The translations under genes were made by a program, and so were the position numbers. Shown here one piece after another: positions 1-64,000 of a stretch of DNA of 64,000 bases (position 1 is its first letter; each line of letters opens with the position of its first letter). The DNA comes from Patescibacteria group bacterium (lineage in GTDB: Bacteria > Patescibacteriota > Patescibacteriia > UBA10025 > JAHIVO01). The stretch spans positions 422,611-486,610 of the forward strand of contig JBMOKY010000001.1 in assembly GCA_049325535.1 (NCBI GenBank), read 5' to 3'. Under the pieces are notes generated by a model. That model did no database searches. It was not told the DNA's origin and saw only the letters and a program-made list of their open reading frames with translations.

Positions 1-1388
1 TACTGGTGGCTAGCTTATTTTTTTATACGTGGGGAGAGGGAAAACTGGTGACCATCATGCTTACTTCTACCGTCATCGATTATGTGGCTGGATTGGCTAT
101 CGAGCGGGGATTTCGGGGCATGTTTCGCTGGCGTCTGGTGCGTGCCGTGGATGCGAGCCACCGCCGGCGGTCACAAACGGCTTTTTTGGTTCTGTCCATT
201 GTGGCAAATCTTGCTTTGCTGGGCTTCTTTAAATATTTTAATTTTGGCATAGATAACCTGAATGGTATTTTAAGTTTTTTCGGATGGCAGACGGCTTCAC
301 TCCAGGGCGTGTGGCAGATTGTTCTTCCGTTGGGGATCAGTTTCTATACGTTCCAATCGATGAGTTACACCATCGACGTCTACCGCGGCCGGATCCGAGC
401 AAATCCGAATTTTATCGATTATGCGGCGTATGTCACCATGTTCCCGCAATTAGTTGCTGGACCTATCGTCCGCTATGAAACCGTGGCACGCGAATTGGTG
501 ACCCGTCTCGTGAGCCGCAGCAGTTTCGCGTCCGGTATCCAGCGGTTTATCATTGGTCTGTCGAAAAAAATGCTGATTGCTAATCAGGTAGCGGTTCCCG
601 CCGATGCGATATTTGCCCTCCCGGCTGACGCTCTGACTACGCCGCTGGCCTGGTTCGGGGTGGTATGCTACGCCCTTCAGATTTATTTTGATTTTTCAGG
701 GTATTCAGATATGGCCATTGGTTTAGGACGGATGCTCGGGTTTACCTTTCTGGAGAATTTTAATTACCCCTACATAGCCCGCTCAATCAGGGATTTTTGG
801 CGGCGGTGGCACATTTCGCTGTCTACTTGGTTTCGCGATTATCTGTATATCCCGCTGGGCGGCAGCCGGAATGGACGGTACCGGACGTATGTCAATCTGA
901 TCATTGTATTTTTTATAACCGGTTTGTGGCACGGCGCCAGCTGGAATTTCGTGGTGTGGGGTCTATACCATGGCTTCTTCCTTCTTTTGGAACGGCTCGG
1001 GTTTGGTGAATTGCTGGAACGTCTGTGGCGGCCATTACGGCACGGGTATATCCTTCTCGTCGTCCTGATCAGTTGGGTTTTTTTCCGTGCCGATTCATTG
1101 GGAGGGGCGCTGTCGTATCTGCGAGCCATGTTTGGGGGGGTTGGTGACGGCAACGGTTTGTACCATCTCGGATTATACGCGAGTTCCGTAGTCGTGCTGG
1201 CAGTCACTGCTGGTGTCATCGGGAGTATGCCAATCATACCATGGCTGCGGGATGCAGTCGGTCGGTTCCGGCGCGGGAAGCAGGCGTGGTCGTATACCAT
1301 CGTGGTGGCGCTTGCCATGCTCATGATCATCACAGTGATGCATATGGCAAATGACACCTATAATCCATTTATTTATTTCCGTTTTTAA
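1..1388 (+). CDS. MBOAT family O-acyltransferase (AlgI/DltB-like), 5' end truncated by window edge
   Basis: ORF 6..1388 continues in frame to base 1; polytopic membrane protein; MBOAT-like conserved region (WRRWHISLSTWFRDYLYIPLGG...GLWHGASWNF) with the invariant His. Confidence 0.8.
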   Translation, partial: LVASLFFYTWGEGKLVTIMLTSTVIDYVAGLAIERGFRGMFRWRLVRAVDASHRRRSQTAFLVLSIVANLALLGFFKYFNFGIDNLNGILSFFGWQTASLQGVWQIVLPLGISFYTFQSMSYTIDVYRGRIRANPNFIDYAAYVTMFPQLVAGPIVRYETVARELVTRLVSRSSFASGIQRFIIGLSKKMLIANQVAVPADAIFALPADALTTPLAWFGVVCYALQIYFDFSGYSDMAIGLGRMLGFTFLENFNYPYIARSIRDFWRRWHISLSTWFRDYLYIPLGGSRNGRYRTYVNLIIVFFITGLWHGASWNFVVWGLYHGFFLLLERLGFGELLERLWRPLRHGYILLVVLISWVFFRADSLGGALSYLRAMFGGVGDGNGLYHLGLYASSVVVLAVTAGVIGSMPIIPWLRDAVGRFRRGKQAWSYTIVVALAMLMIITVMHMANDTYNPFIYFRF

Positions 1389-2727
1389 AGCCATGCGGAT
1401 CATCGATTCACATGCTGAAGAAACTTTGACGCGAGGCGCATCCTGGATGCTGATCGTCTTCTTCTTATGTGCCATTTTCGTCCCTGGGGTGATGATGCTC
1501 GGCGGGTGGTCGGTCGGTCCAGCACAGGCAGAAAAGCGATCGCTGGCGCCGCTACCCGCTTGCACCCCGGAGTCGTGCTACACGAGCGCCTACCGCCGGG
1601 CATTTGAATCGTATGTCAATGACCACTTTGGGTTCCGGCCGGCGCTGGTGCAGTGGAATCTGTACCTGTACGTGCAGTGGTTCCATACGGTACCGGTTCG
1701 CGGGGTAGCGCTGCATCGGGGTGAAGTGGTTACGGTTCCGATTCCAACTGATGATGCGCCAGGCGTCTTGCCGGATGTCGAGGATCGGGCACTCGCCGCG
1801 GATCAAGAAGGTACCATCACGCCTTCTCCGGCGCTCCCTGAGCCGGAGTCGCAGCCGCGGGAACATGTCGTCATCGAGACCGACGCAATCGTCGGCACTG
1901 ACGGCTGGTATTTTCTTGCCAAGGATAATGCGATTGATGATTTTCGGGCTACCCAACCGCTGTCGCAAGCAGAGCTGCGGGTGATCGCGGACAATCTGAC
2001 GCGCCAGCGAGATGCGCTGCGCGCGCAAAGTATTGATTTCGTGGTGATGGTAGCACCGAATAAACATTCGATTTACGGCGAATATATGCCGTCGGTGTAT
2101 AATCGTGTCGGTTCTCAGACGCGTCTGGAGCAGGTCATCCAGTATGTGGCGGCCTATACGGATATGACCATCGTGGATCCGCGCGGTGATTTGCTGGCGG
2201 GAAAAAGAACCCTCCGTGCGTATGAAAAAACCGGAACCCATTGGAATGAGTACGGTGCTTTGATCGCGTATCAGGCGCTTCTGCGGCAGGTACGCCAGTT
2301 TATTCCTTCGCTGGCCATACCGACACTCGATGATTTCACCGTGGAAACTCAGATAGCCGGCGGTTCTGACCTGGCCATTATGCTTTCTCTGCAGGAACAA
2401 TTACAAGAAGAAATAATCCGGCTGCGTCCGCTCGTGCCCCGACGTGCCGTACCCGCGTCGTATGATTTCGCCAATCCAAATCCAAATCCAGAAATGCCGG
2501 TGGTAGTCCGTGAAATTCCCGACAGTACCGCACCACGGCTTCTTATGTTTCGTGATTCATTTAGTAATGCGCTGATACCCTTCATAGCTGAGCATTTTAG
2601 CCGGTCAGCATTTGTGTGGACGTATCGCATCATGCAGGACATCGTCGTTGCGGAGAAGCCTGATGTGGTGGTGTTGGAGTTCGTCGAACGCAATATATAC
2701 GAAGCGCTGTATACATCCATGCAATAG
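1351..2727 (+). CDS. AlgJ/AlgX-like SGNH-fold polysaccharide O-acetylation protein (true start possibly ATG 1394)
   Basis: Directly downstream of the MBOAT gene; N-terminal signal/TM segment; motifs FLAKDNAIDDF, VAPNKHSIYGEYMP, GTHWNEYGALIAY typical of the AlgJ/AlgX N-terminal domain. Confidence 0.6.
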   Translation: MTPIIHLFISVFKAMRIIDSHAEETLTRGASWMLIVFFLCAIFVPGVMMLGGWSVGPAQAEKRSLAPLPACTPESCYTSAYRRAFESYVNDHFGFRPALVQWNLYLYVQWFHTVPVRGVALHRGEVVTVPIPTDDAPGVLPDVEDRALAADQEGTITPSPALPEPESQPREHVVIETDAIVGTDGWYFLAKDNAIDDFRATQPLSQAELRVIADNLTRQRDALRAQSIDFVVMVAPNKHSIYGEYMPSVYNRVGSQTRLEQVIQYVAAYTDMTIVDPRGDLLAGKRTLRAYEKTGTHWNEYGALIAYQALLRQVRQFIPSLAIPTLDDFTVETQIAGGSDLAIMLSLQEQLQEEIIRLRPLVPRRAVPASYDFANPNPNPEMPVVVREIPDSTAPRLLMFRDSFSNALIPFIAEHFSRSAFVWTYRIMQDIVVAEKPDVVVLEFVERNIYEALYTSMQ

Positions 2728-2732
2728 GACTT

Positions 2733-2762
2733 GACAGCCATTGGTACCTGTGCTATGGTGGT
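2733..2762 (+). promoter_or_regulatory. sigma70-like promoter, TTGACA-17 nt-TATGGT
   Basis: Near-consensus -35 and -10 hexamers with 17-nt spacer, ~55 nt upstream of a small ORF. Confidence 0.35.
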
Positions 2763-2818
2763 TCGTTATAGCTTTTGCTAGACCCGCATACACGCGGCAT
2801 TAATTATACGATACGACC

Positions 2819-2968
2819 ATGATACGCACCATTGAACAGCGCCAACCGCAGGGAAAATTCGAAGGCATCTTCGATGAAGTCCGTCAGGAGCTTGACCAGT
2901 TTAAGATGGAGATGGAACGGCAAAAAGCCATCCTGCGCGGTACAGGCGTACTTGATCGGGACGAGTAA
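2819..2968 (+). CDS. small hypothetical protein, 49 aa, charged and helical (MIRTIEQRQPQGKFEGIFDEVRQELDQFKMEMERQKAILRGTGVLDRDE)
   Basis: ATG-initiated ORF shorter than the supplied ORF-track cutoff, bracketed by a promoter-like element and an intrinsic terminator. Confidence 0.3.
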   Translation: MIRTIEQRQPQGKFEGIFDEVRQELDQFKMEMERQKAILRGTGVLDRDE

Positions 2969-2983
2969 AAATTTGAAAAAAAT

Positions 2984-3016
2984 AGCCGTTTCTGATGAAG
3001 CGGTTATTTTTTTTGA
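2984..3016. terminator. rho-independent terminator (hairpin then TTATTTTTTTT), possibly bidirectional
   Basis: Stem TAGCCGTTTC/GAAGCGGTTA followed by a U-tract on +; lies between the small ORF (+) and the convergent GH1 gene (-). Confidence 0.45.
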
Positions 3017-3026
3017 CACGCGATGC

Positions 3027-4316
3027 TCAATTGACGCTCGTGCGTGTGTTTGAACCGACTGCACCTCGCATAATTTCAGACAAAGTCTCTGCGCTGCTGC
3101 GGATCGTTCGATGCTGCGTGGCGTAATCGATCGCCACCAGCCCGAATCGCGGCCAGAATCCCTTGTCCCATTCAAAATTATCCAGCAGCGACCAATGCAA
3201 ATATCCGCGGACGTCTACTCCTTCAGCGAGTGCACGTCGTACGCCGGCCAGAGATTCGGCAATAAACCATGCTCGCCGGGAGTCGTCTGCATCTGCCAGC
3301 CCGTGCTCGGTGATATAGATGGGCACGCCGTATGCACGGAGCGGCTGCAGCGTCTCGTACAGTGCGGATGGGTATAGTTCCCAGCCCATATCCGACGTAT
3401 GCTGATGAGGGTTTTTGTTGTATCCGTGGTTGATTACATTGCGGCCGTAGTTATTCAGCCCGATGAAATCCTGACAGCGGCGAATGGCTCGGAGAAAGCG
3501 CCGGTTCCACCACCAGTCGGCGGTGTACGCGAGCAGCAGATTATCCGGCCACCGATTGGCCACCTGAAAAGCGATATTGTTTTTGGCTATCCCTATCTGT
3601 GCGGCTGGATTGATATCCTTGATAGTACGATAGGCGAGTCGGTGTGCCTGAATTAAGTGGTTGACGACTCGGTAATAGGTGAGCGGGTTTTTGATTTGCG
3701 GCGGCCAGTATCCCTGGAAATAGCTCGTTGCCGCATATACCATCGGCTCATTGAGCGTGATCCAGAAGTTGACGTCATTGCCGAGGGCGGTGACTATAGT
3801 CTCCACATAGCGATTAAAGTCCGCGATAGTTTTTTTGTTCGCAAATCCGCCTTGCCGCGCCACCCAAGTGGGAAGTGTCCAGTGCCAGAGCGTGACCAGC
3901 GGTTCAATGTTGCGCTGACGTAATTCCATGATCACCTCACGGTAATGGGCGATCTCCCGCTGGTTGATGTGTCCCGCTGTCGGCTCTATCCGCGACCATT
4001 CTATGGAAAACCGATGCGCGGTATGACCCAGCTGTTTGGCGATGTCAAAATCCTCACCGAATCGGCGGTAGTGGTCAGCGGCGTTTCCGGAAAGGTAATT
4101 TGATGCTTGACTTGCCTCATTGAGTAATGATTCCCACTGGTCGGGTAGTATCCCGATGAATCGTGATTGATCACGGAGCCGTTCGCGGGCTGTGCGAGCC
4201 AGGTATGAGGCGTGCGACTTTTCCCACTCGCTCCAGTCATTATGGTTACCGCCCTCTACTTGGTGTGCGGACGTCGAGGCGCCCCAGAGAAAATTGGCCG
4301 GCCATGCGTCTGTCAT
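3027..4316 (-). CDS. GH1 family beta-glucosidase
   Basis: NFLWGASTSAHQVEGG N-terminal signature and ITEHG (ITENG-type nucleophile motif); 429 aa. Confidence 0.85.
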   Translation of the reverse strand: MTDAWPANFLWGASTSAHQVEGGNHNDWSEWEKSHASYLARTARERLRDQSRFIGILPDQWESLLNEASQASNYLSGNAADHYRRFGEDFDIAKQLGHTAHRFSIEWSRIEPTAGHINQREIAHYREVIMELRQRNIEPLVTLWHWTLPTWVARQGGFANKKTIADFNRYVETIVTALGNDVNFWITLNEPMVYAATSYFQGYWPPQIKNPLTYYRVVNHLIQAHRLAYRTIKDINPAAQIGIAKNNIAFQVANRWPDNLLLAYTADWWWNRRFLRAIRRCQDFIGLNNYGRNVINHGYNKNPHQHTSDMGWELYPSALYETLQPLRAYGVPIYITEHGLADADDSRRAWFIAESLAGVRRALAEGVDVRGYLHWSLLDNFEWDKGFWPRFGLVAIDYATQHRTIRSSAETLSEIMRGAVGSNTRTSVN

Positions 4317-4319
4317 GTA

Positions 4320-4736
4320 TCAGGACTGATTGAGTAATTCAAACGCCGGGTAGAGATTTTCGATGATAGGATACAGGCGGTAGTCGGCGGGGTGAATCCA
4401 TTGGTAGTGATCGTGATCGGTGCCGAGCCTGACGGTAGCGGTTTTGGCGTGGCAGCGAAAGAATATGCGGATGATCTGGTGCGGCTCGCCATTGACCACT
4501 GGCCAGGATTCATTGACGAAAAATGGCTGTCCAATTTCAATATCCAGTCCCGCTTCTTCACGCGCTTCCCGGCGCAGGGCATCGGTGATGTGCTCACCCG
4601 CTTCCATCCGACCGCCCACTACGTCGTATTTGCCGATCTGCGTGCCGGTAGTGTACCCGGGTGCTTCGCGGACGATCAGCACTTTTCCTTCATGAAAAAT
4701 AAATGCCTTGACTGCGGGAAATAATTTAGGTGGCAT
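4320..4736 (-). CDS. NUDIX hydrolase
   Basis: Nudix box GGRMEAGEHITDALRREAREEAGL; 138 aa. Confidence 0.8.
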   Translation of the reverse strand: MPPKLFPAVKAFIFHEGKVLIVREAPGYTTGTQIGKYDVVGGRMEAGEHITDALRREAREEAGLDIEIGQPFFVNESWPVVNGEPHQIIRIFFRCHAKTATVRLGTDHDHYQWIHPADYRLYPIIENLYPAFELLNQS

Positions 4737-5715
4737 ACGATATGTGGTGAGTGGCTTCGGTATACGTCGCGCTCTGGGTGTGGATTTCAGTCACGATGTC
4801 TGTCAGCGCCTGCTCGATGGTAGCCAGTCCGGTGACATGCACCAGCCGGGCGCGGTACTGAGCGGCATGGGGGATGCCGCGCACGTAGGCGAGGAGGTGT
4901 TTGCGGATTTCCAGTGAGGCTCCCTTTTCACCCTTGAGTTCATACAATAAGCGGGCATGTTCCATGATCAGCGGGATTTTTTCTGAAAAAGTCGTAGGTT
5001 GCTTTTCCGCAAATACCCAGGGGTTGCCGATGGCCGCTTGGCCGATGAGGAATCCGTCGAGCCCGCGCGTTTTTTCTACCCCGTCGGGGATGGAGGTGAT
5101 GCCGCCATTCGCCAGTACCGGTATGGATACGTTTTGTTTGAGTTCATATATGGGGGCAAAATCAGCGGGGCAGTTATACGGTTCGTCATAGGTCCGGCCG
5201 TGTATGGCGATGGCCTGGGCGCCGGCGCGTTCGCACCCTTTCCCGAATTCAGTCAGGTCGTCGGCATGCGACCAGCCCAGTCGGGTTTTGACGGAAACAG
5301 GAAGATTGGTAGCTTGCGCGACGGCCTCAATGAGCCTGAACGCCAGATCATGATTTCTGCGCAGGGCCACACCGTGCTCCGACCGCACCACTTTTTTCGA
5401 TGGACAGCCCATATTGATGTCGATACCATCAAACCCCATGTGCTCGAGGTGGCGCGCGGCGGTGACGAACGTATCCGGGTTTTTTCCGAATATTTGGGCG
5501 ATAATCGGGCGCTCAACTTGGTCAAATGAAAATTTTTCCAGTACTTTTTTCGCATGATGATGCACGCCGTCAGCCGAAGTAAATTCAGTGTACACGAGAA
5601 TATTTGGATTTACCGATTTACAGACGCGGCGAAAGGCGCTATCTGTGTAGCCGTCCATCGGCGATAGCCCTATGCGTGGTGCGGTGGTTTGGTGCCACAT
5701 ATGTGGGTGATTCAT
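4726..5715 (-). CDS. dus: tRNA-dihydrouridine synthase
   Basis: Dus family motifs LSPMDGYTDSAFRR and INMGCP (catalytic Cys); 329 aa. Confidence 0.85.
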   Translation of the reverse strand: MNHPHMWHQTTAPRIGLSPMDGYTDSAFRRVCKSVNPNILVYTEFTSADGVHHHAKKVLEKFSFDQVERPIIAQIFGKNPDTFVTAARHLEHMGFDGIDINMGCPSKKVVRSEHGVALRRNHDLAFRLIEAVAQATNLPVSVKTRLGWSHADDLTEFGKGCERAGAQAIAIHGRTYDEPYNCPADFAPIYELKQNVSIPVLANGGITSIPDGVEKTRGLDGFLIGQAAIGNPWVFAEKQPTTFSEKIPLIMEHARLLYELKGEKGASLEIRKHLLAYVRGIPHAAQYRARLVHVTGLATIEQALTDIVTEIHTQSATYTEATHHISYAT

Positions 5716-5787
5716 GGCACTACCGTATCATGGTACCCCTGGCAGCGTCAACGGACGAGAGCGCCTCCTGAGTGCGCGCAACTGAGC

Positions 5788-6060
5788 CTATACCCTGATA
5801 ATGTGTCGTACGATCAGCAGGGGGATAATAATATAAAGGATAGTATCCCGGATCAGGTAGTACACAAATACCCCCAGGAGCAGTTTCCAGCCGTATTTCT
5901 TGAAGAGCAATGTGATTCTCCAGCGGAGCCGGCTGAACAGAGATGCCGCGGATGCTGCCGGAACCGGCTGTCGCGCGTCGCGGAGGATGTGCTGGGCCAG
6001 CAATTTCAGCCGACGGAATACGCCTGGTCGGACCGGAGCGCTAGCGGGCGCAGACATGGT
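5788..6060 (-). CDS. hypothetical small protein with C-terminal TM helix (start uncertain)
   Basis: ORF-track 5788..6102; hydrophobic C-terminus LLLGVFVYYLIRDTILYIIIPLLIV; no recognisable domain. Confidence 0.2.
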   Translation of the reverse strand, partial: TMSAPASAPVRPGVFRRLKLLAQHILRDARQPVPAASAASLFSRLRWRITLLFKKYGWKLLLGVFVYYLIRDTILYIIIPLLIVRHIIRV

Positions 6061-6346
6061 ATGTTTTGATGCTGGAGGGCAGCGCCATCTTGCCGTTATC
6101 ATCTTTGAATTGTGCCAAGCGTTTGTGCCCCTCGTAAAATTCTGGGCTGCTGACCCATGCGTGAAAGTTTTCTTCGGGATCCCAGTGTGTCATGACTCAG
6201 TAGCTAGTTCCGGTCGTTAGCATGAGCACTTCTGCGCTGATGAAACCCGGGCGTCTGTGGAAAGCTCCAGCCCGGGTGATGAATGCTTGTTCAAACATGG
6301 CTGGGTATTGTTTGGGTACGTTTATGGTATTTATTGCGACGAACAT
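6041..6346 (-). pseudogene. antibiotic biosynthesis monooxygenase (ABM) domain gene interrupted by in-frame TGA at 6197-6199
   Basis: Manual translation gives MFVAINTINVPKQYPAMFEQAFITRAGAFHRRPGFISAEVLMLTTGTSY*VMTHWDPEENFHAWVSSPEFYEGHKRLAQFKDDNGKMALPSSIKTYHVCAR; both halves match the ABM fold pattern (EPGC-like and W-s-ea-h-SP-f motifs); the stop falls at a conserved hydrophobic position. Confidence 0.5.
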
Positions 6347-6466
6347 AAGCTTGTAAATATGGTATCAGAGTGAACTGACGAAAATGTGCTTATGACCGCC
6401 GCATGGTGGATGTCTAGACGGCTGTTCCGGTACGTAGCTGAATTCTGACGGTGAGATGTTTGCTGG

Positions 6467-7315
6467 TCATGTCTGCCGTGCGTTCTGTGTGCTGTTCCGG
6501 GAAAACATTCTCCACCAGAGTACCGTGATGACAGACAAATAGAGCAGGTATGCGCTTACCTCCAGCAAGGTCGGGTTGCCATTATATCCAAACAGCCCCT
6601 TGATGATACTGCCCAGGTATCCATTTTCATGGAGCGGGGGATAGACACCCGTCTCAGTAACCGATGGATTAATATCCCATACTTGGTGTGACCAGAATGA
6701 GATCGCGCCGGCTTCCTGCAGCTCATGGATGCCATGAGCCAATAAACCCGCAGCAAAGAGCATCAACATGATGCCGGTAATGGCAAAAAACCGCGTCAGA
6801 TTGATTCGCAGAAAGCCCCGGTATAATCCGTATCCGATACTGATGGCGATGATGATGCCAATCAGTGCTCCGATAAAGCTATGGTCAGGATCTATCATAC
6901 GTGCCGATCCGAGGAAGATGGCCATTTCAATCCCTTCGCGCAGTATCGCTACCAGTACCACCCAAAAGATTCCCATCGGATGCGCGTTGGTGATATGTCG
7001 GTCCAAATCAGCGTGGATCTCCGCCATCAATTGTTGTCGTCGCATCATCCAAAAGATGAGCGTGGTGATCAATATCGCGCCGGTAATCATAGCTATCCCT
7101 TCGTAGAGCGCTTCCGCTGTTCCCTCAAATCCACCAGCCAGCCGGTCAAATGCAATCGCGCCAATAATACTGAGCGCCGTGCCGATCCCAACGCCCATCC
7201 AGGCCATGCGGATATAGCGTGATTGGCCGGTCCGATTGAGATATCCGATGACGATGCCGACAACGAGTGCCGCTTCGAGGGTTTCGCGGAGGCCGATGAT
7301 TAAACTGGTGAACAT
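6467..7315 (-). CDS. FTR1/EfeU family high-affinity iron permease
   Basis: Two REXXE motifs (RETLE, REGIE) in TM helices; 7-TM topology. Confidence 0.75.
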   Translation of the reverse strand: MFTSLIIGLRETLEAALVVGIVIGYLNRTGQSRYIRMAWMGVGIGTALSIIGAIAFDRLAGGFEGTAEALYEGIAMITGAILITTLIFWMMRRQQLMAEIHADLDRHITNAHPMGIFWVVLVAILREGIEMAIFLGSARMIDPDHSFIGALIGIIIAISIGYGLYRGFLRINLTRFFAITGIMLMLFAAGLLAHGIHELQEAGAISFWSHQVWDINPSVTETGVYPPLHENGYLGSIIKGLFGYNGNPTLLEVSAYLLYLSVITVLWWRMFSRNSTQNARQT

Positions 7316-7342
7316 AGGACGGGAAGTTTATTGGTTATTCAT

Positions 7343-7368
7343 GCAAAAAGAGCCTGAAATGAGGCTCT
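7343..7368 (-). terminator. rho-independent terminator for the upstream ATP-grasp operon
   Basis: Stem AGAGCCU/AGGCUCU with GAAAUG loop, followed on the minus strand by UUUUUG. Confidence 0.4.
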
Positions 7369-7521
7369 CTGATGCTGATTTCGCCGTTGAGATAGTACGA
7401 TAGGTACTACGCAACGGCGCCAATAAATAATTGTATCTTGACGGTGCCGGTAAACTGTAATAATACGTGCGGAGTCATCGTCGATGGCTTATTGATAACT
7501 ACTATCAGTATATCAGGATAG

Positions 7522-8490
7522 CTATTTTCGTACAAGTGGACGGTATGGTATTTCGAATAATGCCGCGAGCACCCGTTCGGTAATATCAGGGATGGGATTG
7601 AGTGTCGCGGAACTATGGATATCGATGGCGGGGTTATCATTTATTTCCGTGATGGCGCCTTTGGTTTTTTTATATGACTGGGTTATGTCGCTGGTCATCA
7701 AATCTACTCCAGCCAGCTCCAGGCCGAGCGTTTCGACCGCTCGGACGCACGCCTTGAGATTATCCGGATGCACGTGCCGCACGTCGAGATTGACAGTGGT
7801 TCCGCCGAGTGCCGCGTTTGCCCGATAGCGCAGGTACACCACCTCTTTTGGCACGGGAATGGTGTGCATGGTCATGTCTTGTTCCAGCAGGCGGTTTTTT
7901 ACCTCCGGATCGATTTTGATTTTCTTGGGCAGCTTCTTATTTGCCGATGTGATCAACTCTTCAATGGTGTGGACGCCGTCACCGACTACGCGGGCGGGAA
8001 GCCGGAGTGTCGCGGCCAGTATTTTTCCGTGCGCGATGAGAATTCGGTAGTCCTCGCCTTTATAGTATTTTTCAATGATGATTCGGCGGCTGTAGCGATG
8101 AGCTATATCGACCGCCTCGTGTACAGCCGCCAGCGACGTGATATTGACCGTGATGCCATCCCCCTGAAAACTATCGGCGGGTTTGACTACTACGGGCAGC
8201 TTAATTTTTTTTATGAATGCGTTTATCTCTTTTTTTGATTCGCGGTTGAATACCTGCTGTTCAAATACTGGCAGGTTGGCAGCCTTGAGTACGGCGTTGG
8301 TCGCAAATTTATATCTGCTGATGGCGGCGCTGACACTGTCATTTTTACTGCACATGGCATAAAAAAAACGGATTCGGTTTTTTTTGTGCAATATGTCTAC
8401 GGTTTGGTCATTAATCCGGACGGCGCGCAGGCCGATTTTTTTTGCTGCGGTAGCGTAGATCTGTGCGTACGGTCTTAGTTTTCGTGCCAT
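7522..8490 (-). CDS. ATP-grasp ligase, cyanophycin-synthetase-N-terminal-like (start taken at MARKLRPY)
   Basis: ORF-track 7522..8586; segment LPARVVGDGVHTIEELI and EINDNP resemble the CphA-type ATP-grasp domain; real start ~17 nt after the GNAT stop. Confidence 0.6.
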   Translation of the reverse strand: MARKLRPYAQIYATAAKKIGLRAVRINDQTVDILHKKNRIRFFYAMCSKNDSVSAAISRYKFATNAVLKAANLPVFEQQVFNRESKKEINAFIKKIKLPVVVKPADSFQGDGITVNITSLAAVHEAVDIAHRYSRRIIIEKYYKGEDYRILIAHGKILAATLRLPARVVGDGVHTIEELITSANKKLPKKIKIDPEVKNRLLEQDMTMHTIPVPKEVVYLRYRANAALGGTTVNLDVRHVHPDNLKACVRAVETLGLELAGVDLMTSDITQSYKKTKGAITEINDNPAIDIHSSATLNPIPDITERVLAALFEIPYRPLVRK

Positions 8491-8506
8491 AGTGTTTCTG
8501 GATGAG

Positions 8507-9028
8507 TTAGGGTTTAGATTCGGGCATGTGGTACCGAGTCCGGGTACTGCCGTCCGGCAGGGTGACGGTATCGAGGAACGCCCCACCCATTTTTTTGATA
8601 ATATTTAGAGAGGCGTGATTGTCAGGCTTACACACGATGATGGGCTCACGGATGCCCAGTTCCGCGCTTCTTCGCAGCAAGAGCGTCAGTGCCGCGGTGC
8701 CATAGCCCCGGTTACGGCATGATGGGCGGATGACATAGCCGATATGGCCATGGGATCGCATGTGTTCGTCATTGGGCTCAGGGCGTATACCGCCGCGTCC
8801 GACGACTACATCACCATCCATCAGTAAGTATTTATATTCTTGGGCGTAGGCTGGCGGAAGGTCAATGCCGCGGGCGCGGTTATGATAGCGCCGGACTACC
8901 TCGGTAAAATCATCATGCGCCAATTCATAAAAAAAATCGGCGTCAGGTTCCGGCTGGTCAAAAAATTCCTTAGCTGCTTCGAGGTAGGCACGTCGGTGGC
9001 GTTCATGGATGACTTCGAGGCGGAGCAT
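8507..9028 (-). CDS. GNAT family N-acetyltransferase
   Basis: 173 aa; acetyl-CoA binding pattern RNRGYGTAAL; tightly packed between two ATP-grasp genes. Confidence 0.7.
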   Translation of the reverse strand: MLRLEVIHERHRRAYLEAAKEFFDQPEPDADFFYELAHDDFTEVVRRYHNRARGIDLPPAYAQEYKYLLMDGDVVVGRGGIRPEPNDEHMRSHGHIGYVIRPSCRNRGYGTAALTLLLRRSAELGIREPIIVCKPDNHASLNIIKKMGGAFLDTVTLPDGSTRTRYHMPESKP

Positions 9029-9861
9029 TATGGGTAGCGCTGCTTAGATTTTTTGGCGAGGTAATCGATCATCATGCCGGCGATGTCAGTACCAGTCGTG
9101 TGCTGCGACCGGGCGAAGAAGCAGGGGAAATTTACCTCAGCGACATAGTGGCCATCATCGTCGAACAGAATATCCACCCCACCAGTTTCGATGCCCAGCG
9201 TCTGGACGGCGCGAATGGCGGTGCGCTGGAGCTCGGGGGAAAATTTTTTTGGCACGACCTGGGGGGTGCCCACATTTGATCGGAAGTCGCCGGATCGGGT
9301 TTGATACTCGATGCTATCGACGACCGATTCTCCGAGCACGATTAGTCTCGCTGAGCTCCGCGTCTGAATACACTGGCGCATGATGTAGTATTCTTTGGTG
9401 GCATCGAGATGATCCAGGACGGAAACCAGCGACTCGCGGGAGTCGAGGCGCATAACCCCAATGCCGTGGCTGCCGCCGATTACCTTGATAATCAGGGGGA
9501 AGCCGCCGACATATTCAATATATGCATCCAGGTGGGAGCGATTGACCCCGAAGATAGTTTTTGGAATCGGAATGCCCGCTTCATGGTGCAGCAGCGTGGC
9601 GTAGGGGTCGTTTGCCAGTCGTGTCTTGTCAGTATAAAATGTGACGACTTCCTGGTGCAACATATGGCGTTCCAGCGCGGTATATCGACTGCCCAATGTG
9701 ACACGGTACAGTAGCGTGCCGGGACTAAGGCGCGGCAAATTGCTAAAATCAACCGTATCAGCGTCGAGCGGTCGGTAGTGTATATTCCGCTGCCGGCAGG
9801 CGCGTTCGATCAGATCGTTCGTTTGTTTATTTCCTTCGTGGGTGATGACGACGCAGTCCAT
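9028..9861 (-). CDS. RimK-like ATP-grasp alpha-L-glutamate ligase family protein
   Basis: GGSHGIGV motif and RimK-like architecture; 277 aa; 1-nt overlap with GNAT gene. Confidence 0.7.
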   Translation of the reverse strand: MDCVVITHEGNKQTNDLIERACRQRNIHYRPLDADTVDFSNLPRLSPGTLLYRVTLGSRYTALERHMLHQEVVTFYTDKTRLANDPYATLLHHEAGIPIPKTIFGVNRSHLDAYIEYVGGFPLIIKVIGGSHGIGVMRLDSRESLVSVLDHLDATKEYYIMRQCIQTRSSARLIVLGESVVDSIEYQTRSGDFRSNVGTPQVVPKKFSPELQRTAIRAVQTLGIETGGVDILFDDDGHYVAEVNFPCFFARSQHTTGTDIAGMMIDYLAKKSKQRYP

Positions 9862-9953
9862 AGTACCTGATGAAAAGTAAAAAGTTCAGCGCTGCAACAT
9901 TCATAGTATACGTGGCTTTATCGCTTCGGACAAGTATGCCCTGATCTGCGCGA

Positions 9954-11702
9954 TTGTCCCGAAGGGAGAAAAATGGTATAGTAACGGTCAATTCTATGTC
10001 AAAAATTTGGCAGATTGCACCGCCGATTTCCGAGGATGTTCGCAACGCTTTTCCTGAAGTGCTGCCGCTGGTATTGCAGCTCCTGCACAATCGGGGACTC
10101 AAAACACAGCGTGAGATAGATGAATTCCTCAATCCTGATTATGGGGAAAATACCCATGATCCTTTTTTGTTTCGGCATATGGATCGGGCCGTTCAGCGGA
10201 TCATGACCGCAATACAGCGGGGCGAGCGCATTACAGTTCACGGTGATTATGACGCTGACGGGGTGTGCGCTACCGTTATCGCAGTTTCTGTGCTGCGGGC
10301 GCTCGGGGCTGATGTTACGGTGTATATCCCGCATCGCATGACCGAGGGCTATGGTCTGAATGCAAATACAGTCAATGAACTGGCCGCCCAGGGAACGACC
10401 GTAATCGTGACCGTCGATTGTGGCGTCAGCAATAAAGCCGAGGTCGTCCAGGCGCAGCAACGAGGCATTGACGTCATTATCACCGATCATCATGAGGAAC
10501 CGCCAGAATTACCCCCGGCGTATGCCATCATCAATCCCAGCGTGGCGGCTGATACGTATCCTTTTCGCACGCTGGCTGGATCCGGCGTGGCTTTTAAACT
10601 GGCCCAGGCGCTAGTTCGGCGCGACGGTGGGGTAAAACTCAAAGAGGGATTTGAAAAATGGCTGCTGGACGTGGTGGCCATCGGAACGATAGCCGATATG
10701 GTGCCTCTGGTCGGAGAAAATCGGACGCTGGCAAAATATGGATTAATCGTTCTGCAGAAAACGAAACGGCTGGGGTTGCGTGCGCTGGCGGAGTATTCAC
10801 GGTTTCCGCTGGAGAGCGTCGACAGTGCGGGTGTGGCATTTGGCATCGTTCCGCGTCTGAATGCGGCGGGGCGGATAGATCATGCCAATACTGCATTTGA
10901 GCTGCTGATGTGTGAGGATACCGGGGAGGCTCAGCGGGTGGCGGAGAGCCTGGAAAAGAATAATAAAGAGCGGCAGCGTATGACTGAACAGATGGTACAA
11001 GAGTCAAAACGCCAGCTGGGGGATGTGGGTGACGAGCGCATCCTATTTGCCATCGGAGATGACTGGTCAGCTGGATTGGTCGGGTTGGTCGCCGGTCGGC
11101 TGATGGATCACTATGACCGCCCGGTAATCGTCATGGGAAACCGCGGCGGCGAGATAATGGGATCGGGTCGTTCCATCGCTCCATTTGACATTACCGCAGC
11201 GCTGGTGAAATCCAGAGCATATCTGGATCGATATGGCGGTCATGCCAGCGCCTGTGGATTTACCCTGAAACCGGGAATGCTGGAACAATTTAAAGCGTCG
11301 ATGCGCAGTCTGGCGGGGCAGGCGATTTCCCCGCACGATATGACCAAGCGACTGGCTATAGATGCAGCTGTGTCGCTCGGAGATATCACCTGGGATATCG
11401 TCACTGCACTGGAAGGCTTCGAACCGTTTGGTCAGGGCAATCCAGCAGTTCGTTTTGCCGCGCGGCAATTACGGGTGGCTGATTTCCAGAAAGTGGGCAC
11501 CGATGGCAAGCATCTTCGGCTGCATGTCGAACAAGACGGGGTCACGAAGAAATTGATCGCTTTTGGCTATGGAAATTCCTGGGGTAACGAACTGGCCATC
11601 GGCGATATGATTGACGCTGTATTCGAATTAGCAGTTAATGAGTGGAATGGTAATCGCGAGCTGCAACTGAAATTAGTGGATATCCAGAGGAACACACTAT
11701 GA
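9954..11702 (+). CDS. recJ: single-stranded-DNA-specific exonuclease RecJ
   Basis: DHH family motifs HGDYDADGVCAT and DHHE; DHHA1 region; 582 aa. Confidence 0.85.
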   Translation: MSRREKNGIVTVNSMSKIWQIAPPISEDVRNAFPEVLPLVLQLLHNRGLKTQREIDEFLNPDYGENTHDPFLFRHMDRAVQRIMTAIQRGERITVHGDYDADGVCATVIAVSVLRALGADVTVYIPHRMTEGYGLNANTVNELAAQGTTVIVTVDCGVSNKAEVVQAQQRGIDVIITDHHEEPPELPPAYAIINPSVAADTYPFRTLAGSGVAFKLAQALVRRDGGVKLKEGFEKWLLDVVAIGTIADMVPLVGENRTLAKYGLIVLQKTKRLGLRALAEYSRFPLESVDSAGVAFGIVPRLNAAGRIDHANTAFELLMCEDTGEAQRVAESLEKNNKERQRMTEQMVQESKRQLGDVGDERILFAIGDDWSAGLVGLVAGRLMDHYDRPVIVMGNRGGEIMGSGRSIAPFDITAALVKSRAYLDRYGGHASACGFTLKPGMLEQFKASMRSLAGQAISPHDMTKRLAIDAAVSLGDITWDIVTALEGFEPFGQGNPAVRFAARQLRVADFQKVGTDGKHLRLHVEQDGVTKKLIAFGYGNSWGNELAIGDMIDAVFELAVNEWNGNRELQLKLVDIQRNTL

Positions 11703-12106
11703 CCACGGACGCGTATCGACTCTATACTGACGGTGGAGCACGGGGCAATCCCGGGCCGGCGGGAACGGGGTATGTCATATTCCGTGGCAATGAACGCATC
11801 GCCGCTGGCGGATCGTATATTGGCACCGCCACCAACAACCAGGCTGAATACCGGGCGGTCATCGAAGGACTCAGTAAGGCGCATCAGTTGGGCATCCGTT
11901 CGCTTGACGTGTACATGGATAGTGAGCTCATCGTGAATCAGCTACTGCGCAAGTTCAAAATAAAGGATCCTGAGCTTGGAAAATTATTTATCAAAGCCTG
12001 GAATCTGATGCAGCAATTTACCCGTGTCACGTTTACCCATGTGCCGCGGGAAGAAAATGCTGACGCGGATCAGATGGTAAATCAGGCAATAGACAACGGG
12101 CAATGA
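11699..12106 (+). CDS. rnhA: ribonuclease HI
   Basis: TDGGARGNPGPAG N-terminal motif and catalytic acidic residues; 4-nt overlap with recJ. Confidence 0.8.
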   Translation: MTTDAYRLYTDGGARGNPGPAGTGYVIFRGNERIAAGGSYIGTATNNQAEYRAVIEGLSKAHQLGIRSLDVYMDSELIVNQLLRKFKIKDPELGKLFIKAWNLMQQFTRVTFTHVPREENADADQMVNQAIDNGQ

Positions 12107-12978
12107 TCGTCAATATTATTCTGGGATGTTTAGTGTTGAGTTTTCTCGCTATCGGGATGGCGTGGTTTGTCTCATCTCGGATTATCATGCAGCCACGAGA
12201 GGTGCATGAGGAAGAATGGCGCCAATATCATTTGCATCGTGAACACATATCGTTTCGTTCCGCTGACGGGCTGCTTTTGGACGGCGCATTCATCCATGGG
12301 TCACACGGAGCTACCATCATACTGCTCCACGGGTACGGCCGTTCAAAAGAACAGATGTTGCCGCAGGCGCGCCTGCTGAATGACGCCGGGTATTCCATTT
12401 TCATGTTTGATTTTCGTGCGTCGGGCAAAAGCGAGGGTAAATATATTACTTTTGGCGGGCGGGAGGTAGCCGATCTCGAGGGAGCTATTCAGTATTTAAA
12501 AACGCGCATCGATGTAAATATGGACCGTATCGGGGTACTGGGATTTTCCATGGGCGGCGCGGTGGCGATTTTGAAATCCGGGGATTTGCCGATCAAGGCG
12601 CTGGTGGTCAATTCAGCCTTTGCCCGGTTCAAATCGGTTATCTGGCAAAATTTTCGTCTATATCTGAAGGGGATTCCATTTTTTCCACTGGGGTATCTGA
12701 CGTTATTGGTCATGAAACTACGCACCGGCATATACTATTCCGCCATCAATCCCATACGATCCATGCAGAAACTAAAGGCGATCCCGCTGCTCATTATCCA
12801 CGGCGCGCATGACCGGCGTATTCCGGTCGAGGATGCCATGGAATTTCATCGCAGCGCCCCGTGGATTAAAGAGTTCTGGCTAGTGCGCCGTGCCGAACAC
12901 ACGGACGTGTATACGGTTACCAAAGACGAGTACGAACACAAGGTACTCAGTTTTTTCCGCAAATATTTACTCCACTAA
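12103..12978 (+). CDS. alpha/beta-fold hydrolase with N-terminal TM anchor
   Basis: GFSMGG nucleophile elbow, HGYGRS oxyanion region; 291 aa. Confidence 0.6.
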   Translation: MIVNIILGCLVLSFLAIGMAWFVSSRIIMQPREVHEEEWRQYHLHREHISFRSADGLLLDGAFIHGSHGATIILLHGYGRSKEQMLPQARLLNDAGYSIFMFDFRASGKSEGKYITFGGREVADLEGAIQYLKTRIDVNMDRIGVLGFSMGGAVAILKSGDLPIKALVVNSAFARFKSVIWQNFRLYLKGIPFFPLGYLTLLVMKLRTGIYYSAINPIRSMQKLKAIPLLIIHGAHDRRIPVEDAMEFHRSAPWIKEFWLVRRAEHTDVYTVTKDEYEHKVLSFFRKYLLH

Positions 12979-13662
12979 GAAGCGCTCGGGGAAATCAGTA
13001 AAGATACCATCGACATGGCAACCCGTGACTCGATCGTAGTCGGCAGGTGCATTGACGGTATACGTAAACACTTTCAAACCGGCCTGGTGTGCTGCGGTCA
13101 CCAGTTCGTTTGTTATTGATTTGTTATCTGGATTGACCGAATACGCCCGCATGGCACTGGCGTATGCAATTGGTTGGGCTGGCATGTCACTGCCAAAAAG
13201 TACGCCGATGGCAATATCAGGCTGTAATTGTTTTAACTCTCGCAATTGCGGGTGATCAAATGATGAAATGAGAAATTGACGGAGGGTCCAACTGTGTTTT
13301 TGAACATACTCGGAAATTTTTTGCGCTACTGGATGTGCCGTTCCCACACCTTTCAATTCAATATTTATTGAACAGCGGTGATCAAGTAGTATGAGTAATT
13401 CGTCCAATGTAGGCACATATGCGCCACCGCCGGCATCGAGCTGCTGAAGTTCGTGGCGTGTCAGGTCTGAAACTGCACCCGTACCGTTTGTTGTTCGATC
13501 AACTGTTTCATCGTGGATAACGATGAGATCCCCGGTTTTGCATACATGTACATCACATTCTACCATGCTCACGCCCATTTTCTGTGCAGCAGCGAAAGAT
13601 GGGAGGGTATTCTCAGGGCGGGAACCGGCGGCACCCCGGTGGCCGATGATAAGTGGTTTTGT
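12967..13662 (-). CDS. glycerophosphodiester phosphodiesterase (start at MTKPLIIGHRG; ORF-track N-terminal extension rejected)
   Basis: GDPD signature IIGHRGAAGSRPENTLPSF plus ECDVH; the extended ORF 12967..13896 would overlap the rnpB promoter. Confidence 0.7.
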   Translation of the reverse strand, partial: TKPLIIGHRGAAGSRPENTLPSFAAAQKMGVSMVECDVHVCKTGDLIVIHDETVDRTTNGTGAVSDLTRHELQQLDAGGGAYVPTLDELLILLDHRCSINIELKGVGTAHPVAQKISEYVQKHSWTLRQFLISSFDHPQLRELKQLQPDIAIGVLFGSDMPAQPIAYASAMRAYSVNPDNKSITNELVTAAHQAGLKVFTYTVNAPADYDRVTGCHVDGIFTDFPERFLVE

Positions 13663-13695
13663 CATACGTGGGAAGTATAGCCTACGGATTTGATA

Positions 13696-13724
13696 TTGAC
13701 AAAAATGCCTTATTTTTCTATACT
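13696..13724 (+). promoter_or_regulatory. sigma70-like promoter for rnpB, TTGACA-17 nt-TATACT
   Basis: Consensus -35, 17-nt spacer, good -10, ending ~7 nt before the RNase P RNA 5' end. Confidence 0.45.
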
Positions 13725-13731
13725 CCATCAT

Positions 13732-14137
13732 GCCCAAGTAAACTGGATGATTGCACGTTACATCATGTAATGTGAGGAAAGTCCGAACACCTCCGCCTAT
13801 ATAGGGCGGAACGTGGATAGTCGTGAAAGACGACCGAGGTGCAGCAACTAGAAGGTCTATAGTCTTCTGGATGTTGTCTTCAGGGAATAGTGTCACAGAG
13901 ACAATACCGCCCCGTCATCCGACAGGGTAAGGGTGAAAAGAGTGGGGTAAGAGCCCACAGGTTTGACCGGTGACGATCGAACGTGAAAAACCCTATCCGG
14001 TGCAAGACCAAGTAGGGTGCCCATTGGGCATCGGGTTGGTCGCATGATTCCGATGGTAACGTCGGAACCAGATAGATAATCATCGTCCACCGTTGGTGGA
14101 TACAGAATTCGGCTTACAGGTTTACTTGGGCACAACC
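13732..14137 (+). ncRNA. rnpB: RNase P RNA, bacterial type A
   Basis: P4 motif GAGGAAAGUCCGAACAC; P10-12 region GGGUAAGGGUGAAAAGAGUGGGGUAAGAGCCCAC; 3' motif ACAGAAUUCGGCUUACAG; P1 pairing GCCCAAGUAAAC / GUUUACUUGGGC. Confidence 0.8.
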
Positions 14138-14169
14138 TAATCAATAAAAACAATTAACCCATACCAGGC

Positions 14170-15561
14170 ATGAAAAAGTCAGAGCTGTTGTTTAGCGCAA
14201 TTTTGGTGCCCGTCGACTACTGCATGGTAGTTGTGGCGGGTATTTTTGCGTATAATCTTCGTTTCTTCTCGTTTTTTACCGATATTCGCCCGGTTTTTTA
14301 TGAGATTGTATTTAAAGATTTCTTTACCATTGTCTTGTCCGTGGCAGCCATCTATGTGATTATATTTGCCCTTTCCGGTTTGTATGCAATCAAAAGTACG
14401 CGTCGCCTTTTGGATGAAATGTCCCGAGTATTCGTCGCTGCCACCGCGGCAATTGCCATCGTTATCATCATCATTTTTTTTCAGCGTGAGCTATTCTCAT
14501 CACGATTTATCATATTGTCCGGCTGGATTCTGACGGTGATTCTGGTCATCATCGGACGATCTTTGGTCAGGTATATCCAGCGGGTATTTTTGAAACGGGG
14601 AGTGGGATTGCACAATATTGTGATCATCGGGAATGATAAAACCACCGAGGATATCGTGAAGCAAATTTATCAGCGACCAACGCTGGGATATCGCATCGTG
14701 GAGCGGAGCGTCGATTTTTCCGGTGACATTGAGGAGCGATTGAAAGAAAAGATGAAAACCGTCTCAATCGATGAGCTTATCCTCGGTGACACGAGCGTCG
14801 ATAAATCTCAGGTACTGGCCATGCGGAATTTTTGTACGGATTATCATATCACGTATAAATACGCCACGGACCTTTTCGAAGTCCAGCCGACCCATATCGA
14901 GATCAATACTATTGCCGATATCCCTATCATTGAAGTGAAGCGTACTCGGCTCGATGGATGGGGCAAAATTGCCAAACGGATTGTGGATATCGTCGGATCG
15001 GGAGTCGGATTGATTATACTTTCTCCGTTTTTGCTGCTGATCGCTCTCGGTATCATGATTGATTCGCAGGGTGGGGTGTTTGTCAAACTGGAGCGGGTCG
15101 GGTACAAAGGCAAAGCATTCCGATTGTATAAATTTCGTTCCATGGTACGTAATGCGCACGCGCTGAAACAGGATTTGGTACAGATGAATGAACGAGCCGA
15201 TGGTCCGCTGTTTAAAATAAAAAATGATCCCCGCATTACTCGCGTCGGGCGTTTTTTGCGAAAGACCAGCCTCGATGAGCTGCCGCAGCTGTATAATGTG
15301 CTCAAGGGCGAGATGAGCCTGGTCGGACCGCGTCCGCATGAACCAGAGGAAGTGTCACGATATGAACGGTGGCAGCGTAAGCTGCTGACAATCAAGCCCG
15401 GCATGACAGGTTTGGCCCAGATATCCGGCCGTTCCGATCTGCGATTTGAAGACGAGGCAAAATTGGATATTTACTATATTGAGAATTGGACCCCGACTCT
15501 TGATTTCCGTATCGTTATCAAAACCCCCTGGGTAGTGCTAACCGGCACGTCTGCCGCATAG
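14170..15561 (+). CDS. polyprenyl-phosphate sugar phosphotransferase (WbaP/bacterial sugar transferase family), initiating enzyme
   Basis: Four N-terminal TM segments plus C-terminal PF02397-type domain with KGEMSLVGPRP motif; 463 aa. Confidence 0.85.
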   Translation: MKKSELLFSAILVPVDYCMVVVAGIFAYNLRFFSFFTDIRPVFYEIVFKDFFTIVLSVAAIYVIIFALSGLYAIKSTRRLLDEMSRVFVAATAAIAIVIIIIFFQRELFSSRFIILSGWILTVILVIIGRSLVRYIQRVFLKRGVGLHNIVIIGNDKTTEDIVKQIYQRPTLGYRIVERSVDFSGDIEERLKEKMKTVSIDELILGDTSVDKSQVLAMRNFCTDYHITYKYATDLFEVQPTHIEINTIADIPIIEVKRTRLDGWGKIAKRIVDIVGSGVGLIILSPFLLLIALGIMIDSQGGVFVKLERVGYKGKAFRLYKFRSMVRNAHALKQDLVQMNERADGPLFKIKNDPRITRVGRFLRKTSLDELPQLYNVLKGEMSLVGPRPHEPEEVSRYERWQRKLLTIKPGMTGLAQISGRSDLRFEDEAKLDIYYIENWTPTLDFRIVIKTPWVVLTGTSAA

Positions 15562-15564
15562 CGT

Positions 15565-16665
15565 ATGAAACTGGCATTAGTCCATGATCATCTAAACCAG
15601 CTCGGGGGGGCTGAACGAGTACTCAAAGCATTTTGTGATCTGTATCCGGATGCGCCGATGTACACGCTGATTTATGATGCGGACAAGACAAATCATGTTT
15701 TTGACAACACAACGATTAAAGAATCGTTTATTGCCCGGTTCCCGTTTGCCCGGAAGAAATTTCGCTGGTACCTGCCGATGATGGTTCCCGCCACCGAAAG
15801 TTATGCGCTGAACGGGTATGACGTGGTTTTATCGGACAGCTCGGGTTTGGCCAAGGGGGTCATCACCTCGCCCCGTTCGCTCCATATATGTTATTGCCAC
15901 ACGCCGACACGGTATCTCTGGAGTGACCATAATGAAATTATTGATAAACTGGAACGGAATAAATTAGTCGGGCGTCTGTCCCTCTTATACCGCAGCTATT
16001 TGCGTGTCTGGGATCGGCAAGCAGCTGATCGAGTGGATGTTTTTATCGCCAATTCCCAGTTTGTCGCTAAACGCATAAAGAAATATTACCAGCGGGAGAG
16101 CATAGTCATCCCACCGCCGGTTCTGACAGATTTGTTTCAGATAAGCCCAACCGTTGAGGACTATTACCTCATCGTGTCCCGGCTCCGTCCCTATAAACGC
16201 GTTGATCTGGCTATTCGTGCGTTCAATAAACTCGGTTTACCGCTGTACATTATCGGCGATGGGGAAGAGGAGGAGCGGTTACGCGCAATGGCCGGTCCGA
16301 CCATACGATTCCTCGGCTATGTGTCTGATGAAAAGAAGCGCACGTATATGGCTCGATGCAAGGCGCTGATTCATCCCCAGGAAGAGGATTTTGGCATTAC
16401 ACCAGTAGAGGCTATGGCCGCTGGGCGGCCAGTTATCGCCTATGGCGTCGGCGGTGCTTTGGAAACCGTCGTTTCCGGAAAAACCGGCGTGTTATTTGAC
16501 GAGCAATCATGGGAGGCTCTGGCTGATACGGTCATCCACTTTAAGTCGGATGCATTTGATCCCGCGGCAATCAGGCAACATGCGCGGCAATTTGACATCG
16601 AGCGATTTAAGGAGCGTATCAGTGAAGTAGTCACGAAAACTTGGCAAGAATATAAAAATCGGTAA
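15565..16665 (+). CDS. GT4 family glycosyltransferase
   Basis: C-terminal EDFGITPVEAMAAGRPVIA (E-X7-E-like GT4 motif); 366 aa. Confidence 0.8.
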   Translation: MKLALVHDHLNQLGGAERVLKAFCDLYPDAPMYTLIYDADKTNHVFDNTTIKESFIARFPFARKKFRWYLPMMVPATESYALNGYDVVLSDSSGLAKGVITSPRSLHICYCHTPTRYLWSDHNEIIDKLERNKLVGRLSLLYRSYLRVWDRQAADRVDVFIANSQFVAKRIKKYYQRESIVIPPPVLTDLFQISPTVEDYYLIVSRLRPYKRVDLAIRAFNKLGLPLYIIGDGEEEERLRAMAGPTIRFLGYVSDEKKRTYMARCKALIHPQEEDFGITPVEAMAAGRPVIAYGVGGALETVVSGKTGVLFDEQSWEALADTVIHFKSDAFDPAAIRQHARQFDIERFKERISEVVTKTWQEYKNR

Positions 16666-16680
16666 TACTATAGTATATAT

Positions 16681-17322
16681 ATGTCACATGAAATATCCGT
16701 TCAAACGCCTTTTCAGCGATACCGCTGGTTGGTCATCGCCATCACCGTCGGTGGCGCCTTGGCGGCACTGGTATTTGCCCTGATTACCCCGGTCCAGTAT
16801 GATACTTCGCTGGCTTTTTTTATCAATCGGACGAATACGCAGGTGACGACCGAATACCAGTACGACGGGTATTATGCCATTCAGGCATCCGATCTTTTTG
16901 CCCAGACAGTGATGAGCTGGTTTTTGACACCGTCGGTACTGCTCGACATATATGGCCAGGCCGGCATCGATCCGGCAATTTCATCTATCGAGGAGCTGAC
17001 GTCTCGCTTCAAGACGCGGCAGTATTCGCCGCAAAACATCGTCGTCCGCTATCAGGAGCGTGATCGTGATACCGCGCAAAAAATAGCTATTGCCATAACT
17101 GACGTGGTTGAGAAAAAAGGAGCTGACGCAAACAAGAACATTGAGCAGGAAGCGCTGTTTGATGTCCAGGGAGGCGTCCCGGTGGTCGTCGAAAAACGAC
17201 CGAGCATTGTACTGAATGCCGGTATTGGCCTGGTGGCCGGATTTATTTTGAGCGTGGTTCTCGCCTATAGTCTAGATTATCTTCGCCGACCGGCGCAGCC
17301 GAAACAAACCCAACTGCCATAA
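16681..17322 (+). CDS. Wzz-like chain-length determinant domain protein (short)
   Basis: N-terminal TM plus Wzz-type segment, C-terminal TM; 213 aa; embedded in glycan locus. Confidence 0.45.
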   Translation: MSHEISVQTPFQRYRWLVIAITVGGALAALVFALITPVQYDTSLAFFINRTNTQVTTEYQYDGYYAIQASDLFAQTVMSWFLTPSVLLDIYGQAGIDPAISSIEELTSRFKTRQYSPQNIVVRYQERDRDTAQKIAIAITDVVEKKGADANKNIEQEALFDVQGGVPVVVEKRPSIVLNAGIGLVAGFILSVVLAYSLDYLRRPAQPKQTQLP

Positions 17323-17325
17323 TCC

Positions 17326-18453
17326 ATGCGTATCGGGATCGATATTCGATCGCTCATCGAAACGCATCCCTCGGGGGTTAGTCACTATACCCGGGAGTTA
17401 TTGCAGCATCTGCCGCTGATTGGTGGGGGGCATGAGTTCCGGCTTTTTTGTAATTCCGCGGCGGAGGTACCTGGTTGGCTGACGACCCTCATCGCCCGCT
17501 ATCCGCAGTATCACCTGGTTCACCGGCGCATGCCCAATAAACTTTTCAATCTGATGCAGTGGGCCATGGGGCTGCCGGCGGTGGATCGGTTGGCCGGTAC
17601 GGTCGATGTGTTCCTCATGCCAAATATCATATTTGCTGGCATCAGTCGCATGACGCCGCTCGTCATCACCGCTCATGACGCCTCGTTTACCTACCCGGGG
17701 TTTTATCAATTACGATCGCGATGGTGGCACCGGGTAGTCAATCCCGGGCGCTGGTATCGGCGAGCTGATCATATCCTGGCCGTATCGGAGAGCACACGGC
17801 GGGACCTGGTGATGCATTTCGGGATTCCAGAGCAGAAGGTGAGCGTGGTTCATCTCGGGGTGGATATGGCGCGATTTCAGTCAGTGGCCGCCACCCAGAT
17901 CGAGCAGGTTCGCAGCAGCTTCCGGCTGGATCGACCGTACGTCTTGTTTATGGGTACGGTCATGGATCGCAAAAACATTGATACCATACTGCAGGCATGG
18001 CGCGCATTGACCGGACCCGGGGATGGGGGATATGATTTAGTCCTCGCCGGATACATTCAGGAGGCGCGATTGATACCGGACGATGATCGTATCCGGGCAC
18101 TCGGATATATCCCGGAACCGCTCAAACCAGCGCTATATGCCGGGGCTACGGCGTTTGTGTATCCATCATTTTTTGAAGGTTTTGGTCTGCCGGTATTGGA
18201 GGCGATGGCATCAGGGGTGCCGGTTATTACCAGTGCTGCTACGTCGCTCGGAGAAGTGGCTGGGGACGCTGCGCTCCTGGTGAATCCGTACCGGGCTGAT
18301 GAGCTGGCCGATGCGTTACGCGTTGTATTGCGCGACCAGGCCCTGCGTGACATGCTGATTCGGCGCGGGCGGGAGCGTGCGTCGCTTTTTTCCTGGGAAC
18401 GGACCGCCCGGGAGACATTAGCGGTCCTCAGAGCACAAGGAACACGATCATGA
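17326..18453 (+). CDS. GT4 family glycosyltransferase
   Basis: EGFGLPVLEAMASGVPVI motif; 375 aa. Confidence 0.8.
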   Translation: MRIGIDIRSLIETHPSGVSHYTRELLQHLPLIGGGHEFRLFCNSAAEVPGWLTTLIARYPQYHLVHRRMPNKLFNLMQWAMGLPAVDRLAGTVDVFLMPNIIFAGISRMTPLVITAHDASFTYPGFYQLRSRWWHRVVNPGRWYRRADHILAVSESTRRDLVMHFGIPEQKVSVVHLGVDMARFQSVAATQIEQVRSSFRLDRPYVLFMGTVMDRKNIDTILQAWRALTGPGDGGYDLVLAGYIQEARLIPDDDRIRALGYIPEPLKPALYAGATAFVYPSFFEGFGLPVLEAMASGVPVITSAATSLGEVAGDAALLVNPYRADELADALRVVLRDQALRDMLIRRGRERASLFSWERTARETLAVLRAQGTRS

Positions 18454-19565
18454 TTATAGGAATAGACGCTCGATTTTATGGCACCGGCGCCAAAGGACTT
18501 GGCCGATATACTCAGAAACTGATAACTCATCTGGAGGATATTGACCATGAAAACGATTACGTCATTTTTTTGCGTCGTGAAAATTGGGATGAGTATCGGC
18601 CGCAGAATCCACGCTTCCGGAAAGTTTTGGCGGATTTCCGCTGGTACACGCTCCGAGAACAGATTTTTTTTCCGTTGGTAGTGCGCCGGGAACGAGTCGA
18701 CGTCATGCATTTCACGCATTTCAATGTGCCGCTGTGGTATGTCGGGAAATTTATTGTGACTATTCACGATTTAATTCTGACGAAGTACCCGACCCAGCGC
18801 GCATCGACTCTCGGCCCGCTCTTGTACCGGATCAAGCATGCTGCATATTTACTGACCATACGCCGCGCCATCAGGCGTGCGAGCCGGATTATTGCCGTGT
18901 CTCAGTATACCAAGGCTGACATCGTAGCTCATTTTGGCGTCGCTCCGGAAAAAATTAGCGTAACTTATGAAGCGGTCGATGTTCCGGTCCAGGAGGAACC
19001 AAATGACCAATCGGTGCTCGACCGGTATCACGTTGTCCAACCTTATCTACTCCATGTCGGAAACGTCTATCCGCATAAAAATATCGAGCGGCTGCTCGAG
19101 GCACTGGCGCAGGTCAGGCAATCCCACCCGCAGTTGTCGCTCGTGCTCGTCGGGAAGGAGGATTATTTCATCAATCGGATGAAAAAATTGGTGCAATCGC
19201 GCGGGCTTGCCGGGGCGGTGATTTTTACCGGCTATGTACCGGATGGATCATTGCCATCGCTGTATCGCCATGCGTCGGCATACGTGTTTCCGTCGCTATG
19301 CGAGGGGTTTGGCCTGCCTGGATTGGAGGCGTGCGCTTTTGGCGTTCCGGTCGCGGCAAGTAATAATTCGTGCCTTCCGGAAATTCTCGGCTCGGCGGCT
19401 GTATATTTTGATCCCCATGATGGAGCGGCTATGGCCGTCGCTATTCGCCAATTGATCGAGAATCGATCGGTAGCCGACCGCTTGATCGCCCTCGGCCATG
19501 AACAGGTGCGCGCATTCAGTTGGAAGGTGATGGCGGAGCGGACGAGGGCATTGTATAGTCAATAA
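18450..19565 (+). CDS. GT4 family glycosyltransferase
   Basis: EGFGLPGLEACAFGVPVA motif; 4-nt overlap with upstream GT4; 371 aa. Confidence 0.8.
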   Translation: MIIGIDARFYGTGAKGLGRYTQKLITHLEDIDHENDYVIFLRRENWDEYRPQNPRFRKVLADFRWYTLREQIFFPLVVRRERVDVMHFTHFNVPLWYVGKFIVTIHDLILTKYPTQRASTLGPLLYRIKHAAYLLTIRRAIRRASRIIAVSQYTKADIVAHFGVAPEKISVTYEAVDVPVQEEPNDQSVLDRYHVVQPYLLHVGNVYPHKNIERLLEALAQVRQSHPQLSLVLVGKEDYFINRMKKLVQSRGLAGAVIFTGYVPDGSLPSLYRHASAYVFPSLCEGFGLPGLEACAFGVPVAASNNSCLPEILGSAAVYFDPHDGAAMAVAIRQLIENRSVADRLIALGHEQVRAFSWKVMAERTRALYSQ

Positions 19566-19592
19566 GATTATTGTACACTAGAGTGAGTTTCT

Positions 19593-21944
19593 ATGGCCGT
19601 GACGCACCACAATTCGCCGCACATTTCAACATCCCGTAAACCAGCCGGGCATACTGGCGTGCCTCGTGAAAATGTCATTGATCTGCGCGCGGTGCGGCGG
19701 GCGGAGATGCAGCATATCGATTTACCCCAGCCAGCTCTTCGCGAACGGCTGGCACAACGTTTTCAGGATTGGCGCACCCGCCGGCAGAGCCGGCGGCAGC
19801 ATCGGCATGCTGAGCGAGCGATGCGTGAACACGTCATCGTCTCGCGTGCGCACGAGCAACCGTCTACACCAATCGTATTTTCCGGCACAAGCAAAACCGC
19901 GCCATCCTCGGCTGTGTCGGCTCATGACCGTGCGGATTTGCCAGCACCATCCACCCGGATTCGGAGGGGATTTGCTCTGGTACCCGGCTGGCCACGCCGA
20001 TTAGCGTGGTTTGCCGCCATGTGCCTGGTGCTGCTCATACCCGTTGTCGGTACTTCGGTTTATCGCCAGGTAGTGGAGGCGAAAGGTGTGGTACTGGGTA
20101 TTTCTTCCGATGCCTATGGCGATTTGCGACAGGCCGGGAGCGCCGCGGGAAATGCGGATTTCGCTGAGGCGGCTGACCAGTTCAGAGCTGCCGCTGAAGC
20201 ATTTACCGTCGCTCAAGGCGAGCTGGATTCAGCGGGCGGTATCCTGACGACGGTAGCCGGCGCTATACCGGGTAAGGTGCAGAGCGCCGAGTCTCTTCTG
20301 GATGCCGGTAAATACCTCAGTCAGGCGGGCGCTACCGTCAGCCAGCTGATTCACAGCCTAGCCGGCGTCAGCGCCGATCCTGCCGATACCGAACATTCGT
20401 CATTGACCACGTATTTAGCTATTGCCCGGGACAGTATGGAGCCGGTTGCGGCGGACGTGGATGCCGCAGTCACTGCGCTTCAGGCGGTGCGATTGAAGGA
20501 TTTGCCGGATGAGTATCAGCGACCGATCAGCACGCTCCAGCAGTCGCTTCCCATTGTTCGTGATCGTCTCACCGACTTCAGTCAGCTCTCCGATGCGCTA
20601 CTCTATATACTGGGTGACGATGCTCCCCGGCGGTATGTGTTGGCTTTTCAGAATAACCGTGAACTCCGGCCGACCGGTGGATTTATCGGATCCGTCGCGC
20701 TCGTGGACATCAGCCGCGGTAGCATAGAAAATATCGAGGTCCCTGGCGGCGGCGTCTATGATATTGCCGGGCAGCTGCAGGAAAAATTGATTGCTCCGAA
20801 GCCGCTTTGGCTGGTCAATCCGCACTGGAATATACAGGACAGTAATTGGTTTCCGGATTTTCCCGCGTCAGCAAAAAAAATGATGTGGTTTTTTGAGCGT
20901 ACGGGTGGTACCTCGGTGGATGGGGTGCTGACGCTGACGCCGACCGTCATCGAGCGGATGCTGGACATTACCGGACCCATCGATATGCAGGCCGACTATG
21001 GCATTACTGTCACTGCCGACAATTTCGTCAGGGAAGCGCAGACTTTTGCCGAAATAACCTATGACCGTGACGAAAACCAACCGAAGAAATTCATCGGCGA
21101 TCTGGTGCCGATTATCCTCAATCGGGTTTTTCACGCTGACACTGAAACGCTGACATCGGTGGTGGACGTGCTCATCGGCTCGTTGCAGGATCACAATATG
21201 CTACTGTATTTTTCTGATGCTCCGGTGCAGTCCCGAATCGCTGAGTATGGCTGGGACGGGGGAGTGCGGCAGGCGTCGGATGACTATCTGTACGTGGTCA
21301 ATACAAATATCGCCGGCGGCAAGACTGACCATGTCATCGATCAGTTTATCAGGCATGATACAACCATTTCAGCGGACGGAAGCGTGATCGATACCGTCTC
21401 ATTGACGCGAGTCCATCGCGGCAGCCCGGTAGATGCGTTTGATGGGCAGGCGAATGTTTCGTATGTCCGCTTCTATGTGCCCCAGGGGAGCACGCTTATT
21501 TCAGCTGAGGGATTTGATCGGATTCCCGCCAGCCGATTCCACCAGCCAGATCTGGATGCCCAAGCGGACACCGATCTCCAGTTAGTAGAGCGCAATGCCA
21601 CTCTGCACGAGCAGAGTGATACCCGCATCACGCAGGAATTCGGCAAGACGGCGTTTGGCAATTGGATCAGCATCGATCCGGGCGAATCACAAACCGTGAC
21701 GATACGATACCGTTTGCCGCAGCAGATTCATGTCGGCGGGTTTATCAATACTACGGACACCTATTCACTCTATGTCCAGTCCCAGCCTGGCACGCACTCG
21801 TCCGCATTTATTCATACGGTCGCGCTTCCAGAAAAGATGAAACTTCGCTGGGCTTCGGCTGACGCTCAAATCGCCGACCGTACCATCAGCTTTAGCGTCG
21901 ATCTGGACACTGACCGCCAGTTTTCCATATTGCTTGATAAATAA
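19593..21944 (+). CDS. DUF4012-like membrane-anchored protein with long basic/low-complexity N-terminus
   Basis: 783 aa; N-terminal ~130 aa Arg/His-rich region, one TM, then large exported domain with LAFQNNRELRPTGGFIGS motif that I recall as typical of DUF4012. Confidence 0.45.
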   Translation: MAVTHHNSPHISTSRKPAGHTGVPRENVIDLRAVRRAEMQHIDLPQPALRERLAQRFQDWRTRRQSRRQHRHAERAMREHVIVSRAHEQPSTPIVFSGTSKTAPSSAVSAHDRADLPAPSTRIRRGFALVPGWPRRLAWFAAMCLVLLIPVVGTSVYRQVVEAKGVVLGISSDAYGDLRQAGSAAGNADFAEAADQFRAAAEAFTVAQGELDSAGGILTTVAGAIPGKVQSAESLLDAGKYLSQAGATVSQLIHSLAGVSADPADTEHSSLTTYLAIARDSMEPVAADVDAAVTALQAVRLKDLPDEYQRPISTLQQSLPIVRDRLTDFSQLSDALLYILGDDAPRRYVLAFQNNRELRPTGGFIGSVALVDISRGSIENIEVPGGGVYDIAGQLQEKLIAPKPLWLVNPHWNIQDSNWFPDFPASAKKMMWFFERTGGTSVDGVLTLTPTVIERMLDITGPIDMQADYGITVTADNFVREAQTFAEITYDRDENQPKKFIGDLVPIILNRVFHADTETLTSVVDVLIGSLQDHNMLLYFSDAPVQSRIAEYGWDGGVRQASDDYLYVVNTNIAGGKTDHVIDQFIRHDTTISADGSVIDTVSLTRVHRGSPVDAFDGQANVSYVRFYVPQGSTLISAEGFDRIPASRFHQPDLDAQADTDLQLVERNATLHEQSDTRITQEFGKTAFGNWISIDPGESQTVTIRYRLPQQIHVGGFINTTDTYSLYVQSQPGTHSSAFIHTVALPEKMKLRWASADAQIADRTISFSVDLDTDRQFSILLDK

Positions 21945-21967
21945 ATAAGCTATCAGCGTGTATCTGA

Positions 21968-21995
21968 AGCCAATACATATTTTGGCTATTTTTAG
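21968..21995 (+). terminator. putative intrinsic terminator after the DUF4012-like gene
   Basis: Stem AGCCAA/UUGGCU followed by AUUUUUAG; weak. Confidence 0.3.
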
Positions 21996-22070
21996 CATTA
22001 AAAAAATAATTGTGGATAACTTTTTTTCTATTATTAGCCAAAAAAAGCAATATACCTCCTGATAGACCCC

Positions 22071-22099
22071 TTGACCCATAAACCATATAGGTATATGAT
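22071..22099 (+). promoter_or_regulatory. sigma70-like promoter, TTGACC-17 nt-TATGAT
   Basis: Near-consensus elements with 17-nt spacer in an otherwise non-coding AT-rich region. Confidence 0.4.
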
Positions 22100-22105
22100 A
22101 GTTCG

Positions 22106-22292
22106 TTACGCTATTGATTCTTTTACATCACATATAAACTCTTTGAGGAGAGAGTCACCGCAAACGCCGGTGGAAATGCGTTTGGTACAAGCCATGAATA
22201 GCGTACTATCGTAGTATTGCGCTCAATTATTACAACGACCAATAACTCAAGCAAAAAACGTCTCTCCCTCAAACACGGAAAGACGTTTTTTG
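22106..22292 (+). ncRNA. candidate small RNA (~187 nt) bounded by the promoter and an intrinsic terminator
   Basis: No credible ORF; 5' segment GUUACGCUAUU can pair with AAUAGCGUAC (22197-22206); internal hairpin CAAACGC...GCGUUUG; ends in a terminator. Confidence 0.3.
22253..22292. terminator. strong rho-independent terminator, bidirectional (A-tract upstream, U-tract downstream)
   Basis: AAAAAACGUCU / AGACGUUUUUU 11-bp stem with 17-nt loop. Confidence 0.5.
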
Positions 22293-22560
22293 TAAACTTG
22301 AAAACTCCTTTCAAAAAGTAGTTTTCAATGCTTTCCGCAAAGCAGTAGTATCGCTCGCCCGACATAAAGTCGATGCTCGCGATGCTCCAATAGTTTGTAC
22401 TTAGGGAAAAGGAGGACGAGTAATGGGTGCCACTCTGAGATAGTCGTGATCCGGTTTCGACTGGAACATAACTACCTCTGGCACTCGGTGCGTCGGTTAC
22501 TTCGGTGACTAAAGGCGCGCCTCTCGAATCCTTCTCCCTACATACAAATTGTCCTTCTAT

Positions 22561-22666
22561 ATCCTCCACATATCTGCTTCTAGGCCTCCCGAACATCTCT
22601 AATGTTCTCGAGGCCTCCTTTCTCCAGCGGTTAACGAGTTTTCTCATTAATTACTGAAGAAAGGAA
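22561..22666 (+). repeat. intergenic structured repeat, copy A (long form)
   Basis: Hairpin 1 AGGCCUCCCGAACAU..AUGUUCUCGAGGCCU, then CCUCCUUUCUCCAGCGG..loop with UCUCAU..CUGAAGAAAGGAAA; ~85% identical to copy B. Confidence 0.55.
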
Positions 22667-22687
22667 AAGAAAAAAAGGGTGTAAAAA

Positions 22688-22912
22688 ATGAAAAACCTTA
22701 AAAAAGCTCTTTACAACTGGTCTATACCAGTTTCCATTTCCCTAATCAGCATGTTACTTGCTGGTTGCACGATGGAAACGATCCTTGCAGTTTCATTACC
22801 TGGAGCAGTAATTTGCTTCGTCATTACTACGATTCTCTATATAAAGGTAATCGAAGCTGCAGTAATACTAGTAGTACTGTTGATTACAACATTTGCAAGA
22901 CACGCTATGTAG
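22688..22912 (+). CDS. small membrane protein, 74 aa, 2 TM
   Basis: ORF directly after repeat copy A; AAGGGUG SD 7 nt upstream of the ATG. Confidence 0.45.
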   Translation: MKNLKKALYNWSIPVSISLISMLLAGCTMETILAVSLPGAVICFVITTILYIKVIEAAVILVVLLITTFARHAM

Positions 22913-22936
22913 TTTTGCAAAAAAATCGCTACTTTT

Positions 22937-23041
22937 ATCCTCCACATCTGCCTTAGGCCACCCGAACATCTCAAATGTATCCCGTGGCCTCCTTTCTCCA
23001 GCGGTTAACGAGTTTTCTCATTAATTGCTGAAGAAGGGAAA
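22937..23041 (+). repeat. intergenic structured repeat, copy B (long form)
   Basis: Same two-hairpin architecture and conserved CCUCCUUUCUCCAGCGGUUAACGAGUUUUCUCAUUAAUUGCUGAAGAAGGGAAA. Confidence 0.55.
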
Positions 23042-23081
23042 TATGTTCATTGAGAGATCACAATCAAAATCGGAGGAAATC

Positions 23082-23600
23082 ATGAAGTTCGTATTCTTCG
23101 CCATCGGTATCATCGCGCTTATAGCTCTGGGTATCATTGCCCTAGTCGCCGAATACACATTCGATTCAGAGTGCGGCAACTATCTGAAGTTGGCCGGTGA
23201 TGCGCCAACTGTCGAAAAAGCCGATGAATTTCTCGGCTATGCGATTGGTTACATCGAGCGTGAGCGTCTCACCACGGGGAATAGTGGCGTCATTTTCAGA
23301 AGCTACCCCACCAATGACCTAGCCATCTGGTACGGTCAGATCAAGGGTGCGAAGCAAACTACCGAAAGCATCATTGATCGGACGAAGTCTGATTCTGCCT
23401 CAGTGTCGCAGTTGGAGCGCGACAACGCCCTGATGAAAATCAGGGAGGTTGTCCTCGACCAGGACGAGAAGGGAACGTCGGTGACGCATCCTGACTGGAT
23501 CATTTTCTATCCGAGTCAGGTGCTCTACTGGTTTGTATTCTGGATCGCCCTTATCGCGGTCGGGATATGTGTCATCGCGTTCATTGTTGGGTATAACTGA
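23082..23600 (+). CDS. membrane protein, 172 aa, N- and C-terminal TM helices (start at ATG 23082 with GGAGGAAAUC SD)
   Basis: ORF-track 23025..23600 begins at TTG inside the repeat; ATG at 23082 has a perfect SD. Confidence 0.5.
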   Translation: MKFVFFAIGIIALIALGIIALVAEYTFDSECGNYLKLAGDAPTVEKADEFLGYAIGYIERERLTTGNSGVIFRSYPTNDLAIWYGQIKGAKQTTESIIDRTKSDSASVSQLERDNALMKIREVVLDQDEKGTSVTHPDWIIFYPSQVLYWFVFWIALIAVGICVIAFIVGYN

Positions 23601-23621
23601 GATTGTGACGAACGTGATCAT

Positions 23622-23700
23622 GGCGAGGGACGTTCTATCCGTTCCTCGCCTCCTTTCTCCAGCGATTGATGGGTGATCTCATTGATTGCTGAAGAAAGAA
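23622..23700 (+). repeat. intergenic structured repeat, copy C (short form)
   Basis: GC hairpin GGCGAGGGACG..CCGUUCCUCGCC then CCUCCUUUCUCCAGCGA..UCUCAU..UGCUGAAGAAAGAAA. Confidence 0.5.
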
Positions 23701-23733
23701 ATCGCACGTTTACTAGTGAATAAGGGGCTAGTC

Positions 23734-24216
23734 ATGAAAACACTTTTAGGATTCGGAATCGCTTTTGCTGGTGCTGGCGTCGGGGTATTTGTCACTTACT
23801 TGTTTGGCCTTGCCTATGGCCTGCCACTCAAGTGGAGTGACATGACGTCGCACGAAAACCTGCCATTTATGGCAGTGGCGATCGTCGGTTGCCTCGCAAC
23901 CACTATCATCCGTGAGCTGTTTGGGCGGGTTATCGGCGGTCCGTTTTCAAGAACGGTTGACATGAATCGTTGGGCCGCCATTACGGCATGGTCGCTCGTC
24001 CTCGTCATATTGGTTAATCTGTACATACTTCCGTATAGCGGGTCGAGCTTCTGGGCCATGTCGCTCGTGGTTGGAAATTTTCTTCCGATGCTGCTGTACA
24101 ACGATTTGGAAAAAAGCATCGGGACAAAAAAGCAGTTTGCCCTGCAAACCCTCGGAGTCTCGGTACTCATGCTACTGGCCGCATACGCCGTCGCATGGGT
24201 ACATGTACAGCTCTAG
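23734..24216 (+). CDS. polytopic membrane protein, 160 aa (start at ATG 23734 with AAGGGG SD)
   Basis: ORF-track 23686..24216 begins at TTG inside the repeat; 4-5 TM helices. Confidence 0.5.
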   Translation: MKTLLGFGIAFAGAGVGVFVTYLFGLAYGLPLKWSDMTSHENLPFMAVAIVGCLATTIIRELFGRVIGGPFSRTVDMNRWAAITAWSLVLVILVNLYILPYSGSSFWAMSLVVGNFLPMLLYNDLEKSIGTKKQFALQTLGVSVLMLLAAYAVAWVHVQL

Positions 24217-24228
24217 CCTAGCCTAGTT

Positions 24229-24326
24229 TGTTCGAGAAGGTGAATGTCACAAAGACATATATCTCACCTTCTCGAACACCTTCTCCAGCGCAGTACGGGT
24301 AATCTCATACTGTGCTGAAGAAGGAA
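24229..24326 (+). repeat. intergenic structured repeat, copy D (diverged)
   Basis: Perfect 14-bp hairpin GUUCGAGAAGGUGA..UCACCUUCUCGAAC then CACCUUCUCCAGCG..UCUCAU..UGCUGAAGAAGGAAC. Confidence 0.45.
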
Positions 24327-24525
24327 CATTCAAAAAAAACTTATCACCGAAATGGAGGGGTAGTCTGGTGTACACCTGGCATATGCTGCGCGGTACCCAC
24401 TGCGTTATGTGCCTGGATATACCGTTGTCCGTCAGTCCAATTTATTGGGCAAAGGCGGGCGGCTCGCCTCCACTTCGGTGGTTAGATAGAACACGATCTT
24501 CGACAAAAAAAGAAAGGAAGGTATT

Positions 24526-24984
24526 ATGGAAATACCCCAGGAATATCATATCATTAGAATACTGGTGAATACCGGTATTCTGGCGCTGCCGTGGCTGAAG
24601 CTGCGGTCGCACCACTTCCAGGACCATTTCTGGAAGTCACCGGAAAACCGCGCCGGGTGGACGGCCTGGCTGCTGATACTGAATCTGGTGCTGGTCTGGC
24701 TGCCATTGCCGGACATCAATTACCAGTGGCCGTCAGTCGGAGGGTGGTGGGAGAACTTCGTCTCCTACTACATCACTGACGCGGTCAATCGCGTCGTAGG
24801 CTACTTCTTCTGCTATGCTGGAGGAGGAGCGCTACTGGCCATCTTCGGGGTCGGTTGGGCTGCTGGATTTCATCGCAATGCGGTGGGATTTGAGCGGACT
24901 GCCGCCAAGCTGTTTATCATCCTCGTGGGAATCGTTGCTGGCGGCTTCATAACCTTCTTCCCCTGGTGGTTTCCGGGGAACTGA
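24526..24984 (+). CDS. Trp-rich polytopic membrane protein, 152 aa
   Basis: GAAAGGAAGG SD upstream of the ATG; 4 predicted TM helices; no recognisable domain. Confidence 0.5.
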   Translation: MEIPQEYHIIRILVNTGILALPWLKLRSHHFQDHFWKSPENRAGWTAWLLILNLVLVWLPLPDINYQWPSVGGWWENFVSYYITDAVNRVVGYFFCYAGGGALLAIFGVGWAAGFHRNAVGFERTAAKLFIILVGIVAGGFITFFPWWFPGN

Positions 24985-25448
24985 CCACCACTTTCGGAAG
25001 GGGAGCGTATGCAGGTATTCACGATTGTTGTATAACGATTGTGAATCGGCTGCGCTCCCCCTCATTCTCGAACGTATGATCAATCATATGCTCGCGCGTG
25101 GGACGCGATATTGACAATATATCTTCTTGCGGTTATAGCTACTTATGTGCTCACTCTGGTGGGCACCGAAAAAGCTGCCGATGAGTTTTTAAAAGACGGC
25201 GCATCACTTCTTTTTGAGGAAAACTCTCTCCTCAATGCCCTCAATTATTTGAAGGCATATCTCAAAAAGTAGTACCCATGCGTTGTCGCTTGTCGGCAGC
25301 TTTTTGGTTTGCTATAAAGAACTGCTTGTGCAGCATTATTTGCGGGCCCACTCGCTTTCCCGTCAGGGCAACCTGGAGGTCCTTCGTATGACTTAGGATG
25401 GTTTGCTTTTACAAACCATTTTACGACACACTAATTATATAAATAGAC

Positions 25449-25477
25449 TTGATTTTTGAAGAAAAAGTTGTTATAAT
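25449..25477 (+). promoter_or_regulatory. sigma70-like promoter for murJ, TTGATT-17 nt-TATAAT; predicts a leaderless or near-leaderless mRNA
   Basis: -10 ends 9 nt before the murJ ATG (25487), so the predicted TSS is 0-3 nt upstream of the ATG. Confidence 0.4.
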
Positions 25478-25486
25478 TTTTTCATT

Positions 25487-27106
25487 ATGTTCAGCAGGAT
25501 TTGGCATAAATTAACCACCACCCTTACCGGTGGTGCAATTATTATCGCAGTGGCCTCGGTCGCAAGTCGGTTGATTGGATTGGTGCGAGATCGGCTGCTT
25601 GCCACACAGTTTGGAGCGGGAGATAGCCTGGACGTGTATTATGCCGCCTTTCGTATTCCGGATTTAGTTTTTAATGTTTTGGTTCTCGGCGCCTTGTCCG
25701 CGGCTTTTATACCGGTATTTGTCCAGTACATTGAGCGTGCTAAGGCTGGTACGCAGCAGAAGGAAGAGGTCTGGTATTTGGTAAATTCACTTCTGAATAT
25801 CTTATTGATCGGACTGTGTGTATTTGGCGCGGTTCTTTTTATTTTCGCTCCGCAGATTGTACCTCTGATTGCTCCCGGTTTTGATCCAGAGAAACGACTG
25901 ATGGTGGTGCAGATGACGCGTATTATGTTGGTATCGATACTCTTTTTCGGTGCGAGCAACATCATGACTGGCATTCTCAATTCCTTCAAACGGTATGTCA
26001 ATTTTGCGTTTGCGCCGGTACTGTATAATTTTGGCATTATTATCGGTATTTACGCCTTGGTGCCTCACTATGGTGTATACGGCCTGGCCTATGGTGTGGT
26101 GGTCGGTTCGTTTTTGCATATGGCGATTCAGCTTCCCGGCGTATTCCGCCTCGGCTATCGCTACCGTTTTGTGGCGGATCGGAAGCATCCCGGTGTTCGC
26201 GAAATCGGCCGGTTGATGGTACCGCGGACGTTTGGACTGGCGGTCAATCAAATCGACCAGTTGGTGAGCGTGATTATTGGTTCGACACTGGCGGTCGGTT
26301 CGGTAACGATTTTCAATTTTGCAAACAATCTTCAACATTTTCCTATCAGCGTGTTTGGCGTTTCTTTGGCTGTGGCTTCGTACCCATTTTTTAGCGAGGC
26401 ATCTGCTCGAAAAGATGGGGAGATGTTTGTCGTCCACTTTTCCACGACACTGCGGCGGATACTTTTTCTCATCATCCCCACGTCGGTATTGATTTTGCTG
26501 CTTCGGGCTCAGATTGTCCGAGTGGTACTCGGCGCCGGGGCATTTGACTGGAATGACACCTATTTGACCGCACAGACGTTGGGTTTTTTTGCCATATCGT
26601 TATTCGCACAGAGTACCATTCCGCTATTGACGCGCTCATTTTATGCCTGGCATGATACGAAAACTCCAGTCAAGGTCGGCTTGCTGAGCGTCGGCGCGAA
26701 TATCCTCGGCGCGTATATTCTCAGTCGTATATTTGGCGTGATCGGACTGGGTGTTTCGTATTCTATCGCCAGCATCATACAGATGGCCGTTTTGTTCTGG
26801 CTATTGAGACGGCAGCGTGGGTATCTCGACGACCGGAAAATAATATACTCTGTGACTAAAATAGTCCTGATTAGCGCCATGATGGGCGCCATCGTCATCG
26901 GCGCAAAATATGTACTGGCGCTCGGGGTGAACATGCAGTCGTTTGTCGGTATTTTCATCCAGGGGATGGGCGCGGGAATAGTCGGGCTGGTCAGCTATAT
27001 GGTTTTAGCGTTCGTGTTCCGCTGCGATGAAATCACGATAATTACTCAATGGATTCAGAAAGCCCGGCTGCAATTATTTAATGGAAAGACTCCTGCCCAT
27101 GACTAG
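25487..27106 (+). CDS. murJ: lipid II flippase MurJ
   Basis: MviN/MurJ signature region RLIGLVRDRLLATQFGAGDSLDVYYAAFRIPD; 14-TM MOP-family protein; 539 aa. Confidence 0.85.
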   Translation: MFSRIWHKLTTTLTGGAIIIAVASVASRLIGLVRDRLLATQFGAGDSLDVYYAAFRIPDLVFNVLVLGALSAAFIPVFVQYIERAKAGTQQKEEVWYLVNSLLNILLIGLCVFGAVLFIFAPQIVPLIAPGFDPEKRLMVVQMTRIMLVSILFFGASNIMTGILNSFKRYVNFAFAPVLYNFGIIIGIYALVPHYGVYGLAYGVVVGSFLHMAIQLPGVFRLGYRYRFVADRKHPGVREIGRLMVPRTFGLAVNQIDQLVSVIIGSTLAVGSVTIFNFANNLQHFPISVFGVSLAVASYPFFSEASARKDGEMFVVHFSTTLRRILFLIIPTSVLILLLRAQIVRVVLGAGAFDWNDTYLTAQTLGFFAISLFAQSTIPLLTRSFYAWHDTKTPVKVGLLSVGANILGAYILSRIFGVIGLGVSYSIASIIQMAVLFWLLRRQRGYLDDRKIIYSVTKIVLISAMMGAIVIGAKYVLALGVNMQSFVGIFIQGMGAGIVGLVSYMVLAFVFRCDEITIITQWIQKARLQLFNGKTPAHD

Positions 27107-28922
27107 CATGAAGCACATCAGAAATTTCTGCATCATCGCCCATATCGACCACGGCAAATCAACGCTCGCTGACCGGTTGCTTGAAATCACCCATACGGTG
27201 GAACGGCGGGATATGAAAGATCAAATGCTGGATCAGATGGAGCTCGAGCGCGAACGTGGTATCACTATAAAACTTCAACCGGTCCGTATGGAACACCGCG
27301 GGTATATTCTGAATCTGATTGATACTCCCGGACATGTCGATTTCACGTATGAGGTATCCCGGTCATTAGCCGCTGTGGAAGGCGCCATTTTGCTGGTTGA
27401 TGCAACCCAGGGTATCGAAGCGCAGACGCTGGCCAATCTGTATTTAGCTATGGAACAGAATCTGACGATCATCCCGGTGATCAATAAAATAGATTTACCA
27501 AACGCGAATGTGGAGCAGGTGACTGCCGACGTCATTACATTGCTTGGTTGCGCTGCTGAGGACGTCATCGCTGTTTCTGCCAAAACGGGACAGAATGTCG
27601 AAGCGATTTTGGAGGCAGTGGTTGATCGAGTGCCAGCACCCACCGGAGACATCGGTGCGCCTATGCAGATGCTCATATTTGATTCATTTTATGATGAGTA
27701 TCGTGGCGTGGTAGTGTATGGTCGGCTGTTCAATGGGTCTATCAAAAAAGGAGACACGGTGCGAATGATGGCCACCCAGGTGGCTTCGGTAGCTGAGGAC
27801 ATCGGTATTTTCAAACCGAAGCTGTCACCTCGCCCGTCACTGCAGGCAGGCGAGATCGGATATATCGTCACCGGTCTGAAGGATGTCCAGCATAGTCGCG
27901 TCGGCGATACGGTGACGCTCGAGTCCAGACCGGCAGCGGAGGCTGTCCCTGGATATCGCATACTCAAACCTATGGTATTTGCTGGCATATATAGCAAAGA
28001 GGGGGATGCATATGAGGAGCTTCGTGAGGCCATCAGCCGCATCGCTCTGACTGACGCTTCGCTGGCTTATGAACCGGATCATTCTGAAGCGCTCGGGTTT
28101 GGCTTCCGCTGTGGATTCCTGGGCATGCTCCACCTCGAGATTTTCCAGGAGCGTATTCACAGGGAGTATGACGTCGATATCGTGGTTACCGCACCCAGCG
28201 TGGCGTATCACGTCACCCTGTCCGAAGCTGGGATGCACGCCATGCGACGGCGCGATAAACGTTTTCAGGAACAGACGATCGTGGTGACCAATCCCCATGA
28301 ACTACCGGAACCGCCGCACATTGATCGTATCGAAGAGCCGTGGATGACCGTAGACATCGTTTCGCCCAGTGAATACATAGGCAGTATCATGACGATGGTC
28401 CACGATGAGCGGGGGGTGTATCGTACGACGGAGTACCTGGATGCGCAAAAAGCGATACTACACTATGAGGTGCCATTGGCTAGTCTGCTGGTGGAATTTT
28501 ATGATACACTGAAGAGCATCAGTGCCGGATATGCTTCGTTAAATTATGATTTTCTGTCATATCGCCCCTGTGTGGTTCAGCGCATGGACATCGTAGTCGC
28601 CGATGATCCAGTCGAGGCTTTGGCTACGATTGTCTATCAGGACGACGCCTATCGTATCGGTCGGACCGTTGTGGATAATCTGAAAGAAGTTCTGCCTCGG
28701 CAAATGTTTGAGGTAAAGATCCAGGCGGCTATCGGGGGAAAAGTTATCGCCGCCAGCCGATTGCCCGCCATGCGCAAAGACGTCACGGCAAAACTATACG
28801 GAGGAGATGTCACCCGCAAACGGAAATTGCTGGAAAAGCAAAAGAAGGGCAAACGGCGGATGCGTGCCATGGGCAAAGTCGATATTCCGCCGGAAGCGTA
28901 TCGGGCTGTGCTAAAACGCTGA
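27081..28922 (+). CDS. lepA: elongation factor 4 (LepA); true start probably ATG 27099 or 27108
   Basis: IRNFCIIAHIDHGKSTLADRLL G1 motif, DTPGHVDF, NKIDL, and LepA-specific C-terminal domain. Confidence 0.9.
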   Translation: MERLLPMTSMKHIRNFCIIAHIDHGKSTLADRLLEITHTVERRDMKDQMLDQMELERERGITIKLQPVRMEHRGYILNLIDTPGHVDFTYEVSRSLAAVEGAILLVDATQGIEAQTLANLYLAMEQNLTIIPVINKIDLPNANVEQVTADVITLLGCAAEDVIAVSAKTGQNVEAILEAVVDRVPAPTGDIGAPMQMLIFDSFYDEYRGVVVYGRLFNGSIKKGDTVRMMATQVASVAEDIGIFKPKLSPRPSLQAGEIGYIVTGLKDVQHSRVGDTVTLESRPAAEAVPGYRILKPMVFAGIYSKEGDAYEELREAISRIALTDASLAYEPDHSEALGFGFRCGFLGMLHLEIFQERIHREYDVDIVVTAPSVAYHVTLSEAGMHAMRRRDKRFQEQTIVVTNPHELPEPPHIDRIEEPWMTVDIVSPSEYIGSIMTMVHDERGVYRTTEYLDAQKAILHYEVPLASLLVEFYDTLKSISAGYASLNYDFLSYRPCVVQRMDIVVADDPVEALATIVYQDDAYRIGRTVVDNLKEVLPRQMFEVKIQAAIGGKVIAASRLPAMRKDVTAKLYGGDVTRKRKLLEKQKKGKRRMRAMGKVDIPPEAYRAVLKR

Positions 28923-29038
28923 AGTTCCAGTAAACGCTGGGAGCACCGAAAAAAACACCATGCTGAGAACTCCAAAAATGACGATGATGAGCCAGATGAC
29001 CCGGATTGTTTTCTTGCGTATCATATTAAGAATATCCT

Positions 29039-29572
29039 ATGTTTGAACGACGGATTCAAAAAATGCTTAAGGCCGAGGAAGTGGTCGTGCTCATAGTCCG
29101 TAAATATCCGCTGGTGTTTTTTGGTTCTACAGTCATGGCCGCGGTATTCATTATAGCACCTTTTTTCTTTATGGTGCCACTGCTGCGCTGGGGATTGCCG
29201 GGAGTGGTCATATTTGGCACGGGGCTGGGAATTGGGCTGGTACTTGCATTGCGGGTAGTGTATCTGTACACATTTAATGCGTTTATTATCACTGAGGACC
29301 GTATCATAGATTTGGATCAGCGGGGATTTTTTGATCGGACGGTCTCGGAGACTACTTATGATAAAATCCAGGATGTCAGCGTCCGGATCAAAGGCATGTG
29401 CCAAACGATCCTGCACTACGGCAGCGTCATCATACAAACGGCCGGCAGTCAGGCTAATATTGAATTGCACGGGGTCAAGGATCCAGAGCAGGTGCAGCAG
29501 AGCATCATTACCGTGCAGCGGGAATTACGAACCGCGCCATCGGAAACTGATAATAATAGTGATGAACCCTAA
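29039..29572 (+). CDS. bacterial PH-domain (bPH_2/YdbS-like) membrane protein
   Basis: Two TM helices followed by PH-like region; 177 aa. Confidence 0.5.
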   Translation: MFERRIQKMLKAEEVVVLIVRKYPLVFFGSTVMAAVFIIAPFFFMVPLLRWGLPGVVIFGTGLGIGLVLALRVVYLYTFNAFIITEDRIIDLDQRGFFDRTVSETTYDKIQDVSVRIKGMCQTILHYGSVIIQTAGSQANIELHGVKDPEQVQQSIITVQRELRTAPSETDNNSDEP

Positions 29573-29577
29573 TCGCC

Positions 29578-30345
29578 ATGCTCTACCTGTTTAATCGCTT
29601 TTTACCGTATTTTAGCTCAATTCTTTTGGGCTCGACGTTTGCTATCTGGACATTCCATCCGGAGTGGATTGTCTGGGTTGGCGTGGTCGTTTTCTGTATC
29701 ATCGTACTTTCCGTGTGGTCGCTCACCAGTGAATCGGGCTTGCGTCATACTTTTTGGCAGTTTGTTTGGACGCCACTGGTGTTTATTGGTAGTGGTTTCT
29801 TTTTTTATCTATTTATTGATGATCCGTTGGTACGATGGTTTTTTATCGGTGGTCTACTGACTGTATATATGCTGATATTGAAAAATATTTTTTCTTTTAT
29901 CCACCACGCTGAGCAGTACCAGCCATATGCGCTGGAAAATATTTATGGCTATGTCAATATGCTCTCGCTTTTTTTATTTACCGCGAGTGCGTACGGCGCG
30001 AGCGTGCTGCTTGGTTGGACTTTTTGGCCACTGGCGCTGGCAATTGGTGTGCTTGCTTCTTTCCTGTATATGCGGACACTGTGGTCGCATAAAATTCCCT
30101 GGGAGCACGGGAAACTGTTTATCATGGTACTTGGCATTGTGACGGCGGAAATGGCTTATATCGTCAGCCTACTTCCCACCGCTTTTGTGGTGAATGCGCT
30201 ACTGCTGGTATCGGTGTATTATGTACTGATGAATACCACTAAGGATTACCTCAAAGCTACCCTCAATCCGCGGTCTGTCCGCACGTATGTGCTGATTAGT
30301 GCCGCGACGGTAGTGATAGCGTTATTAACAACTAAATGGATCTAG
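29578..30345 (+). CDS. polytopic membrane protein, function unknown
   Basis: ~8 TM helices, no recognisable motif; 255 aa. Confidence 0.4.
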   Translation: MLYLFNRFLPYFSSILLGSTFAIWTFHPEWIVWVGVVVFCIIVLSVWSLTSESGLRHTFWQFVWTPLVFIGSGFFFYLFIDDPLVRWFFIGGLLTVYMLILKNIFSFIHHAEQYQPYALENIYGYVNMLSLFLFTASAYGASVLLGWTFWPLALAIGVLASFLYMRTLWSHKIPWEHGKLFIMVLGIVTAEMAYIVSLLPTAFVVNALLLVSVYYVLMNTTKDYLKATLNPRSVRTYVLISAATVVIALLTTKWI

Positions 30346-31592
30346 ACATGAAACCAAAAATTACCCCGACATCGCCCAAAGTACAGACTGACGATACAGA
30401 TCAGATAGAAAAATTATACGATGGTACTCTAAAAACCATAGACAAACCGCAGTCCAAGGCGCGTTTTTCAATCAGTTGGTTGCTTATCGTCATCATTATC
30501 GGGTTTTTTGCCGGCATCGTTGGTCAGCTGGCCCTGCTCTCATTCGGTGATCGGATTCCGTGGCTGGAAAAATTTGGCCTGACCAGTGGTTCTGAAACCT
30601 CGGTGATACTGACCTCTCGTAACAAAGATAGGATTTTGACCGCAGCACAGGTGGAATCAATTGCAGAGGATTTATCACAGAGCGTGGTCCGTTTTTACCC
30701 GCGTCACGATGAAACGACCGGGCTCGATGCGCAGTATCTCCCCAGTGAAAAGGTGGCGGAGGGGTTTGTGCTGACCGATGATGGATATGTGGCAATATTG
30801 GCTGACGCGCTGCCTGAAGGGGGGGATTATGTCGCCATCACTGACGATGGAGATATATATGCGGTTGAGCGCATCGTCCGCGATCCAGCCACGGTTTATG
30901 CTTTTGTCCAAATTGGAGCCACGGGTCTGACCACGGTAGGATTTTCCGACGCGGTAAATATTCGCAACACCGAGGAAATACTGGCCATCCAGTCGCTGCA
31001 CGATGGGGTACACCAGATAGCGCGTACACCCATTATTGCCACTGACTATTACCCGATGAATCAGTCGAACGATTTTGTTATGAGTTCAGAACAGTACGAT
31101 TCACTAGTCCTTTTTGGTCAGGATCTCGACCCTCGGTTTGTCGGGAGCGTTGCCTTCACGTTTGATAAAAAAGCACTCGGAATCATCACTCGGGTGGGGG
31201 GTGAGCATGTGATAGAGCCGTTTGAGCGGATCACAGAAGTCATGAGTGACGTATTTTCCGGCGCGGCAGTTGAGCGCCCGTATCTCGGCGTGCGCTATGT
31301 GGAACTCGATCAACTGCATGCACCGATCACCGATGCCATCCCGCTGGAGCAGCAGGGGAACTATATATACACCACTGAGGACGTCTCCGGGGTGGTAGCC
31401 GATAGTCCGGCTAGTGCCGCAGGTTTGCAGAATGGAGATATCATCACCGAGGTGGACGGTCAGCCTATCGGTGCACAATTGTCTATCGCTGATGTAGTAC
31501 TGGCGCATGCGGCTGGCGATACATTGACATTGACCATAGTCCGAAATGGAGAATCACAAAAAACAAATGTTACCCTGGCCACCCTTCCCTAA
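30336..31592 (+). CDS. membrane-anchored PDZ-domain protein (HtrA-like architecture, catalytic triad not recognisable)
   Basis: N-terminal TM; C-terminal PDZ (GLQNGDIITEVDGQPIGAQLSIADVVLAHAAGDTLTLTIVRNG); no GNSGGP-type serine motif. Confidence 0.5.
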   Translation: MDLDMKPKITPTSPKVQTDDTDQIEKLYDGTLKTIDKPQSKARFSISWLLIVIIIGFFAGIVGQLALLSFGDRIPWLEKFGLTSGSETSVILTSRNKDRILTAAQVESIAEDLSQSVVRFYPRHDETTGLDAQYLPSEKVAEGFVLTDDGYVAILADALPEGGDYVAITDDGDIYAVERIVRDPATVYAFVQIGATGLTTVGFSDAVNIRNTEEILAIQSLHDGVHQIARTPIIATDYYPMNQSNDFVMSSEQYDSLVLFGQDLDPRFVGSVAFTFDKKALGIITRVGGEHVIEPFERITEVMSDVFSGAAVERPYLGVRYVELDQLHAPITDAIPLEQQGNYIYTTEDVSGVVADSPASAAGLQNGDIITEVDGQPIGAQLSIADVVLAHAAGDTLTLTIVRNGESQKTNVTLATLP

Positions 31593-31593
31593 C

Positions 31594-33486
31594 ATGCGCG
31601 GCACATTGTGGATTTTTGGGATCAGCACCGCCTGCGCACTGGCTGGGGTCATAGCGATGACATCCGAGCCAGCCGCGGCAGTTGCATCCGAGTCTCGTAG
31701 TATTGTGGTGCAGCTTCGCGGTCGCGATACCGTGTCCGCTATACCGATCGGCAGTGCGGAAAACGTGGGAGCGCTCTTATCACGCCTGGCTGATGATCCG
31801 CGGATAGAGCATGCGCAGCTGAATCATGATTACCAGGCGGTTGCCACGCCCAATGACCCACTGCGCAGCTCTCAGACATATCTGCCCGTCATGCACGCGC
31901 AGCGGGCCTGGGACACCGCCACTGGTTCGAAATCAGTAACTGTGGCTATTCTGGATACTGGCATGGATATTGACCACCCTGATTTTTCCGGCAATCTTTG
32001 GACGAATACCGGTGAAATAGCGGCAAACGGCGTCGATGATGATCGAAATGGATATATCGATGATCGGAACGGCTGGAATATAGTTGATAATACGAGCGAT
32101 CCAAACCCCCAGTATGATGCCGGATGGACCGAATCGGGCATTCATCATGGTACCGCTATTGCCGGCGTCATCGGAGCGCGGGGTAATAACGCCCAGGGGA
32201 TCACTGGAATCAACTGGCGGGTGAACACGATGCCCGTACGCGTTCTGAAGAGCACTGGTGCGGGAAATACCCGGGATGTATACAATGGCATCCGCTATGC
32301 TATGCGCAATGGCGCCGATTTCATCAATCTGAGCTTTGTCGGCACCAATGAAGATGCGCTCCTGGCGCGGGTGATCAAGGAAGCAACCGAGGCGGGAATC
32401 ATCGTGTTTGCAGCGGCGGGCAATGATAATCTTAATTTAAACGTACATCCGCGCTATCCGGTATGTACCGCGTATGTTGTCGGTGTCGGGGGTACTGACC
32501 TCAATGATCGTCGGTTTACCGTCATGAACGGTTCGACGATAACGGGCGGTTCGAATTATGGAAGCAATTGCATTGATCTGGTCGCGCCAGCAAAAAATAT
32601 TTACACCACTGCTGTGTATGATCCACTCGTGTCACATCCGGTTTCAGGAGCTTTCCTCGATGAATATTATGGCGGGGGCTGGACTGGTACTTCATTAGCA
32701 AGCCCGATGGTGGCCGGGGCAGCTGCGCTGATAAAATCATATAATGCGTCTTTGACAGGCCTGCAGATTACCCAGTTGCTCAAACAGAGTGCGGTTAATA
32801 TCGACGGATTGAATCCAAGTGTGGCTGGCCACCTCGGTGCGGGGCGGGTCGATTTAGCTGCGCTGATGGCTACCCAGCTTCCCACGGCGCACGCACTCAT
32901 CACCGGTGCCGGGAATACCGGCGCGCCGCACGTACGTGTACTGAACACCTCCGGGACAGTTCAGTCCCAGTTTTTCGCGTATGCTTCGACTTTTCGTGGT
33001 GGGGTGTATGTAGCCTCAGGTGATGTGACTGGCGATGGCCAGCCGGATATCATCACCGGTGCCGGGAATACCGGCGCGCCGCACGTACGTGTACTGAACG
33101 CCTCCGGGACAGTTCAGTCCCAGTTTTTCGCGTATGCTTCGACTTTTCGTGGTGGGGTGTATGTAGCCTCAGGTGATGTGGACGGTGACGGCATCGATGA
33201 GATTATTACCGGCGCTGGTGTGGGTGGCGGACCTCACGTGCGCATCTTTGACTACCACGGCACGGTCAAAGACCAATTCTTTGCCTACGCCACGGAATTT
33301 CGTGGTGGGGTACAGGTAGCCGCAGGTGATGTGGACGGTGACGGCATCGATGAGATTATTACCGGCGCTGGGAACACTGGGGCACCGCACGTACGTATTC
33401 TGACGGCTTCCGGTGCCGTACAGTCTCAGTTTTTTGCTTATACGTCCACATTTCGTGGAGGTGTACATGTAGCAGTAATGCAATAG
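31594..33486 (+). CDS. secreted subtilisin-like (S8) serine peptidase with C-terminal FG-GAP repeats
   Basis: Catalytic D (VAILDTGMDIDHPDF), H (HGTAIAGVIG), S (GTSLASPMVAGAAALI); signal peptide MRGTLWIFGISTACALAGVIA; ~3.8 FG-GAP repeats (GDVDGDGIDEIITGAG). Confidence 0.8.
   Translation: MRGTLWIFGISTACALAGVIAMTSEPAAAVASESRSIVVQLRGRDTVSAIPIGSAENVGALLSRLADDPRIEHAQLNHDYQAVATPNDPLRSSQTYLPVMHAQRAWDTATGSKSVTVAILDTGMDIDHPDFSGNLWTNTGEIAANGVDDDRNGYIDDRNGWNIVDNTSDPNPQYDAGWTESGIHHGTAIAGVIGARGNNAQGITGINWRVNTMPVRVLKSTGAGNTRDVYNGIRYAMRNGADFINLSFVGTNEDALLARVIKEATEAGIIVFAAAGNDNLNLNVHPRYPVCTAYVVGVGGTDLNDRRFTVMNGSTITGGSNYGSNCIDLVAPAKNIYTTAVYDPLVSHPVSGAFLDEYYGGGWTGTSLASPMVAGAAALIKSYNASLTGLQITQLLKQSAVNIDGLNPSVAGHLGAGRVDLAALMATQLPTAHALITGAGNTGAPHVRVLNTSGTVQSQFFAYASTFRGGVYVASGDVTGDGQPDIITGAGNTGAPHVRVLNASGTVQSQFFAYASTFRGGVYVASGDVDGDGIDEIITGAGVGGGPHVRIFDYHGTVKDQFFAYATEFRGGVQVAAGDVDGDGIDEIITGAGNTGAPHVRILTASGAVQSQFFAYTSTFRGGVHVAVMQ
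32899..33483 (+). repeat. 153-bp tandem repeat (~3.8 copies) encoding the FG-GAP units; copies 1 and 2 nearly identical
   Basis: 32899-33051 vs 33052-33204 differ at only a few positions; copies 3-4 more diverged; last unit truncated by the stop codon. Confidence 0.7.
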
Positions 33487-33490
33487 GTAT

Positions 33491-33931
33491 ATGTGGAACC
33501 GCTTACATCCAATCATCCAGCAGCGACCGGGAATTTTTCAATTTGCAAAATTTGCAGTGGTTGGCGTAGTTGGCACGTGCGTTGATTTCGGTGTGTACGC
33601 GCTGCTGACACGCGTTTTCGGATTGTATTATATTGCCGCCACAGCTATCAGTGTATTGCTGGCTATCGTCAATAACTTTCTTCTGAATAAACACTGGACA
33701 TTTGACAAAGGTGATAGTGGAAATGCACGATCAGAATCGGGAAAGTTTTTTGTAGTGAGTGTGATCAATTATTTTTTGAATCTCGGCATTGTGTATTTCA
33801 TCGTCGAGCACACGGCAGCACATCAGTTATTTGGCGCTAACGATGATCTATTTGCCAAGATGGTTGCTATCGGTATTGTTTTGTTTAGTAATTTTTTTGG
33901 CAATAAATACTGGACATTTCGCGATGCCTAG
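33491..33931 (+). CDS. GtrA family membrane protein (polyprenol-phosphate-sugar flippase accessory)
   Basis: 146 aa, 4 TM, GtrA-like N-terminus FAKFAVVGVVGTCVDFGVYALL. Confidence 0.7.
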   Translation: MWNRLHPIIQQRPGIFQFAKFAVVGVVGTCVDFGVYALLTRVFGLYYIAATAISVLLAIVNNFLLNKHWTFDKGDSGNARSESGKFFVVSVINYFLNLGIVYFIVEHTAAHQLFGANDDLFAKMVAIGIVLFSNFFGNKYWTFRDA

Positions 33932-33960
33932 GGGTCGCAGAAACCCCATCATTCCATAAC

Positions 33961-33989
33961 TTGCCAAAATGAGCTTTTTTCGTTATAAT
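33961..33989 (+). promoter_or_regulatory. sigma70-like promoter, TTGCCA-17 nt-TATAAT; predicts a ~5-nt leader (leaderless-type) for the GT2 gene
   Basis: Perfect -10, 17-nt spacer; -10 ends 11 nt before ATG 34001. Confidence 0.45.
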
Positions 33990-34000
33990 AATTTTTGAAT

Positions 34001-34711
34001 ATGCTCTTATCAATTATTGTTCCGGCATACAACGAAGAGAAGCGAATAGGCGAAATGTTAGCCACGTACTGGGATTACTTCAAATCGCAGGACGTTGAAT
34101 TTGTCATCGTGGTTAATGGCTCTACAGATAATACCATTGGCATAACGACTGCATTTGCTGCCGCCCATCCCGAGCGGGTACAGCAATATGACATCAAGGA
34201 AAAAATTGGCAAGGGTGGGGCGCTCCATCTGGGGTATCGTCAGGCGCGGGGCGAGTGGATTGGCTTTGTCGATGCTGACCTTGCTACGGTACCGGGTGAA
34301 TTTCAGAAGGTTATATCTGTCGCTCTGGAACATGATGGCGCCATCGCATCGCGCTGGAAGCGAGGCTCGGAAATAGTCAACCGCAGTATTATGCGCAATA
34401 TCGCCAGTATGGGATTTCGGGTGATGGTGAAGCTGCTTTTCTGGTTCCCGTATGCCGATACCCAGTGTGGCGCAAAAGTATTTCGGCGGGAGGCGATTGT
34501 CTCAGTGGTTCCCCATTTGCGCGTCCAAAATATGGCCACTGACGTTGAGACACTGCATTTCCTGCGTCGGAAGGGTTACGATATCGTTGAAGTGCCGACA
34601 CGCTGGATTCACCGAAGCGGATCTGCTTTTCTCGGATCGCCGGCAAAATTTTTTTTCAGCGCGTTGCGCATCGTAGGCACACTTTTATCAATTCGTTTAC
34701 GTTATCAATAG
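34001..34711 (+). CDS. GT2 family polyprenol-phosphate glycosyltransferase (DPM1/GtrB-like, soluble form)
   Basis: IIVPAYNEE and VNGSTDNT (DXD-containing GT-A) motifs; ORF-track 33995 begins at TTG. Confidence 0.75.
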   Translation: MLLSIIVPAYNEEKRIGEMLATYWDYFKSQDVEFVIVVNGSTDNTIGITTAFAAAHPERVQQYDIKEKIGKGGALHLGYRQARGEWIGFVDADLATVPGEFQKVISVALEHDGAIASRWKRGSEIVNRSIMRNIASMGFRVMVKLLFWFPYADTQCGAKVFRREAIVSVVPHLRVQNMATDVETLHFLRRKGYDIVEVPTRWIHRSGSAFLGSPAKFFFSALRIVGTLLSIRLRYQ

Positions 34712-34712
34712 T

Positions 34713-35753
34713 ATGACAGCACAAATGAGTGAATCGGAACGAGCCAATATACTCATCATCGGAGGAGCCGGTTTTATCGGATCACACCTCTGTGATGAAT
34801 TAGTCAAAACCTACAATGTCATTTGTATGGATGATTTTTCCACCGGCAGAGTGGAAAATATAAATCATTTACTGCAAGACCCGCATTTTGAATTTTTGAA
34901 GCATGACATCAGCGTCCCCATCAATTTAGTAGAGGCTCATGAATTGGATAAATTTAAGGTGCGTTTCCGCGGAGTGCAGGAGATATACTATTTGGCTTCT
35001 CCGACCGCACCAAAACGATTTAATGAACATCGTATCCAGACGCTGAAGGCGCATAGCCTGGGTGTGGTCAATGCTTTGGAACTAGCGCGGACATATCGAG
35101 CTAAATTTCTGTTTGTATCCTCATCGGTCGTGTATGGCCCGCGTTTTGCCAATGCGCCGCTATACACTGAGGGGTATCTGGGATATGTCAATCCTATCAG
35201 CCCACGCGCTTGCTACGATGAGGGTAAACGATTCGGAGAGAGTGCGGTGACTACGTATCGTGAGGTCTATAATTTGGACACGAAAATCATCCGTGTATTT
35301 CGCACCTACGGACCGCGATTAGCACTTTTTGACGGTCATATGGTGCCTGATTTCGTGTTGCAGGCACTAAACAATAAACCGATGGTACTCTATGGTGACG
35401 AGTCATTTACCACGTCACTGTGTTATGTTTCAGATATTGTCGAAGCGATGATCAAGATGATGCAGTCTCATGAATCCGGGCCGATTAATGTCGGGCACTA
35501 TGAGGAGCACAAGATGACAGATATCGCTCAGATGATTAAGACCATGACCAATTCCCAGTCACGCATCGTGTTTAAACCATCGCTGCTGTTTATGACCCCG
35601 TTGGGATTGCCGGACATTACGCTGGCAAAAGAAAAGCTAGGGTGGTATCCATTGGTGACACTTCAGGATGGATTGCAGCGGACGATCGAATACGTCAAAG
35701 CTAATCAGAATATACTTCAGCCCTTGGTCGGAACGTATGATGAAGAGGAATAA
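34713..35753 (+). CDS. SDR family NAD-dependent sugar epimerase/dehydratase, UDP-glucuronate decarboxylase (UXS)-like
   Basis: GGAGFIGSH Rossmann motif, extended SDR architecture; 346 aa. Confidence 0.65.
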   Translation: MTAQMSESERANILIIGGAGFIGSHLCDELVKTYNVICMDDFSTGRVENINHLLQDPHFEFLKHDISVPINLVEAHELDKFKVRFRGVQEIYYLASPTAPKRFNEHRIQTLKAHSLGVVNALELARTYRAKFLFVSSSVVYGPRFANAPLYTEGYLGYVNPISPRACYDEGKRFGESAVTTYREVYNLDTKIIRVFRTYGPRLALFDGHMVPDFVLQALNNKPMVLYGDESFTTSLCYVSDIVEAMIKMMQSHESGPINVGHYEEHKMTDIAQMIKTMTNSQSRIVFKPSLLFMTPLGLPDITLAKEKLGWYPLVTLQDGLQRTIEYVKANQNILQPLVGTYDEEE

Positions 35754-35759
35754 GCTATC

Positions 35760-36656
35760 ATGAGTACAATTTTGGTAACTGGCGGAGCAGGATTTATCGG
35801 CTCTCATCTGGTTGACGCACTGGTTAAGCGAAAGCATCGGGTAGTCGTCGTGGACGACCTCAGCGTCGGTAAACGATCCCACGTACATCCTCAGGCTCGT
35901 TTTATAAAATATTCAGTCGCTGGTCAGGCGTTGGCGCGAATGCTGCGCCCCTATCGATTCTCGCATGTGTATCATCTCGCGGCTCAGAAAAATCTTCAGG
36001 TTTCAAAACGCTTTCCGGTAGCCGATGCCACGACTAATATTATCGGCACGTTGCAATGCATTCAGATTGCTGCTCAGAGCCGTGCCAAGCTGATTTTTTA
36101 TTCGACTGCGGCGGTCTACGATCCCAGTGCATCACCCCCCAGTCGGGAGTCGGAATGCGCCGCGCCGGTCACTCCCTATGGCATCGCCAAGTACGCAGCT
36201 GAATTGTATATCCGTCAGAGTGGCCTGCGGTATAGTATCCTCCGATTATCGAATGTGTACGGACCGCGCCAGGATGCCTACGGGGAAGGCGGGGTAGTCG
36301 CTATATTTTCTGACCGGCTGGCACGCGGCAAAATCTGTACGATTTTCAATACCGGCCGCCAGACGAGAGATTTCGTATATGTGACCGACGTGGTGTCCGC
36401 TTCGCTTATGGCTTTATCTCGCGGTACCAATCAGGTGGTGAACATCAGCACGGGAATTGAAACAACGGTTTTAAGGCTGTATCGGGCACTTGAGAAGATT
36501 AGCGGTCGCAATCAGCCGGTACGCCGCGGACAGGTTGTCGAACAGTACCGCAGCGCATTGGGTAATATTCGCGCCCGCACCATCCTGAAGTGGCGCCCAC
36601 GCATAACGATGGAGCAGGGTCTCCGGACAACGTATCAGTGGTTTATTACAAAATAA
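35760..36656 (+). CDS. SDR family NAD-dependent nucleotide-sugar epimerase
   Basis: TGGAGFIGSHLVDAL, YxxxK catalytic pair (YGIAKYAAE); 298 aa. Confidence 0.7.
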   Translation: MSTILVTGGAGFIGSHLVDALVKRKHRVVVVDDLSVGKRSHVHPQARFIKYSVAGQALARMLRPYRFSHVYHLAAQKNLQVSKRFPVADATTNIIGTLQCIQIAAQSRAKLIFYSTAAVYDPSASPPSRESECAAPVTPYGIAKYAAELYIRQSGLRYSILRLSNVYGPRQDAYGEGGVVAIFSDRLARGKICTIFNTGRQTRDFVYVTDVVSASLMALSRGTNQVVNISTGIETTVLRLYRALEKISGRNQPVRRGQVVEQYRSALGNIRARTILKWRPRITMEQGLRTTYQWFITK

Positions 36657-36674
36657 CGATTAATAAAATAAACT

Positions 36675-37982
36675 ATGAAGAAAAAATCTGCAAAACGGAG
36701 GGCAAAGAAAGAAATAGTGACTATCGTCGGCATCGGTTACGTTGGTTTGCCGCTTGCCTGCCTGTGCGGAGAAAAGGGCTACGCCACGTTTGGCATTTCC
36801 AAGGAAAAAGCCAAGGTCAATATGATCAATAAGGGCATATCTCCGATTAAGGGGGATAAGGAATTGGCGACCTGGGTGGCAAAGAAATATTTTACGGCTA
36901 CGACAAGTTTTGAGTCAGTAAAAAAATCAGACATAGTGGTGATTTGCGTGCCGACGCCGATCGACCATATGCATAATCCCAATTTAGAACCGGTGCGCAG
37001 TGCCAGCAAGAATATCGCCAAATATTTACGTAAAGGGCAACTGGTCGTGATGGAGTCGACGGTCAATCCGGGGGTGTGCGAAGAGGTGATACAACCGATA
37101 CTGGAAAAGGGTTCGGGGCTGCGAGCCGGTAAGGATTTTTATTTGGCACATTCACCAGAGCGGATCAATCCAGGCGATCCCAAATGGAACGTGCGGAATA
37201 TCCCTCGTTGTGTCGGCGCTTTGAGTCAGACCGGACTGAAAAAAGCAGTCAAATTTTACCGATCAATTCTCGAGGGCGAAGTACGCCCCATGAAATCGAT
37301 TAAGGAAGCTGAGGCAACCAAAATCATCGAGAATTCTTTCCGGGACATCAATATTGCTTTTGTGAATGAACTGGCAAAATCTTTTGAGGTGCTGGGTATC
37401 GATTTGGTGGATGTGATTGAGGGTGCCAAAACCAAGCCGTTTGCATTTATGGCTCACTACCCATCGTGCGGCGTGGGCGGACATTGTATTCCGGTTGATC
37501 CGTATTATCTGATCGAACGAGCTCGGGTAGCTGGTTTTGATCATCGTTTTCTGAAATTAGCCCGAGATATCAATAATAGCATGCCGGCTTACACGGTCGA
37601 ACAGCTGATGAAAGGTCTCAATCAGATCCGCAAGCCGCTCAAGGGTACCCGCGTCGGTCTGCTCGGGCTTTCCTACAAAGCAAACGTCGATGACCTGCGC
37701 GAGAGCCCGGCTTTGGACATTCTCGATCTGCTGAAGAAGGAAGGCGCGATTGTGGATACATTTGATCCATATTTCCCCGATCGATCGACCGTGAAGGATC
37801 TGGAATCATTGCTGCGAAAAGTCGAAGCGGTAGTCATCGCCACCAATCATCGTGAATTTATGGAAGTCCCGACGTCAGCTTTTAAAAAGAACGGAGTTAA
37901 AGTAATTGTGGATGGTAAAAATTGCCTTGATAAATCGAAATTAGTTGCTTCGGGTATCATTTATCGAGGAATCGGACGATGA
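36675..37982 (+). CDS. nucleotide-sugar 6-dehydrogenase (UDP-Glc/UDP-GlcNAc/UDP-ManNAc dehydrogenase family)
   Basis: N-terminal Rossmann VGIGYVGLP, catalytic Cys GGHCIPVDP; 435 aa (WbpA/WecC-like size). Confidence 0.8.
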   Translation: MKKKSAKRRAKKEIVTIVGIGYVGLPLACLCGEKGYATFGISKEKAKVNMINKGISPIKGDKELATWVAKKYFTATTSFESVKKSDIVVICVPTPIDHMHNPNLEPVRSASKNIAKYLRKGQLVVMESTVNPGVCEEVIQPILEKGSGLRAGKDFYLAHSPERINPGDPKWNVRNIPRCVGALSQTGLKKAVKFYRSILEGEVRPMKSIKEAEATKIIENSFRDINIAFVNELAKSFEVLGIDLVDVIEGAKTKPFAFMAHYPSCGVGGHCIPVDPYYLIERARVAGFDHRFLKLARDINNSMPAYTVEQLMKGLNQIRKPLKGTRVGLLGLSYKANVDDLRESPALDILDLLKKEGAIVDTFDPYFPDRSTVKDLESLLRKVEAVVIATNHREFMEVPTSAFKKNGVKVIVDGKNCLDKSKLVASGIIYRGIGR

Positions 37983-38653
37983 AGGTTTTTGTCGTCATTC
38001 CGGCACTGAATGAGAGCCAGCGCATCGGCGCGGTGGTAGAGCGCGTGCGGCAGCGGTATCCGTATGTGATCGTAGTCGATGACGGGTCTGACGATGGCAC
38101 GGGTCAGGTAGCCGCCAGCGCCGGCGCCATGGTACTGACGCATGCTATCAATCGGGGTCAGGGCGCATCACTCAAAACAGCGATTCTGTATGCGCTCGAT
38201 CATGAGGCTGAGGCGATTGTCACATTCGACGCGGATGGCCAGCATGATGCCGAGGATATCGATCGGCTGCTTCTGCCTATCCACGAGGGCCGTGCTGACG
38301 TCGTTCTTGGTTCGCGTTTTTTGCAGAATACTACAGAAAACATGCCCCCATTGCGGAAGCTGATGCTCCGGGCGGCAGTCATTTTTACCCGGTTTGCCTC
38401 CGGGCTCAATGTAACCGACACGCACAATGGCTTACGCGCCTTTACCCGGGAGGCGGCGCATCGTATTAAAATTCACCAGGACCGCATGGCGCACGCTTCA
38501 GAGATTCTCGATGAGATCAATCGTAATCAATTGCGATTCGTGGAGGTACCGGTAACCATCCGCTACAGCGCCTACTCCACCGGGAAAGGACAGAGTACGC
38601 TGTCATTTGGCAAAGTATTATTTAAGTATATTATTGGCCGCATCATGCGATGA
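37979..38653 (+). CDS. GT2 family polyprenol-phosphate glycosyltransferase
   Basis: VIPALNES, VVDDGSDDGT, DADGQHD motifs; 224 aa. Confidence 0.75.
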   Translation: MKVFVVIPALNESQRIGAVVERVRQRYPYVIVVDDGSDDGTGQVAASAGAMVLTHAINRGQGASLKTAILYALDHEAEAIVTFDADGQHDAEDIDRLLLPIHEGRADVVLGSRFLQNTTENMPPLRKLMLRAAVIFTRFASGLNVTDTHNGLRAFTREAAHRIKIHQDRMAHASEILDEINRNQLRFVEVPVTIRYSAYSTGKGQSTLSFGKVLFKYIIGRIMR

Positions 38654-38997
38654 TTATCAAGATTCTCATTTCGCTGTTTGTCGTATTTGCCGCGTCGCGG
38701 GCGTATTTACGATACCGAAGCGGATCAATATCAAATCTCGCCTTGTTTATTTGGCTATTTTTATGGTTTGCGGTTGCTTTTTTCGTCTGGTGGCCACATG
38801 CCGCAGCGGTGATAGCCGATACCGTCGGCGTCGGCCGCGGTGTCGACGCGCTGGTATACATCTCGATCGTGGCATTGTTCTATGGCGTATTTCGTTTGTA
38901 CGTCAAGCTAGAATTTATGGAGCGGGAAATCACCCAGCTCGTCAGAAATAAAGCATTAGCAGACGCGAAGAATAAGGATGAACATAGTACTCATTAG
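38650..38997 (+). CDS. DUF2304-like small membrane protein
   Basis: 115 aa, 3 TM plus C-terminal amphipathic helix; 4-nt overlap with the GT2 gene, a pairing I recall as typical for DUF2304. Confidence 0.45.
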   Translation: MIIKILISLFVVFAASRAYLRYRSGSISNLALFIWLFLWFAVAFFVWWPHAAAVIADTVGVGRGVDALVYISIVALFYGVFRLYVKLEFMEREITQLVRNKALADAKNKDEHSTH

Positions 38998-40105
38998 TGA
39001 GTATTTTCCGCGTTCTAATGAGCGCGAAATGCGCGGAGGTGTGGAAGCGCGTTGTTTTTATATTGCCCGGGAATTAGCGAAAAAAAATCGCGTATGGGTC
39101 ATCGCCAGTCGTGAGCCGGAGTGCGCTGATCGTGCGGATATCGGCGCGGTAACTGTACTGCGCGTCGGCCCGCGACGGGAGTATATACACCACCAGGGTT
39201 TATGGAGCCGTTTTATGTTTGCCTGGTCGGTGGCACGGACGCGGCTGCCAGAATCACCCGATATCGTCGATGCGCAGGCAATCGTCACGTACCTTCCTGG
39301 CTATTGGCTGGCGCGGCGCTACCGTGCGCGGGCGGTGATGACCGTGCATGATTCGTGGCTCGGCCAATGGATGCAGCTCTTCGGGCTGGCGGGAATCATC
39401 GGGGAAATTGTGGAGCGACTGTATTTACTTCTGCATTGGGACGGGGTGATCGCCAATTCTCGGTATACGCTGGATAAAGTGCGCAATCGGATCAAGGCAC
39501 CCACAGAGGTAGTGTACAATGGAATCGACCATCAGCATCTGCCTGAGCCGGAACAACAGGCAGAATCCGGCACACTCTGTGTCATCAGCCGGCTGGTGCC
39601 GTATAAACGAGTCGGTGATGTGCTGCAGGCGCTGGCCATGCTCCAGAAGCAGGGGAAGCGTATCCGATGCCATATCATCGGTTCCGGGCCTGAATCAGAG
39701 CGTCTCAGGCAAGAGGCAGAGCTACTCGGTGTAGCCGCGCAGGTAGTTTTCCATGGTTTTATGGCCCGGCATGAGGATGTACTGCGGGTATTACAATCAA
39801 GCATGCTGCTCTGCCACCCTTCGGCTGTGGAGGGGTTTGGTATCGTCACGCTGGAGGCGGCACTGGTCAATCGCCCGTACGTCGCTACCAGCATTCCCGC
39901 AGTGCGTGAGGTTACCCGCGATGGCAGGGGAGGTGTTTTATATCCGGTAGGTGATATCGCTCGTCTGGCTGAATCGCTGGATCATGTGCTCTCTGACCCG
40001 CATGTGTATCAGCAAAAGCAAAAAGAGCTTCCGGATCTGGTCCGGCACTATCAGTGGAAAACCCAGGCAGCCACTACAGTGTCATTTTATCAATCATTAC
40101 TATGA
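38978..40105 (+). CDS. GT4 family glycosyltransferase
   Basis: EGFGIVTLEAALVNRPYV motif; 375 aa. Confidence 0.75.
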   Translation: MNIVLISEYFPRSNEREMRGGVEARCFYIARELAKKNRVWVIASREPECADRADIGAVTVLRVGPRREYIHHQGLWSRFMFAWSVARTRLPESPDIVDAQAIVTYLPGYWLARRYRARAVMTVHDSWLGQWMQLFGLAGIIGEIVERLYLLLHWDGVIANSRYTLDKVRNRIKAPTEVVYNGIDHQHLPEPEQQAESGTLCVISRLVPYKRVGDVLQALAMLQKQGKRIRCHIIGSGPESERLRQEAELLGVAAQVVFHGFMARHEDVLRVLQSSMLLCHPSAVEGFGIVTLEAALVNRPYVATSIPAVREVTRDGRGGVLYPVGDIARLAESLDHVLSDPHVYQQKQKELPDLVRHYQWKTQAATTVSFYQSLL

Positions 40106-41220
40106 GCAAGCCAAAGCGTATAACATTCATCATCGATGCCTGGTACCCGCTCGTGGGCGGCGGTCAGGAGTACGTACGCGAGATGGCAAATCGCCTGGTC
40201 GGTGAATATGGCTGCCGCGTGCGGATCATTACCAGAAAAATCAGCGGTACCCCTGTTCAGTATCAGCTAAACCCGTCAGTGCAGCTCGTTTGTCTCGGGC
40301 CGAGGAGTTCGTTTAATAATATTGCTGTACGCATTTGGTTTCTGATTGCCAGCACTGTATATCTTCTTCTCCATGCAGCTGCGGACGTGTATGCACCGCA
40401 ATCCGTGACTCCGGGAATCGTCGGAAAAGTAGTCGGCTGGTGCCGACGACGTCCGGTCGTCATGGTGGTCCACGGCTCGCAATTGACAAATTCCCATGCA
40501 AAACGGGGGATTCAGTTTTACATTGAGCGTTGTATCCTGACAAAAATTCGGTATACCTTCGTCATCAGCGTCGCTGAATCATTTATCCGAATACCCAATG
40601 TAAATAAAAATATTACTGCGATTCCAAACGGCGTAGATGTAACAGCATTTGATGGCGTACCGACAGAAAAAACCACTCATCCAAGTATTCTTTTTGTAGG
40701 TCGGCTCGATGCCGTGAAAGGAGTGGATATACTGCTGCGGGCTTTTCATTCGCTGATCGCATCTGGGGACAGGGTAAGCAGGCTGCGCATCGTGGGTTAT
40801 GGTTTTGAGGAAGATAATCTGAAGCAATTAGCTCGGTCACTGAGTATTAGTGAGCGAGTAGATTTTCTAGGGAAAGTAACCGGCGACGATTTAATGGTGC
40901 TGTATAAGTCATCCTGGGTGTTTGTATTGCCATCCTGGTCAGAAGGCCACCCTCTGACGTTACTTGAGGCCTGGGCGGCTCGTTTGCCGGTGGTGGCGAC
41001 TGACGTAGGGGATGTGGGTCAGTATCTCATAGACGGACAGAATGGCCGACTGGTAGCCGCCGGCGATAGTGCTGGGCTGGCTACGGCCCTGGCCAGCGTT
41101 TTGCGTGACCCGCAACGTACGAAGATGGGCGATCGGGGACGTCAGCTTGTGCATGACAAATACACTTGGGAACGGACGGTCGCCGCGACTTATACGATGG
41201 TATATAATCATATTGCTTAA
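40102..41220 (+). CDS. GT4 family glycosyltransferase (start at MSKPKRITF)
   Basis: EGHPLTLLEAWAARLPVV motif; ORF-track start 40054 overlaps the upstream gene. Confidence 0.75.
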   Translation: MSKPKRITFIIDAWYPLVGGGQEYVREMANRLVGEYGCRVRIITRKISGTPVQYQLNPSVQLVCLGPRSSFNNIAVRIWFLIASTVYLLLHAAADVYAPQSVTPGIVGKVVGWCRRRPVVMVVHGSQLTNSHAKRGIQFYIERCILTKIRYTFVISVAESFIRIPNVNKNITAIPNGVDVTAFDGVPTEKTTHPSILFVGRLDAVKGVDILLRAFHSLIASGDRVSRLRIVGYGFEEDNLKQLARSLSISERVDFLGKVTGDDLMVLYKSSWVFVLPSWSEGHPLTLLEAWAARLPVVATDVGDVGQYLIDGQNGRLVAAGDSAGLATALASVLRDPQRTKMGDRGRQLVHDKYTWERTVAATYTMVYNHIA

Positions 41221-41225
41221 TACCA

Positions 41226-42548
41226 ATGCGACGTTTTATTGATTTATTGCAAACGAGTTTAAGGCAGCATGCGCCCATCGTGGTACTGCGCGGGTTTGAT
41301 GGCAATACGACGAAAACAACGTCACCCGATATTGATGTGCTGATACAGGCAGAAGCTATTCAGGCGGTCGACGAGCTATTAAACAGTTGGGGGTACCGAT
41401 ATTGTCCTGAAGCGTCATTCGTGAAAGACCATAAAGGATATCGAAACACTAGTCTAGATAGCGACCTTCCTCGATCACTCGATGTACATATTGGGGACCT
41501 GTCATGGAATGAATTATCCTATATACACAACGAGCAAATGTGGAACCGTCTGAATATGGATAGCGGATTTCTGAAATTATCCCAAGAGGATACCGTTATC
41601 ATGCTGGTGTGCCACTCTATCCTCGGTAAGCGGTATTTCAAGAAGCAGTATCAGCGGGAAATTAATCAGTTGCTTCGCGGTGGTGATATTGATTTTGACT
41701 ATATTGCGTCAAATTTTATCAGAATATTCGGTGAGCAGTGGGGACGTAGAGTATGGGATTTGATCCGTCATGATGATTATACTGGTCTGATCGCGCAGCG
41801 GTATTGGGTGCTGTTTGAGTTTATTGCCCGCTCTGGGAGAGTGTGGACTTTCATCCGGGTCGTGATGCGCTGGGTACCCTGGAGGATCCGCCAAATAGTA
41901 CGCCGAGGCGTTCTTATCTCATTTATTGGGATGGACGGAGCGGGTAAGACGCAAACTACGCAGGCAGTGTATGAAACGCTGCTGAGGATGGGTGTCCGCA
42001 GTCGCATCATCTATACTGGCCGGGGGAGGAAGAATATTATCCCCATCGGCATTCTAGGGGCACCCTATAAACGTCTTGAGGCGCGTATGGAAAGCAAACG
42101 ATCATCCGGGAGTGCCGCACCGGCGGGAAAGTCCAGTGGATTGAAAATTGCCCAGCGCATTTTATATACTCTAGCAGCTCCAGTTTTTGCCGCTGATCTC
42201 TTTTTCCGTTATTGGCTAATTGTTTTCCCGAGTTTGTGGAAATATGATGTGGTTATCACCGATCGGTACAGTTCCGATTTATTGCTCATGGACCATGTGC
42301 CGATGGGGTTCAAGAAATTTTTCTTTGGCCTTTTTCCCCGGCCGCGCCTGTTTATTTATTTGTATCATGATATTGCCGTTTTACATCAGCGTCGTCCCGA
42401 TCATCCACTGCAGGATTTAGAACGCCAAAGTAAACTGTTTGATACAATTCTTCCCACTCTCGGTGCGGATAAGGTGAAAACCGAATCAGTCGATTTGTCC
42501 GTCAGTACGTGCACAGAACTCATCATTCAGAAAGTTAGTGGACGATGA
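41226..42548 (+). CDS. fusion protein: N-terminal minimal nucleotidyltransferase-like domain plus C-terminal P-loop (thymidylate-kinase-like) kinase domain
   Basis: N-terminus LRGFDGNTTKTTSPDIDVLI fits the hG[GS]-x9-13-DhDh NTase motif; C-terminus FIGMDGAGKTQT Walker A and DRY-like motif (ITDRYSSD). Confidence 0.4.
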   Translation: MRRFIDLLQTSLRQHAPIVVLRGFDGNTTKTTSPDIDVLIQAEAIQAVDELLNSWGYRYCPEASFVKDHKGYRNTSLDSDLPRSLDVHIGDLSWNELSYIHNEQMWNRLNMDSGFLKLSQEDTVIMLVCHSILGKRYFKKQYQREINQLLRGGDIDFDYIASNFIRIFGEQWGRRVWDLIRHDDYTGLIAQRYWVLFEFIARSGRVWTFIRVVMRWVPWRIRQIVRRGVLISFIGMDGAGKTQTTQAVYETLLRMGVRSRIIYTGRGRKNIIPIGILGAPYKRLEARMESKRSSGSAAPAGKSSGLKIAQRILYTLAAPVFAADLFFRYWLIVFPSLWKYDVVITDRYSSDLLLMDHVPMGFKKFFFGLFPRPRLFIYLYHDIAVLHQRRPDHPLQDLERQSKLFDTILPTLGADKVKTESVDLSVSTCTELIIQKVSGR

Positions 42549-43732
42549 ATATTGCTTTTCTCACACCAGCGTTTGACCCACGCCAGCACGAAGCGAGCGT
42601 CATAACTATCACGTCATTAGCGGCGTATTTACAATCAGAGGGTCACCGCGTCATCGTAATCCAGAACCGCGAGTCGGGCCTGTCGCGAGGGGAGATGACT
42701 GACCAGGGCGTTTGTATCGAGCGGCCATATGCATTTTTTAATTTTTCCATAGGCAAGGGGTTTAATCCATTGCATTTTTTTGATTTAGTGATTGCTCATG
42801 CCCTCGGGGTTCGCTGGGTGGAAAAAAAGTATGGTATGCAGTTTGATGTACTTCACAGCTTCAGCGCCGCTCCGCTACTGATGTATCGAGCGCTTCTGGC
42901 ACGAATTTTGCTTCGCCGCTGCATGCCACTTATACATTCTTTCAAATCGATTTCCCAATATCGGATGGGGGGGTATTTTCCTCGGCGCGCCGCTCGATCG
43001 TTTCATACGCTTACGGTTCAGACTGAATATCAATTTGAGTATTTAGTGGAGCGCGGGGTTGATCGGGATCGCATCTGGCTTGTTCCTTCTCATGTCAATA
43101 CTGATAAATTTAAGCCTCGTGATCGAAACTCGCTGAAAAAGAAATATGGGTTTGACGGTCAGTATATCGTGCTCTACTATGGCCACTTCCTCGAGGTAAA
43201 AGGGGTGGAGTATTTGGTACGTGCAGTCCCCCAGCTGCGCGCATCGAATCGCCGGCCGTTTAAAGTGCTTCTGGCATGGAGTGGTCTCGGGCCGTCTGAC
43301 GCGTATGATCGCTTGATTGCTCAGCTCGACGTATATGGTAGCATTCAGGTATTGAAAGATACGAAGAAGCCTATCGAGGAATATGTCAGCATGGCCGATG
43401 TCGTGGTGTTGCCGTACCCACATCTGAAAGCAACTGAAGCAAACCCCTCATGTATTTTGGAAAGCATGGCCAGTCAAACGCTTGTCGTGACGACTGATTT
43501 AGAAGAATTGCCCAGATTTTTACAATCGGAAAAAAATGTGTTGAAGGTGCCGCCTCGCGATCACTCTTCGCTGAGCGCTGTACTGAGCAGCTTAATTGGC
43601 CAGCAGAAGCATGTACAGGATATTGTCGACCAGGCATATGCCGAGTCACGCCAGTTCAGTCTCAGTCAAGTAGGCAATACATATTCAGAATTATACGAAA
43701 ATGCAATAAGCGATAGTTCTCGACATAAATAA
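42545..43732 (+). CDS. GT4 family glycosyltransferase
   Basis: GT-B two-domain architecture; 395 aa; 4-nt overlap with the preceding gene. Confidence 0.65.
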   Translation: MNIAFLTPAFDPRQHEASVITITSLAAYLQSEGHRVIVIQNRESGLSRGEMTDQGVCIERPYAFFNFSIGKGFNPLHFFDLVIAHALGVRWVEKKYGMQFDVLHSFSAAPLLMYRALLARILLRRCMPLIHSFKSISQYRMGGYFPRRAARSFHTLTVQTEYQFEYLVERGVDRDRIWLVPSHVNTDKFKPRDRNSLKKKYGFDGQYIVLYYGHFLEVKGVEYLVRAVPQLRASNRRPFKVLLAWSGLGPSDAYDRLIAQLDVYGSIQVLKDTKKPIEEYVSMADVVVLPYPHLKATEANPSCILESMASQTLVVTTDLEELPRFLQSEKNVLKVPPRDHSSLSAVLSSLIGQQKHVQDIVDQAYAESRQFSLSQVGNTYSELYENAISDSSRHK

Positions 43733-43770
43733 TCTTTTTAGTATCATTGAGCTTGGAGTAAGCGAAGGTC

Positions 43771-45390
43771 ATGACATACGATTATAAAAAAATAATTACG
43801 ATTTGTTTAGCGACTTGTTTGATGGTTTTAGCGGTCGTTCTGTTTTTTGCTGGCAATGATATTACGGGAAGCTTTGATTCTTTAGATCATCTTTCTCTAG
43901 TCAAGAAAATTAGTTCGGAGGAAAATTTTGCACATGCTTCTTATTTTTGGGGAAATATCAGGTCGGTGTATCCACCGTTACTATATTCGCTTACGGTCGT
44001 AGTCCAAAAGATGGGTGGAATTGAGGATTACGCAGTGTTAGCTAATCTTATGAGTGTCGTCATTTTCGTGATGTATATTGCCATTTCATTCCTTATCGGA
44101 AAGAAGATATTTTCGTCGCGCATTCTCGGCATCACCGTCGTCCTTTTTTCATTATGTACGTACTATGTGGGCAGGCGTTTTTCACTATTTCTACCAGAAA
44201 ATCTTTCGATCGTTATATTTTTGTCATATTTGTATGTCGTATTTATTTCTGATTTTCGATGGGTGTGGCGCATAGGCATCGGGGGGGCGCTTCTGGGATG
44301 CGTTCTATTGACTAATGTACTGACGAGTTCCATGGCCATTTCGGTTCTGCTGCTTACCATTCCCATTCTTTTCTGGAATAAAAAGTATGCACTGCTGCTC
44401 ACTATTAGTTCGAGCGTAGTCATAGCCGCAGTGATGTCGTACTATAACATAATCGTGATCAATGGTGATTTATTCTGGATGAATTATATCAAGATTCCAC
44501 TAGTGCTCTCATTTTGCGCTTCAGTTACTGTGCTGGTTTTTGATACGCTCCAGGCCTTGTTTCAAATTTCCCGACGGCAAAGTTTGGCCGTAGGTATCGC
44601 GGGTTTAATAATAATCGCGATATTGTTTTATACACCACTCCTGCACTTTGTGACCGGAGAGCAGTACTGGAGCTATGATCAGTTTGGTCTGAAATTGGAC
44701 CAAAATATTTCACGGTATTTTTTTGACAATGGCGCATCGCGGCTTGGCATGAACCCCGTGGTGGCGATTATGGGTTTATTTTCGTTGGTTGTCATGCTTT
44801 TCGCCAAGCGTCTTTTTGATTCCCGTTTATTACCTTTTGTGGTCGCGGTGCTGTTGTCCCTGTTTATCGTCCTGGTTGGCCCCTATTTCGGCATTGAACC
44901 ATCAAATAATGCTCCACGGGCCATGCTGTATATATCAGTTTTTATTCCGGTTATAGCGGTATTTGCCCTACACACACTAAAAAATAACCGCTTATTTCAG
45001 GTAGGGTTACCGGTCGTGGTGGCAGCGCTTCTGATCACCTCAATCCCAAATGTCATCCGCTTCGCTGACACGACTATCGTAAAACCACCACAAACGCTCA
45101 TTGATTACGTCTCGGCTCATGTGGAACCTCATGATATTTTTATTGCACATCCCGTCACATTCAATAGTGTATACGTTTTGGGCGGAGGGGATTTGACCCA
45201 TTTATTTTATACGCCTATCGTGAATACCCAATTTTCTGAAACTGAAAACCTGGATAAAATAATGCAATATGATACTGTGTATGTCGTCGACGGGCCGTAT
45301 GGGAAATTTTCCCAGTATATTACCGGCGGGGAAAAACGCGAGGTTGTTTCCGAGGCTGGATATACATTATTTGCAGTTTCACGTCAATGA
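43771..45390 (+). CDS. large polytopic membrane protein, possible GT-C-fold glycosyltransferase or polymerase
   Basis: 539 aa with ~12 TM helices plus C-terminal soluble domain; AT-rich codon usage; no firm family call. Confidence 0.4.
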   Translation: MTYDYKKIITICLATCLMVLAVVLFFAGNDITGSFDSLDHLSLVKKISSEENFAHASYFWGNIRSVYPPLLYSLTVVVQKMGGIEDYAVLANLMSVVIFVMYIAISFLIGKKIFSSRILGITVVLFSLCTYYVGRRFSLFLPENLSIVIFLSYLYVVFISDFRWVWRIGIGGALLGCVLLTNVLTSSMAISVLLLTIPILFWNKKYALLLTISSSVVIAAVMSYYNIIVINGDLFWMNYIKIPLVLSFCASVTVLVFDTLQALFQISRRQSLAVGIAGLIIIAILFYTPLLHFVTGEQYWSYDQFGLKLDQNISRYFFDNGASRLGMNPVVAIMGLFSLVVMLFAKRLFDSRLLPFVVAVLLSLFIVLVGPYFGIEPSNNAPRAMLYISVFIPVIAVFALHTLKNNRLFQVGLPVVVAALLITSIPNVIRFADTTIVKPPQTLIDYVSAHVEPHDIFIAHPVTFNSVYVLGGGDLTHLFYTPIVNTQFSETENLDKIMQYDTVYVVDGPYGKFSQYITGGEKREVVSEAGYTLFAVSRQ

Positions 45391-46586
45391 AAATATTGGT
45401 AAGCGCTTTTGTATATTTAGGTGAAGACGCGGGCTCGACCCATGTGGTGGAAGTCTGGCGGCATATTATCGGCAGACACGATGTTCGGCTGCTCCTGCCG
45501 CAGGTTTCACACAGCGTTAGGTCGGATTATGGACGGCGTATAGAGCTGCAATCCGTACAATTTGTACCCTGTACCCGCCGGTCACGATTTCGGTATTTGA
45601 GGAGAATAAAGTTTGCCCTGACTTCTTTTTGGTATGATGTGTATACGGTATGCACTGCACTGAGCCAACCGTATGATGTAATTTATTTCCGTACCCGGTA
45701 TTTAAGTTTTGCTCCATTGGTACTGAAGTTTTTTGGGAAAAAATATGTTTGTGAGGTAAATGGGCTAGCAAAATATGGTGCTTCAAAAATTAAAAAAAGT
45801 ACCATTATCTCATTGACCTTGGCCGCGCACATGTTTCTGGAAAAAAGAGCGCTGAGAGGTGCGATGAAAATTATTACCGTGACTGAGGAATTGATCGGTC
45901 AACTGCAAAAGGAATATAGTGTGGACAGGTTACGCTGTGTGGTCATTCCGAATGGGGTAGATATTGATTTATTTAAGCCGGGTCAGGCAAAAAGCTCTTA
46001 TGAAAAAAATCACGTATTCAGGATTGGATTTGTTGGTCACTTTGCACCTTGGCAGGGAATTCAAAATGTCCTACCTGTCATTCCAGCAGTGAATAAGCAA
46101 TTTCCTGTAAAATTATTATTAGTTGGTGATGGAATGATGCTGCAGGAATGGAAAACGACTGCAGAGCGGATGCTCGAACCTCAGCAGTATGAATTTTTAG
46201 GTATGATTACCTATGATCAGGTACCTAAATATATTCAATCTTTCGATTTTTGTATCGCACCATTTACAATGGAGCGCAATACTGACATTGGTTTATCCCC
46301 GCTGAAACTGTATGAGTATCTTGCCTGCGCAAAACCTGTGCTGGTAACTGACATACCAGGCGTTTCGGAAATCGTTCATGTGAATAATGTTGGCGTAGTC
46401 ATTCCTGATAGTTCTCAAGAGAACATGGTGCGTGGGATAAGTCAGATGATTGAAAGGAGAGATGAGTGGCCAGCAATGGGACGACGGGGGCGGCATCTTG
46501 TAGAGCGTGATTATAGTTGGAAGGTAAATTCTGAAAAAGTTGTTATCACCCTTGGAAATCATTTATCAATTCGGAGTACTCATTGA
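45387..46586 (+). CDS. GT4 family glycosyltransferase
   Basis: GT-B architecture, C-terminal LKLYEYLACAKPVL motif; 399 aa. Confidence 0.7.
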   Translation: MKILVSAFVYLGEDAGSTHVVEVWRHIIGRHDVRLLLPQVSHSVRSDYGRRIELQSVQFVPCTRRSRFRYLRRIKFALTSFWYDVYTVCTALSQPYDVIYFRTRYLSFAPLVLKFFGKKYVCEVNGLAKYGASKIKKSTIISLTLAAHMFLEKRALRGAMKIITVTEELIGQLQKEYSVDRLRCVVIPNGVDIDLFKPGQAKSSYEKNHVFRIGFVGHFAPWQGIQNVLPVIPAVNKQFPVKLLLVGDGMMLQEWKTTAERMLEPQQYEFLGMITYDQVPKYIQSFDFCIAPFTMERNTDIGLSPLKLYEYLACAKPVLVTDIPGVSEIVHVNNVGVVIPDSSQENMVRGISQMIERRDEWPAMGRRGRHLVERDYSWKVNSEKVVITLGNHLSIRSTH

Positions 46587-47778
46587 CCAGATTTTTTGAT
46601 TCCTTTGTCCAATTGAATTCATCGAGGAATGCTTTTTTTGAATTTTGTGAGCACTGGTGCATATTATTGCTTTCCGTCAGCTTCAAAATAGCATTCGCGA
46701 TATCCACTGGCGCATGACTCTGGGCAACAGTCCCAATGTTGTTTTTGGTAACAATCGCGCTAATTTCAGGCAGGTCACTCGCTACAATCGGAAGTCCGAC
46801 GCTCATATATTCGAATAATTTGTTTGGAAGAGCCAGGTGCTGATTTAAGTTCAGATCTTCTAAAAAGACGAGACCAAAGTCCGCTTGCTTCGTGTAGTGA
46901 GCAAGCACTTTCAGCGGAACAGCAGGATGAAAAAAAATCCTATTGCCCAGCCCATTTGCCGATACTTTCGATTGCAGTTTATTCAGAAGTGGGCCATTCC
47001 CCAGGATCAGCAACACAATATGTTTTGGCAACAGCCGCATCGCATCAATGAAATTGAATAATCCACGTCCGGGTTGCAGTGATCCTTGATACAGGGTAAT
47101 CATGGCATCAGCCGGTATGCCCATGGTTTGGCGTATATTGATGATTTCGTCTGATGAATCAGTTGATGGCGGAGGAACATTCTTAATCACGTGAGGCTCG
47201 GGGATATGGTAACGCCGAGCTAATTCAGCGGCTATCGACTGCGATACGGTCAGTACCAAGCGACATTTTTTTATTATGCGTCGCTCAATAGTTGAGTAAT
47301 ATTTTTTAAACAGTAATTGGCCAATTTTCCCAAATGACCCCTGATTCATTGTTTCCACGTATAATTCGTGCGCATCGTAGACTAAATGGGCACAATTTTT
47401 TCTCGACGCTCTATAGGTAGCCAGTAGGGTATCGAGGTCGTTCGCGTGGTAGATGTCAGCTTTGAGCTCGACCATTTTTTGATATAACCGTTTCGTATTT
47501 TGGTTACCATATGAAAAAAGCGGCAGATAGTATCTAATAATCCGCCAGATAGACTGTGTCAAGATATTGTCACGTGTAAATTTCGGGACGCGGATTATGG
47601 TAAAGCCGTTTTTCGTTTCAAGCAAAGGCTGCTCCTTCATTATTTGTATTCCCACCACGTATACCTCGAAACCGGCTTCAGCAAGAGCTGATGCTTCGCG
47701 GTTAACGCGGCTATCGTTTGTTACGCCGTTCGTGACGGCCATGCAAACCCGTTTTTTTCTGTGTGGTTGCCGGTGCAT
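46546..47778 (-). CDS. GT4 family glycosyltransferase (start at MHRQPHRKK, just after the wecB-like stop)
   Basis: LPNKLFEYMSVGLPIV motif; convergent 40-nt 3' overlap with the plus-strand GT4. Confidence 0.7.
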   Translation of the reverse strand: MHRQPHRKKRVCMAVTNGVTNDSRVNREASALAEAGFEVYVVGIQIMKEQPLLETKNGFTIIRVPKFTRDNILTQSIWRIIRYYLPLFSYGNQNTKRLYQKMVELKADIYHANDLDTLLATYRASRKNCAHLVYDAHELYVETMNQGSFGKIGQLLFKKYYSTIERRIIKKCRLVLTVSQSIAAELARRYHIPEPHVIKNVPPPSTDSSDEIINIRQTMGIPADAMITLYQGSLQPGRGLFNFIDAMRLLPKHIVLLILGNGPLLNKLQSKVSANGLGNRIFFHPAVPLKVLAHYTKQADFGLVFLEDLNLNQHLALPNKLFEYMSVGLPIVASDLPEISAIVTKNNIGTVAQSHAPVDIANAILKLTESNNMHQCSQNSKKAFLDEFNWTKESKNLVNEYSELINDFQG

Positions 47779-47782
47779 GACG

Positions 47783-48859
47783 TTAGCGTTCCTGATGCCA
47801 CCGCTCGATAGCTTCAACAATGAGTCGAGCGGCATTCCCAGAGCCATACAGAGCACCATGATTTTTAGGTGTCGGTGGGTGGGCGATTAAGCTCGCTATC
47901 CGATCGGCATCCGCTGCGGCAAGCGTATTCCATCCAGCCTGAAGCGTCTCGACCCACTCTGTTTCAGTGCGCAGGGTGATGCAGGGTACTTTAAAAAAGT
48001 ACGCTTCTTTTTGCATGCCACCGGAATCAGTCAGAATGAGCTGGGCGTTTTTTTCTAAAATGAGCATTTCATGATAGGGCACCGGGTCAACAATTAGAAT
48101 TTTACTTCCGGTTATAGTATCCTGGAAATGTTCCTCGGTAATTACTTTTCTGGTTCGCGGGTGCAGCGGTAGAAGAATGGGCTGTGTTGAACGTGATAAT
48201 CCCAATAAAATGTTTTTTAGGTTTTTTGGCTGGTCAGTATTTTCGGCACGATGGATGGTGGCGAGACTATAGGAATGCGGCTCGATCCTGAATTTACTCA
48301 GCACGTCCGTATCGTTCGGCGCCGTAGCAAGATATTTGATCAAAGCGTCGATCATTAGGTCACCGACGATCGTTATGCCGGTTTTAATATTTTCATTGGC
48401 GAGCCATGCAGCTGACTGGCGTGAAGAGCAGAGAAGTATGTCGGCGAGGTGGTCAGTGACTATACGGTTGATTTCCTCGGGCATCGATTTATTGAAGCTG
48501 CGCATGCCAGCCTCTACGTGGGCGACGGGAATATGCAGTTTTGCTGCGGCCAGCGCTCCAGCCAGGGTTGAGTTTGTATCTCCAAATACTATGACCACGT
48601 CAGGTTTAATCTGCATGAGTAACCCCTCAATTTCAGAAAGCATCCGGCCTGTCTGTATGCCATGGGAATTTGAACGGATATCGAGATTATAGTCCGGTTC
48701 GGGGATATGCAGCGCATCAAAAAAAACATCCGACATGTTTCGATCATAATGCTGGCCCGTGTGGATGATGATTTCCTGGTGTGCTTTCCTCAGCTCGCTT
48801 GACAGGGGTGCGAGTTTGATGAATTGTGGTCGTGCGCCGACGATGGAAACGATGGTCAT
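47783..48859 (-). CDS. UDP-N-acetylglucosamine 2-epimerase (WecB/WbpI/NeuC family)
   Basis: MTIVSIVGARPQFIKLAPL N-terminus, conserved HVEAGMRS and DSGGMQKEA motifs; 358 aa. Confidence 0.85.
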   Translation of the reverse strand: MTIVSIVGARPQFIKLAPLSSELRKAHQEIIIHTGQHYDRNMSDVFFDALHIPEPDYNLDIRSNSHGIQTGRMLSEIEGLLMQIKPDVVIVFGDTNSTLAGALAAAKLHIPVAHVEAGMRSFNKSMPEEINRIVTDHLADILLCSSRQSAAWLANENIKTGITIVGDLMIDALIKYLATAPNDTDVLSKFRIEPHSYSLATIHRAENTDQPKNLKNILLGLSRSTQPILLPLHPRTRKVITEEHFQDTITGSKILIVDPVPYHEMLILEKNAQLILTDSGGMQKEAYFFKVPCITLRTETEWVETLQAGWNTLAAADADRIASLIAHPPTPKNHGALYGSGNAARLIVEAIERWHQER

Positions 48860-50364
48860 TTGATCTGATTTTTCAGTATTTGTGTTAGTAGTTGAGCTAC
48901 GTTACCCGGTTGGTTCGTTGATACGAATTGTCGTTCCTTGTTTTCCCTTCGCGATTGGGTGAATATAAGGGCGGCCTCTCTGAAACTTTTTGCATCCGTA
49001 GCGAGTGCTGCCCGTGATTCTGTTATGTATCCTGGGTATTTCTTCGCGCCATTATGATCTATAAGAATCGTATTGATGTTAAATTGATGGGCTTCAATAA
49101 TAACCGAAGATGTTTGAGTAACATGCAAACTCATGTACGGCAGGAGAAGGTAAAGGGGGAGGGTCGTTGCTTCAGGAATAGTTATGCGTTCATGAATATC
49201 TCTTTGTGCAATTTGTTTCTGGATAGATGTGAGCAGATATTTATGTCCTGGGTGTAGTCGAAGCCACCAGTGCCACGATTGGTCAGATCCCATTATAGAG
49301 TCAAATAGCCAGTCTGGCAATGGAATATTTTGGGCGGTAATGAGTATATTGATTATTGCTTTTTTACTTCTAATTATTGATTCAATAGTACTCGCGTCTT
49401 TTTGTAGCTCACTAAATTCTCTATGCTTGAATTTATTTAAAAGTAAATTTCCGATAGTTATTATTTTATGAGGTGTTTTCCTCTTATGTATCCAGGAATA
49501 TGTTTTTTGTTCGCTTCCGTCGCCCCACAGTAGGAAATAGTCGGGAAGAAGTTCATATCCTTCTGGAGGGATGGTATCCCAGTGTGCGTAGGCAGGATGC
49601 ATCTCATCCTGGGTGCCGTGCTGGATGTCCGCTGTCGGTATAAGCAGCTCACGACATGCCAGTATAAGAGCGAATCTATTTGGTGAATAATAATTAGTCA
49701 TCATTACTAGTTTGGGTTTTATTCGTCTGAGGATTGCTAAGAATATTTTTTTGTACGTCAATATGAGGGATGTCAGCTTTAAAATTGATTTAATTTCCAA
49801 AAAAGAAGCGTCATTCAAATCGTTTTTAACGATAGTCAGCATCCGCTCATATTCAGGCAAATAGTAAGTGAGTCTTGACCTTCGGTATGTTATGAAATTA
49901 TATAATGAGCCAAAACTCAGAAGCGGTTGAATGAGAAATGACTTATTATTTCTCGGGTATAAGTATTCTCTGTAATTACTTTCCTCGATGCTAAAAGAAG
50001 TGAAGTTATTATTTGATAATTCCTCGATTATGGGATCGAAAAACCGTTCATAATAATGATTACCAATTTTGATGCGGTTTACAGTTGAGGAATAGAAAAG
50101 TATGTCAGCTTGATGAGGTCTGTAAGAATTATGTTCCCGATCATTAATGATCGCGTCAATAACGCGTAATAAATCTTTGATTATTTTTTTTGTGTGTGAT
50201 AGATATGATTTTTTTAGTGTTGACATTGCATTCTCCCTTTCGGCAGCCCCAAATATGAGCACACGAACAATAGGCCAAATACGCATGTCATCAACAACCC
50301 AGGAATTTACCGGGCACTCTTTTTCAATTTTTCGTATTAAATCAAAAGTTTTATTTTGGTTCAT
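48856..50364 (-). CDS. hypothetical GT-B-like protein; candidate capsule-synthesis (KpsS-like) nonulosonic-acid transferase
   Basis: 502 aa, AT-rich, no TM; sits between wzx and the pse genes; family assignment is inference only. Confidence 0.3.
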   Translation of the reverse strand: MNQNKTFDLIRKIEKECPVNSWVVDDMRIWPIVRVLIFGAAERENAMSTLKKSYLSHTKKIIKDLLRVIDAIINDREHNSYRPHQADILFYSSTVNRIKIGNHYYERFFDPIIEELSNNNFTSFSIEESNYREYLYPRNNKSFLIQPLLSFGSLYNFITYRRSRLTYYLPEYERMLTIVKNDLNDASFLEIKSILKLTSLILTYKKIFLAILRRIKPKLVMMTNYYSPNRFALILACRELLIPTADIQHGTQDEMHPAYAHWDTIPPEGYELLPDYFLLWGDGSEQKTYSWIHKRKTPHKIITIGNLLLNKFKHREFSELQKDASTIESIIRSKKAIINILITAQNIPLPDWLFDSIMGSDQSWHWWLRLHPGHKYLLTSIQKQIAQRDIHERITIPEATTLPLYLLLPYMSLHVTQTSSVIIEAHQFNINTILIDHNGAKKYPGYITESRAALATDAKSFREAALIFTQSRRENKERQFVSTNQPGNVAQLLTQILKNQIK

Positions 50365-51640
50365 GTGAAAATTTTAATGCCCTGAGCCACGGCATTTTAT
50401 AGATTCGATTGCTCAATATCCAGATAGCGAAAAATACTATAAAATAACTTATTGTTGTCGATTGCGCTGCTCCAATTGCTCCCCGGGCGCTTACGAACCA
50501 ATAAGTGAGTCCAATATTTAACAGGGCATTCGTAAATGTTAATATCGCAAGAATTCGTGTTTTTTTCATATAGAAAATGTAATTCGCCACCATAAAGTAC
50601 ATACCTTGAGCGGCATAAGCAAGCGCGATCCATATTACATATTCGGCAGAGGATTGGAATTCGTGTCCGACAAAAATTTTGAGAAGTGGGGGAGCGGCAA
50701 AACCAAGTAGCAAAGCAAGGAGAACGATAACAACGAAGTACAAATACGTGAATTGGACAATGTGGATTTTTGAACTATGTTTATTTTCTTTAAGTGTTTG
50801 GTATAGGTAGGGAACCCAAGCAGTATTGAATGATGTTGCCAATAAACTGATAACGGTTCCCACCTGAAATCCTACAGTATATAAACCGGTGGCCGCGATA
50901 CCAATCATTGCGGTAAGCATAATGCGATCGATAGTAGTGTTTATTAACCCACTCAGTGAGTGAGGAATAAGCGGTATGCCAAATTTCAAAGCATCGCGGA
51001 AATACTGAGGATTCCATGTAAATGAAATATACCCCCTCTTCAGCATTATATAAAAATTGATAGTTCCAAACAATATTGTTGAGATAATAATGCCATATAG
51101 CCTGCCTTCCCATTGCATCTGCATAAACATTATGAAAATCAGTGACAAGGCAAGATTGAGTATCGTATAGGCGATAGTAGTCAGCCCATATGGAATCGGG
51201 CGCTGTTCTGCTTGCCATAGAACGAGATTGAGTGATGTCAAAAATTGAAAGAAAGCGCTCAGTGTAATTATTGGCAGCCAAGTGGCCGGGAAGCCGAGTA
51301 GCTCAGTTAGTGCGTTGCTTAAGATCAGGGAAATCAGGAGGACAATGGCAAAACTGATACACAGTATGTAAATAATGTTACCGACATAAATACGCAGCTG
51401 ATCTTTTGAAAGTTTAAAGTATGAAACACTTACTGCCCCATGAGTGTTTATCCCGATGAGTACGATCAACACCGATATTATTACTTGGTAAATTGAAATA
51501 ATGCCGTAGTCTTCGGGTGACAAAAATCTGGTAAGAACAGGTAAAATGAGAAAGGGAATGCCGGCTTTAATAGTATTGCTCAGGATAAACAACGCTGAAT
51601 TTCTCGCCAATTTACTTTTTAGTAACGATATGAAATGCAT
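50351..51640 (-). CDS. wzx: Wzx-type polysaccharide flippase (MOP superfamily)
   Basis: 429 aa, 12 TM, N-terminus typical of polysaccharide biosynthesis protein family (LILPVLTRFLSPEDYG). Confidence 0.75.
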   Translation of the reverse strand: MHFISLLKSKLARNSALFILSNTIKAGIPFLILPVLTRFLSPEDYGIISIYQVIISVLIVLIGINTHGAVSVSYFKLSKDQLRIYVGNIIYILCISFAIVLLISLILSNALTELLGFPATWLPIITLSAFFQFLTSLNLVLWQAEQRPIPYGLTTIAYTILNLALSLIFIMFMQMQWEGRLYGIIISTILFGTINFYIMLKRGYISFTWNPQYFRDALKFGIPLIPHSLSGLINTTIDRIMLTAMIGIAATGLYTVGFQVGTVISLLATSFNTAWVPYLYQTLKENKHSSKIHIVQFTYLYFVVIVLLALLLGFAAPPLLKIFVGHEFQSSAEYVIWIALAYAAQGMYFMVANYIFYMKKTRILAILTFTNALLNIGLTYWFVSARGAIGAAQSTTISYFIVFFAIWILSNRIYKMPWLRALKFSHEPK

Positions 51641-51696
51641 AATTGATTCCCGAAACGGCGCTGGTTATTATAATCAAGCAGCGCTCCTTATCAAAA

Positions 51697-52428
51697 TTAA
51701 GGTTTTTTTTGCTGGACGTGAGTATTTATTGAGGAAATTTCAGGGTTTGCCGTGAGCCACCGTATCACTTGCGGCGTATCAATAAGTTTCCCTGGATGGT
51801 ACCATTGGTTGAAAATTATTTTCATGAGTTCGTAATCATCCACGGTATCCAGTGTTAGTCTCAATTCAGGATGGGCATATGACTGTGGCATAACGACGTT
51901 GTGGATGGTAAATAATTTGGACGGATTTTCCCGCATTATTAATGTGACGTGCTCACGCAAACGTTCGGTATGTGCATTCTCGTCAGCTTTCTTTAGTGCC
52001 CCTTCAGTGAAAGCTTCAACATCAAGTCCGTGTGGAATAATTCTTGATAAAACATTACTGGCATAGTCATACCCTGGCAGCTCATGGATGACCATCTCGA
52101 TAATAGTAGGGTCAATGAGTGGGCAATCTGCGGTGATGCGAACCAGTATAGGCGCCGGGTAGTGATTAGCTGCTAATCGATACCGAGACAGGACGTCAGA
52201 TAAATCACCGCGCACACAGAAAGTCCCCATTTCCTGACAGTAGCGTTCAATCGCGTCGTCGGTTTTGTCAGTTGAAGTTGCGACAACAACGTGTGCTTGA
52301 GGTACGTGTTTGCAACGGTCAACAATATGCCCAAGCACGGGTTTATCCGCAAGTGGTAATAAAACTTTACCCGGTAAACGGGTAGAGCTCATGCGTGCTT
52401 GAATGAGGATGGTGATTCTAGATGCCAT
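51697..52428 (-). CDS. pseF: CMP-pseudaminic acid synthetase-type cytidylyltransferase
   Basis: ILIQARMSSTRLPGKVLLPL N-terminal motif of the CTP_transf_3/NeuA/SpsF family; 243 aa. Confidence 0.75.
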   Translation of the reverse strand: MASRITILIQARMSSTRLPGKVLLPLADKPVLGHIVDRCKHVPQAHVVVATSTDKTDDAIERYCQEMGTFCVRGDLSDVLSRYRLAANHYPAPILVRITADCPLIDPTIIEMVIHELPGYDYASNVLSRIIPHGLDVEAFTEGALKKADENAHTERLREHVTLIMRENPSKLFTIHNVVMPQSYAHPELRLTLDTVDDYELMKIIFNQWYHPGKLIDTPQVIRWLTANPEISSINTHVQQKKP

Positions 52429-52438
52429 AGTATTATTT

Positions 52439-53488
52439 TTATCGTGAAATATCCGTCCGACGCAGAGGGGTGCCTGCTTTCAAACTTCGTCGAGCTTTTT
52501 TCCGCAATATCGTGGGTAGTAAGATGGGAGGGAGTCCAGCATTCGGTCTGATGGAGCGGACATTTTCATACGTGAATCGATCTCCAGCTCTGATGTCTTT
52601 TACGGCAAAGAGTGATCGGCTGAATAGGCGGCTTTTTTTTGTTTTTTCCGAAAGAGTGTAGCGTATTTTTCCGATTGCTTGCTCCGCATCGCGGACCGAG
52701 CGTACCATGTTCCGGAATTCATCTGGTTCTAGGGAAAAAGAAGCGTCAGGCCCGCCGAGGGAGCGTTTCAAGATCAGGTGTTTTTCTATGATTTTTGCGC
52801 CAAGACTCACTGCCGCGATTGGCGCGACGATACCGGTTGTATGGTCTGACAAGCCGGTAATGACGCGGAAGCGTTTTTTCATATCCGGCATAGTTGCTAG
52901 ATTTGCTTCGGCTAATGGAGCCGGATAGGCTGAGGTGCATTGGAGCAAGGCAATAGCATAATTACCTTTTCGTCGACATGCCCGGACCGCTGCCGTAATA
53001 TCAGCTACTGTAGCAATGCCAGTTGAAATGATCATCGGTTTTCCTTGAGCGGCCGTGTATTCTATGAGTGGTATGTCCGTAATTTCAAATGAAGCAATTT
53101 TATAGGCCGGAACGTTCATTTTTTTTAAAAAGTCCACAGCCGTTATGTCAAATGGGGATGAGAAGCATTCCATGCCTAATTGGTTTGCTAATTTTTTTAG
53201 TTTTGGCTGCCATTGCCATGGCGTATGTGCTTCCTGGTACAGGTCGTAGAGTGTCCGGCCATCCCAAATTGTGTCGCTATTGATGCGGAAGTATTTTGTG
53301 TCACTTTTCATCGTGATAGTATCGGCAGTATATGTTTGTAATTTAACTGCGTCAGCGCCAGCCTTTTTTGCAGCACGTATTGTCCGTACCGCAATATCAA
53401 ACCGCTGGTTATGGTTAGCTGATAATTCTGCAATGATAAATGCCGGTGAATGATCACTAATTTCTTTTTTTCCGATTCGAATTTTCAT
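52439..53488 (-). CDS. pseI: pseudaminic acid synthase (NeuB family)
   Basis: FIIAELSANHNQRFDIAVRTIRAAKKAGADAVKLQTY NeuB TIM-barrel signature plus C-terminal SAF domain; 349 aa. Confidence 0.85.
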   Translation of the reverse strand: MKIRIGKKEISDHSPAFIIAELSANHNQRFDIAVRTIRAAKKAGADAVKLQTYTADTITMKSDTKYFRINSDTIWDGRTLYDLYQEAHTPWQWQPKLKKLANQLGMECFSSPFDITAVDFLKKMNVPAYKIASFEITDIPLIEYTAAQGKPMIISTGIATVADITAAVRACRRKGNYAIALLQCTSAYPAPLAEANLATMPDMKKRFRVITGLSDHTTGIVAPIAAVSLGAKIIEKHLILKRSLGGPDASFSLEPDEFRNMVRSVRDAEQAIGKIRYTLSEKTKKSRLFSRSLFAVKDIRAGDRFTYENVRSIRPNAGLPPILLPTILRKKARRSLKAGTPLRRTDISR

Positions 53489-53491
53489 AAA

Positions 53492-53977
53492 TTAAACGGA
53501 AAAAATATATTTTTTTGCTTGTTGTTCTCGCACCACTACCGTAGCCTCAAACTGGAAGCCGGCCTTTTCAAAAAGCTTGATGGATGGAGTATTATCAGGC
53601 TTGATGAATGCCTCTATGCGCATAATTTCGGGATGAAGCGACAGGTAATGTTTAATTGCCAACTGAAGTAATGGTAGGGCAAGCTTTCTGCCACGAAATT
53701 GTGCGGTAACACTAATACCGATTATGGCCACGCCATCGGCGCAGTCAAAACGTACTTGACCCGCAAATCGCCCCTCATACTCAGCGATTAAAAATGTACC
53801 GGATGGATCATGCAGCTTACGATTGAACCATGTAATATGTTGGGGTAGGGAAATGGCCGATGAGCTAAAGGAGTTCTTTCGCACAACCGGATCCATCGCA
53901 AGGTCATATACAGTCCGGGTGTCAGCGCGTGTCACTTTTCTGATAAGTATTTTTTCCGGCTGTATACTATTGGTCAT
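53492..53977 (-). CDS. pseH: GNAT N-acetyltransferase, PseH-like
   Basis: 161 aa GNAT embedded between pseG and pseI. Confidence 0.6.
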   Translation of the reverse strand: MTNSIQPEKILIRKVTRADTRTVYDLAMDPVVRKNSFSSSAISLPQHITWFNRKLHDPSGTFLIAEYEGRFAGQVRFDCADGVAIIGISVTAQFRGRKLALPLLQLAIKHYLSLHPEIMRIEAFIKPDNTPSIKLFEKAGFQFEATVVVREQQAKKYIFSV

Positions 53978-55001
53978 AAGGAGAGCGTATAGTATGTTTT
54001 ATTTCTCGGGCAATCCGGCGCGAACCGTATCCATCGATCAGTCGGCGTCCCGCCCTACTCATTTCTTTTCTTCTTGAAACATTATCTAAAGTGCGGCATG
54101 CATGTATTAGCTGAGATGCGAAGTTCGCGGATGGACCGGTACGCGCGTCAATCGGGTGTATTGCGTTTTTGCGGTGCCAGGCACGCGCATTCAGTATCTG
54201 ATTTTCGGCTACGATGACGCCGATCGAAGGTAATCCGACACAGGCTAATTCATTGAGCGTTTGGCCCGCTCCTGATATAGCAATATCCGCAGTATACATC
54301 AGTCTGATGAGGGCAGCCGCGGAAAGATTGTGATACAATTTTATTGTTTTATCTTTTTTTTGTAAGGATATGAGCTGTTGCCTATTCTGTTTCCGAAATC
54401 CAGCGCCAACGACAACGTGCTTCTTCCACCGGGGATAGTTTGTTGAGAGCGCCCACAAAACATGCGGCGTCAGTGAACGCACGTCTGTTGCGCCAATGGT
54501 AATGAGCACATCGGTCATTTTTTTGCGTATGTGCCGTCGTGCTCGATGTGCAAATTCCTTTCTCAACAATAATTCATACCAATAGGTGGGTTCATGCGGA
54601 CGTCGTATCATATAAAAAGGACGGTACCCGCTCTTGGCATGCCACCCAACCTTCAGGACGACTGAGCTGGCGGGGTATGTAATACGATCGTAGTCGTCTA
54701 TACATACTATAAGTGGCACCTGCTTCGCGATTTCATTGTATACAGCACGTGATGCATGATATGAGTCAATGATAACGCAGTCTGCACCGGTGAGAGCTGT
54801 ACGGCGGAGACGCGCACGCGTAATCCAGTCTCCCCGACGCGCGAAGTGTTTGGGAACAACGGTATGAATACTCGACGGGCCATCAACATACATCGTACAT
54901 ACCATATTCTCATCTTGACACGCTTCGGCTAATGCGTGGCAGCGGGTCAGATGACCAAATCCTTTTTCGGGACTCCCTTCAGTTAATATAGTCACCATCA
55001 T
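53967..55001 (-). CDS. pseG: UDP-2,4-diacetamido-2,4,6-trideoxy-beta-L-altropyranose hydrolase, PseG-like
   Basis: N-terminal GFGHLTRCHALA motif and GT28-like GT-B fold without donor-binding features; 344 aa. Confidence 0.65.
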   Translation of the reverse strand: MMVTILTEGSPEKGFGHLTRCHALAEACQDENMVCTMYVDGPSSIHTVVPKHFARRGDWITRARLRRTALTGADCVIIDSYHASRAVYNEIAKQVPLIVCIDDYDRITYPASSVVLKVGWHAKSGYRPFYMIRRPHEPTYWYELLLRKEFAHRARRHIRKKMTDVLITIGATDVRSLTPHVLWALSTNYPRWKKHVVVGAGFRKQNRQQLISLQKKDKTIKLYHNLSAAALIRLMYTADIAISGAGQTLNELACVGLPSIGVIVAENQILNARAWHRKNAIHPIDARTGPSANFASQLIHACRTLDNVSRRKEMSRAGRRLIDGYGSRRIAREIKHTIRSPYDQ

Positions 55002-55780
55002 GTCGGTCCAACCTCCTGGATAAATCGTTTACGCGTAGGAACACCCTTTTTACTCAAATATTCTTTCGCTTCCAAGGGAGTTTGTTCGGTGAAATGGAAA
55101 ATACTTGCCGCAGCAACCGCGGATGCGCCACCAGTGGTTATGGCTTGGTACATATCTTCATAATTCCCTGCACCACCTGAAGCGATGACCGGAATACTCA
55201 CTGCCGCACTTACCCGCTTAATCAGCTCTAGGTCGTATCCTTTCATTTCTCCGTCGTGATTGATAGAAGTTAGGAGAATTTCTCCTGCTCCACGCCGCTC
55301 TGCTTCTTGCGCCCATACAATAACTTCTTTTCCGGTATCTACTGTACCGGCATGGCTAAAGCAATGGTAGATGCCATTGATCGGACGGGCGTCAATACTC
55401 ACTACGATACATTGCGCGCCAAATTGCTTTGCCCCTTTGTTAATTAGATCAGGAGCAATAAATGCGCCTGTGTTTATAGACACCTTATCAGCTCCGCAGC
55501 GTAGTAGTTGTTTGATATGCTCGATATCCGTAATGCCACCTCCAACCGTAAAAGGAAAAAAACATTCACTGGATATTTCACGGATGGCATCAAAATCAGG
55601 TATCCTTTTTTCTTTCGACGCCATGATATCTACGAGTATCAACTCATCGACTTGTCGCGTATTATAGACACGTACAGCGGGAATAACACTGCCAACACGA
55701 CGCCAGCTATCAAATTGCTTGCCTTTGACGAGGCCAACATCCTTCCAGAGGAGCGTCGGAATAATACGAATTTTAAGCAT
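54998..55780 (-). CDS. HisF-like cyclase subunit of a glycan amidotransferase (WbuZ-like)
   Basis: Clear HisF (beta/alpha)8 signature [19 protein letters not shown]; located in glycan cluster, not a his operon. Confidence 0.8.
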
Positions 55781-56394
55781 TAGAGTGAGAGAAAATTTTT
55801 CAAAATACTGAAACCAGCATTTTGGCTTTTTTCGGGGTGGAATTGTGTGCCGTAGACGTTTTTATTTTTGATCACCGAAGCAAAGGACCCACAGTAGGGT
55901 GTGGTTGCAATCACGGAACTTTGTGCGGCGGGGGAGAAGAAGTAACTGTGAACGAAGTAGAAATCGGTGTGGTCGGGAATGCCAGAAACAATATCATCAG
56001 GCTGCACAATAGTCACTTCATTCCAGCCAATATGAGGTATTCGCTCTTTTTTTTCTGTTGGTTGGAATTTTTTAATGGTGCCAGGTACCAGACCTAGTCC
56101 TTTGGTTGCGCCACCCTCATCTCCTTTGTCAGCAAGTAATTGCTGACCCAAGCAGATACCAAGGAACGGCACGCCATCCTCAAGCGCTGCCTTTCTAATT
56201 GATTCAACCCAGCCACGTTCACGCAAGTTTTTCATGCCATCAAAAAACGCACCCACTCCTGGCAAAATAATATGGGTGGCATCACACAAAGAATAGGGGT
56301 CATCACTTATATGTACAATACCACCACATTCAATAATTGCTTGACGAATCGAGCTGAGATTGCTCATTCCATAATCAATTATGGTGACATTCAT
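55780..56394 (-). CDS. HisH-like glutamine amidotransferase subunit (WbuY-like)
   Basis: MNVTIIDYGMSNLSSI N-terminus and class-I GATase Cys-His-Glu triad context; 204 aa. Confidence 0.8.
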   Translation of the reverse strand: MNVTIIDYGMSNLSSIRQAIIECGGIVHISDDPYSLCDATHIILPGVGAFFDGMKNLRERGWVESIRKAALEDGVPFLGICLGQQLLADKGDEGGATKGLGLVPGTIKKFQPTEKKERIPHIGWNEVTIVQPDDIVSGIPDHTDFYFVHSYFFSPAAQSSVIATTPYCGSFASVIKNKNVYGTQFHPEKSQNAGFSILKNFLSL

Positions 56395-56409
56395 AGAGTA
56401 GAGAACAAC

Positions 56410-57558
56410 CTATAATTCTGGATGGAAGAGTTTGATGAGGTTACCGTGTCGGTCTTTGACTAGGTTGCCACGCGAATCGGTTTTGAATATTTTTTTATTC
56501 GTATATCGATCACAGACGCGATGGAATTCTTCGAGAGACATGTCAATTTTTTCTAGAATAGCTTCGATTGATTTGCCTAGGTATGACCAGGGGAATTTAC
56601 CATCATGTCGCTGAACTAGTGCAATGCCATCCTGGCGGGTGATACGCCCACGGCGGATGTGTAGTGAGGCAATATCAGTCGCACGACCGAAACCAAACTT
56701 GAGGTATTTAAAATAATCATGGATACCAGTTTGGTAATTATCTAAGTTTTCGTAATTGACGATGGAACCCTCAATCGTTCTTGGGTAGGTTGTTAACCCA
56801 AATCCCTGCGAAATAAGGGCGTTTGAATACCCATCCCAGGGTAAGTAGTAACCGAGGAATATGCCGGTTACCCCGACCTCTTGGAGTTCTTCATTGGAAG
56901 GATAGCGATAAGGAATTAATTGTTTTTCATTAACACCTTCTAGCCCAATGATATCGCTAAATCGTAATCCAAGAAGGCCGCCAAATTCTTCGAGCCATCG
57001 GCGTGTTAATACATTATTTTTACTGTCAGCAGCTGGACCGCCATACTCATTTTGGGAGTTTTCTCCCCAGATAATCATCGGTATTTTATATTGTACCGCA
57101 ACTCTGACTGGAATTGTGAAAATGCCGATATGCTCCGGCCACGAAATATCACCAACCTGCGTCAAACCTATTTTATTGAGTTTTGCGCGGACGACTGGAT
57201 TGGGAGAGAATTCAATCATGTCAACACCTAGACTTTTTAGATTGTTGATATTTTTTCTTCCGATATCGGTTAGGTCGCAGGTGGTGGCTACCACGCACAG
57301 TGGATTTAGTCCAAGCTGAAGCATGCGAACCGTCTGGTACGTACTGTCCTTACCGCCACTAACCGGAACTATACAATCCCAATGTGATCCATTCTTAGAT
57401 TTATATTTTTCTAAAATAACGTTGAGCTCTTTACGGCGAGTTTGCCAGTCGACTTGCTTTCGATGCTCGAAACTTCGGCAAGCATTGCAGATTCCTTCCT
57501 CGTCAATGAGAAGATCGGGCTTTGTATCGGGCAGGAGACAACGTGAGCAATAAATCAT
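56410..57558 (-). CDS. N-acetyl sugar amidotransferase (WbuX/PseA family, PP-loop ATPase)
   Basis: N-terminal CxxC..CxxC zinc ribbon and PP-loop SGGKDS; 382 aa. Confidence 0.8.
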   Translation of the reverse strand: MIYCSRCLLPDTKPDLLIDEEGICNACRSFEHRKQVDWQTRRKELNVILEKYKSKNGSHWDCIVPVSGGKDSTYQTVRMLQLGLNPLCVVATTCDLTDIGRKNINNLKSLGVDMIEFSPNPVVRAKLNKIGLTQVGDISWPEHIGIFTIPVRVAVQYKIPMIIWGENSQNEYGGPAADSKNNVLTRRWLEEFGGLLGLRFSDIIGLEGVNEKQLIPYRYPSNEELQEVGVTGIFLGYYLPWDGYSNALISQGFGLTTYPRTIEGSIVNYENLDNYQTGIHDYFKYLKFGFGRATDIASLHIRRGRITRQDGIALVQRHDGKFPWSYLGKSIEAILEKIDMSLEEFHRVCDRYTNKKIFKTDSRGNLVKDRHGNLIKLFHPEL

Positions 57559-57578
57559 AAACTTTTGTAATCGGGTAA

Positions 57579-58211
57579 TTATTTTTTTAGAAGAAACCAG
57601 GTAATGTCATCCTGTGGATAGTGGGGATCGCGGTGATAATTAAATCCATATGCAACAAGTTTCAACCGTGGATAGCGGTCCATTATTTCACCGCAGAAAT
57701 CACGCTTAAATAAACGGTTTTTGTACCCACGATAGGGGATCATGACAGGGCTGGGATTATAGTACTCACCAACGCAAATATATTGTGCGCTCGATTCATA
57801 TAGTTTTTTGTACACTATTGGCAACTTTTTTGGATTAACATGGATCAAAACACCTTTGATAAAAACTAAGTCCCAGCGCCGATGCGGCCGGAAATCTAAT
57901 ATTGACTGGTTGAAAACCTCGATCGATCCGCCACTCCATTCGCGCATCGCCTGTGCAGCAGTTGCATTGATCTCGATGGCAGTTAATGCTGCCCGCGGTC
58001 GGAGGGCATGGATAGCTCGTAAGTTCATGCCTATGTTTGCGCCGAACTCCAATACTGAGTTGATGTGGTTCTTATTTGGTATATGCTTAAAAATGCGTTT
58101 GAAATAATGTTTTTGGTTCTCCAAAAACCTTTTTCCGGTATTCCGTTGGATATAGTCGTCTCCAAATTTCGTTGCCCAAAATTTTTCTTGTGCGGTGGCG
58201 TATTGTTTCAT
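57579..58211 (-). CDS. SAM-dependent methyltransferase, pseudaminic-acid-biosynthesis-associated type
   Basis: 210 aa; motif I-like LEFGANIGMNLRAI; position inside the pse operon. Confidence 0.5.
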   Translation of the reverse strand: MKQYATAQEKFWATKFGDDYIQRNTGKRFLENQKHYFKRIFKHIPNKNHINSVLEFGANIGMNLRAIHALRPRAALTAIEINATAAQAMREWSGGSIEVFNQSILDFRPHRRWDLVFIKGVLIHVNPKKLPIVYKKLYESSAQYICVGEYYNPSPVMIPYRGYKNRLFKRDFCGEIMDRYPRLKLVAYGFNYHRDPHYPQDDITWFLLKK

Positions 58212-58217
58212 GGCAGT

Positions 58218-59375
58218 TTAGTTAGCGGATAATGATTTAATAGCAGTGATGACGCGCGTCACGTCTGTATTAGTCAAATCAGGATAAAGCGGCAGACTCA
58301 ACTCTTGTTCATAAAAATCCTCCGCAATGGGGAAATCGCCCAAATGATAGCCAAAGTTTTTTTGATAATATGGTTGCATATGAACCGGAATATAATGCAC
58401 TTGTGTGCCTATCCCTTGATCTGCAAGTCGCCGCATCACGATAGCTCGAGTTGTTTTTAGTACCTGAAAATCAATACGCAATGTGTACAGATGGAAAGCG
58501 GAGATTATCCCTTTGCGTTCCACCGGAATCGAGACATATGATAGTTCAGCGAATGCTTTATTATATTCGGTCACAATGTCCCGACGTCGCCTGATAAAAT
58601 TAGGTAATTTTTTCATTTGGCTTATTCCGAGCGCGGCATGCAGGTCAGATAATCGGTAGTTAAATCCGAGTGTTTGCATTTCGTAGTACCATGGACCAGG
58701 ATTTTGAGACAGATACTCGGGGCTTTTTGTAATCCCGTGTGTACGTAATAGTAATAGACGTTGGTATAATACATCATCATTGGTTGTGATGGCGCCACCT
58801 TCAGCCGTTGTGATTGTTTTTACCGGGTGGAAGGAAAAAGTGGTGAGGTCAGCATAGCGGCCCGACCCTACCGGAGTACCATCAGCGTAATATGAGCCGA
58901 TTGCATGAGCGGCGTCTTCAATAATTTTTAAATTGTGTTGATCCGCGATAGTTTTAATTGATTCCATGTCAGCGGGCTGGCCGGCATAATGGACAGGAAT
59001 CACCATCTTGGTTCGAGGGGTAATAGCTTTTTTAATTGCCGCAGGGTCGATGCAACCTGTCATGAGATCGATATCGGCAAACCGGGGGAGTAAATTGTTG
59101 TACACTAGTGCATTTGCTGATGCGACAAAAGTCATTGGCGTGGTAATACCTTCACTGCCAGCAGGTAGTTCAAGCGCAGCCACCGCCAAATGAAGGGCAG
59201 CAGTGCCATTTGCGACAGCAACACAATAACGAGCTCCGGTCAGTTGCCGTATCGATTCCTCGAACTCCGTGACACGCGGACCCTGGGTAAGATAATCACT
59301 TCGGAGAGTATTGATGACTGCGGCAACATCATCATCATCAATATGTTGCTTTCCATAAGACAGAGTATTGGACAT
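58218..59375 (-). CDS. pseC: UDP-4-amino-4,6-dideoxy-N-acetyl-beta-L-altrosamine transaminase (DegT/DnrJ/EryC1 family)
   Basis: PLP-dependent aminotransferase fold with conserved Lys region; N-terminus YGKQHIDDDDVAAVINTLRSDYLTQG typical of PseC; 385 aa. Confidence 0.8.
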   Translation of the reverse strand: MSNTLSYGKQHIDDDDVAAVINTLRSDYLTQGPRVTEFEESIRQLTGARYCVAVANGTAALHLAVAALELPAGSEGITTPMTFVASANALVYNNLLPRFADIDLMTGCIDPAAIKKAITPRTKMVIPVHYAGQPADMESIKTIADQHNLKIIEDAAHAIGSYYADGTPVGSGRYADLTTFSFHPVKTITTAEGGAITTNDDVLYQRLLLLRTHGITKSPEYLSQNPGPWYYEMQTLGFNYRLSDLHAALGISQMKKLPNFIRRRRDIVTEYNKAFAELSYVSIPVERKGIISAFHLYTLRIDFQVLKTTRAIVMRRLADQGIGTQVHYIPVHMQPYYQKNFGYHLGDFPIAEDFYEQELSLPLYPDLTNTDVTRVITAIKSLSAN

Positions 59376-59383
59376 GTGACGTG

Positions 59384-60382
59384 CTAGTAAATTATGTCAA
59401 TTTTACTCAGATATTTTCTGATTTGCAATTCAGTAAGCCATTGAGCATTGGTGTCGGATGAATAGCGGAAATTATGAGCTACTCGTTTTCCTCCTTTTTT
59501 AAAATGTTTGCTCAGCACCCACCAATCAAAGTCCGGATAGATAATGTAATGATCCTTATAGTCGTATGTGGTTCGCGAATCTTCGACAGTAATCATTACT
59601 TCGTGGAGTTTTTCACCTTCTCGAATGCCGACTTCTTTAAGTTTAACATGGGGTAACATAGCTTTCGCAATGTCTACAATATTTGTCGAAGGAATTTTAG
59701 AGACGTATATTTCCCCCCCTTTTGACTCACGAATTGCCCGAAAAACTAGATCGACGCCCTGATCGAGGGTGATCCAGAAGCGAGTCATACGCATGTCAGT
59801 AATCGGCAGCTCCTTTGCACCCTGGTCAATCAGTGTTTTAAAAAAAGGCACGACTGACCCGCGACTGCCCACGACGTTTCCGTATCGAACTACACTGAAG
59901 GCAGTATCCTTCCCGCCTACATATGCGTTTGCCGCTACGAATAATTTATCGGAAACAAGCTTTGTGGCGCCGTACAGATTGACGGGATTTACAGCTTTAT
60001 CAGTTGAGAGTGCCACAATTTTTTTTACGCCGCGGTCAATTGATGCGTTAATGACATTTTGTGCACCAAAAATGTTTGTTTTGATCGCTTCCATGGGGTT
60101 ATATTCCGCGGCGGGGACATGTTTGAGAGCCGCCGCATGGATTACGATATCTATACCCTCCAGTGCGCGTTTTAACCGGTCGGCATCGCGTACATCTCCT
60201 ATGAAATACCGTATATGGCTATCATATTTTGCATACTGGCGCCTCATGAGATACTGTTTATACTCGTCTCGGGAATAAATTATCACACGCCTAGGTTTAT
60301 ATTCTGCAAAAATTCGTTCAGTGAATTTTTTGCCGAATGATCCCGTGCCGCCGGTTATGAGAATAGATTTTCCATTAAGCAT
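59384..60382 (-). CDS. pseB: UDP-N-acetylglucosamine 4,6-dehydratase (inverting)
   Basis: KSILITGGTGSFGKKF Rossmann motif and PseB/FlaA1-like SDR with YxxxK; 332 aa. Confidence 0.85.
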   Translation of the reverse strand: MLNGKSILITGGTGSFGKKFTERIFAEYKPRRVIIYSRDEYKQYLMRRQYAKYDSHIRYFIGDVRDADRLKRALEGIDIVIHAAALKHVPAAEYNPMEAIKTNIFGAQNVINASIDRGVKKIVALSTDKAVNPVNLYGATKLVSDKLFVAANAYVGGKDTAFSVVRYGNVVGSRGSVVPFFKTLIDQGAKELPITDMRMTRFWITLDQGVDLVFRAIRESKGGEIYVSKIPSTNIVDIAKAMLPHVKLKEVGIREGEKLHEVMITVEDSRTTYDYKDHYIIYPDFDWWVLSKHFKKGGKRVAHNFRYSSDTNAQWLTELQIRKYLSKIDIIY

Positions 60383-61481
60383 ATGGTAAACAATCCCTTG
60401 ATAATAATGTATTGATAATGTTTGTCTGTGTAGTATCTTTTAATTCTGGGAATATGGGCAAAGATAATACTTGGGATGAGGCTTGCATTGAATGAGGAAA
60501 GTCTTCTTTCTTATATCCCAGGTCGGCGTAAGCTTTTTGCACGTGCAGCGGTTCCGGATAGTATACCATAGTTGGGATGCCGATTTTTTGTAGCACCGGT
60601 CGAAGGGAATCCCTTTTCTTCACCTTGATTGTATATTGATGGTACACATGACTTGCACCCGGTGCAATTGAAGGGGTGGTTATTTTAGAATCAACGAGTA
60701 ATTCATCGTAGCGAGCTGCTAATCGCTGTCTTTTGGCATTCCAATCATCTAAGTATGGCAGTTTCGCGAGCAGGATTGCCGCCTGCATGGTATCCAGTCG
60801 TGAGCTCGCTCCGACGAAATCGGTGTAGTATTTTTTTGGTTGACCGTGAATCCTCCATTGGCGAAGGTATTCTGCTATTTTTTTATCGCTGGTCACCACC
60901 ATCCCACCGTCCCCATAGGCACCGAGATTTTTGGTCGGAAAAAAAGAAAAGCAGCCCGTGGTACCAAACGATCCGACTTTTTTACCATTATATTCCGCAC
61001 CGATTGCCTGAGCGCAATCTTCGATGACATATAGTTTATGCTTTTGTGCTATGGCCATAATTGCGTCCATCTCAGCAGCCTGCCCGTAGAGATGAACCGG
61101 AATGATTGCCTTGGTTTTTTTTGTGATGGCAGCTTCGAGAAGTTTTGGGTCGACATTAAATGTTTTTGGATTGATATCCACAAAAACAATTTTTCCTCCG
61201 GCTATCGCGACTGCCTCAGCCGTAGCGATATAGGTAAACGTCGGAACTATGACCTCGTCTCCAGGGGTGATGCCCAGCGCGATCAGAGATGCAGTGAGTG
61301 CGTCGCTTCCTGAATTTAGACCAACGGCGTATGGCACACCTACGTACTCGGCAATTTTTTGTTCCAGTTCAGCCACCTCGTCACCCATAATGAATGACGA
61401 GTTTTGAATCACTCGGTTGATAGCCGCGTCAACTTCTTTTTTTATTGACTGATATTGAGCTTCGAGGTCAAGGAACTTCAT
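60375..61481 (-). CDS. DegT/DnrJ/EryC1 family sugar aminotransferase (WbpE/ArnB-like)
   Basis: PLP-dependent fold; 368 aa; clustered with WbpB- and WbpD-like genes. Confidence 0.75.
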   Translation of the reverse strand: MKFLDLEAQYQSIKKEVDAAINRVIQNSSFIMGDEVAELEQKIAEYVGVPYAVGLNSGSDALTASLIALGITPGDEVIVPTFTYIATAEAVAIAGGKIVFVDINPKTFNVDPKLLEAAITKKTKAIIPVHLYGQAAEMDAIMAIAQKHKLYVIEDCAQAIGAEYNGKKVGSFGTTGCFSFFPTKNLGAYGDGGMVVTSDKKIAEYLRQWRIHGQPKKYYTDFVGASSRLDTMQAAILLAKLPYLDDWNAKRQRLAARYDELLVDSKITTPSIAPGASHVYHQYTIKVKKRDSLRPVLQKIGIPTMVYYPEPLHVQKAYADLGYKKEDFPHSMQASSQVLSLPIFPELKDTTQTNIINTLLSRDCLPYA

Positions 61482-62059
61482 GTGACTTGAGATATCGAAT
61501 TATTTTTTTCTATATACTGTTGATTACAAACACTGCAGCGAGCTGTATTACCATCAAATTCAAGCCGAGTAGCGTGATCGGAGACCCACCCGTGGTGACG
61601 CGCAGGATTACCGTACCATAGTGCAAAATCAGGTACATCCTTCGTCACTACTGACCCCGCGCCGATAAATGCGTATTTCCCGATAGTAATACCACAGACG
61701 ATAGTGACATTGGCGCCAATCGTAGCGCCTCTTCGAATCACAGTTTTTTTGTAGTTACCATGTTTTGGGAATTCCGCCCGTGGATTCCAGTCATTCGTAA
61801 ACACCATTGACGGCCCGCAGAAAACGTAGTCGTCAATGACAACTTTATCATACACCGAAACGTTATTCTGTATCTTTGCATTGTTACCGATTACTGCCTG
61901 CCCACCCACATACACATTCTGTCCTAGGGAGCAGTTTTGTCCGATCTGGGCTCCTGACATGACATGTGAAAAATGCCAGATTTTGGTGCCCGCCCCGATG
62001 ATCGCTCCGTCATCGATGATAGCCGTGGGATCGGCAAAATATCCTTCGTTTTCTCTCAT
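61478..62059 (-). CDS. left-handed beta-helix (hexapeptide) sugar N-acetyltransferase, WbpD-like
   Basis: Repeated [LIV]GxxxxI hexapeptides (IIGAGTKIWHFSHVMSGAQIGQNCSLGQNVYVG); 193 aa. Confidence 0.75.
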   Translation of the reverse strand: MRENEGYFADPTAIIDDGAIIGAGTKIWHFSHVMSGAQIGQNCSLGQNVYVGGQAVIGNNAKIQNNVSVYDKVVIDDYVFCGPSMVFTNDWNPRAEFPKHGNYKKTVIRRGATIGANVTIVCGITIGKYAFIGAGSVVTKDVPDFALWYGNPARHHGWVSDHATRLEFDGNTARCSVCNQQYIEKNNSISQVT

Positions 62060-62083
62060 AAATAGGCCCTACAATTAAAAACA

Positions 62084-62125
62084 GGGTTGGTGATATTATA
62101 CCAATCCTGTTTGAGTGTCGCAAGG
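62084..62125 (-). terminator. intra-operon hairpin with U-tract on the minus strand (possible partial terminator/attenuator)
   Basis: 12-bp stem AACAGGAUUGGU/ACCAACCCUGUU (one G-U) followed by UUUUUAAUUG on the minus strand, between the wbpB-like and wbpD-like genes. Confidence 0.35.
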
Positions 62126-62137
62126 TCTCAGCTGGCT

Positions 62138-63082
62138 TTATTTTACGTGAGCCAGTGCCTGAGGGTGGGTATGTTCATTAGGCGGCTGCAGTGTGGCGTG
62201 GCGGATGGCATGGACGATATCGATTGAGGGGCGAGCGTCCTCCGTGCCAAATCCACCTCCATTCAAAATGTCCTGATATACCAGCGTATGGAGGTCGGTA
62301 AATCCATCGGAAAATTCTATCTCGTCACCATCGAGCGTCATGGAACGGAAGGTTTTTTTATCTCCTGCAGCTGCAGGCAGATCATCACTATCGACGGACA
62401 GATACCATTGCACGTCGGCATGTTTCAGCTCCAGGTAGCCACTTACTCGGCGGTCATCTTTGAGGTATATGACATTTTTTGACGCGGGCCCGAAAAGCCA
62501 CATGAGCAAATCGAAGAAATGGATTCCAATATTGGTCGCTAGACCGCCTGATTTGTCGAGCACACCTTTCCACGATGACAGGTACCATGATCCGCGGGAG
62601 GTGATATAGGTGAGGGAAATATGATGTCGTTTGTCAGAACGTTCGCCGAGTTTCTTTTTCAGTTCGATCAGTTTCGGATGCAGCCTGAGCTGCAACACGG
62701 TGAATATTTTTTTTCCGTATTCGCGCTCTAGTTCCTGCAGCGCGTCGATGTTCCACGGGTTCAGTACCAGCGGCTTCTCGCAAATGGCATTAGCACCGAC
62801 CCGGAGGGCAAATCTAATATGTGCGTCATGTAAATAATTTGGAGAACAGATGCTGACGTAGTGCACTTCCGTGCCTTTGTCATCCCGGCGCAGTTTATCG
62901 ACGTGCCGATCGAAACGCTCGAATTCGGTAAAGAACCGAGCGTGGGGGAAGTAGCTATCCATGATGCCGACGGAGTCGTGTGGATCGAGTGCTGCCACCA
63001 CCGTGTTTCCAGTTTCCTTGATAGCTTTGAGATGGCGCGGTGCGATATACCCGGCAACCCCAGTAATAGCAAAATTGCTCAT
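62138..63082 (-). CDS. Gfo/Idh/MocA family oxidoreductase, WbpB-like UDP-GlcNAcA 3-dehydrogenase
   Basis: N-terminal Rossmann ITGVAGYIAPRHL and EKP motif; 314 aa. Confidence 0.75.
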   Translation of the reverse strand: MSNFAITGVAGYIAPRHLKAIKETGNTVVAALDPHDSVGIMDSYFPHARFFTEFERFDRHVDKLRRDDKGTEVHYVSICSPNYLHDAHIRFALRVGANAICEKPLVLNPWNIDALQELEREYGKKIFTVLQLRLHPKLIELKKKLGERSDKRHHISLTYITSRGSWYLSSWKGVLDKSGGLATNIGIHFFDLLMWLFGPASKNVIYLKDDRRVSGYLELKHADVQWYLSVDSDDLPAAAGDKKTFRSMTLDGDEIEFSDGFTDLHTLVYQDILNGGGFGTEDARPSIDIVHAIRHATLQPPNEHTHPQALAHVK

Positions 63083-63474
63083 ATTGTTTTGTTCTGATGT
63101 TTACTAGTAAAAAGATATATCATCAGGCTGATAGCGCAGATGATGAGAATTATCAAACTGATTGTGAGTAGGGAAAAGGGCAGACCAAAACGATTCAGTG
63201 CGTAGGTGAGGGTCGGTACAGAAATTATGGACAGTATCACGCTGAAGATCACTCGCTGAAATGTCCATGTCTTTTCACGTGGCCAGATCGCCAGGGAAAT
63301 GCAAAAACCCGGCAGCCAGAGAGCGACGACTAAACCAACGGCCATGCGTATCACATCCAGGATTTGCATACGTATGAAAAATACTAAAAAGTGACCAATA
63401 TTGCCGAGATGTAAGCACATGGTAGCAAAATCTAGCCACTTTGAAAAGGGAGGGTATGATGGTATAATAAGCAC
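63079..63474 (-). CDS. small membrane protein (start uncertain), first gene of the minus-strand glycan operon
   Basis: 3 TM helices; 4-nt overlap with the wbpB-like start. Confidence 0.3.
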   Translation of the reverse strand: MLIIPSYPPFSKWLDFATMCLHLGNIGHFLVFFIRMQILDVIRMAVGLVVALWLPGFCISLAIWPREKTWTFQRVIFSVILSIISVPTLTYALNRFGLPFSLLTISLIILIICAISLMIYLFTSKHQNKTI

Positions 63475-63480
63475 CGTATT

Positions 63481-64000
63481 ATGCGCATCATTACCCGATT
63501 ACGACTGCCCACCACCCCAATAGTATTAGCTGTGTTGCTCGCATTTTTTTTCTGTGTCTACGGCAGTTATTATCAGGGGATTTCTGTTTTTACTTCGCCG
63601 GATGAGACGGCAAATTATTTTTTTGCCACTCAGTTTGCCGATTCCGGCTCTTTGGCTGTTGCCGATGATATCAATGCTGATTCGAATGGTATCGTCCACC
63701 CGCGCAGCGTCAAACTCAACGCGCACGGTGAGATGGTTCCCGGCAGTTTTGTCGGTATGCCCCTCTACTACGGCATCATCGCAACGGCGGTTGGCGATTG
63801 GAGTATACGGTGGCTGACCCCACTGGCGGCCGTACTGGGGGCGCTGGCTTTTTATTTTATCGTTAGGAGAATATTTGGTAAGCTGACGGCTGTTGTTTCT
63901 ATCGCATGTCTGCTCATTCTTCCACCATATTGGTATTATGCCAGCCGCGGCATGTTTCATAATGTGCTTTTTATATCTCTGATACTTATTTGCGTTTCAT
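63481..64000 (+). CDS. GT-C fold (ArnT/PMT-like, GT39/GT83-type) membrane glycosyltransferase, 3' end beyond window
   Basis: Manual translation MRIITRLRLPTTPIVLAVLLAFFFCVYGSYYQGISVFTSPDETANYFFATQFADSGSLAV... shows TM1 followed by a first-loop DE motif; frame is open to the window edge and absent from the ORF track. Confidence 0.45.
   Translation, partial: MRIITRLRLPTTPIVLAVLLAFFFCVYGSYYQGISVFTSPDETANYFFATQFADSGSLAVADDINADSNGIVHPRSVKLNAHGEMVPGSFVGMPLYYGIIATAVGDWSIRWLTPLAAVLGALAFYFIVRRIFGKLTAVVSIACLLILPPYWYYASRGMFHNVLFISLILICVS

Follow-up and report, generated by a model that had tools for sequence, protein, structure and literature searches.

Which acidic sugars might a patescibacterium build into its surface, and which of them would be amidated? 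Nonulosonic acids shape the recognition of bacterial surfaces by hosts, phages and partner cells. To our knowledge, the surface chemistry of the CPR/Patescibacteria, which live in attachment to other microbes, has hardly been described; our literature search found no paper linking this group to nonulosonic acids in substance. We addressed the question in a 64,000-nucleotide stretch (the window) of a small Patescibacteria (CPR) genome, which carries pseudaminic acid (Pse) genes together with an amidotransferase trio.

Gene content of the operon

The genes belong to a tightly packed, 17-gene operon on the minus strand that spans positions 46546-63082 of the window (Table 1). The first-pass annotation had reported the stretch 51697-60382, and its ten minus-strand open reading frames are all present where first placed, with gaps or overlaps of no more than 20 bp; this stretch is, however, merely the middle portion of the operon. 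From what we observed, namely which genes are present, the families they belong to, their motifs and their synteny across phyla, the operon would probably make a pair of rare acidic amino sugars, along with some of the machinery that exports them. The core gene set is common across many phyla, and annotation models already capture it.

Table 1. Genes of the operon and associated candidates in the window (profile scores as bits/curated NCBIfam equivalog cut-off)
Feature	Position	Strand	Evidence
WbpB-like UDP-GlcNAcA 3-dehydrogenase, first operon gene	62138..63082	-	PDB 3oa2 WbpB 358.7 bits, E 2.8e-106; GFO_IDH_MocA domains
WbpD/WlbB-like 3-N-acetyltransferase, hexapeptide repeat	61478..62059	-	PDB 3mqg 232 bits; Hexapep
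WbpE-like 3-aminotransferase	60375..61481	-	PDB 3nyu WbpE 354.7 bits
PseB, inverting UDP-GlcNAc 4,6-dehydratase	59384..60382	-	TIGR03589 539/407.75
PseC aminotransferase	58218..59375	-	TIGR03588 491.7/423.5
SAM-dependent methyltransferase, 'Pse biosynthesis-associated methylase' family	57579..58211	-	TIGR03587 253.9/112
NASAT, N-acetyl sugar amidotransferase (WbuX/PseA/WbpG family)	56410..57558	-	TIGR03573 351.2/203.2; PDB 8wex 159 bits
HisH-like class I glutaminase subunit	55780..56394	-	TIGR01855 217/105.4
HisF/WbuZ-like barrel	54998..55780	-	WbuZ TIGR03572 291.6/299.7; AglZ/HisF2 266 bits
PseG-like UDP-sugar hydrolase	53967..55001	-	TIGR03590 118.6/153.55; position conserved in related loci
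GNAT N-acetyltransferase, PseH position	53492..53977	-	TIGR03585 36.9/93.1; Acetyltransf_3 53.6 bits
PseI, pseudaminic acid synthase	52439..53488	-	TIGR03586 495/340.25
CTP_transf_3 cytidylyltransferase, provisionally SpsF-like	51697..52428	-	PF02348 103 bits; PDB 6oew 131.5 bits
Wzx-type flippase	50351..51640	-	PF01943 97.7 bits; ~10 hydrophobic segments
U502, 502-aa GT-B-fold protein, rare unnamed family	48856..50364	-	Family occurs in nonulosonic-acid clusters
WbpI-like UDP-2,3-diacetamido-2,3-dideoxy-glucuronic acid 2-epimerase	47783..48859	-	PDB 8sxv 369.8 bits vs 130.7 E. coli WecB
GT4 glycosyltransferase, last operon gene	46546..47859	-	Glycos_transf_1 + Glyco_transf_4
Candidate UDP-N-acetylhexosamine 6-dehydrogenase (WbpA/WecC/TviB-like)	36675..37982	+	TIGR03026 413 bits
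12-segment membrane protein	43771-45390
Priming transferase	14170-15561		TIGR03025 400 bits

PseB, PseC and PseI all passed their curated cut-offs. The models of the legionaminic/neuraminic pathway all scored below theirs (LegB 79/475, LegC 244/420 and NeuB 305/399.65 bits), so the pathway is, as had been proposed, pseudaminic and not legionaminic. The accompanying claim that all six pse genes are present stands for these three. PseG and PseH are sub-threshold and rest on weak similarity and conserved position, and the PseF role falls to a non-orthologous cytidylyltransferase. The match of the PseG-like protein to its model begins at residue 1 and covers model positions 1-278 of 280, and related loci likewise keep a GNAT gene between pseG and pseI. 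At the PseG-like gene the NCBI annotation gives merely a 214-aa 'glycosyltransferase'. The cytidylyltransferase lies outside the PseF family (TIGR03584 13.6/205.7 bits), in a different CTP_transf_3 clade. Its homologs occur inside many pse clusters, and an SpsF-type cytidylyltransferase has been proposed elsewhere as a stand-in for NeuA/PseF (PMC7439481, PMC7371886, PMC13317340). The operon's enzyme is presumed to be the CMP-Pse synthetase, a functional analogue of PseF. It could be argued that these three proteins are not equivalents of PseF, PseG and PseH, since all three fall under curated cut-offs and receive generic names alone from the NCBI pipeline; in that case the pathway would be incomplete, or its product another nonulosonic acid. 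We consider this highly unlikely, as dozens of pse clusters from various phyla have these three gene types in the corresponding places, PseB, PseC and PseI are unambiguous, and the operon shows no alternative genes for these steps.

The first-pass annotation recognised the Pse branch but overlooked the co-transcribed WbpB, WbpD, WbpE and WbpI homologues, the source of a second N-acetylated sugar. The WbpE-like protein scores under the PseC cut-off (259.7/423.5 bits). Together these homologues cover the UDP-ManNAc3NAcA pathway within the operon, with a WbpA-like dehydrogenase present as a candidate only. The best equivalog-level similarity of this candidate, which would feed the Wbp branch, is to UDP-ManNAc/UDP-GlcNAc dehydrogenases, all below cut-off.

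The amidotransferase trio and its target

The presence of the amidotransferase trio was upheld, with NASAT and the HisH-like subunit passing their cut-offs and the HisF/WbuZ-like barrel just under its own. NASAT carries a zinc tetracysteine (C4xxC7...G22xC24xxC27) and a PP-loop (S67GGKDS72), motifs that have been defined as CxxC...[GN]xCxxC and SGGxDS respectively (PMC10607449). In the HisH-like protein the catalytic triad can be read as Cys81 (GICLG) and His186/Glu188 (FHPE). The gene for the HisF-like barrel adjoins those of NASAT and HisH, an arrangement kept in 52 of 55 related loci. Its description as a cyclase is less likely to hold: the barrel misses the cut-off for the HisF cyclase of histidine biosynthesis (TIGR00735 271.5/294.55 bits), and Leu takes the place of the catalytic Asp11, as it does in 68 of 70 homologs. 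R5, E46, K99, E167 and the second catalytic aspartate, D130, are invariant. Because one cyclase aspartate is lost and the ammonia-gate residues are kept, we propose that the barrel would pass ammonia on as a channel subunit rather than act as a cyclase. As a whole, the trio looks catalytically plausible.

To which sugar the trio would be directed can be approached through its neighbours. We compared 55 genome loci, each with at least 3 kb on each side of a NASAT 65-78% identical to ours, with synteny counted by simple BLAST identity thresholds. Genes pseB/C/I were found in 49 of the 55, HisH in 53 and HisF in 52, and any WbpB/D/E-like gene in just four. The order pseB-pseC-MT-NASAT-hisH-hisF-pseG-pseH-pseI, where MT is the methyltransferase, recurs unchanged in two other loci, L006 from Saccharibacteria and L054 from Burkholderiaceae. 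NASATs from legionaminic clusters are just ~30% identical (Rhizobium plasmid; Legionella 8wex, 159 bits), which suggests that NASAT subfamilies may track sugar type. This comparison ties the NASAT subfamily to pse clusters, so that an acetamidino-Pse such as Pse5Ac7Am or Pse5Am7Ac would be the best prediction and a likely one, with gene context pointing to a PseA-like function.

The acetamidino-Pse first proposed thus gains support from the 49 pse-bearing loci, but the target is not certain, as the co-transcribed WbpB/D/E/I proteins would provide a rival substrate. The trio may instead amidate the 3-N-acetyl group of UDP-ManNAc3NAcA, as WbpG does in Pseudomonas aeruginosa O5, leaving Pse as Pse5Ac7Ac. 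This sugar, a 2,3-diacetamido-mannuronic acid, is a real rival because ManNAc3NAmA owes its 3-acetamidino group to WbpG (PMC10607449). The same operon encodes WbpB (359 bits), WbpD (232), WbpE (355) and the WbpI-like epimerase (370), a candidate UDP-HexNAc dehydrogenase lies nearby, and in a Sphingomonas cluster WbuX/HisF2/HisH occur together with WbpB/E/D-type genes (PMC11340318). Neighbourhood is also no proof of substrate: for E. coli O145 the reported substrate of WbuX is L-FucNAc (PMC10607449). Nevertheless, we judge amidation of the Wbp-branch sugar to be unlikely: Wbp-like genes are rare beside close NASATs compared with pse genes, and the trio is placed between pseC/MT and pseG, away from the wbp genes. 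In the closest CPR relative (L002) pse genes likewise surround the trio, and no wbp gene was detected on the 9.8-kb contig that carries them.

Methylation, pathway and glycan assembly

A Pse-associated SAM methyltransferase had also been annotated, and the protein indeed passes the cut-off of TIGR03587, a model classed as a 'hypothetical equivalog'. The family is large (6841 homologs at E<=1e-10), and the structural model has a class I methyltransferase fold (pLDDT 87.5). Among 29 methylase-anchored loci flanked by 3 kb or more on either side, 26 contain pse genes, 12 contain NASAT and 17 do not. Because pse clusters hold the methylase with or without the amidotransferase, it is predicted to add an independent decoration, separate from amidation. 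A different possibility is that the methylase and NASAT form one functional unit, in which the new acetamidino group would be N-methylated to N-methylacetimidoyl-Pse, by analogy with Leg5AmNMe7Ac in Campylobacter, for which PtmH is the N-methyltransferase described (PMC13317340). The methylase gene immediately precedes NASAT in this operon, as in 21 of the 55 NASAT-anchored loci, and two N-methyltransferases, NRMT1 and NodS, are among the structural neighbours found for the model. However, these fold matches are to generic class I methyltransferases (TM ~0.6), and the family needs no amidine, as NASAT is absent from the 17 loci noted above; we find such N-methylation quite improbable. The 'doubly modified' product first suggested is possible, but the methylase is as frequent in loci lacking the amidotransferase as in loci that have it.

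The following scheme is inferred from sequence throughout, in each chemical step as in the choice of N-acetyl group for amidation, the acceptor of the methyl group and the glycoconjugate finally formed. The PseH-like GNAT would N-acetylate an intermediate of the Pse pathway and the PseG-like hydrolase would remove UDP, after which PseI would condense PEP with the hydrolysed sugar, forming Pse5Ac7Ac, and the non-PseF cytidylyltransferase would convert this to the CMP-sugar. HisH would hydrolyse glutamine and the HisF-like barrel hand the ammonia to the Zn/PP-loop NASAT. Following ATP-dependent adenylation of an N-acetyl carbonyl, NASAT would exchange O for NH, giving a Pse5Ac7Am or Pse5Am7Ac type. 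Methylation by the separate SAM methyltransferase is a probable further step. WbpB/E/D and the WbpI-like epimerase would yield UDP-ManNAc3NAcA, and Wzx, the novel GT-B protein and GT4 enzymes would assemble and flip the glycan.

The proposal of a Wzx/Wzy-type glycan is supported for the flippase, but family searches returned no Wzy match, the sole candidate being a 12-segment membrane protein. A priming transferase is encoded 30 kb off. The gene described as a non-GT4 transferase encodes U502, which does have a GT-B fold but gave no Pfam or NCBIfam match; we regard it as a candidate nonulosonic-acid transferase. The Wzx is 39-40% identical to those adjoining U502 homologs in two other loci (L162 and L164). 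Taken jointly, we tentatively raise the possibility that U502 founds an undescribed family of CMP-nonulosonate transferases paired with a dedicated Wzx, that the TIGR03587 methylase makes a methylated Pse not yet tied to any enzyme, and that an ultra-small CPR bacterium is coated with an acetamidino, methylated Pse glycan, a combination that would be new. The locus provides a concrete, testable prediction, acetamidino-Pse plus a diacetamido-uronic acid, and highlights two protein families of putative function, the widespread Pse-associated methylase (~6,800 members) and the rare U502 GT-B.

Comparison with known systems

In the B-band cluster of P. aeruginosa O5, hisH2/hisF2 are found alongside WbpG and WbpA/B/D/E/I. 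Our operon shares with this ManNAc3NAmA system the same type of trio and the WbpB/D/E/I homologues (230-370 bits to solved structures), but here pse genes enclose the trio, and it is with pse rather than wbp genes that its close homologues occur. The flagellin-glycosylation locus of Campylobacter jejuni, pseH-hisF-hisH-pseA-pseI (Cj1313-Cj1317), the source of Pse5Ac7Am, similarly sets a WbuX-family amidotransferase and HisH/HisF paralogues amid pse genes (PMC12102941, PMC13317340); pseH, hisF, hisH and pseA carry the consecutive locus tags Cj1313-Cj1316c (PMC12102941). PseA is described as a CMP-Pse5Ac7Am acetamidino-synthase (PMC13317340), and our predicted acetamidino-Pse is likened to Pse5Ac7Am by family and gene context. 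Unlike C. jejuni, the patescibacterial genes form a single Wzx-containing operon without flagellar or Maf genes, and include a non-PseF cytidylyltransferase, an extra methylase and the Wbp branch.

The Legionella pneumophila NASAT (PDB 8WEX) shares the fold family, PP-loop and Zn tetracysteine motif (PMC10607449), but is a distant relative (159 bits) and ~75 residues longer at the N-terminus; the paper on it describes no partner subunits (PMC10607449). The sps system of Bacillus subtilis (SpsF, SpsG) also combines a non-NeuA/PseF cytidylyltransferase with a PseG-like enzyme in a nonulosonate pathway (PMC7439481), the likeness to SpsF being provisional, yet its product is Leg rather than Pse, and it lacks an amidation module. 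The closest parallel in gene order is the widespread cassette pseB-pseC-(CTase)-MT-NASAT-hisH-hisF-pseG/H-pseI, carried by isolates and MAGs from numerous phyla in identical or nearly identical order with NASATs 65-78% identical, to which the operon described here adds the wbpBDE/I genes and U502.

The pse genes and the wider operon

Ten minus-strand open reading frames fill the region 51697-60382, with a gap or overlap of no more than 20 bp between neighbours. We scored the encoded proteins against NCBIfam models at their curated cut-offs. The first-pass annotation had reported six genes for CMP-pseudaminic acid (Pse) synthesis here; PseB, PseC and PseI pass their models, but PseG and PseH score below the cut-off and the supposed PseF is not an orthologue of that enzyme. 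Models for the legionaminic (Leg) and neuraminic enzymes fail on the window proteins (LegB 79, LegC 244 and NeuB 305 bits); a Leg pathway was rejected on these scores, and the choice between Pse and Leg on which the annotation had staked its reading falls in favour of Pse. For the PseG-like gene the longer start is more likely than the NCBI version, a 214-aa 'glycosyltransferase', because the match to the PseG model begins at the first residue of the 344-aa frame.

The last gene of the block encodes a CTP_transf_3 cytidylyltransferase, which reaches only 13.6 bits against the PseF model (cut-off 205.7). Its nearest solved structure is PDB 6oew, an uncharacterised 'cytidylyltransferase', and its NCBI name is generic. 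SpsF-type cytidylyltransferases have been proposed to activate nonulosonic acids or to substitute for NeuA/PseF (PMC7439481, PMC7371886, PMC13317340), and we provisionally regard the window protein as SpsF-like. As its homologues sit within many pse clusters, a complete pathway can reasonably be inferred.

The operon extends beyond this block on both sides. Three genes of the Wbp type lie upstream of pseB, overlapping it by 8 bp, and the cytidylyltransferase is followed by four genes, for a Wzx flippase, a 502-aa protein (U502), an epimerase and a GT4 transferase. Together with a dehydrogenase candidate elsewhere in the window, the WbpB/D/E-like genes and the epimerase predict that the operon supplies a second rare sugar, UDP-2,3-diacetamido-2,3-dideoxy-mannuronic acid (UDP-ManNAc3NAcA), which the organism can, judging by its predicted enzymes, make beside Pse.

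DNA past the window places the operon start at about 63082, followed by a divergent PMT_2 gene and then S-adenosylhomocysteine hydrolase and rmlABCD. Between 46000 and 64000 neither promoter sites (47 against 40.3±6.0 in shuffled sequence) nor terminator sites (18 against 17.7±4.1) were above chance, so the operon boundaries were judged from gene spacing alone. The cytidylyltransferase and wzx are separated by 56 bp, within which a sigma-70-like match (11/12) could mark an internal promoter, although such sites are no more frequent in the region than in shuffled sequence. A 131-aa frame that the gene callers do not report shares 4 bp with the start of the wbpB-like gene; it has four hydrophobic segments and could encode a small membrane protein heading the operon. 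Two further frames were rejected as spurious, one overlapping the called PMT_2 gene and the other overlapping called genes.

Features of the window, with model or database scores (bits) and, where one applies, the cut-off
Feature	Position	Strand	Match	Score	Cut-off
ORF overlapped in part at its 3' end by RNase P RNA	12967-13896	-			
RNase P RNA, bacterial class A	13735-14132	+		217	
Polyprenyl-phosphate glycosylphosphotransferase	14170-15561				
Glycan gene block	14170-21944	+			
GT4 and GT2 genes	15565-19565				
Glycan gene block, many GT4 and GT2 genes	33995-46586	+			
UDP-N-acetylhexosamine-type dehydrogenase candidate	36675-37982	+			
Membrane protein, 539 aa	43771-45390	+			
WbpI-like epimerase	47783-48859	-	Thermus UDP-2,3-diacetamido-2,3-dideoxy-glucuronic acid 2-epimerase	370	
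			E. coli WecB	131	
U502	48856-50364	-			
Rejected ORF (called genes)	50790-51281	-			
Sigma-70-like match	51667-51694	-			
PseG	53967-55001	-	TIGR03590	118.6	153.55
PseB			TIGR03589	539	407.75
PseC			TIGR03588	491.7	423.5
PseI			TIGR03586	495	340.25
PseH			TIGR03585	36.9	93.1
N-acetyl sugar amidotransferase (WbuX-type)	56410-57558	-	TIGR03573	351.2	203.2
HisH			TIGR01855	217	105.4
WbuZ (HisF-like)			TIGR03572	291.6	299.7
Pse-associated methylase	57579-58211	-	TIGR03587	253.9	112
WbpB/D/E-like genes	60375-63082	-			
WbpB-like			PDB 3oa2	359	
WbpD-type acetyltransferase			PDB 3mqg	232	
WbpE-like			PDB 3nyu	355	
131-aa ORF	63079-63474	-	DUF1616 (weak)	26.3	31.6
PMT_2 (GT-C) glycosyltransferase, 557 aa	63481-64000, continuing past the window end to ~65154 (7929-9602 of locus L001)	+			
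Rejected ORF (PMT_2)	63526-63960	-			

Glycan assembly, methylation and genomic setting

A Wzx/Wzy-type glycan had been proposed, and the flippase is present, but we recognised no member of a Wzy family among the window proteins. The sole candidate is a 539-aa membrane protein without a family match, which combines about 12 hydrophobic segments with a soluble C-terminus; it may act as a polymerase like Wzy or as a GT-C glycosyltransferase. Possible acceptors are lipid-linked or wall polymers, S-layer proteins and pilins. Two plus-strand blocks hold a priming phosphoglycosyltransferase, GT4/GT2 genes and two SDR epimerase/dehydratases, and also genes for a DUF4012 protein of 783 aa and a protein resembling NTP_transf_5.

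U502 corresponds to the non-GT4 transferase of the first-pass annotation. It matches no Pfam or NCBIfam family, and a PDB sequence search gave a best E of 0.28. The predicted model (pLDDT 90.7, pTM 0.91) has a GT-B fold. Searching 5.8 billion proteins returned 66 homologues, some of which carry additional TPR or methyltransferase domains as fusions (P0282, P0289, P0299). Two motifs, QHG and R-x-H-P, are conserved across the family; Q248, H249, G250 and S419 are invariant and R369, H371, P372 and E424 nearly so. All three genomic contexts examined (L162, L163, L164) are nonulosonic-acid clusters with CTP_transf_3, and in two the gene sits just downstream (immediately so in L162) of a Wzx 39-40% identical to the window's. 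These clusters appear to be of Leg or Neu type, since the NeuB homologues, present in L162 and L163, are about 33% identical to PseI. Our best guess for U502 is therefore a family of nonulosonate transferases that vary in donor specificity.

The methylase passes its model, in agreement with the first-pass call, and belongs to a large family (6841 matches at E<=1e-10). Among 29 methylase-anchored metagenome loci flanked by 3 kb or more on either side, pse genes occur in 26 and the N-acetyl sugar amidotransferase (NASAT) in 12. On this distribution we read methylation as a Pse-linked decoration independent of the amidine. The frequent occurrence of the methylase apart from NASAT argues against an obligatory product of the PtmH type, N-methyl-acetimidoyl (PMC13317340). 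The structural model (pLDDT 87.5) shows the general fold of class I methyltransferases, and its fold neighbours, including the N-methyltransferases NRMT1 and NodS at TM ~0.6, are not diagnostic and allow no substrate class to be assigned. The best PDB sequence match had an E of 0.0096, and our literature search returned no paper naming a 'pseudaminic acid biosynthesis-associated methylase'.

Surface glycans occupy more than 35 kb of the 64-kb window, the whole genome measuring about 1.15 Mb. G+C is ~0.50-0.55 in the first 40 kb and 0.39-0.48 in the glycan region (42-64 kb), and NASAT is 72-79% identical to proteins of unrelated phyla, which together suggest horizontal acquisition of the glycan loci. 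Our literature searches found nothing tying CPR/Patescibacteria to nonulosonic acids in substance, the nearest being a paper in which Patescibacteria and pseudaminic acid are each named once. The gene set itself is a common, already-modelled cassette; its interest lies in this small-genome CPR host, in the fusion of pse genes with a Wbp-type diacetamido-uronic acid branch, and in two proteins without known function, the methylase and U502.

The proposed amidation module and its probable target

WbpG of P. aeruginosa O5 makes the 3-acetamidino group of ManNAc3NAmA, and the reported substrate of E. coli O145 WbuX is L-FucNAc (PMC10607449). As these targets differ, gene neighbourhood alone cannot settle that of the window NASAT. 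The WbpG precedent raises a rival that the first-pass annotation had left unconsidered, namely that the trio of NASAT, HisH and HisF-like protein amidates the uronic acid, UDP-ManNAc3NAcA, instead of a Pse-pathway sugar. Scanning one genome per species, we collected 80 loci whose NASATs share 65-78% identity with that of the window; the sources are Patescibacteria, Saccharibacteria, Berkelbacteria, Proteobacteria, Cyanobacteria, Planctomycetes, Verrucomicrobia, Spirochaetes and archaea. Their ORFs were assigned through BLASTP comparison with the window proteins. Fifty-five loci had at least 3 kb on either side. PseB, PseC or PseI is present in 49 of these, HisH in 53, HisF in 52 and the methylase (at least 45% identity) in 30; any WbpB/D/E-like gene occurs in only four.

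The exact order of the window, pseB-pseC-methylase-NASAT-hisH-hisF-pseG-pseH-pseI, is found again in two loci, one from Saccharibacteria (L006) and one from Burkholderiaceae (L054). The nearest relative, from a Patescibacteria MAG (L002; NASAT 78% and PseB 83% identical), keeps this order but has no methylase; no wbp gene was detected there either, which is weak evidence given a contig of only 9.8 kb. NASATs of legionaminic clusters are about 30% identical to the window's, a Rhizobium plasmid carrying legB, legC, neuC, neuB, NASAT, wbuZ and hisH being one example and the Legionella structure 8WEX, which the window NASAT matches at 159 bits, another. The plasmid collection yielded only distant NASATs (<37% identity), which served as out-groups, and no wbp-linked case. 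By these comparisons the window NASAT is a member of a strongly conserved subfamily whose genes accompany pse genes, and its substrate is probably a Pse-pathway sugar, the uronic acid being an unlikely target. Acetamidino-Pse, as first proposed, is the best-supported prediction, with UDP-ManNAc3NAcA as the competing target.

NASAT and HisH pass their models and the WbuZ-like protein falls just short, bearing out the amidotransferase and glutaminase originally reported. NASAT carries C4xxC7...G22xC24xxC27 and the PP-loop S67GGKDS72; motifs of these types define the family, for which ATP-dependent ligation of ammonia onto an N-acetyl group has been inferred (PMC10607449). HisH has Cys81 within GICLG and His186/Glu188 within FHPE. 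Aligned to HisF, the HisF-like protein shows Leu at the position of the catalytic Asp11, as do 68 of 70 homologues from related loci, and R5, E46, K99, E167 and D130 are invariant among the 70. Asp11 is required for the cyclase chemistry of imidazole-glycerol-phosphate synthase, in which the four charged residues R5, E46, K99 and E167 gate the ammonia tunnel. The module would run from a glutaminase (HisH) through an ammonia channel (the HisF-like protein) to an adenylating amidotransferase (NASAT).

A role in histidine biosynthesis was rejected on the loss of Asp11, the sub-cut-off HisF score and the embedding in the cluster. The NCBI label on the HisF-like protein also implies that pathway and is likely a mis-annotation. 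In Campylobacter, Cj1314c and Cj1315c, hisF and hisH paralogues beside pseA, have been taken as a sign of intact histidine biosynthesis (PMC12102941). The consecutive C. jejuni locus tags pseH (Cj1313), hisF (Cj1314c), hisH (Cj1315c) and pseA (Cj1316c) (PMC12102941) represent the same four gene types as in the window.
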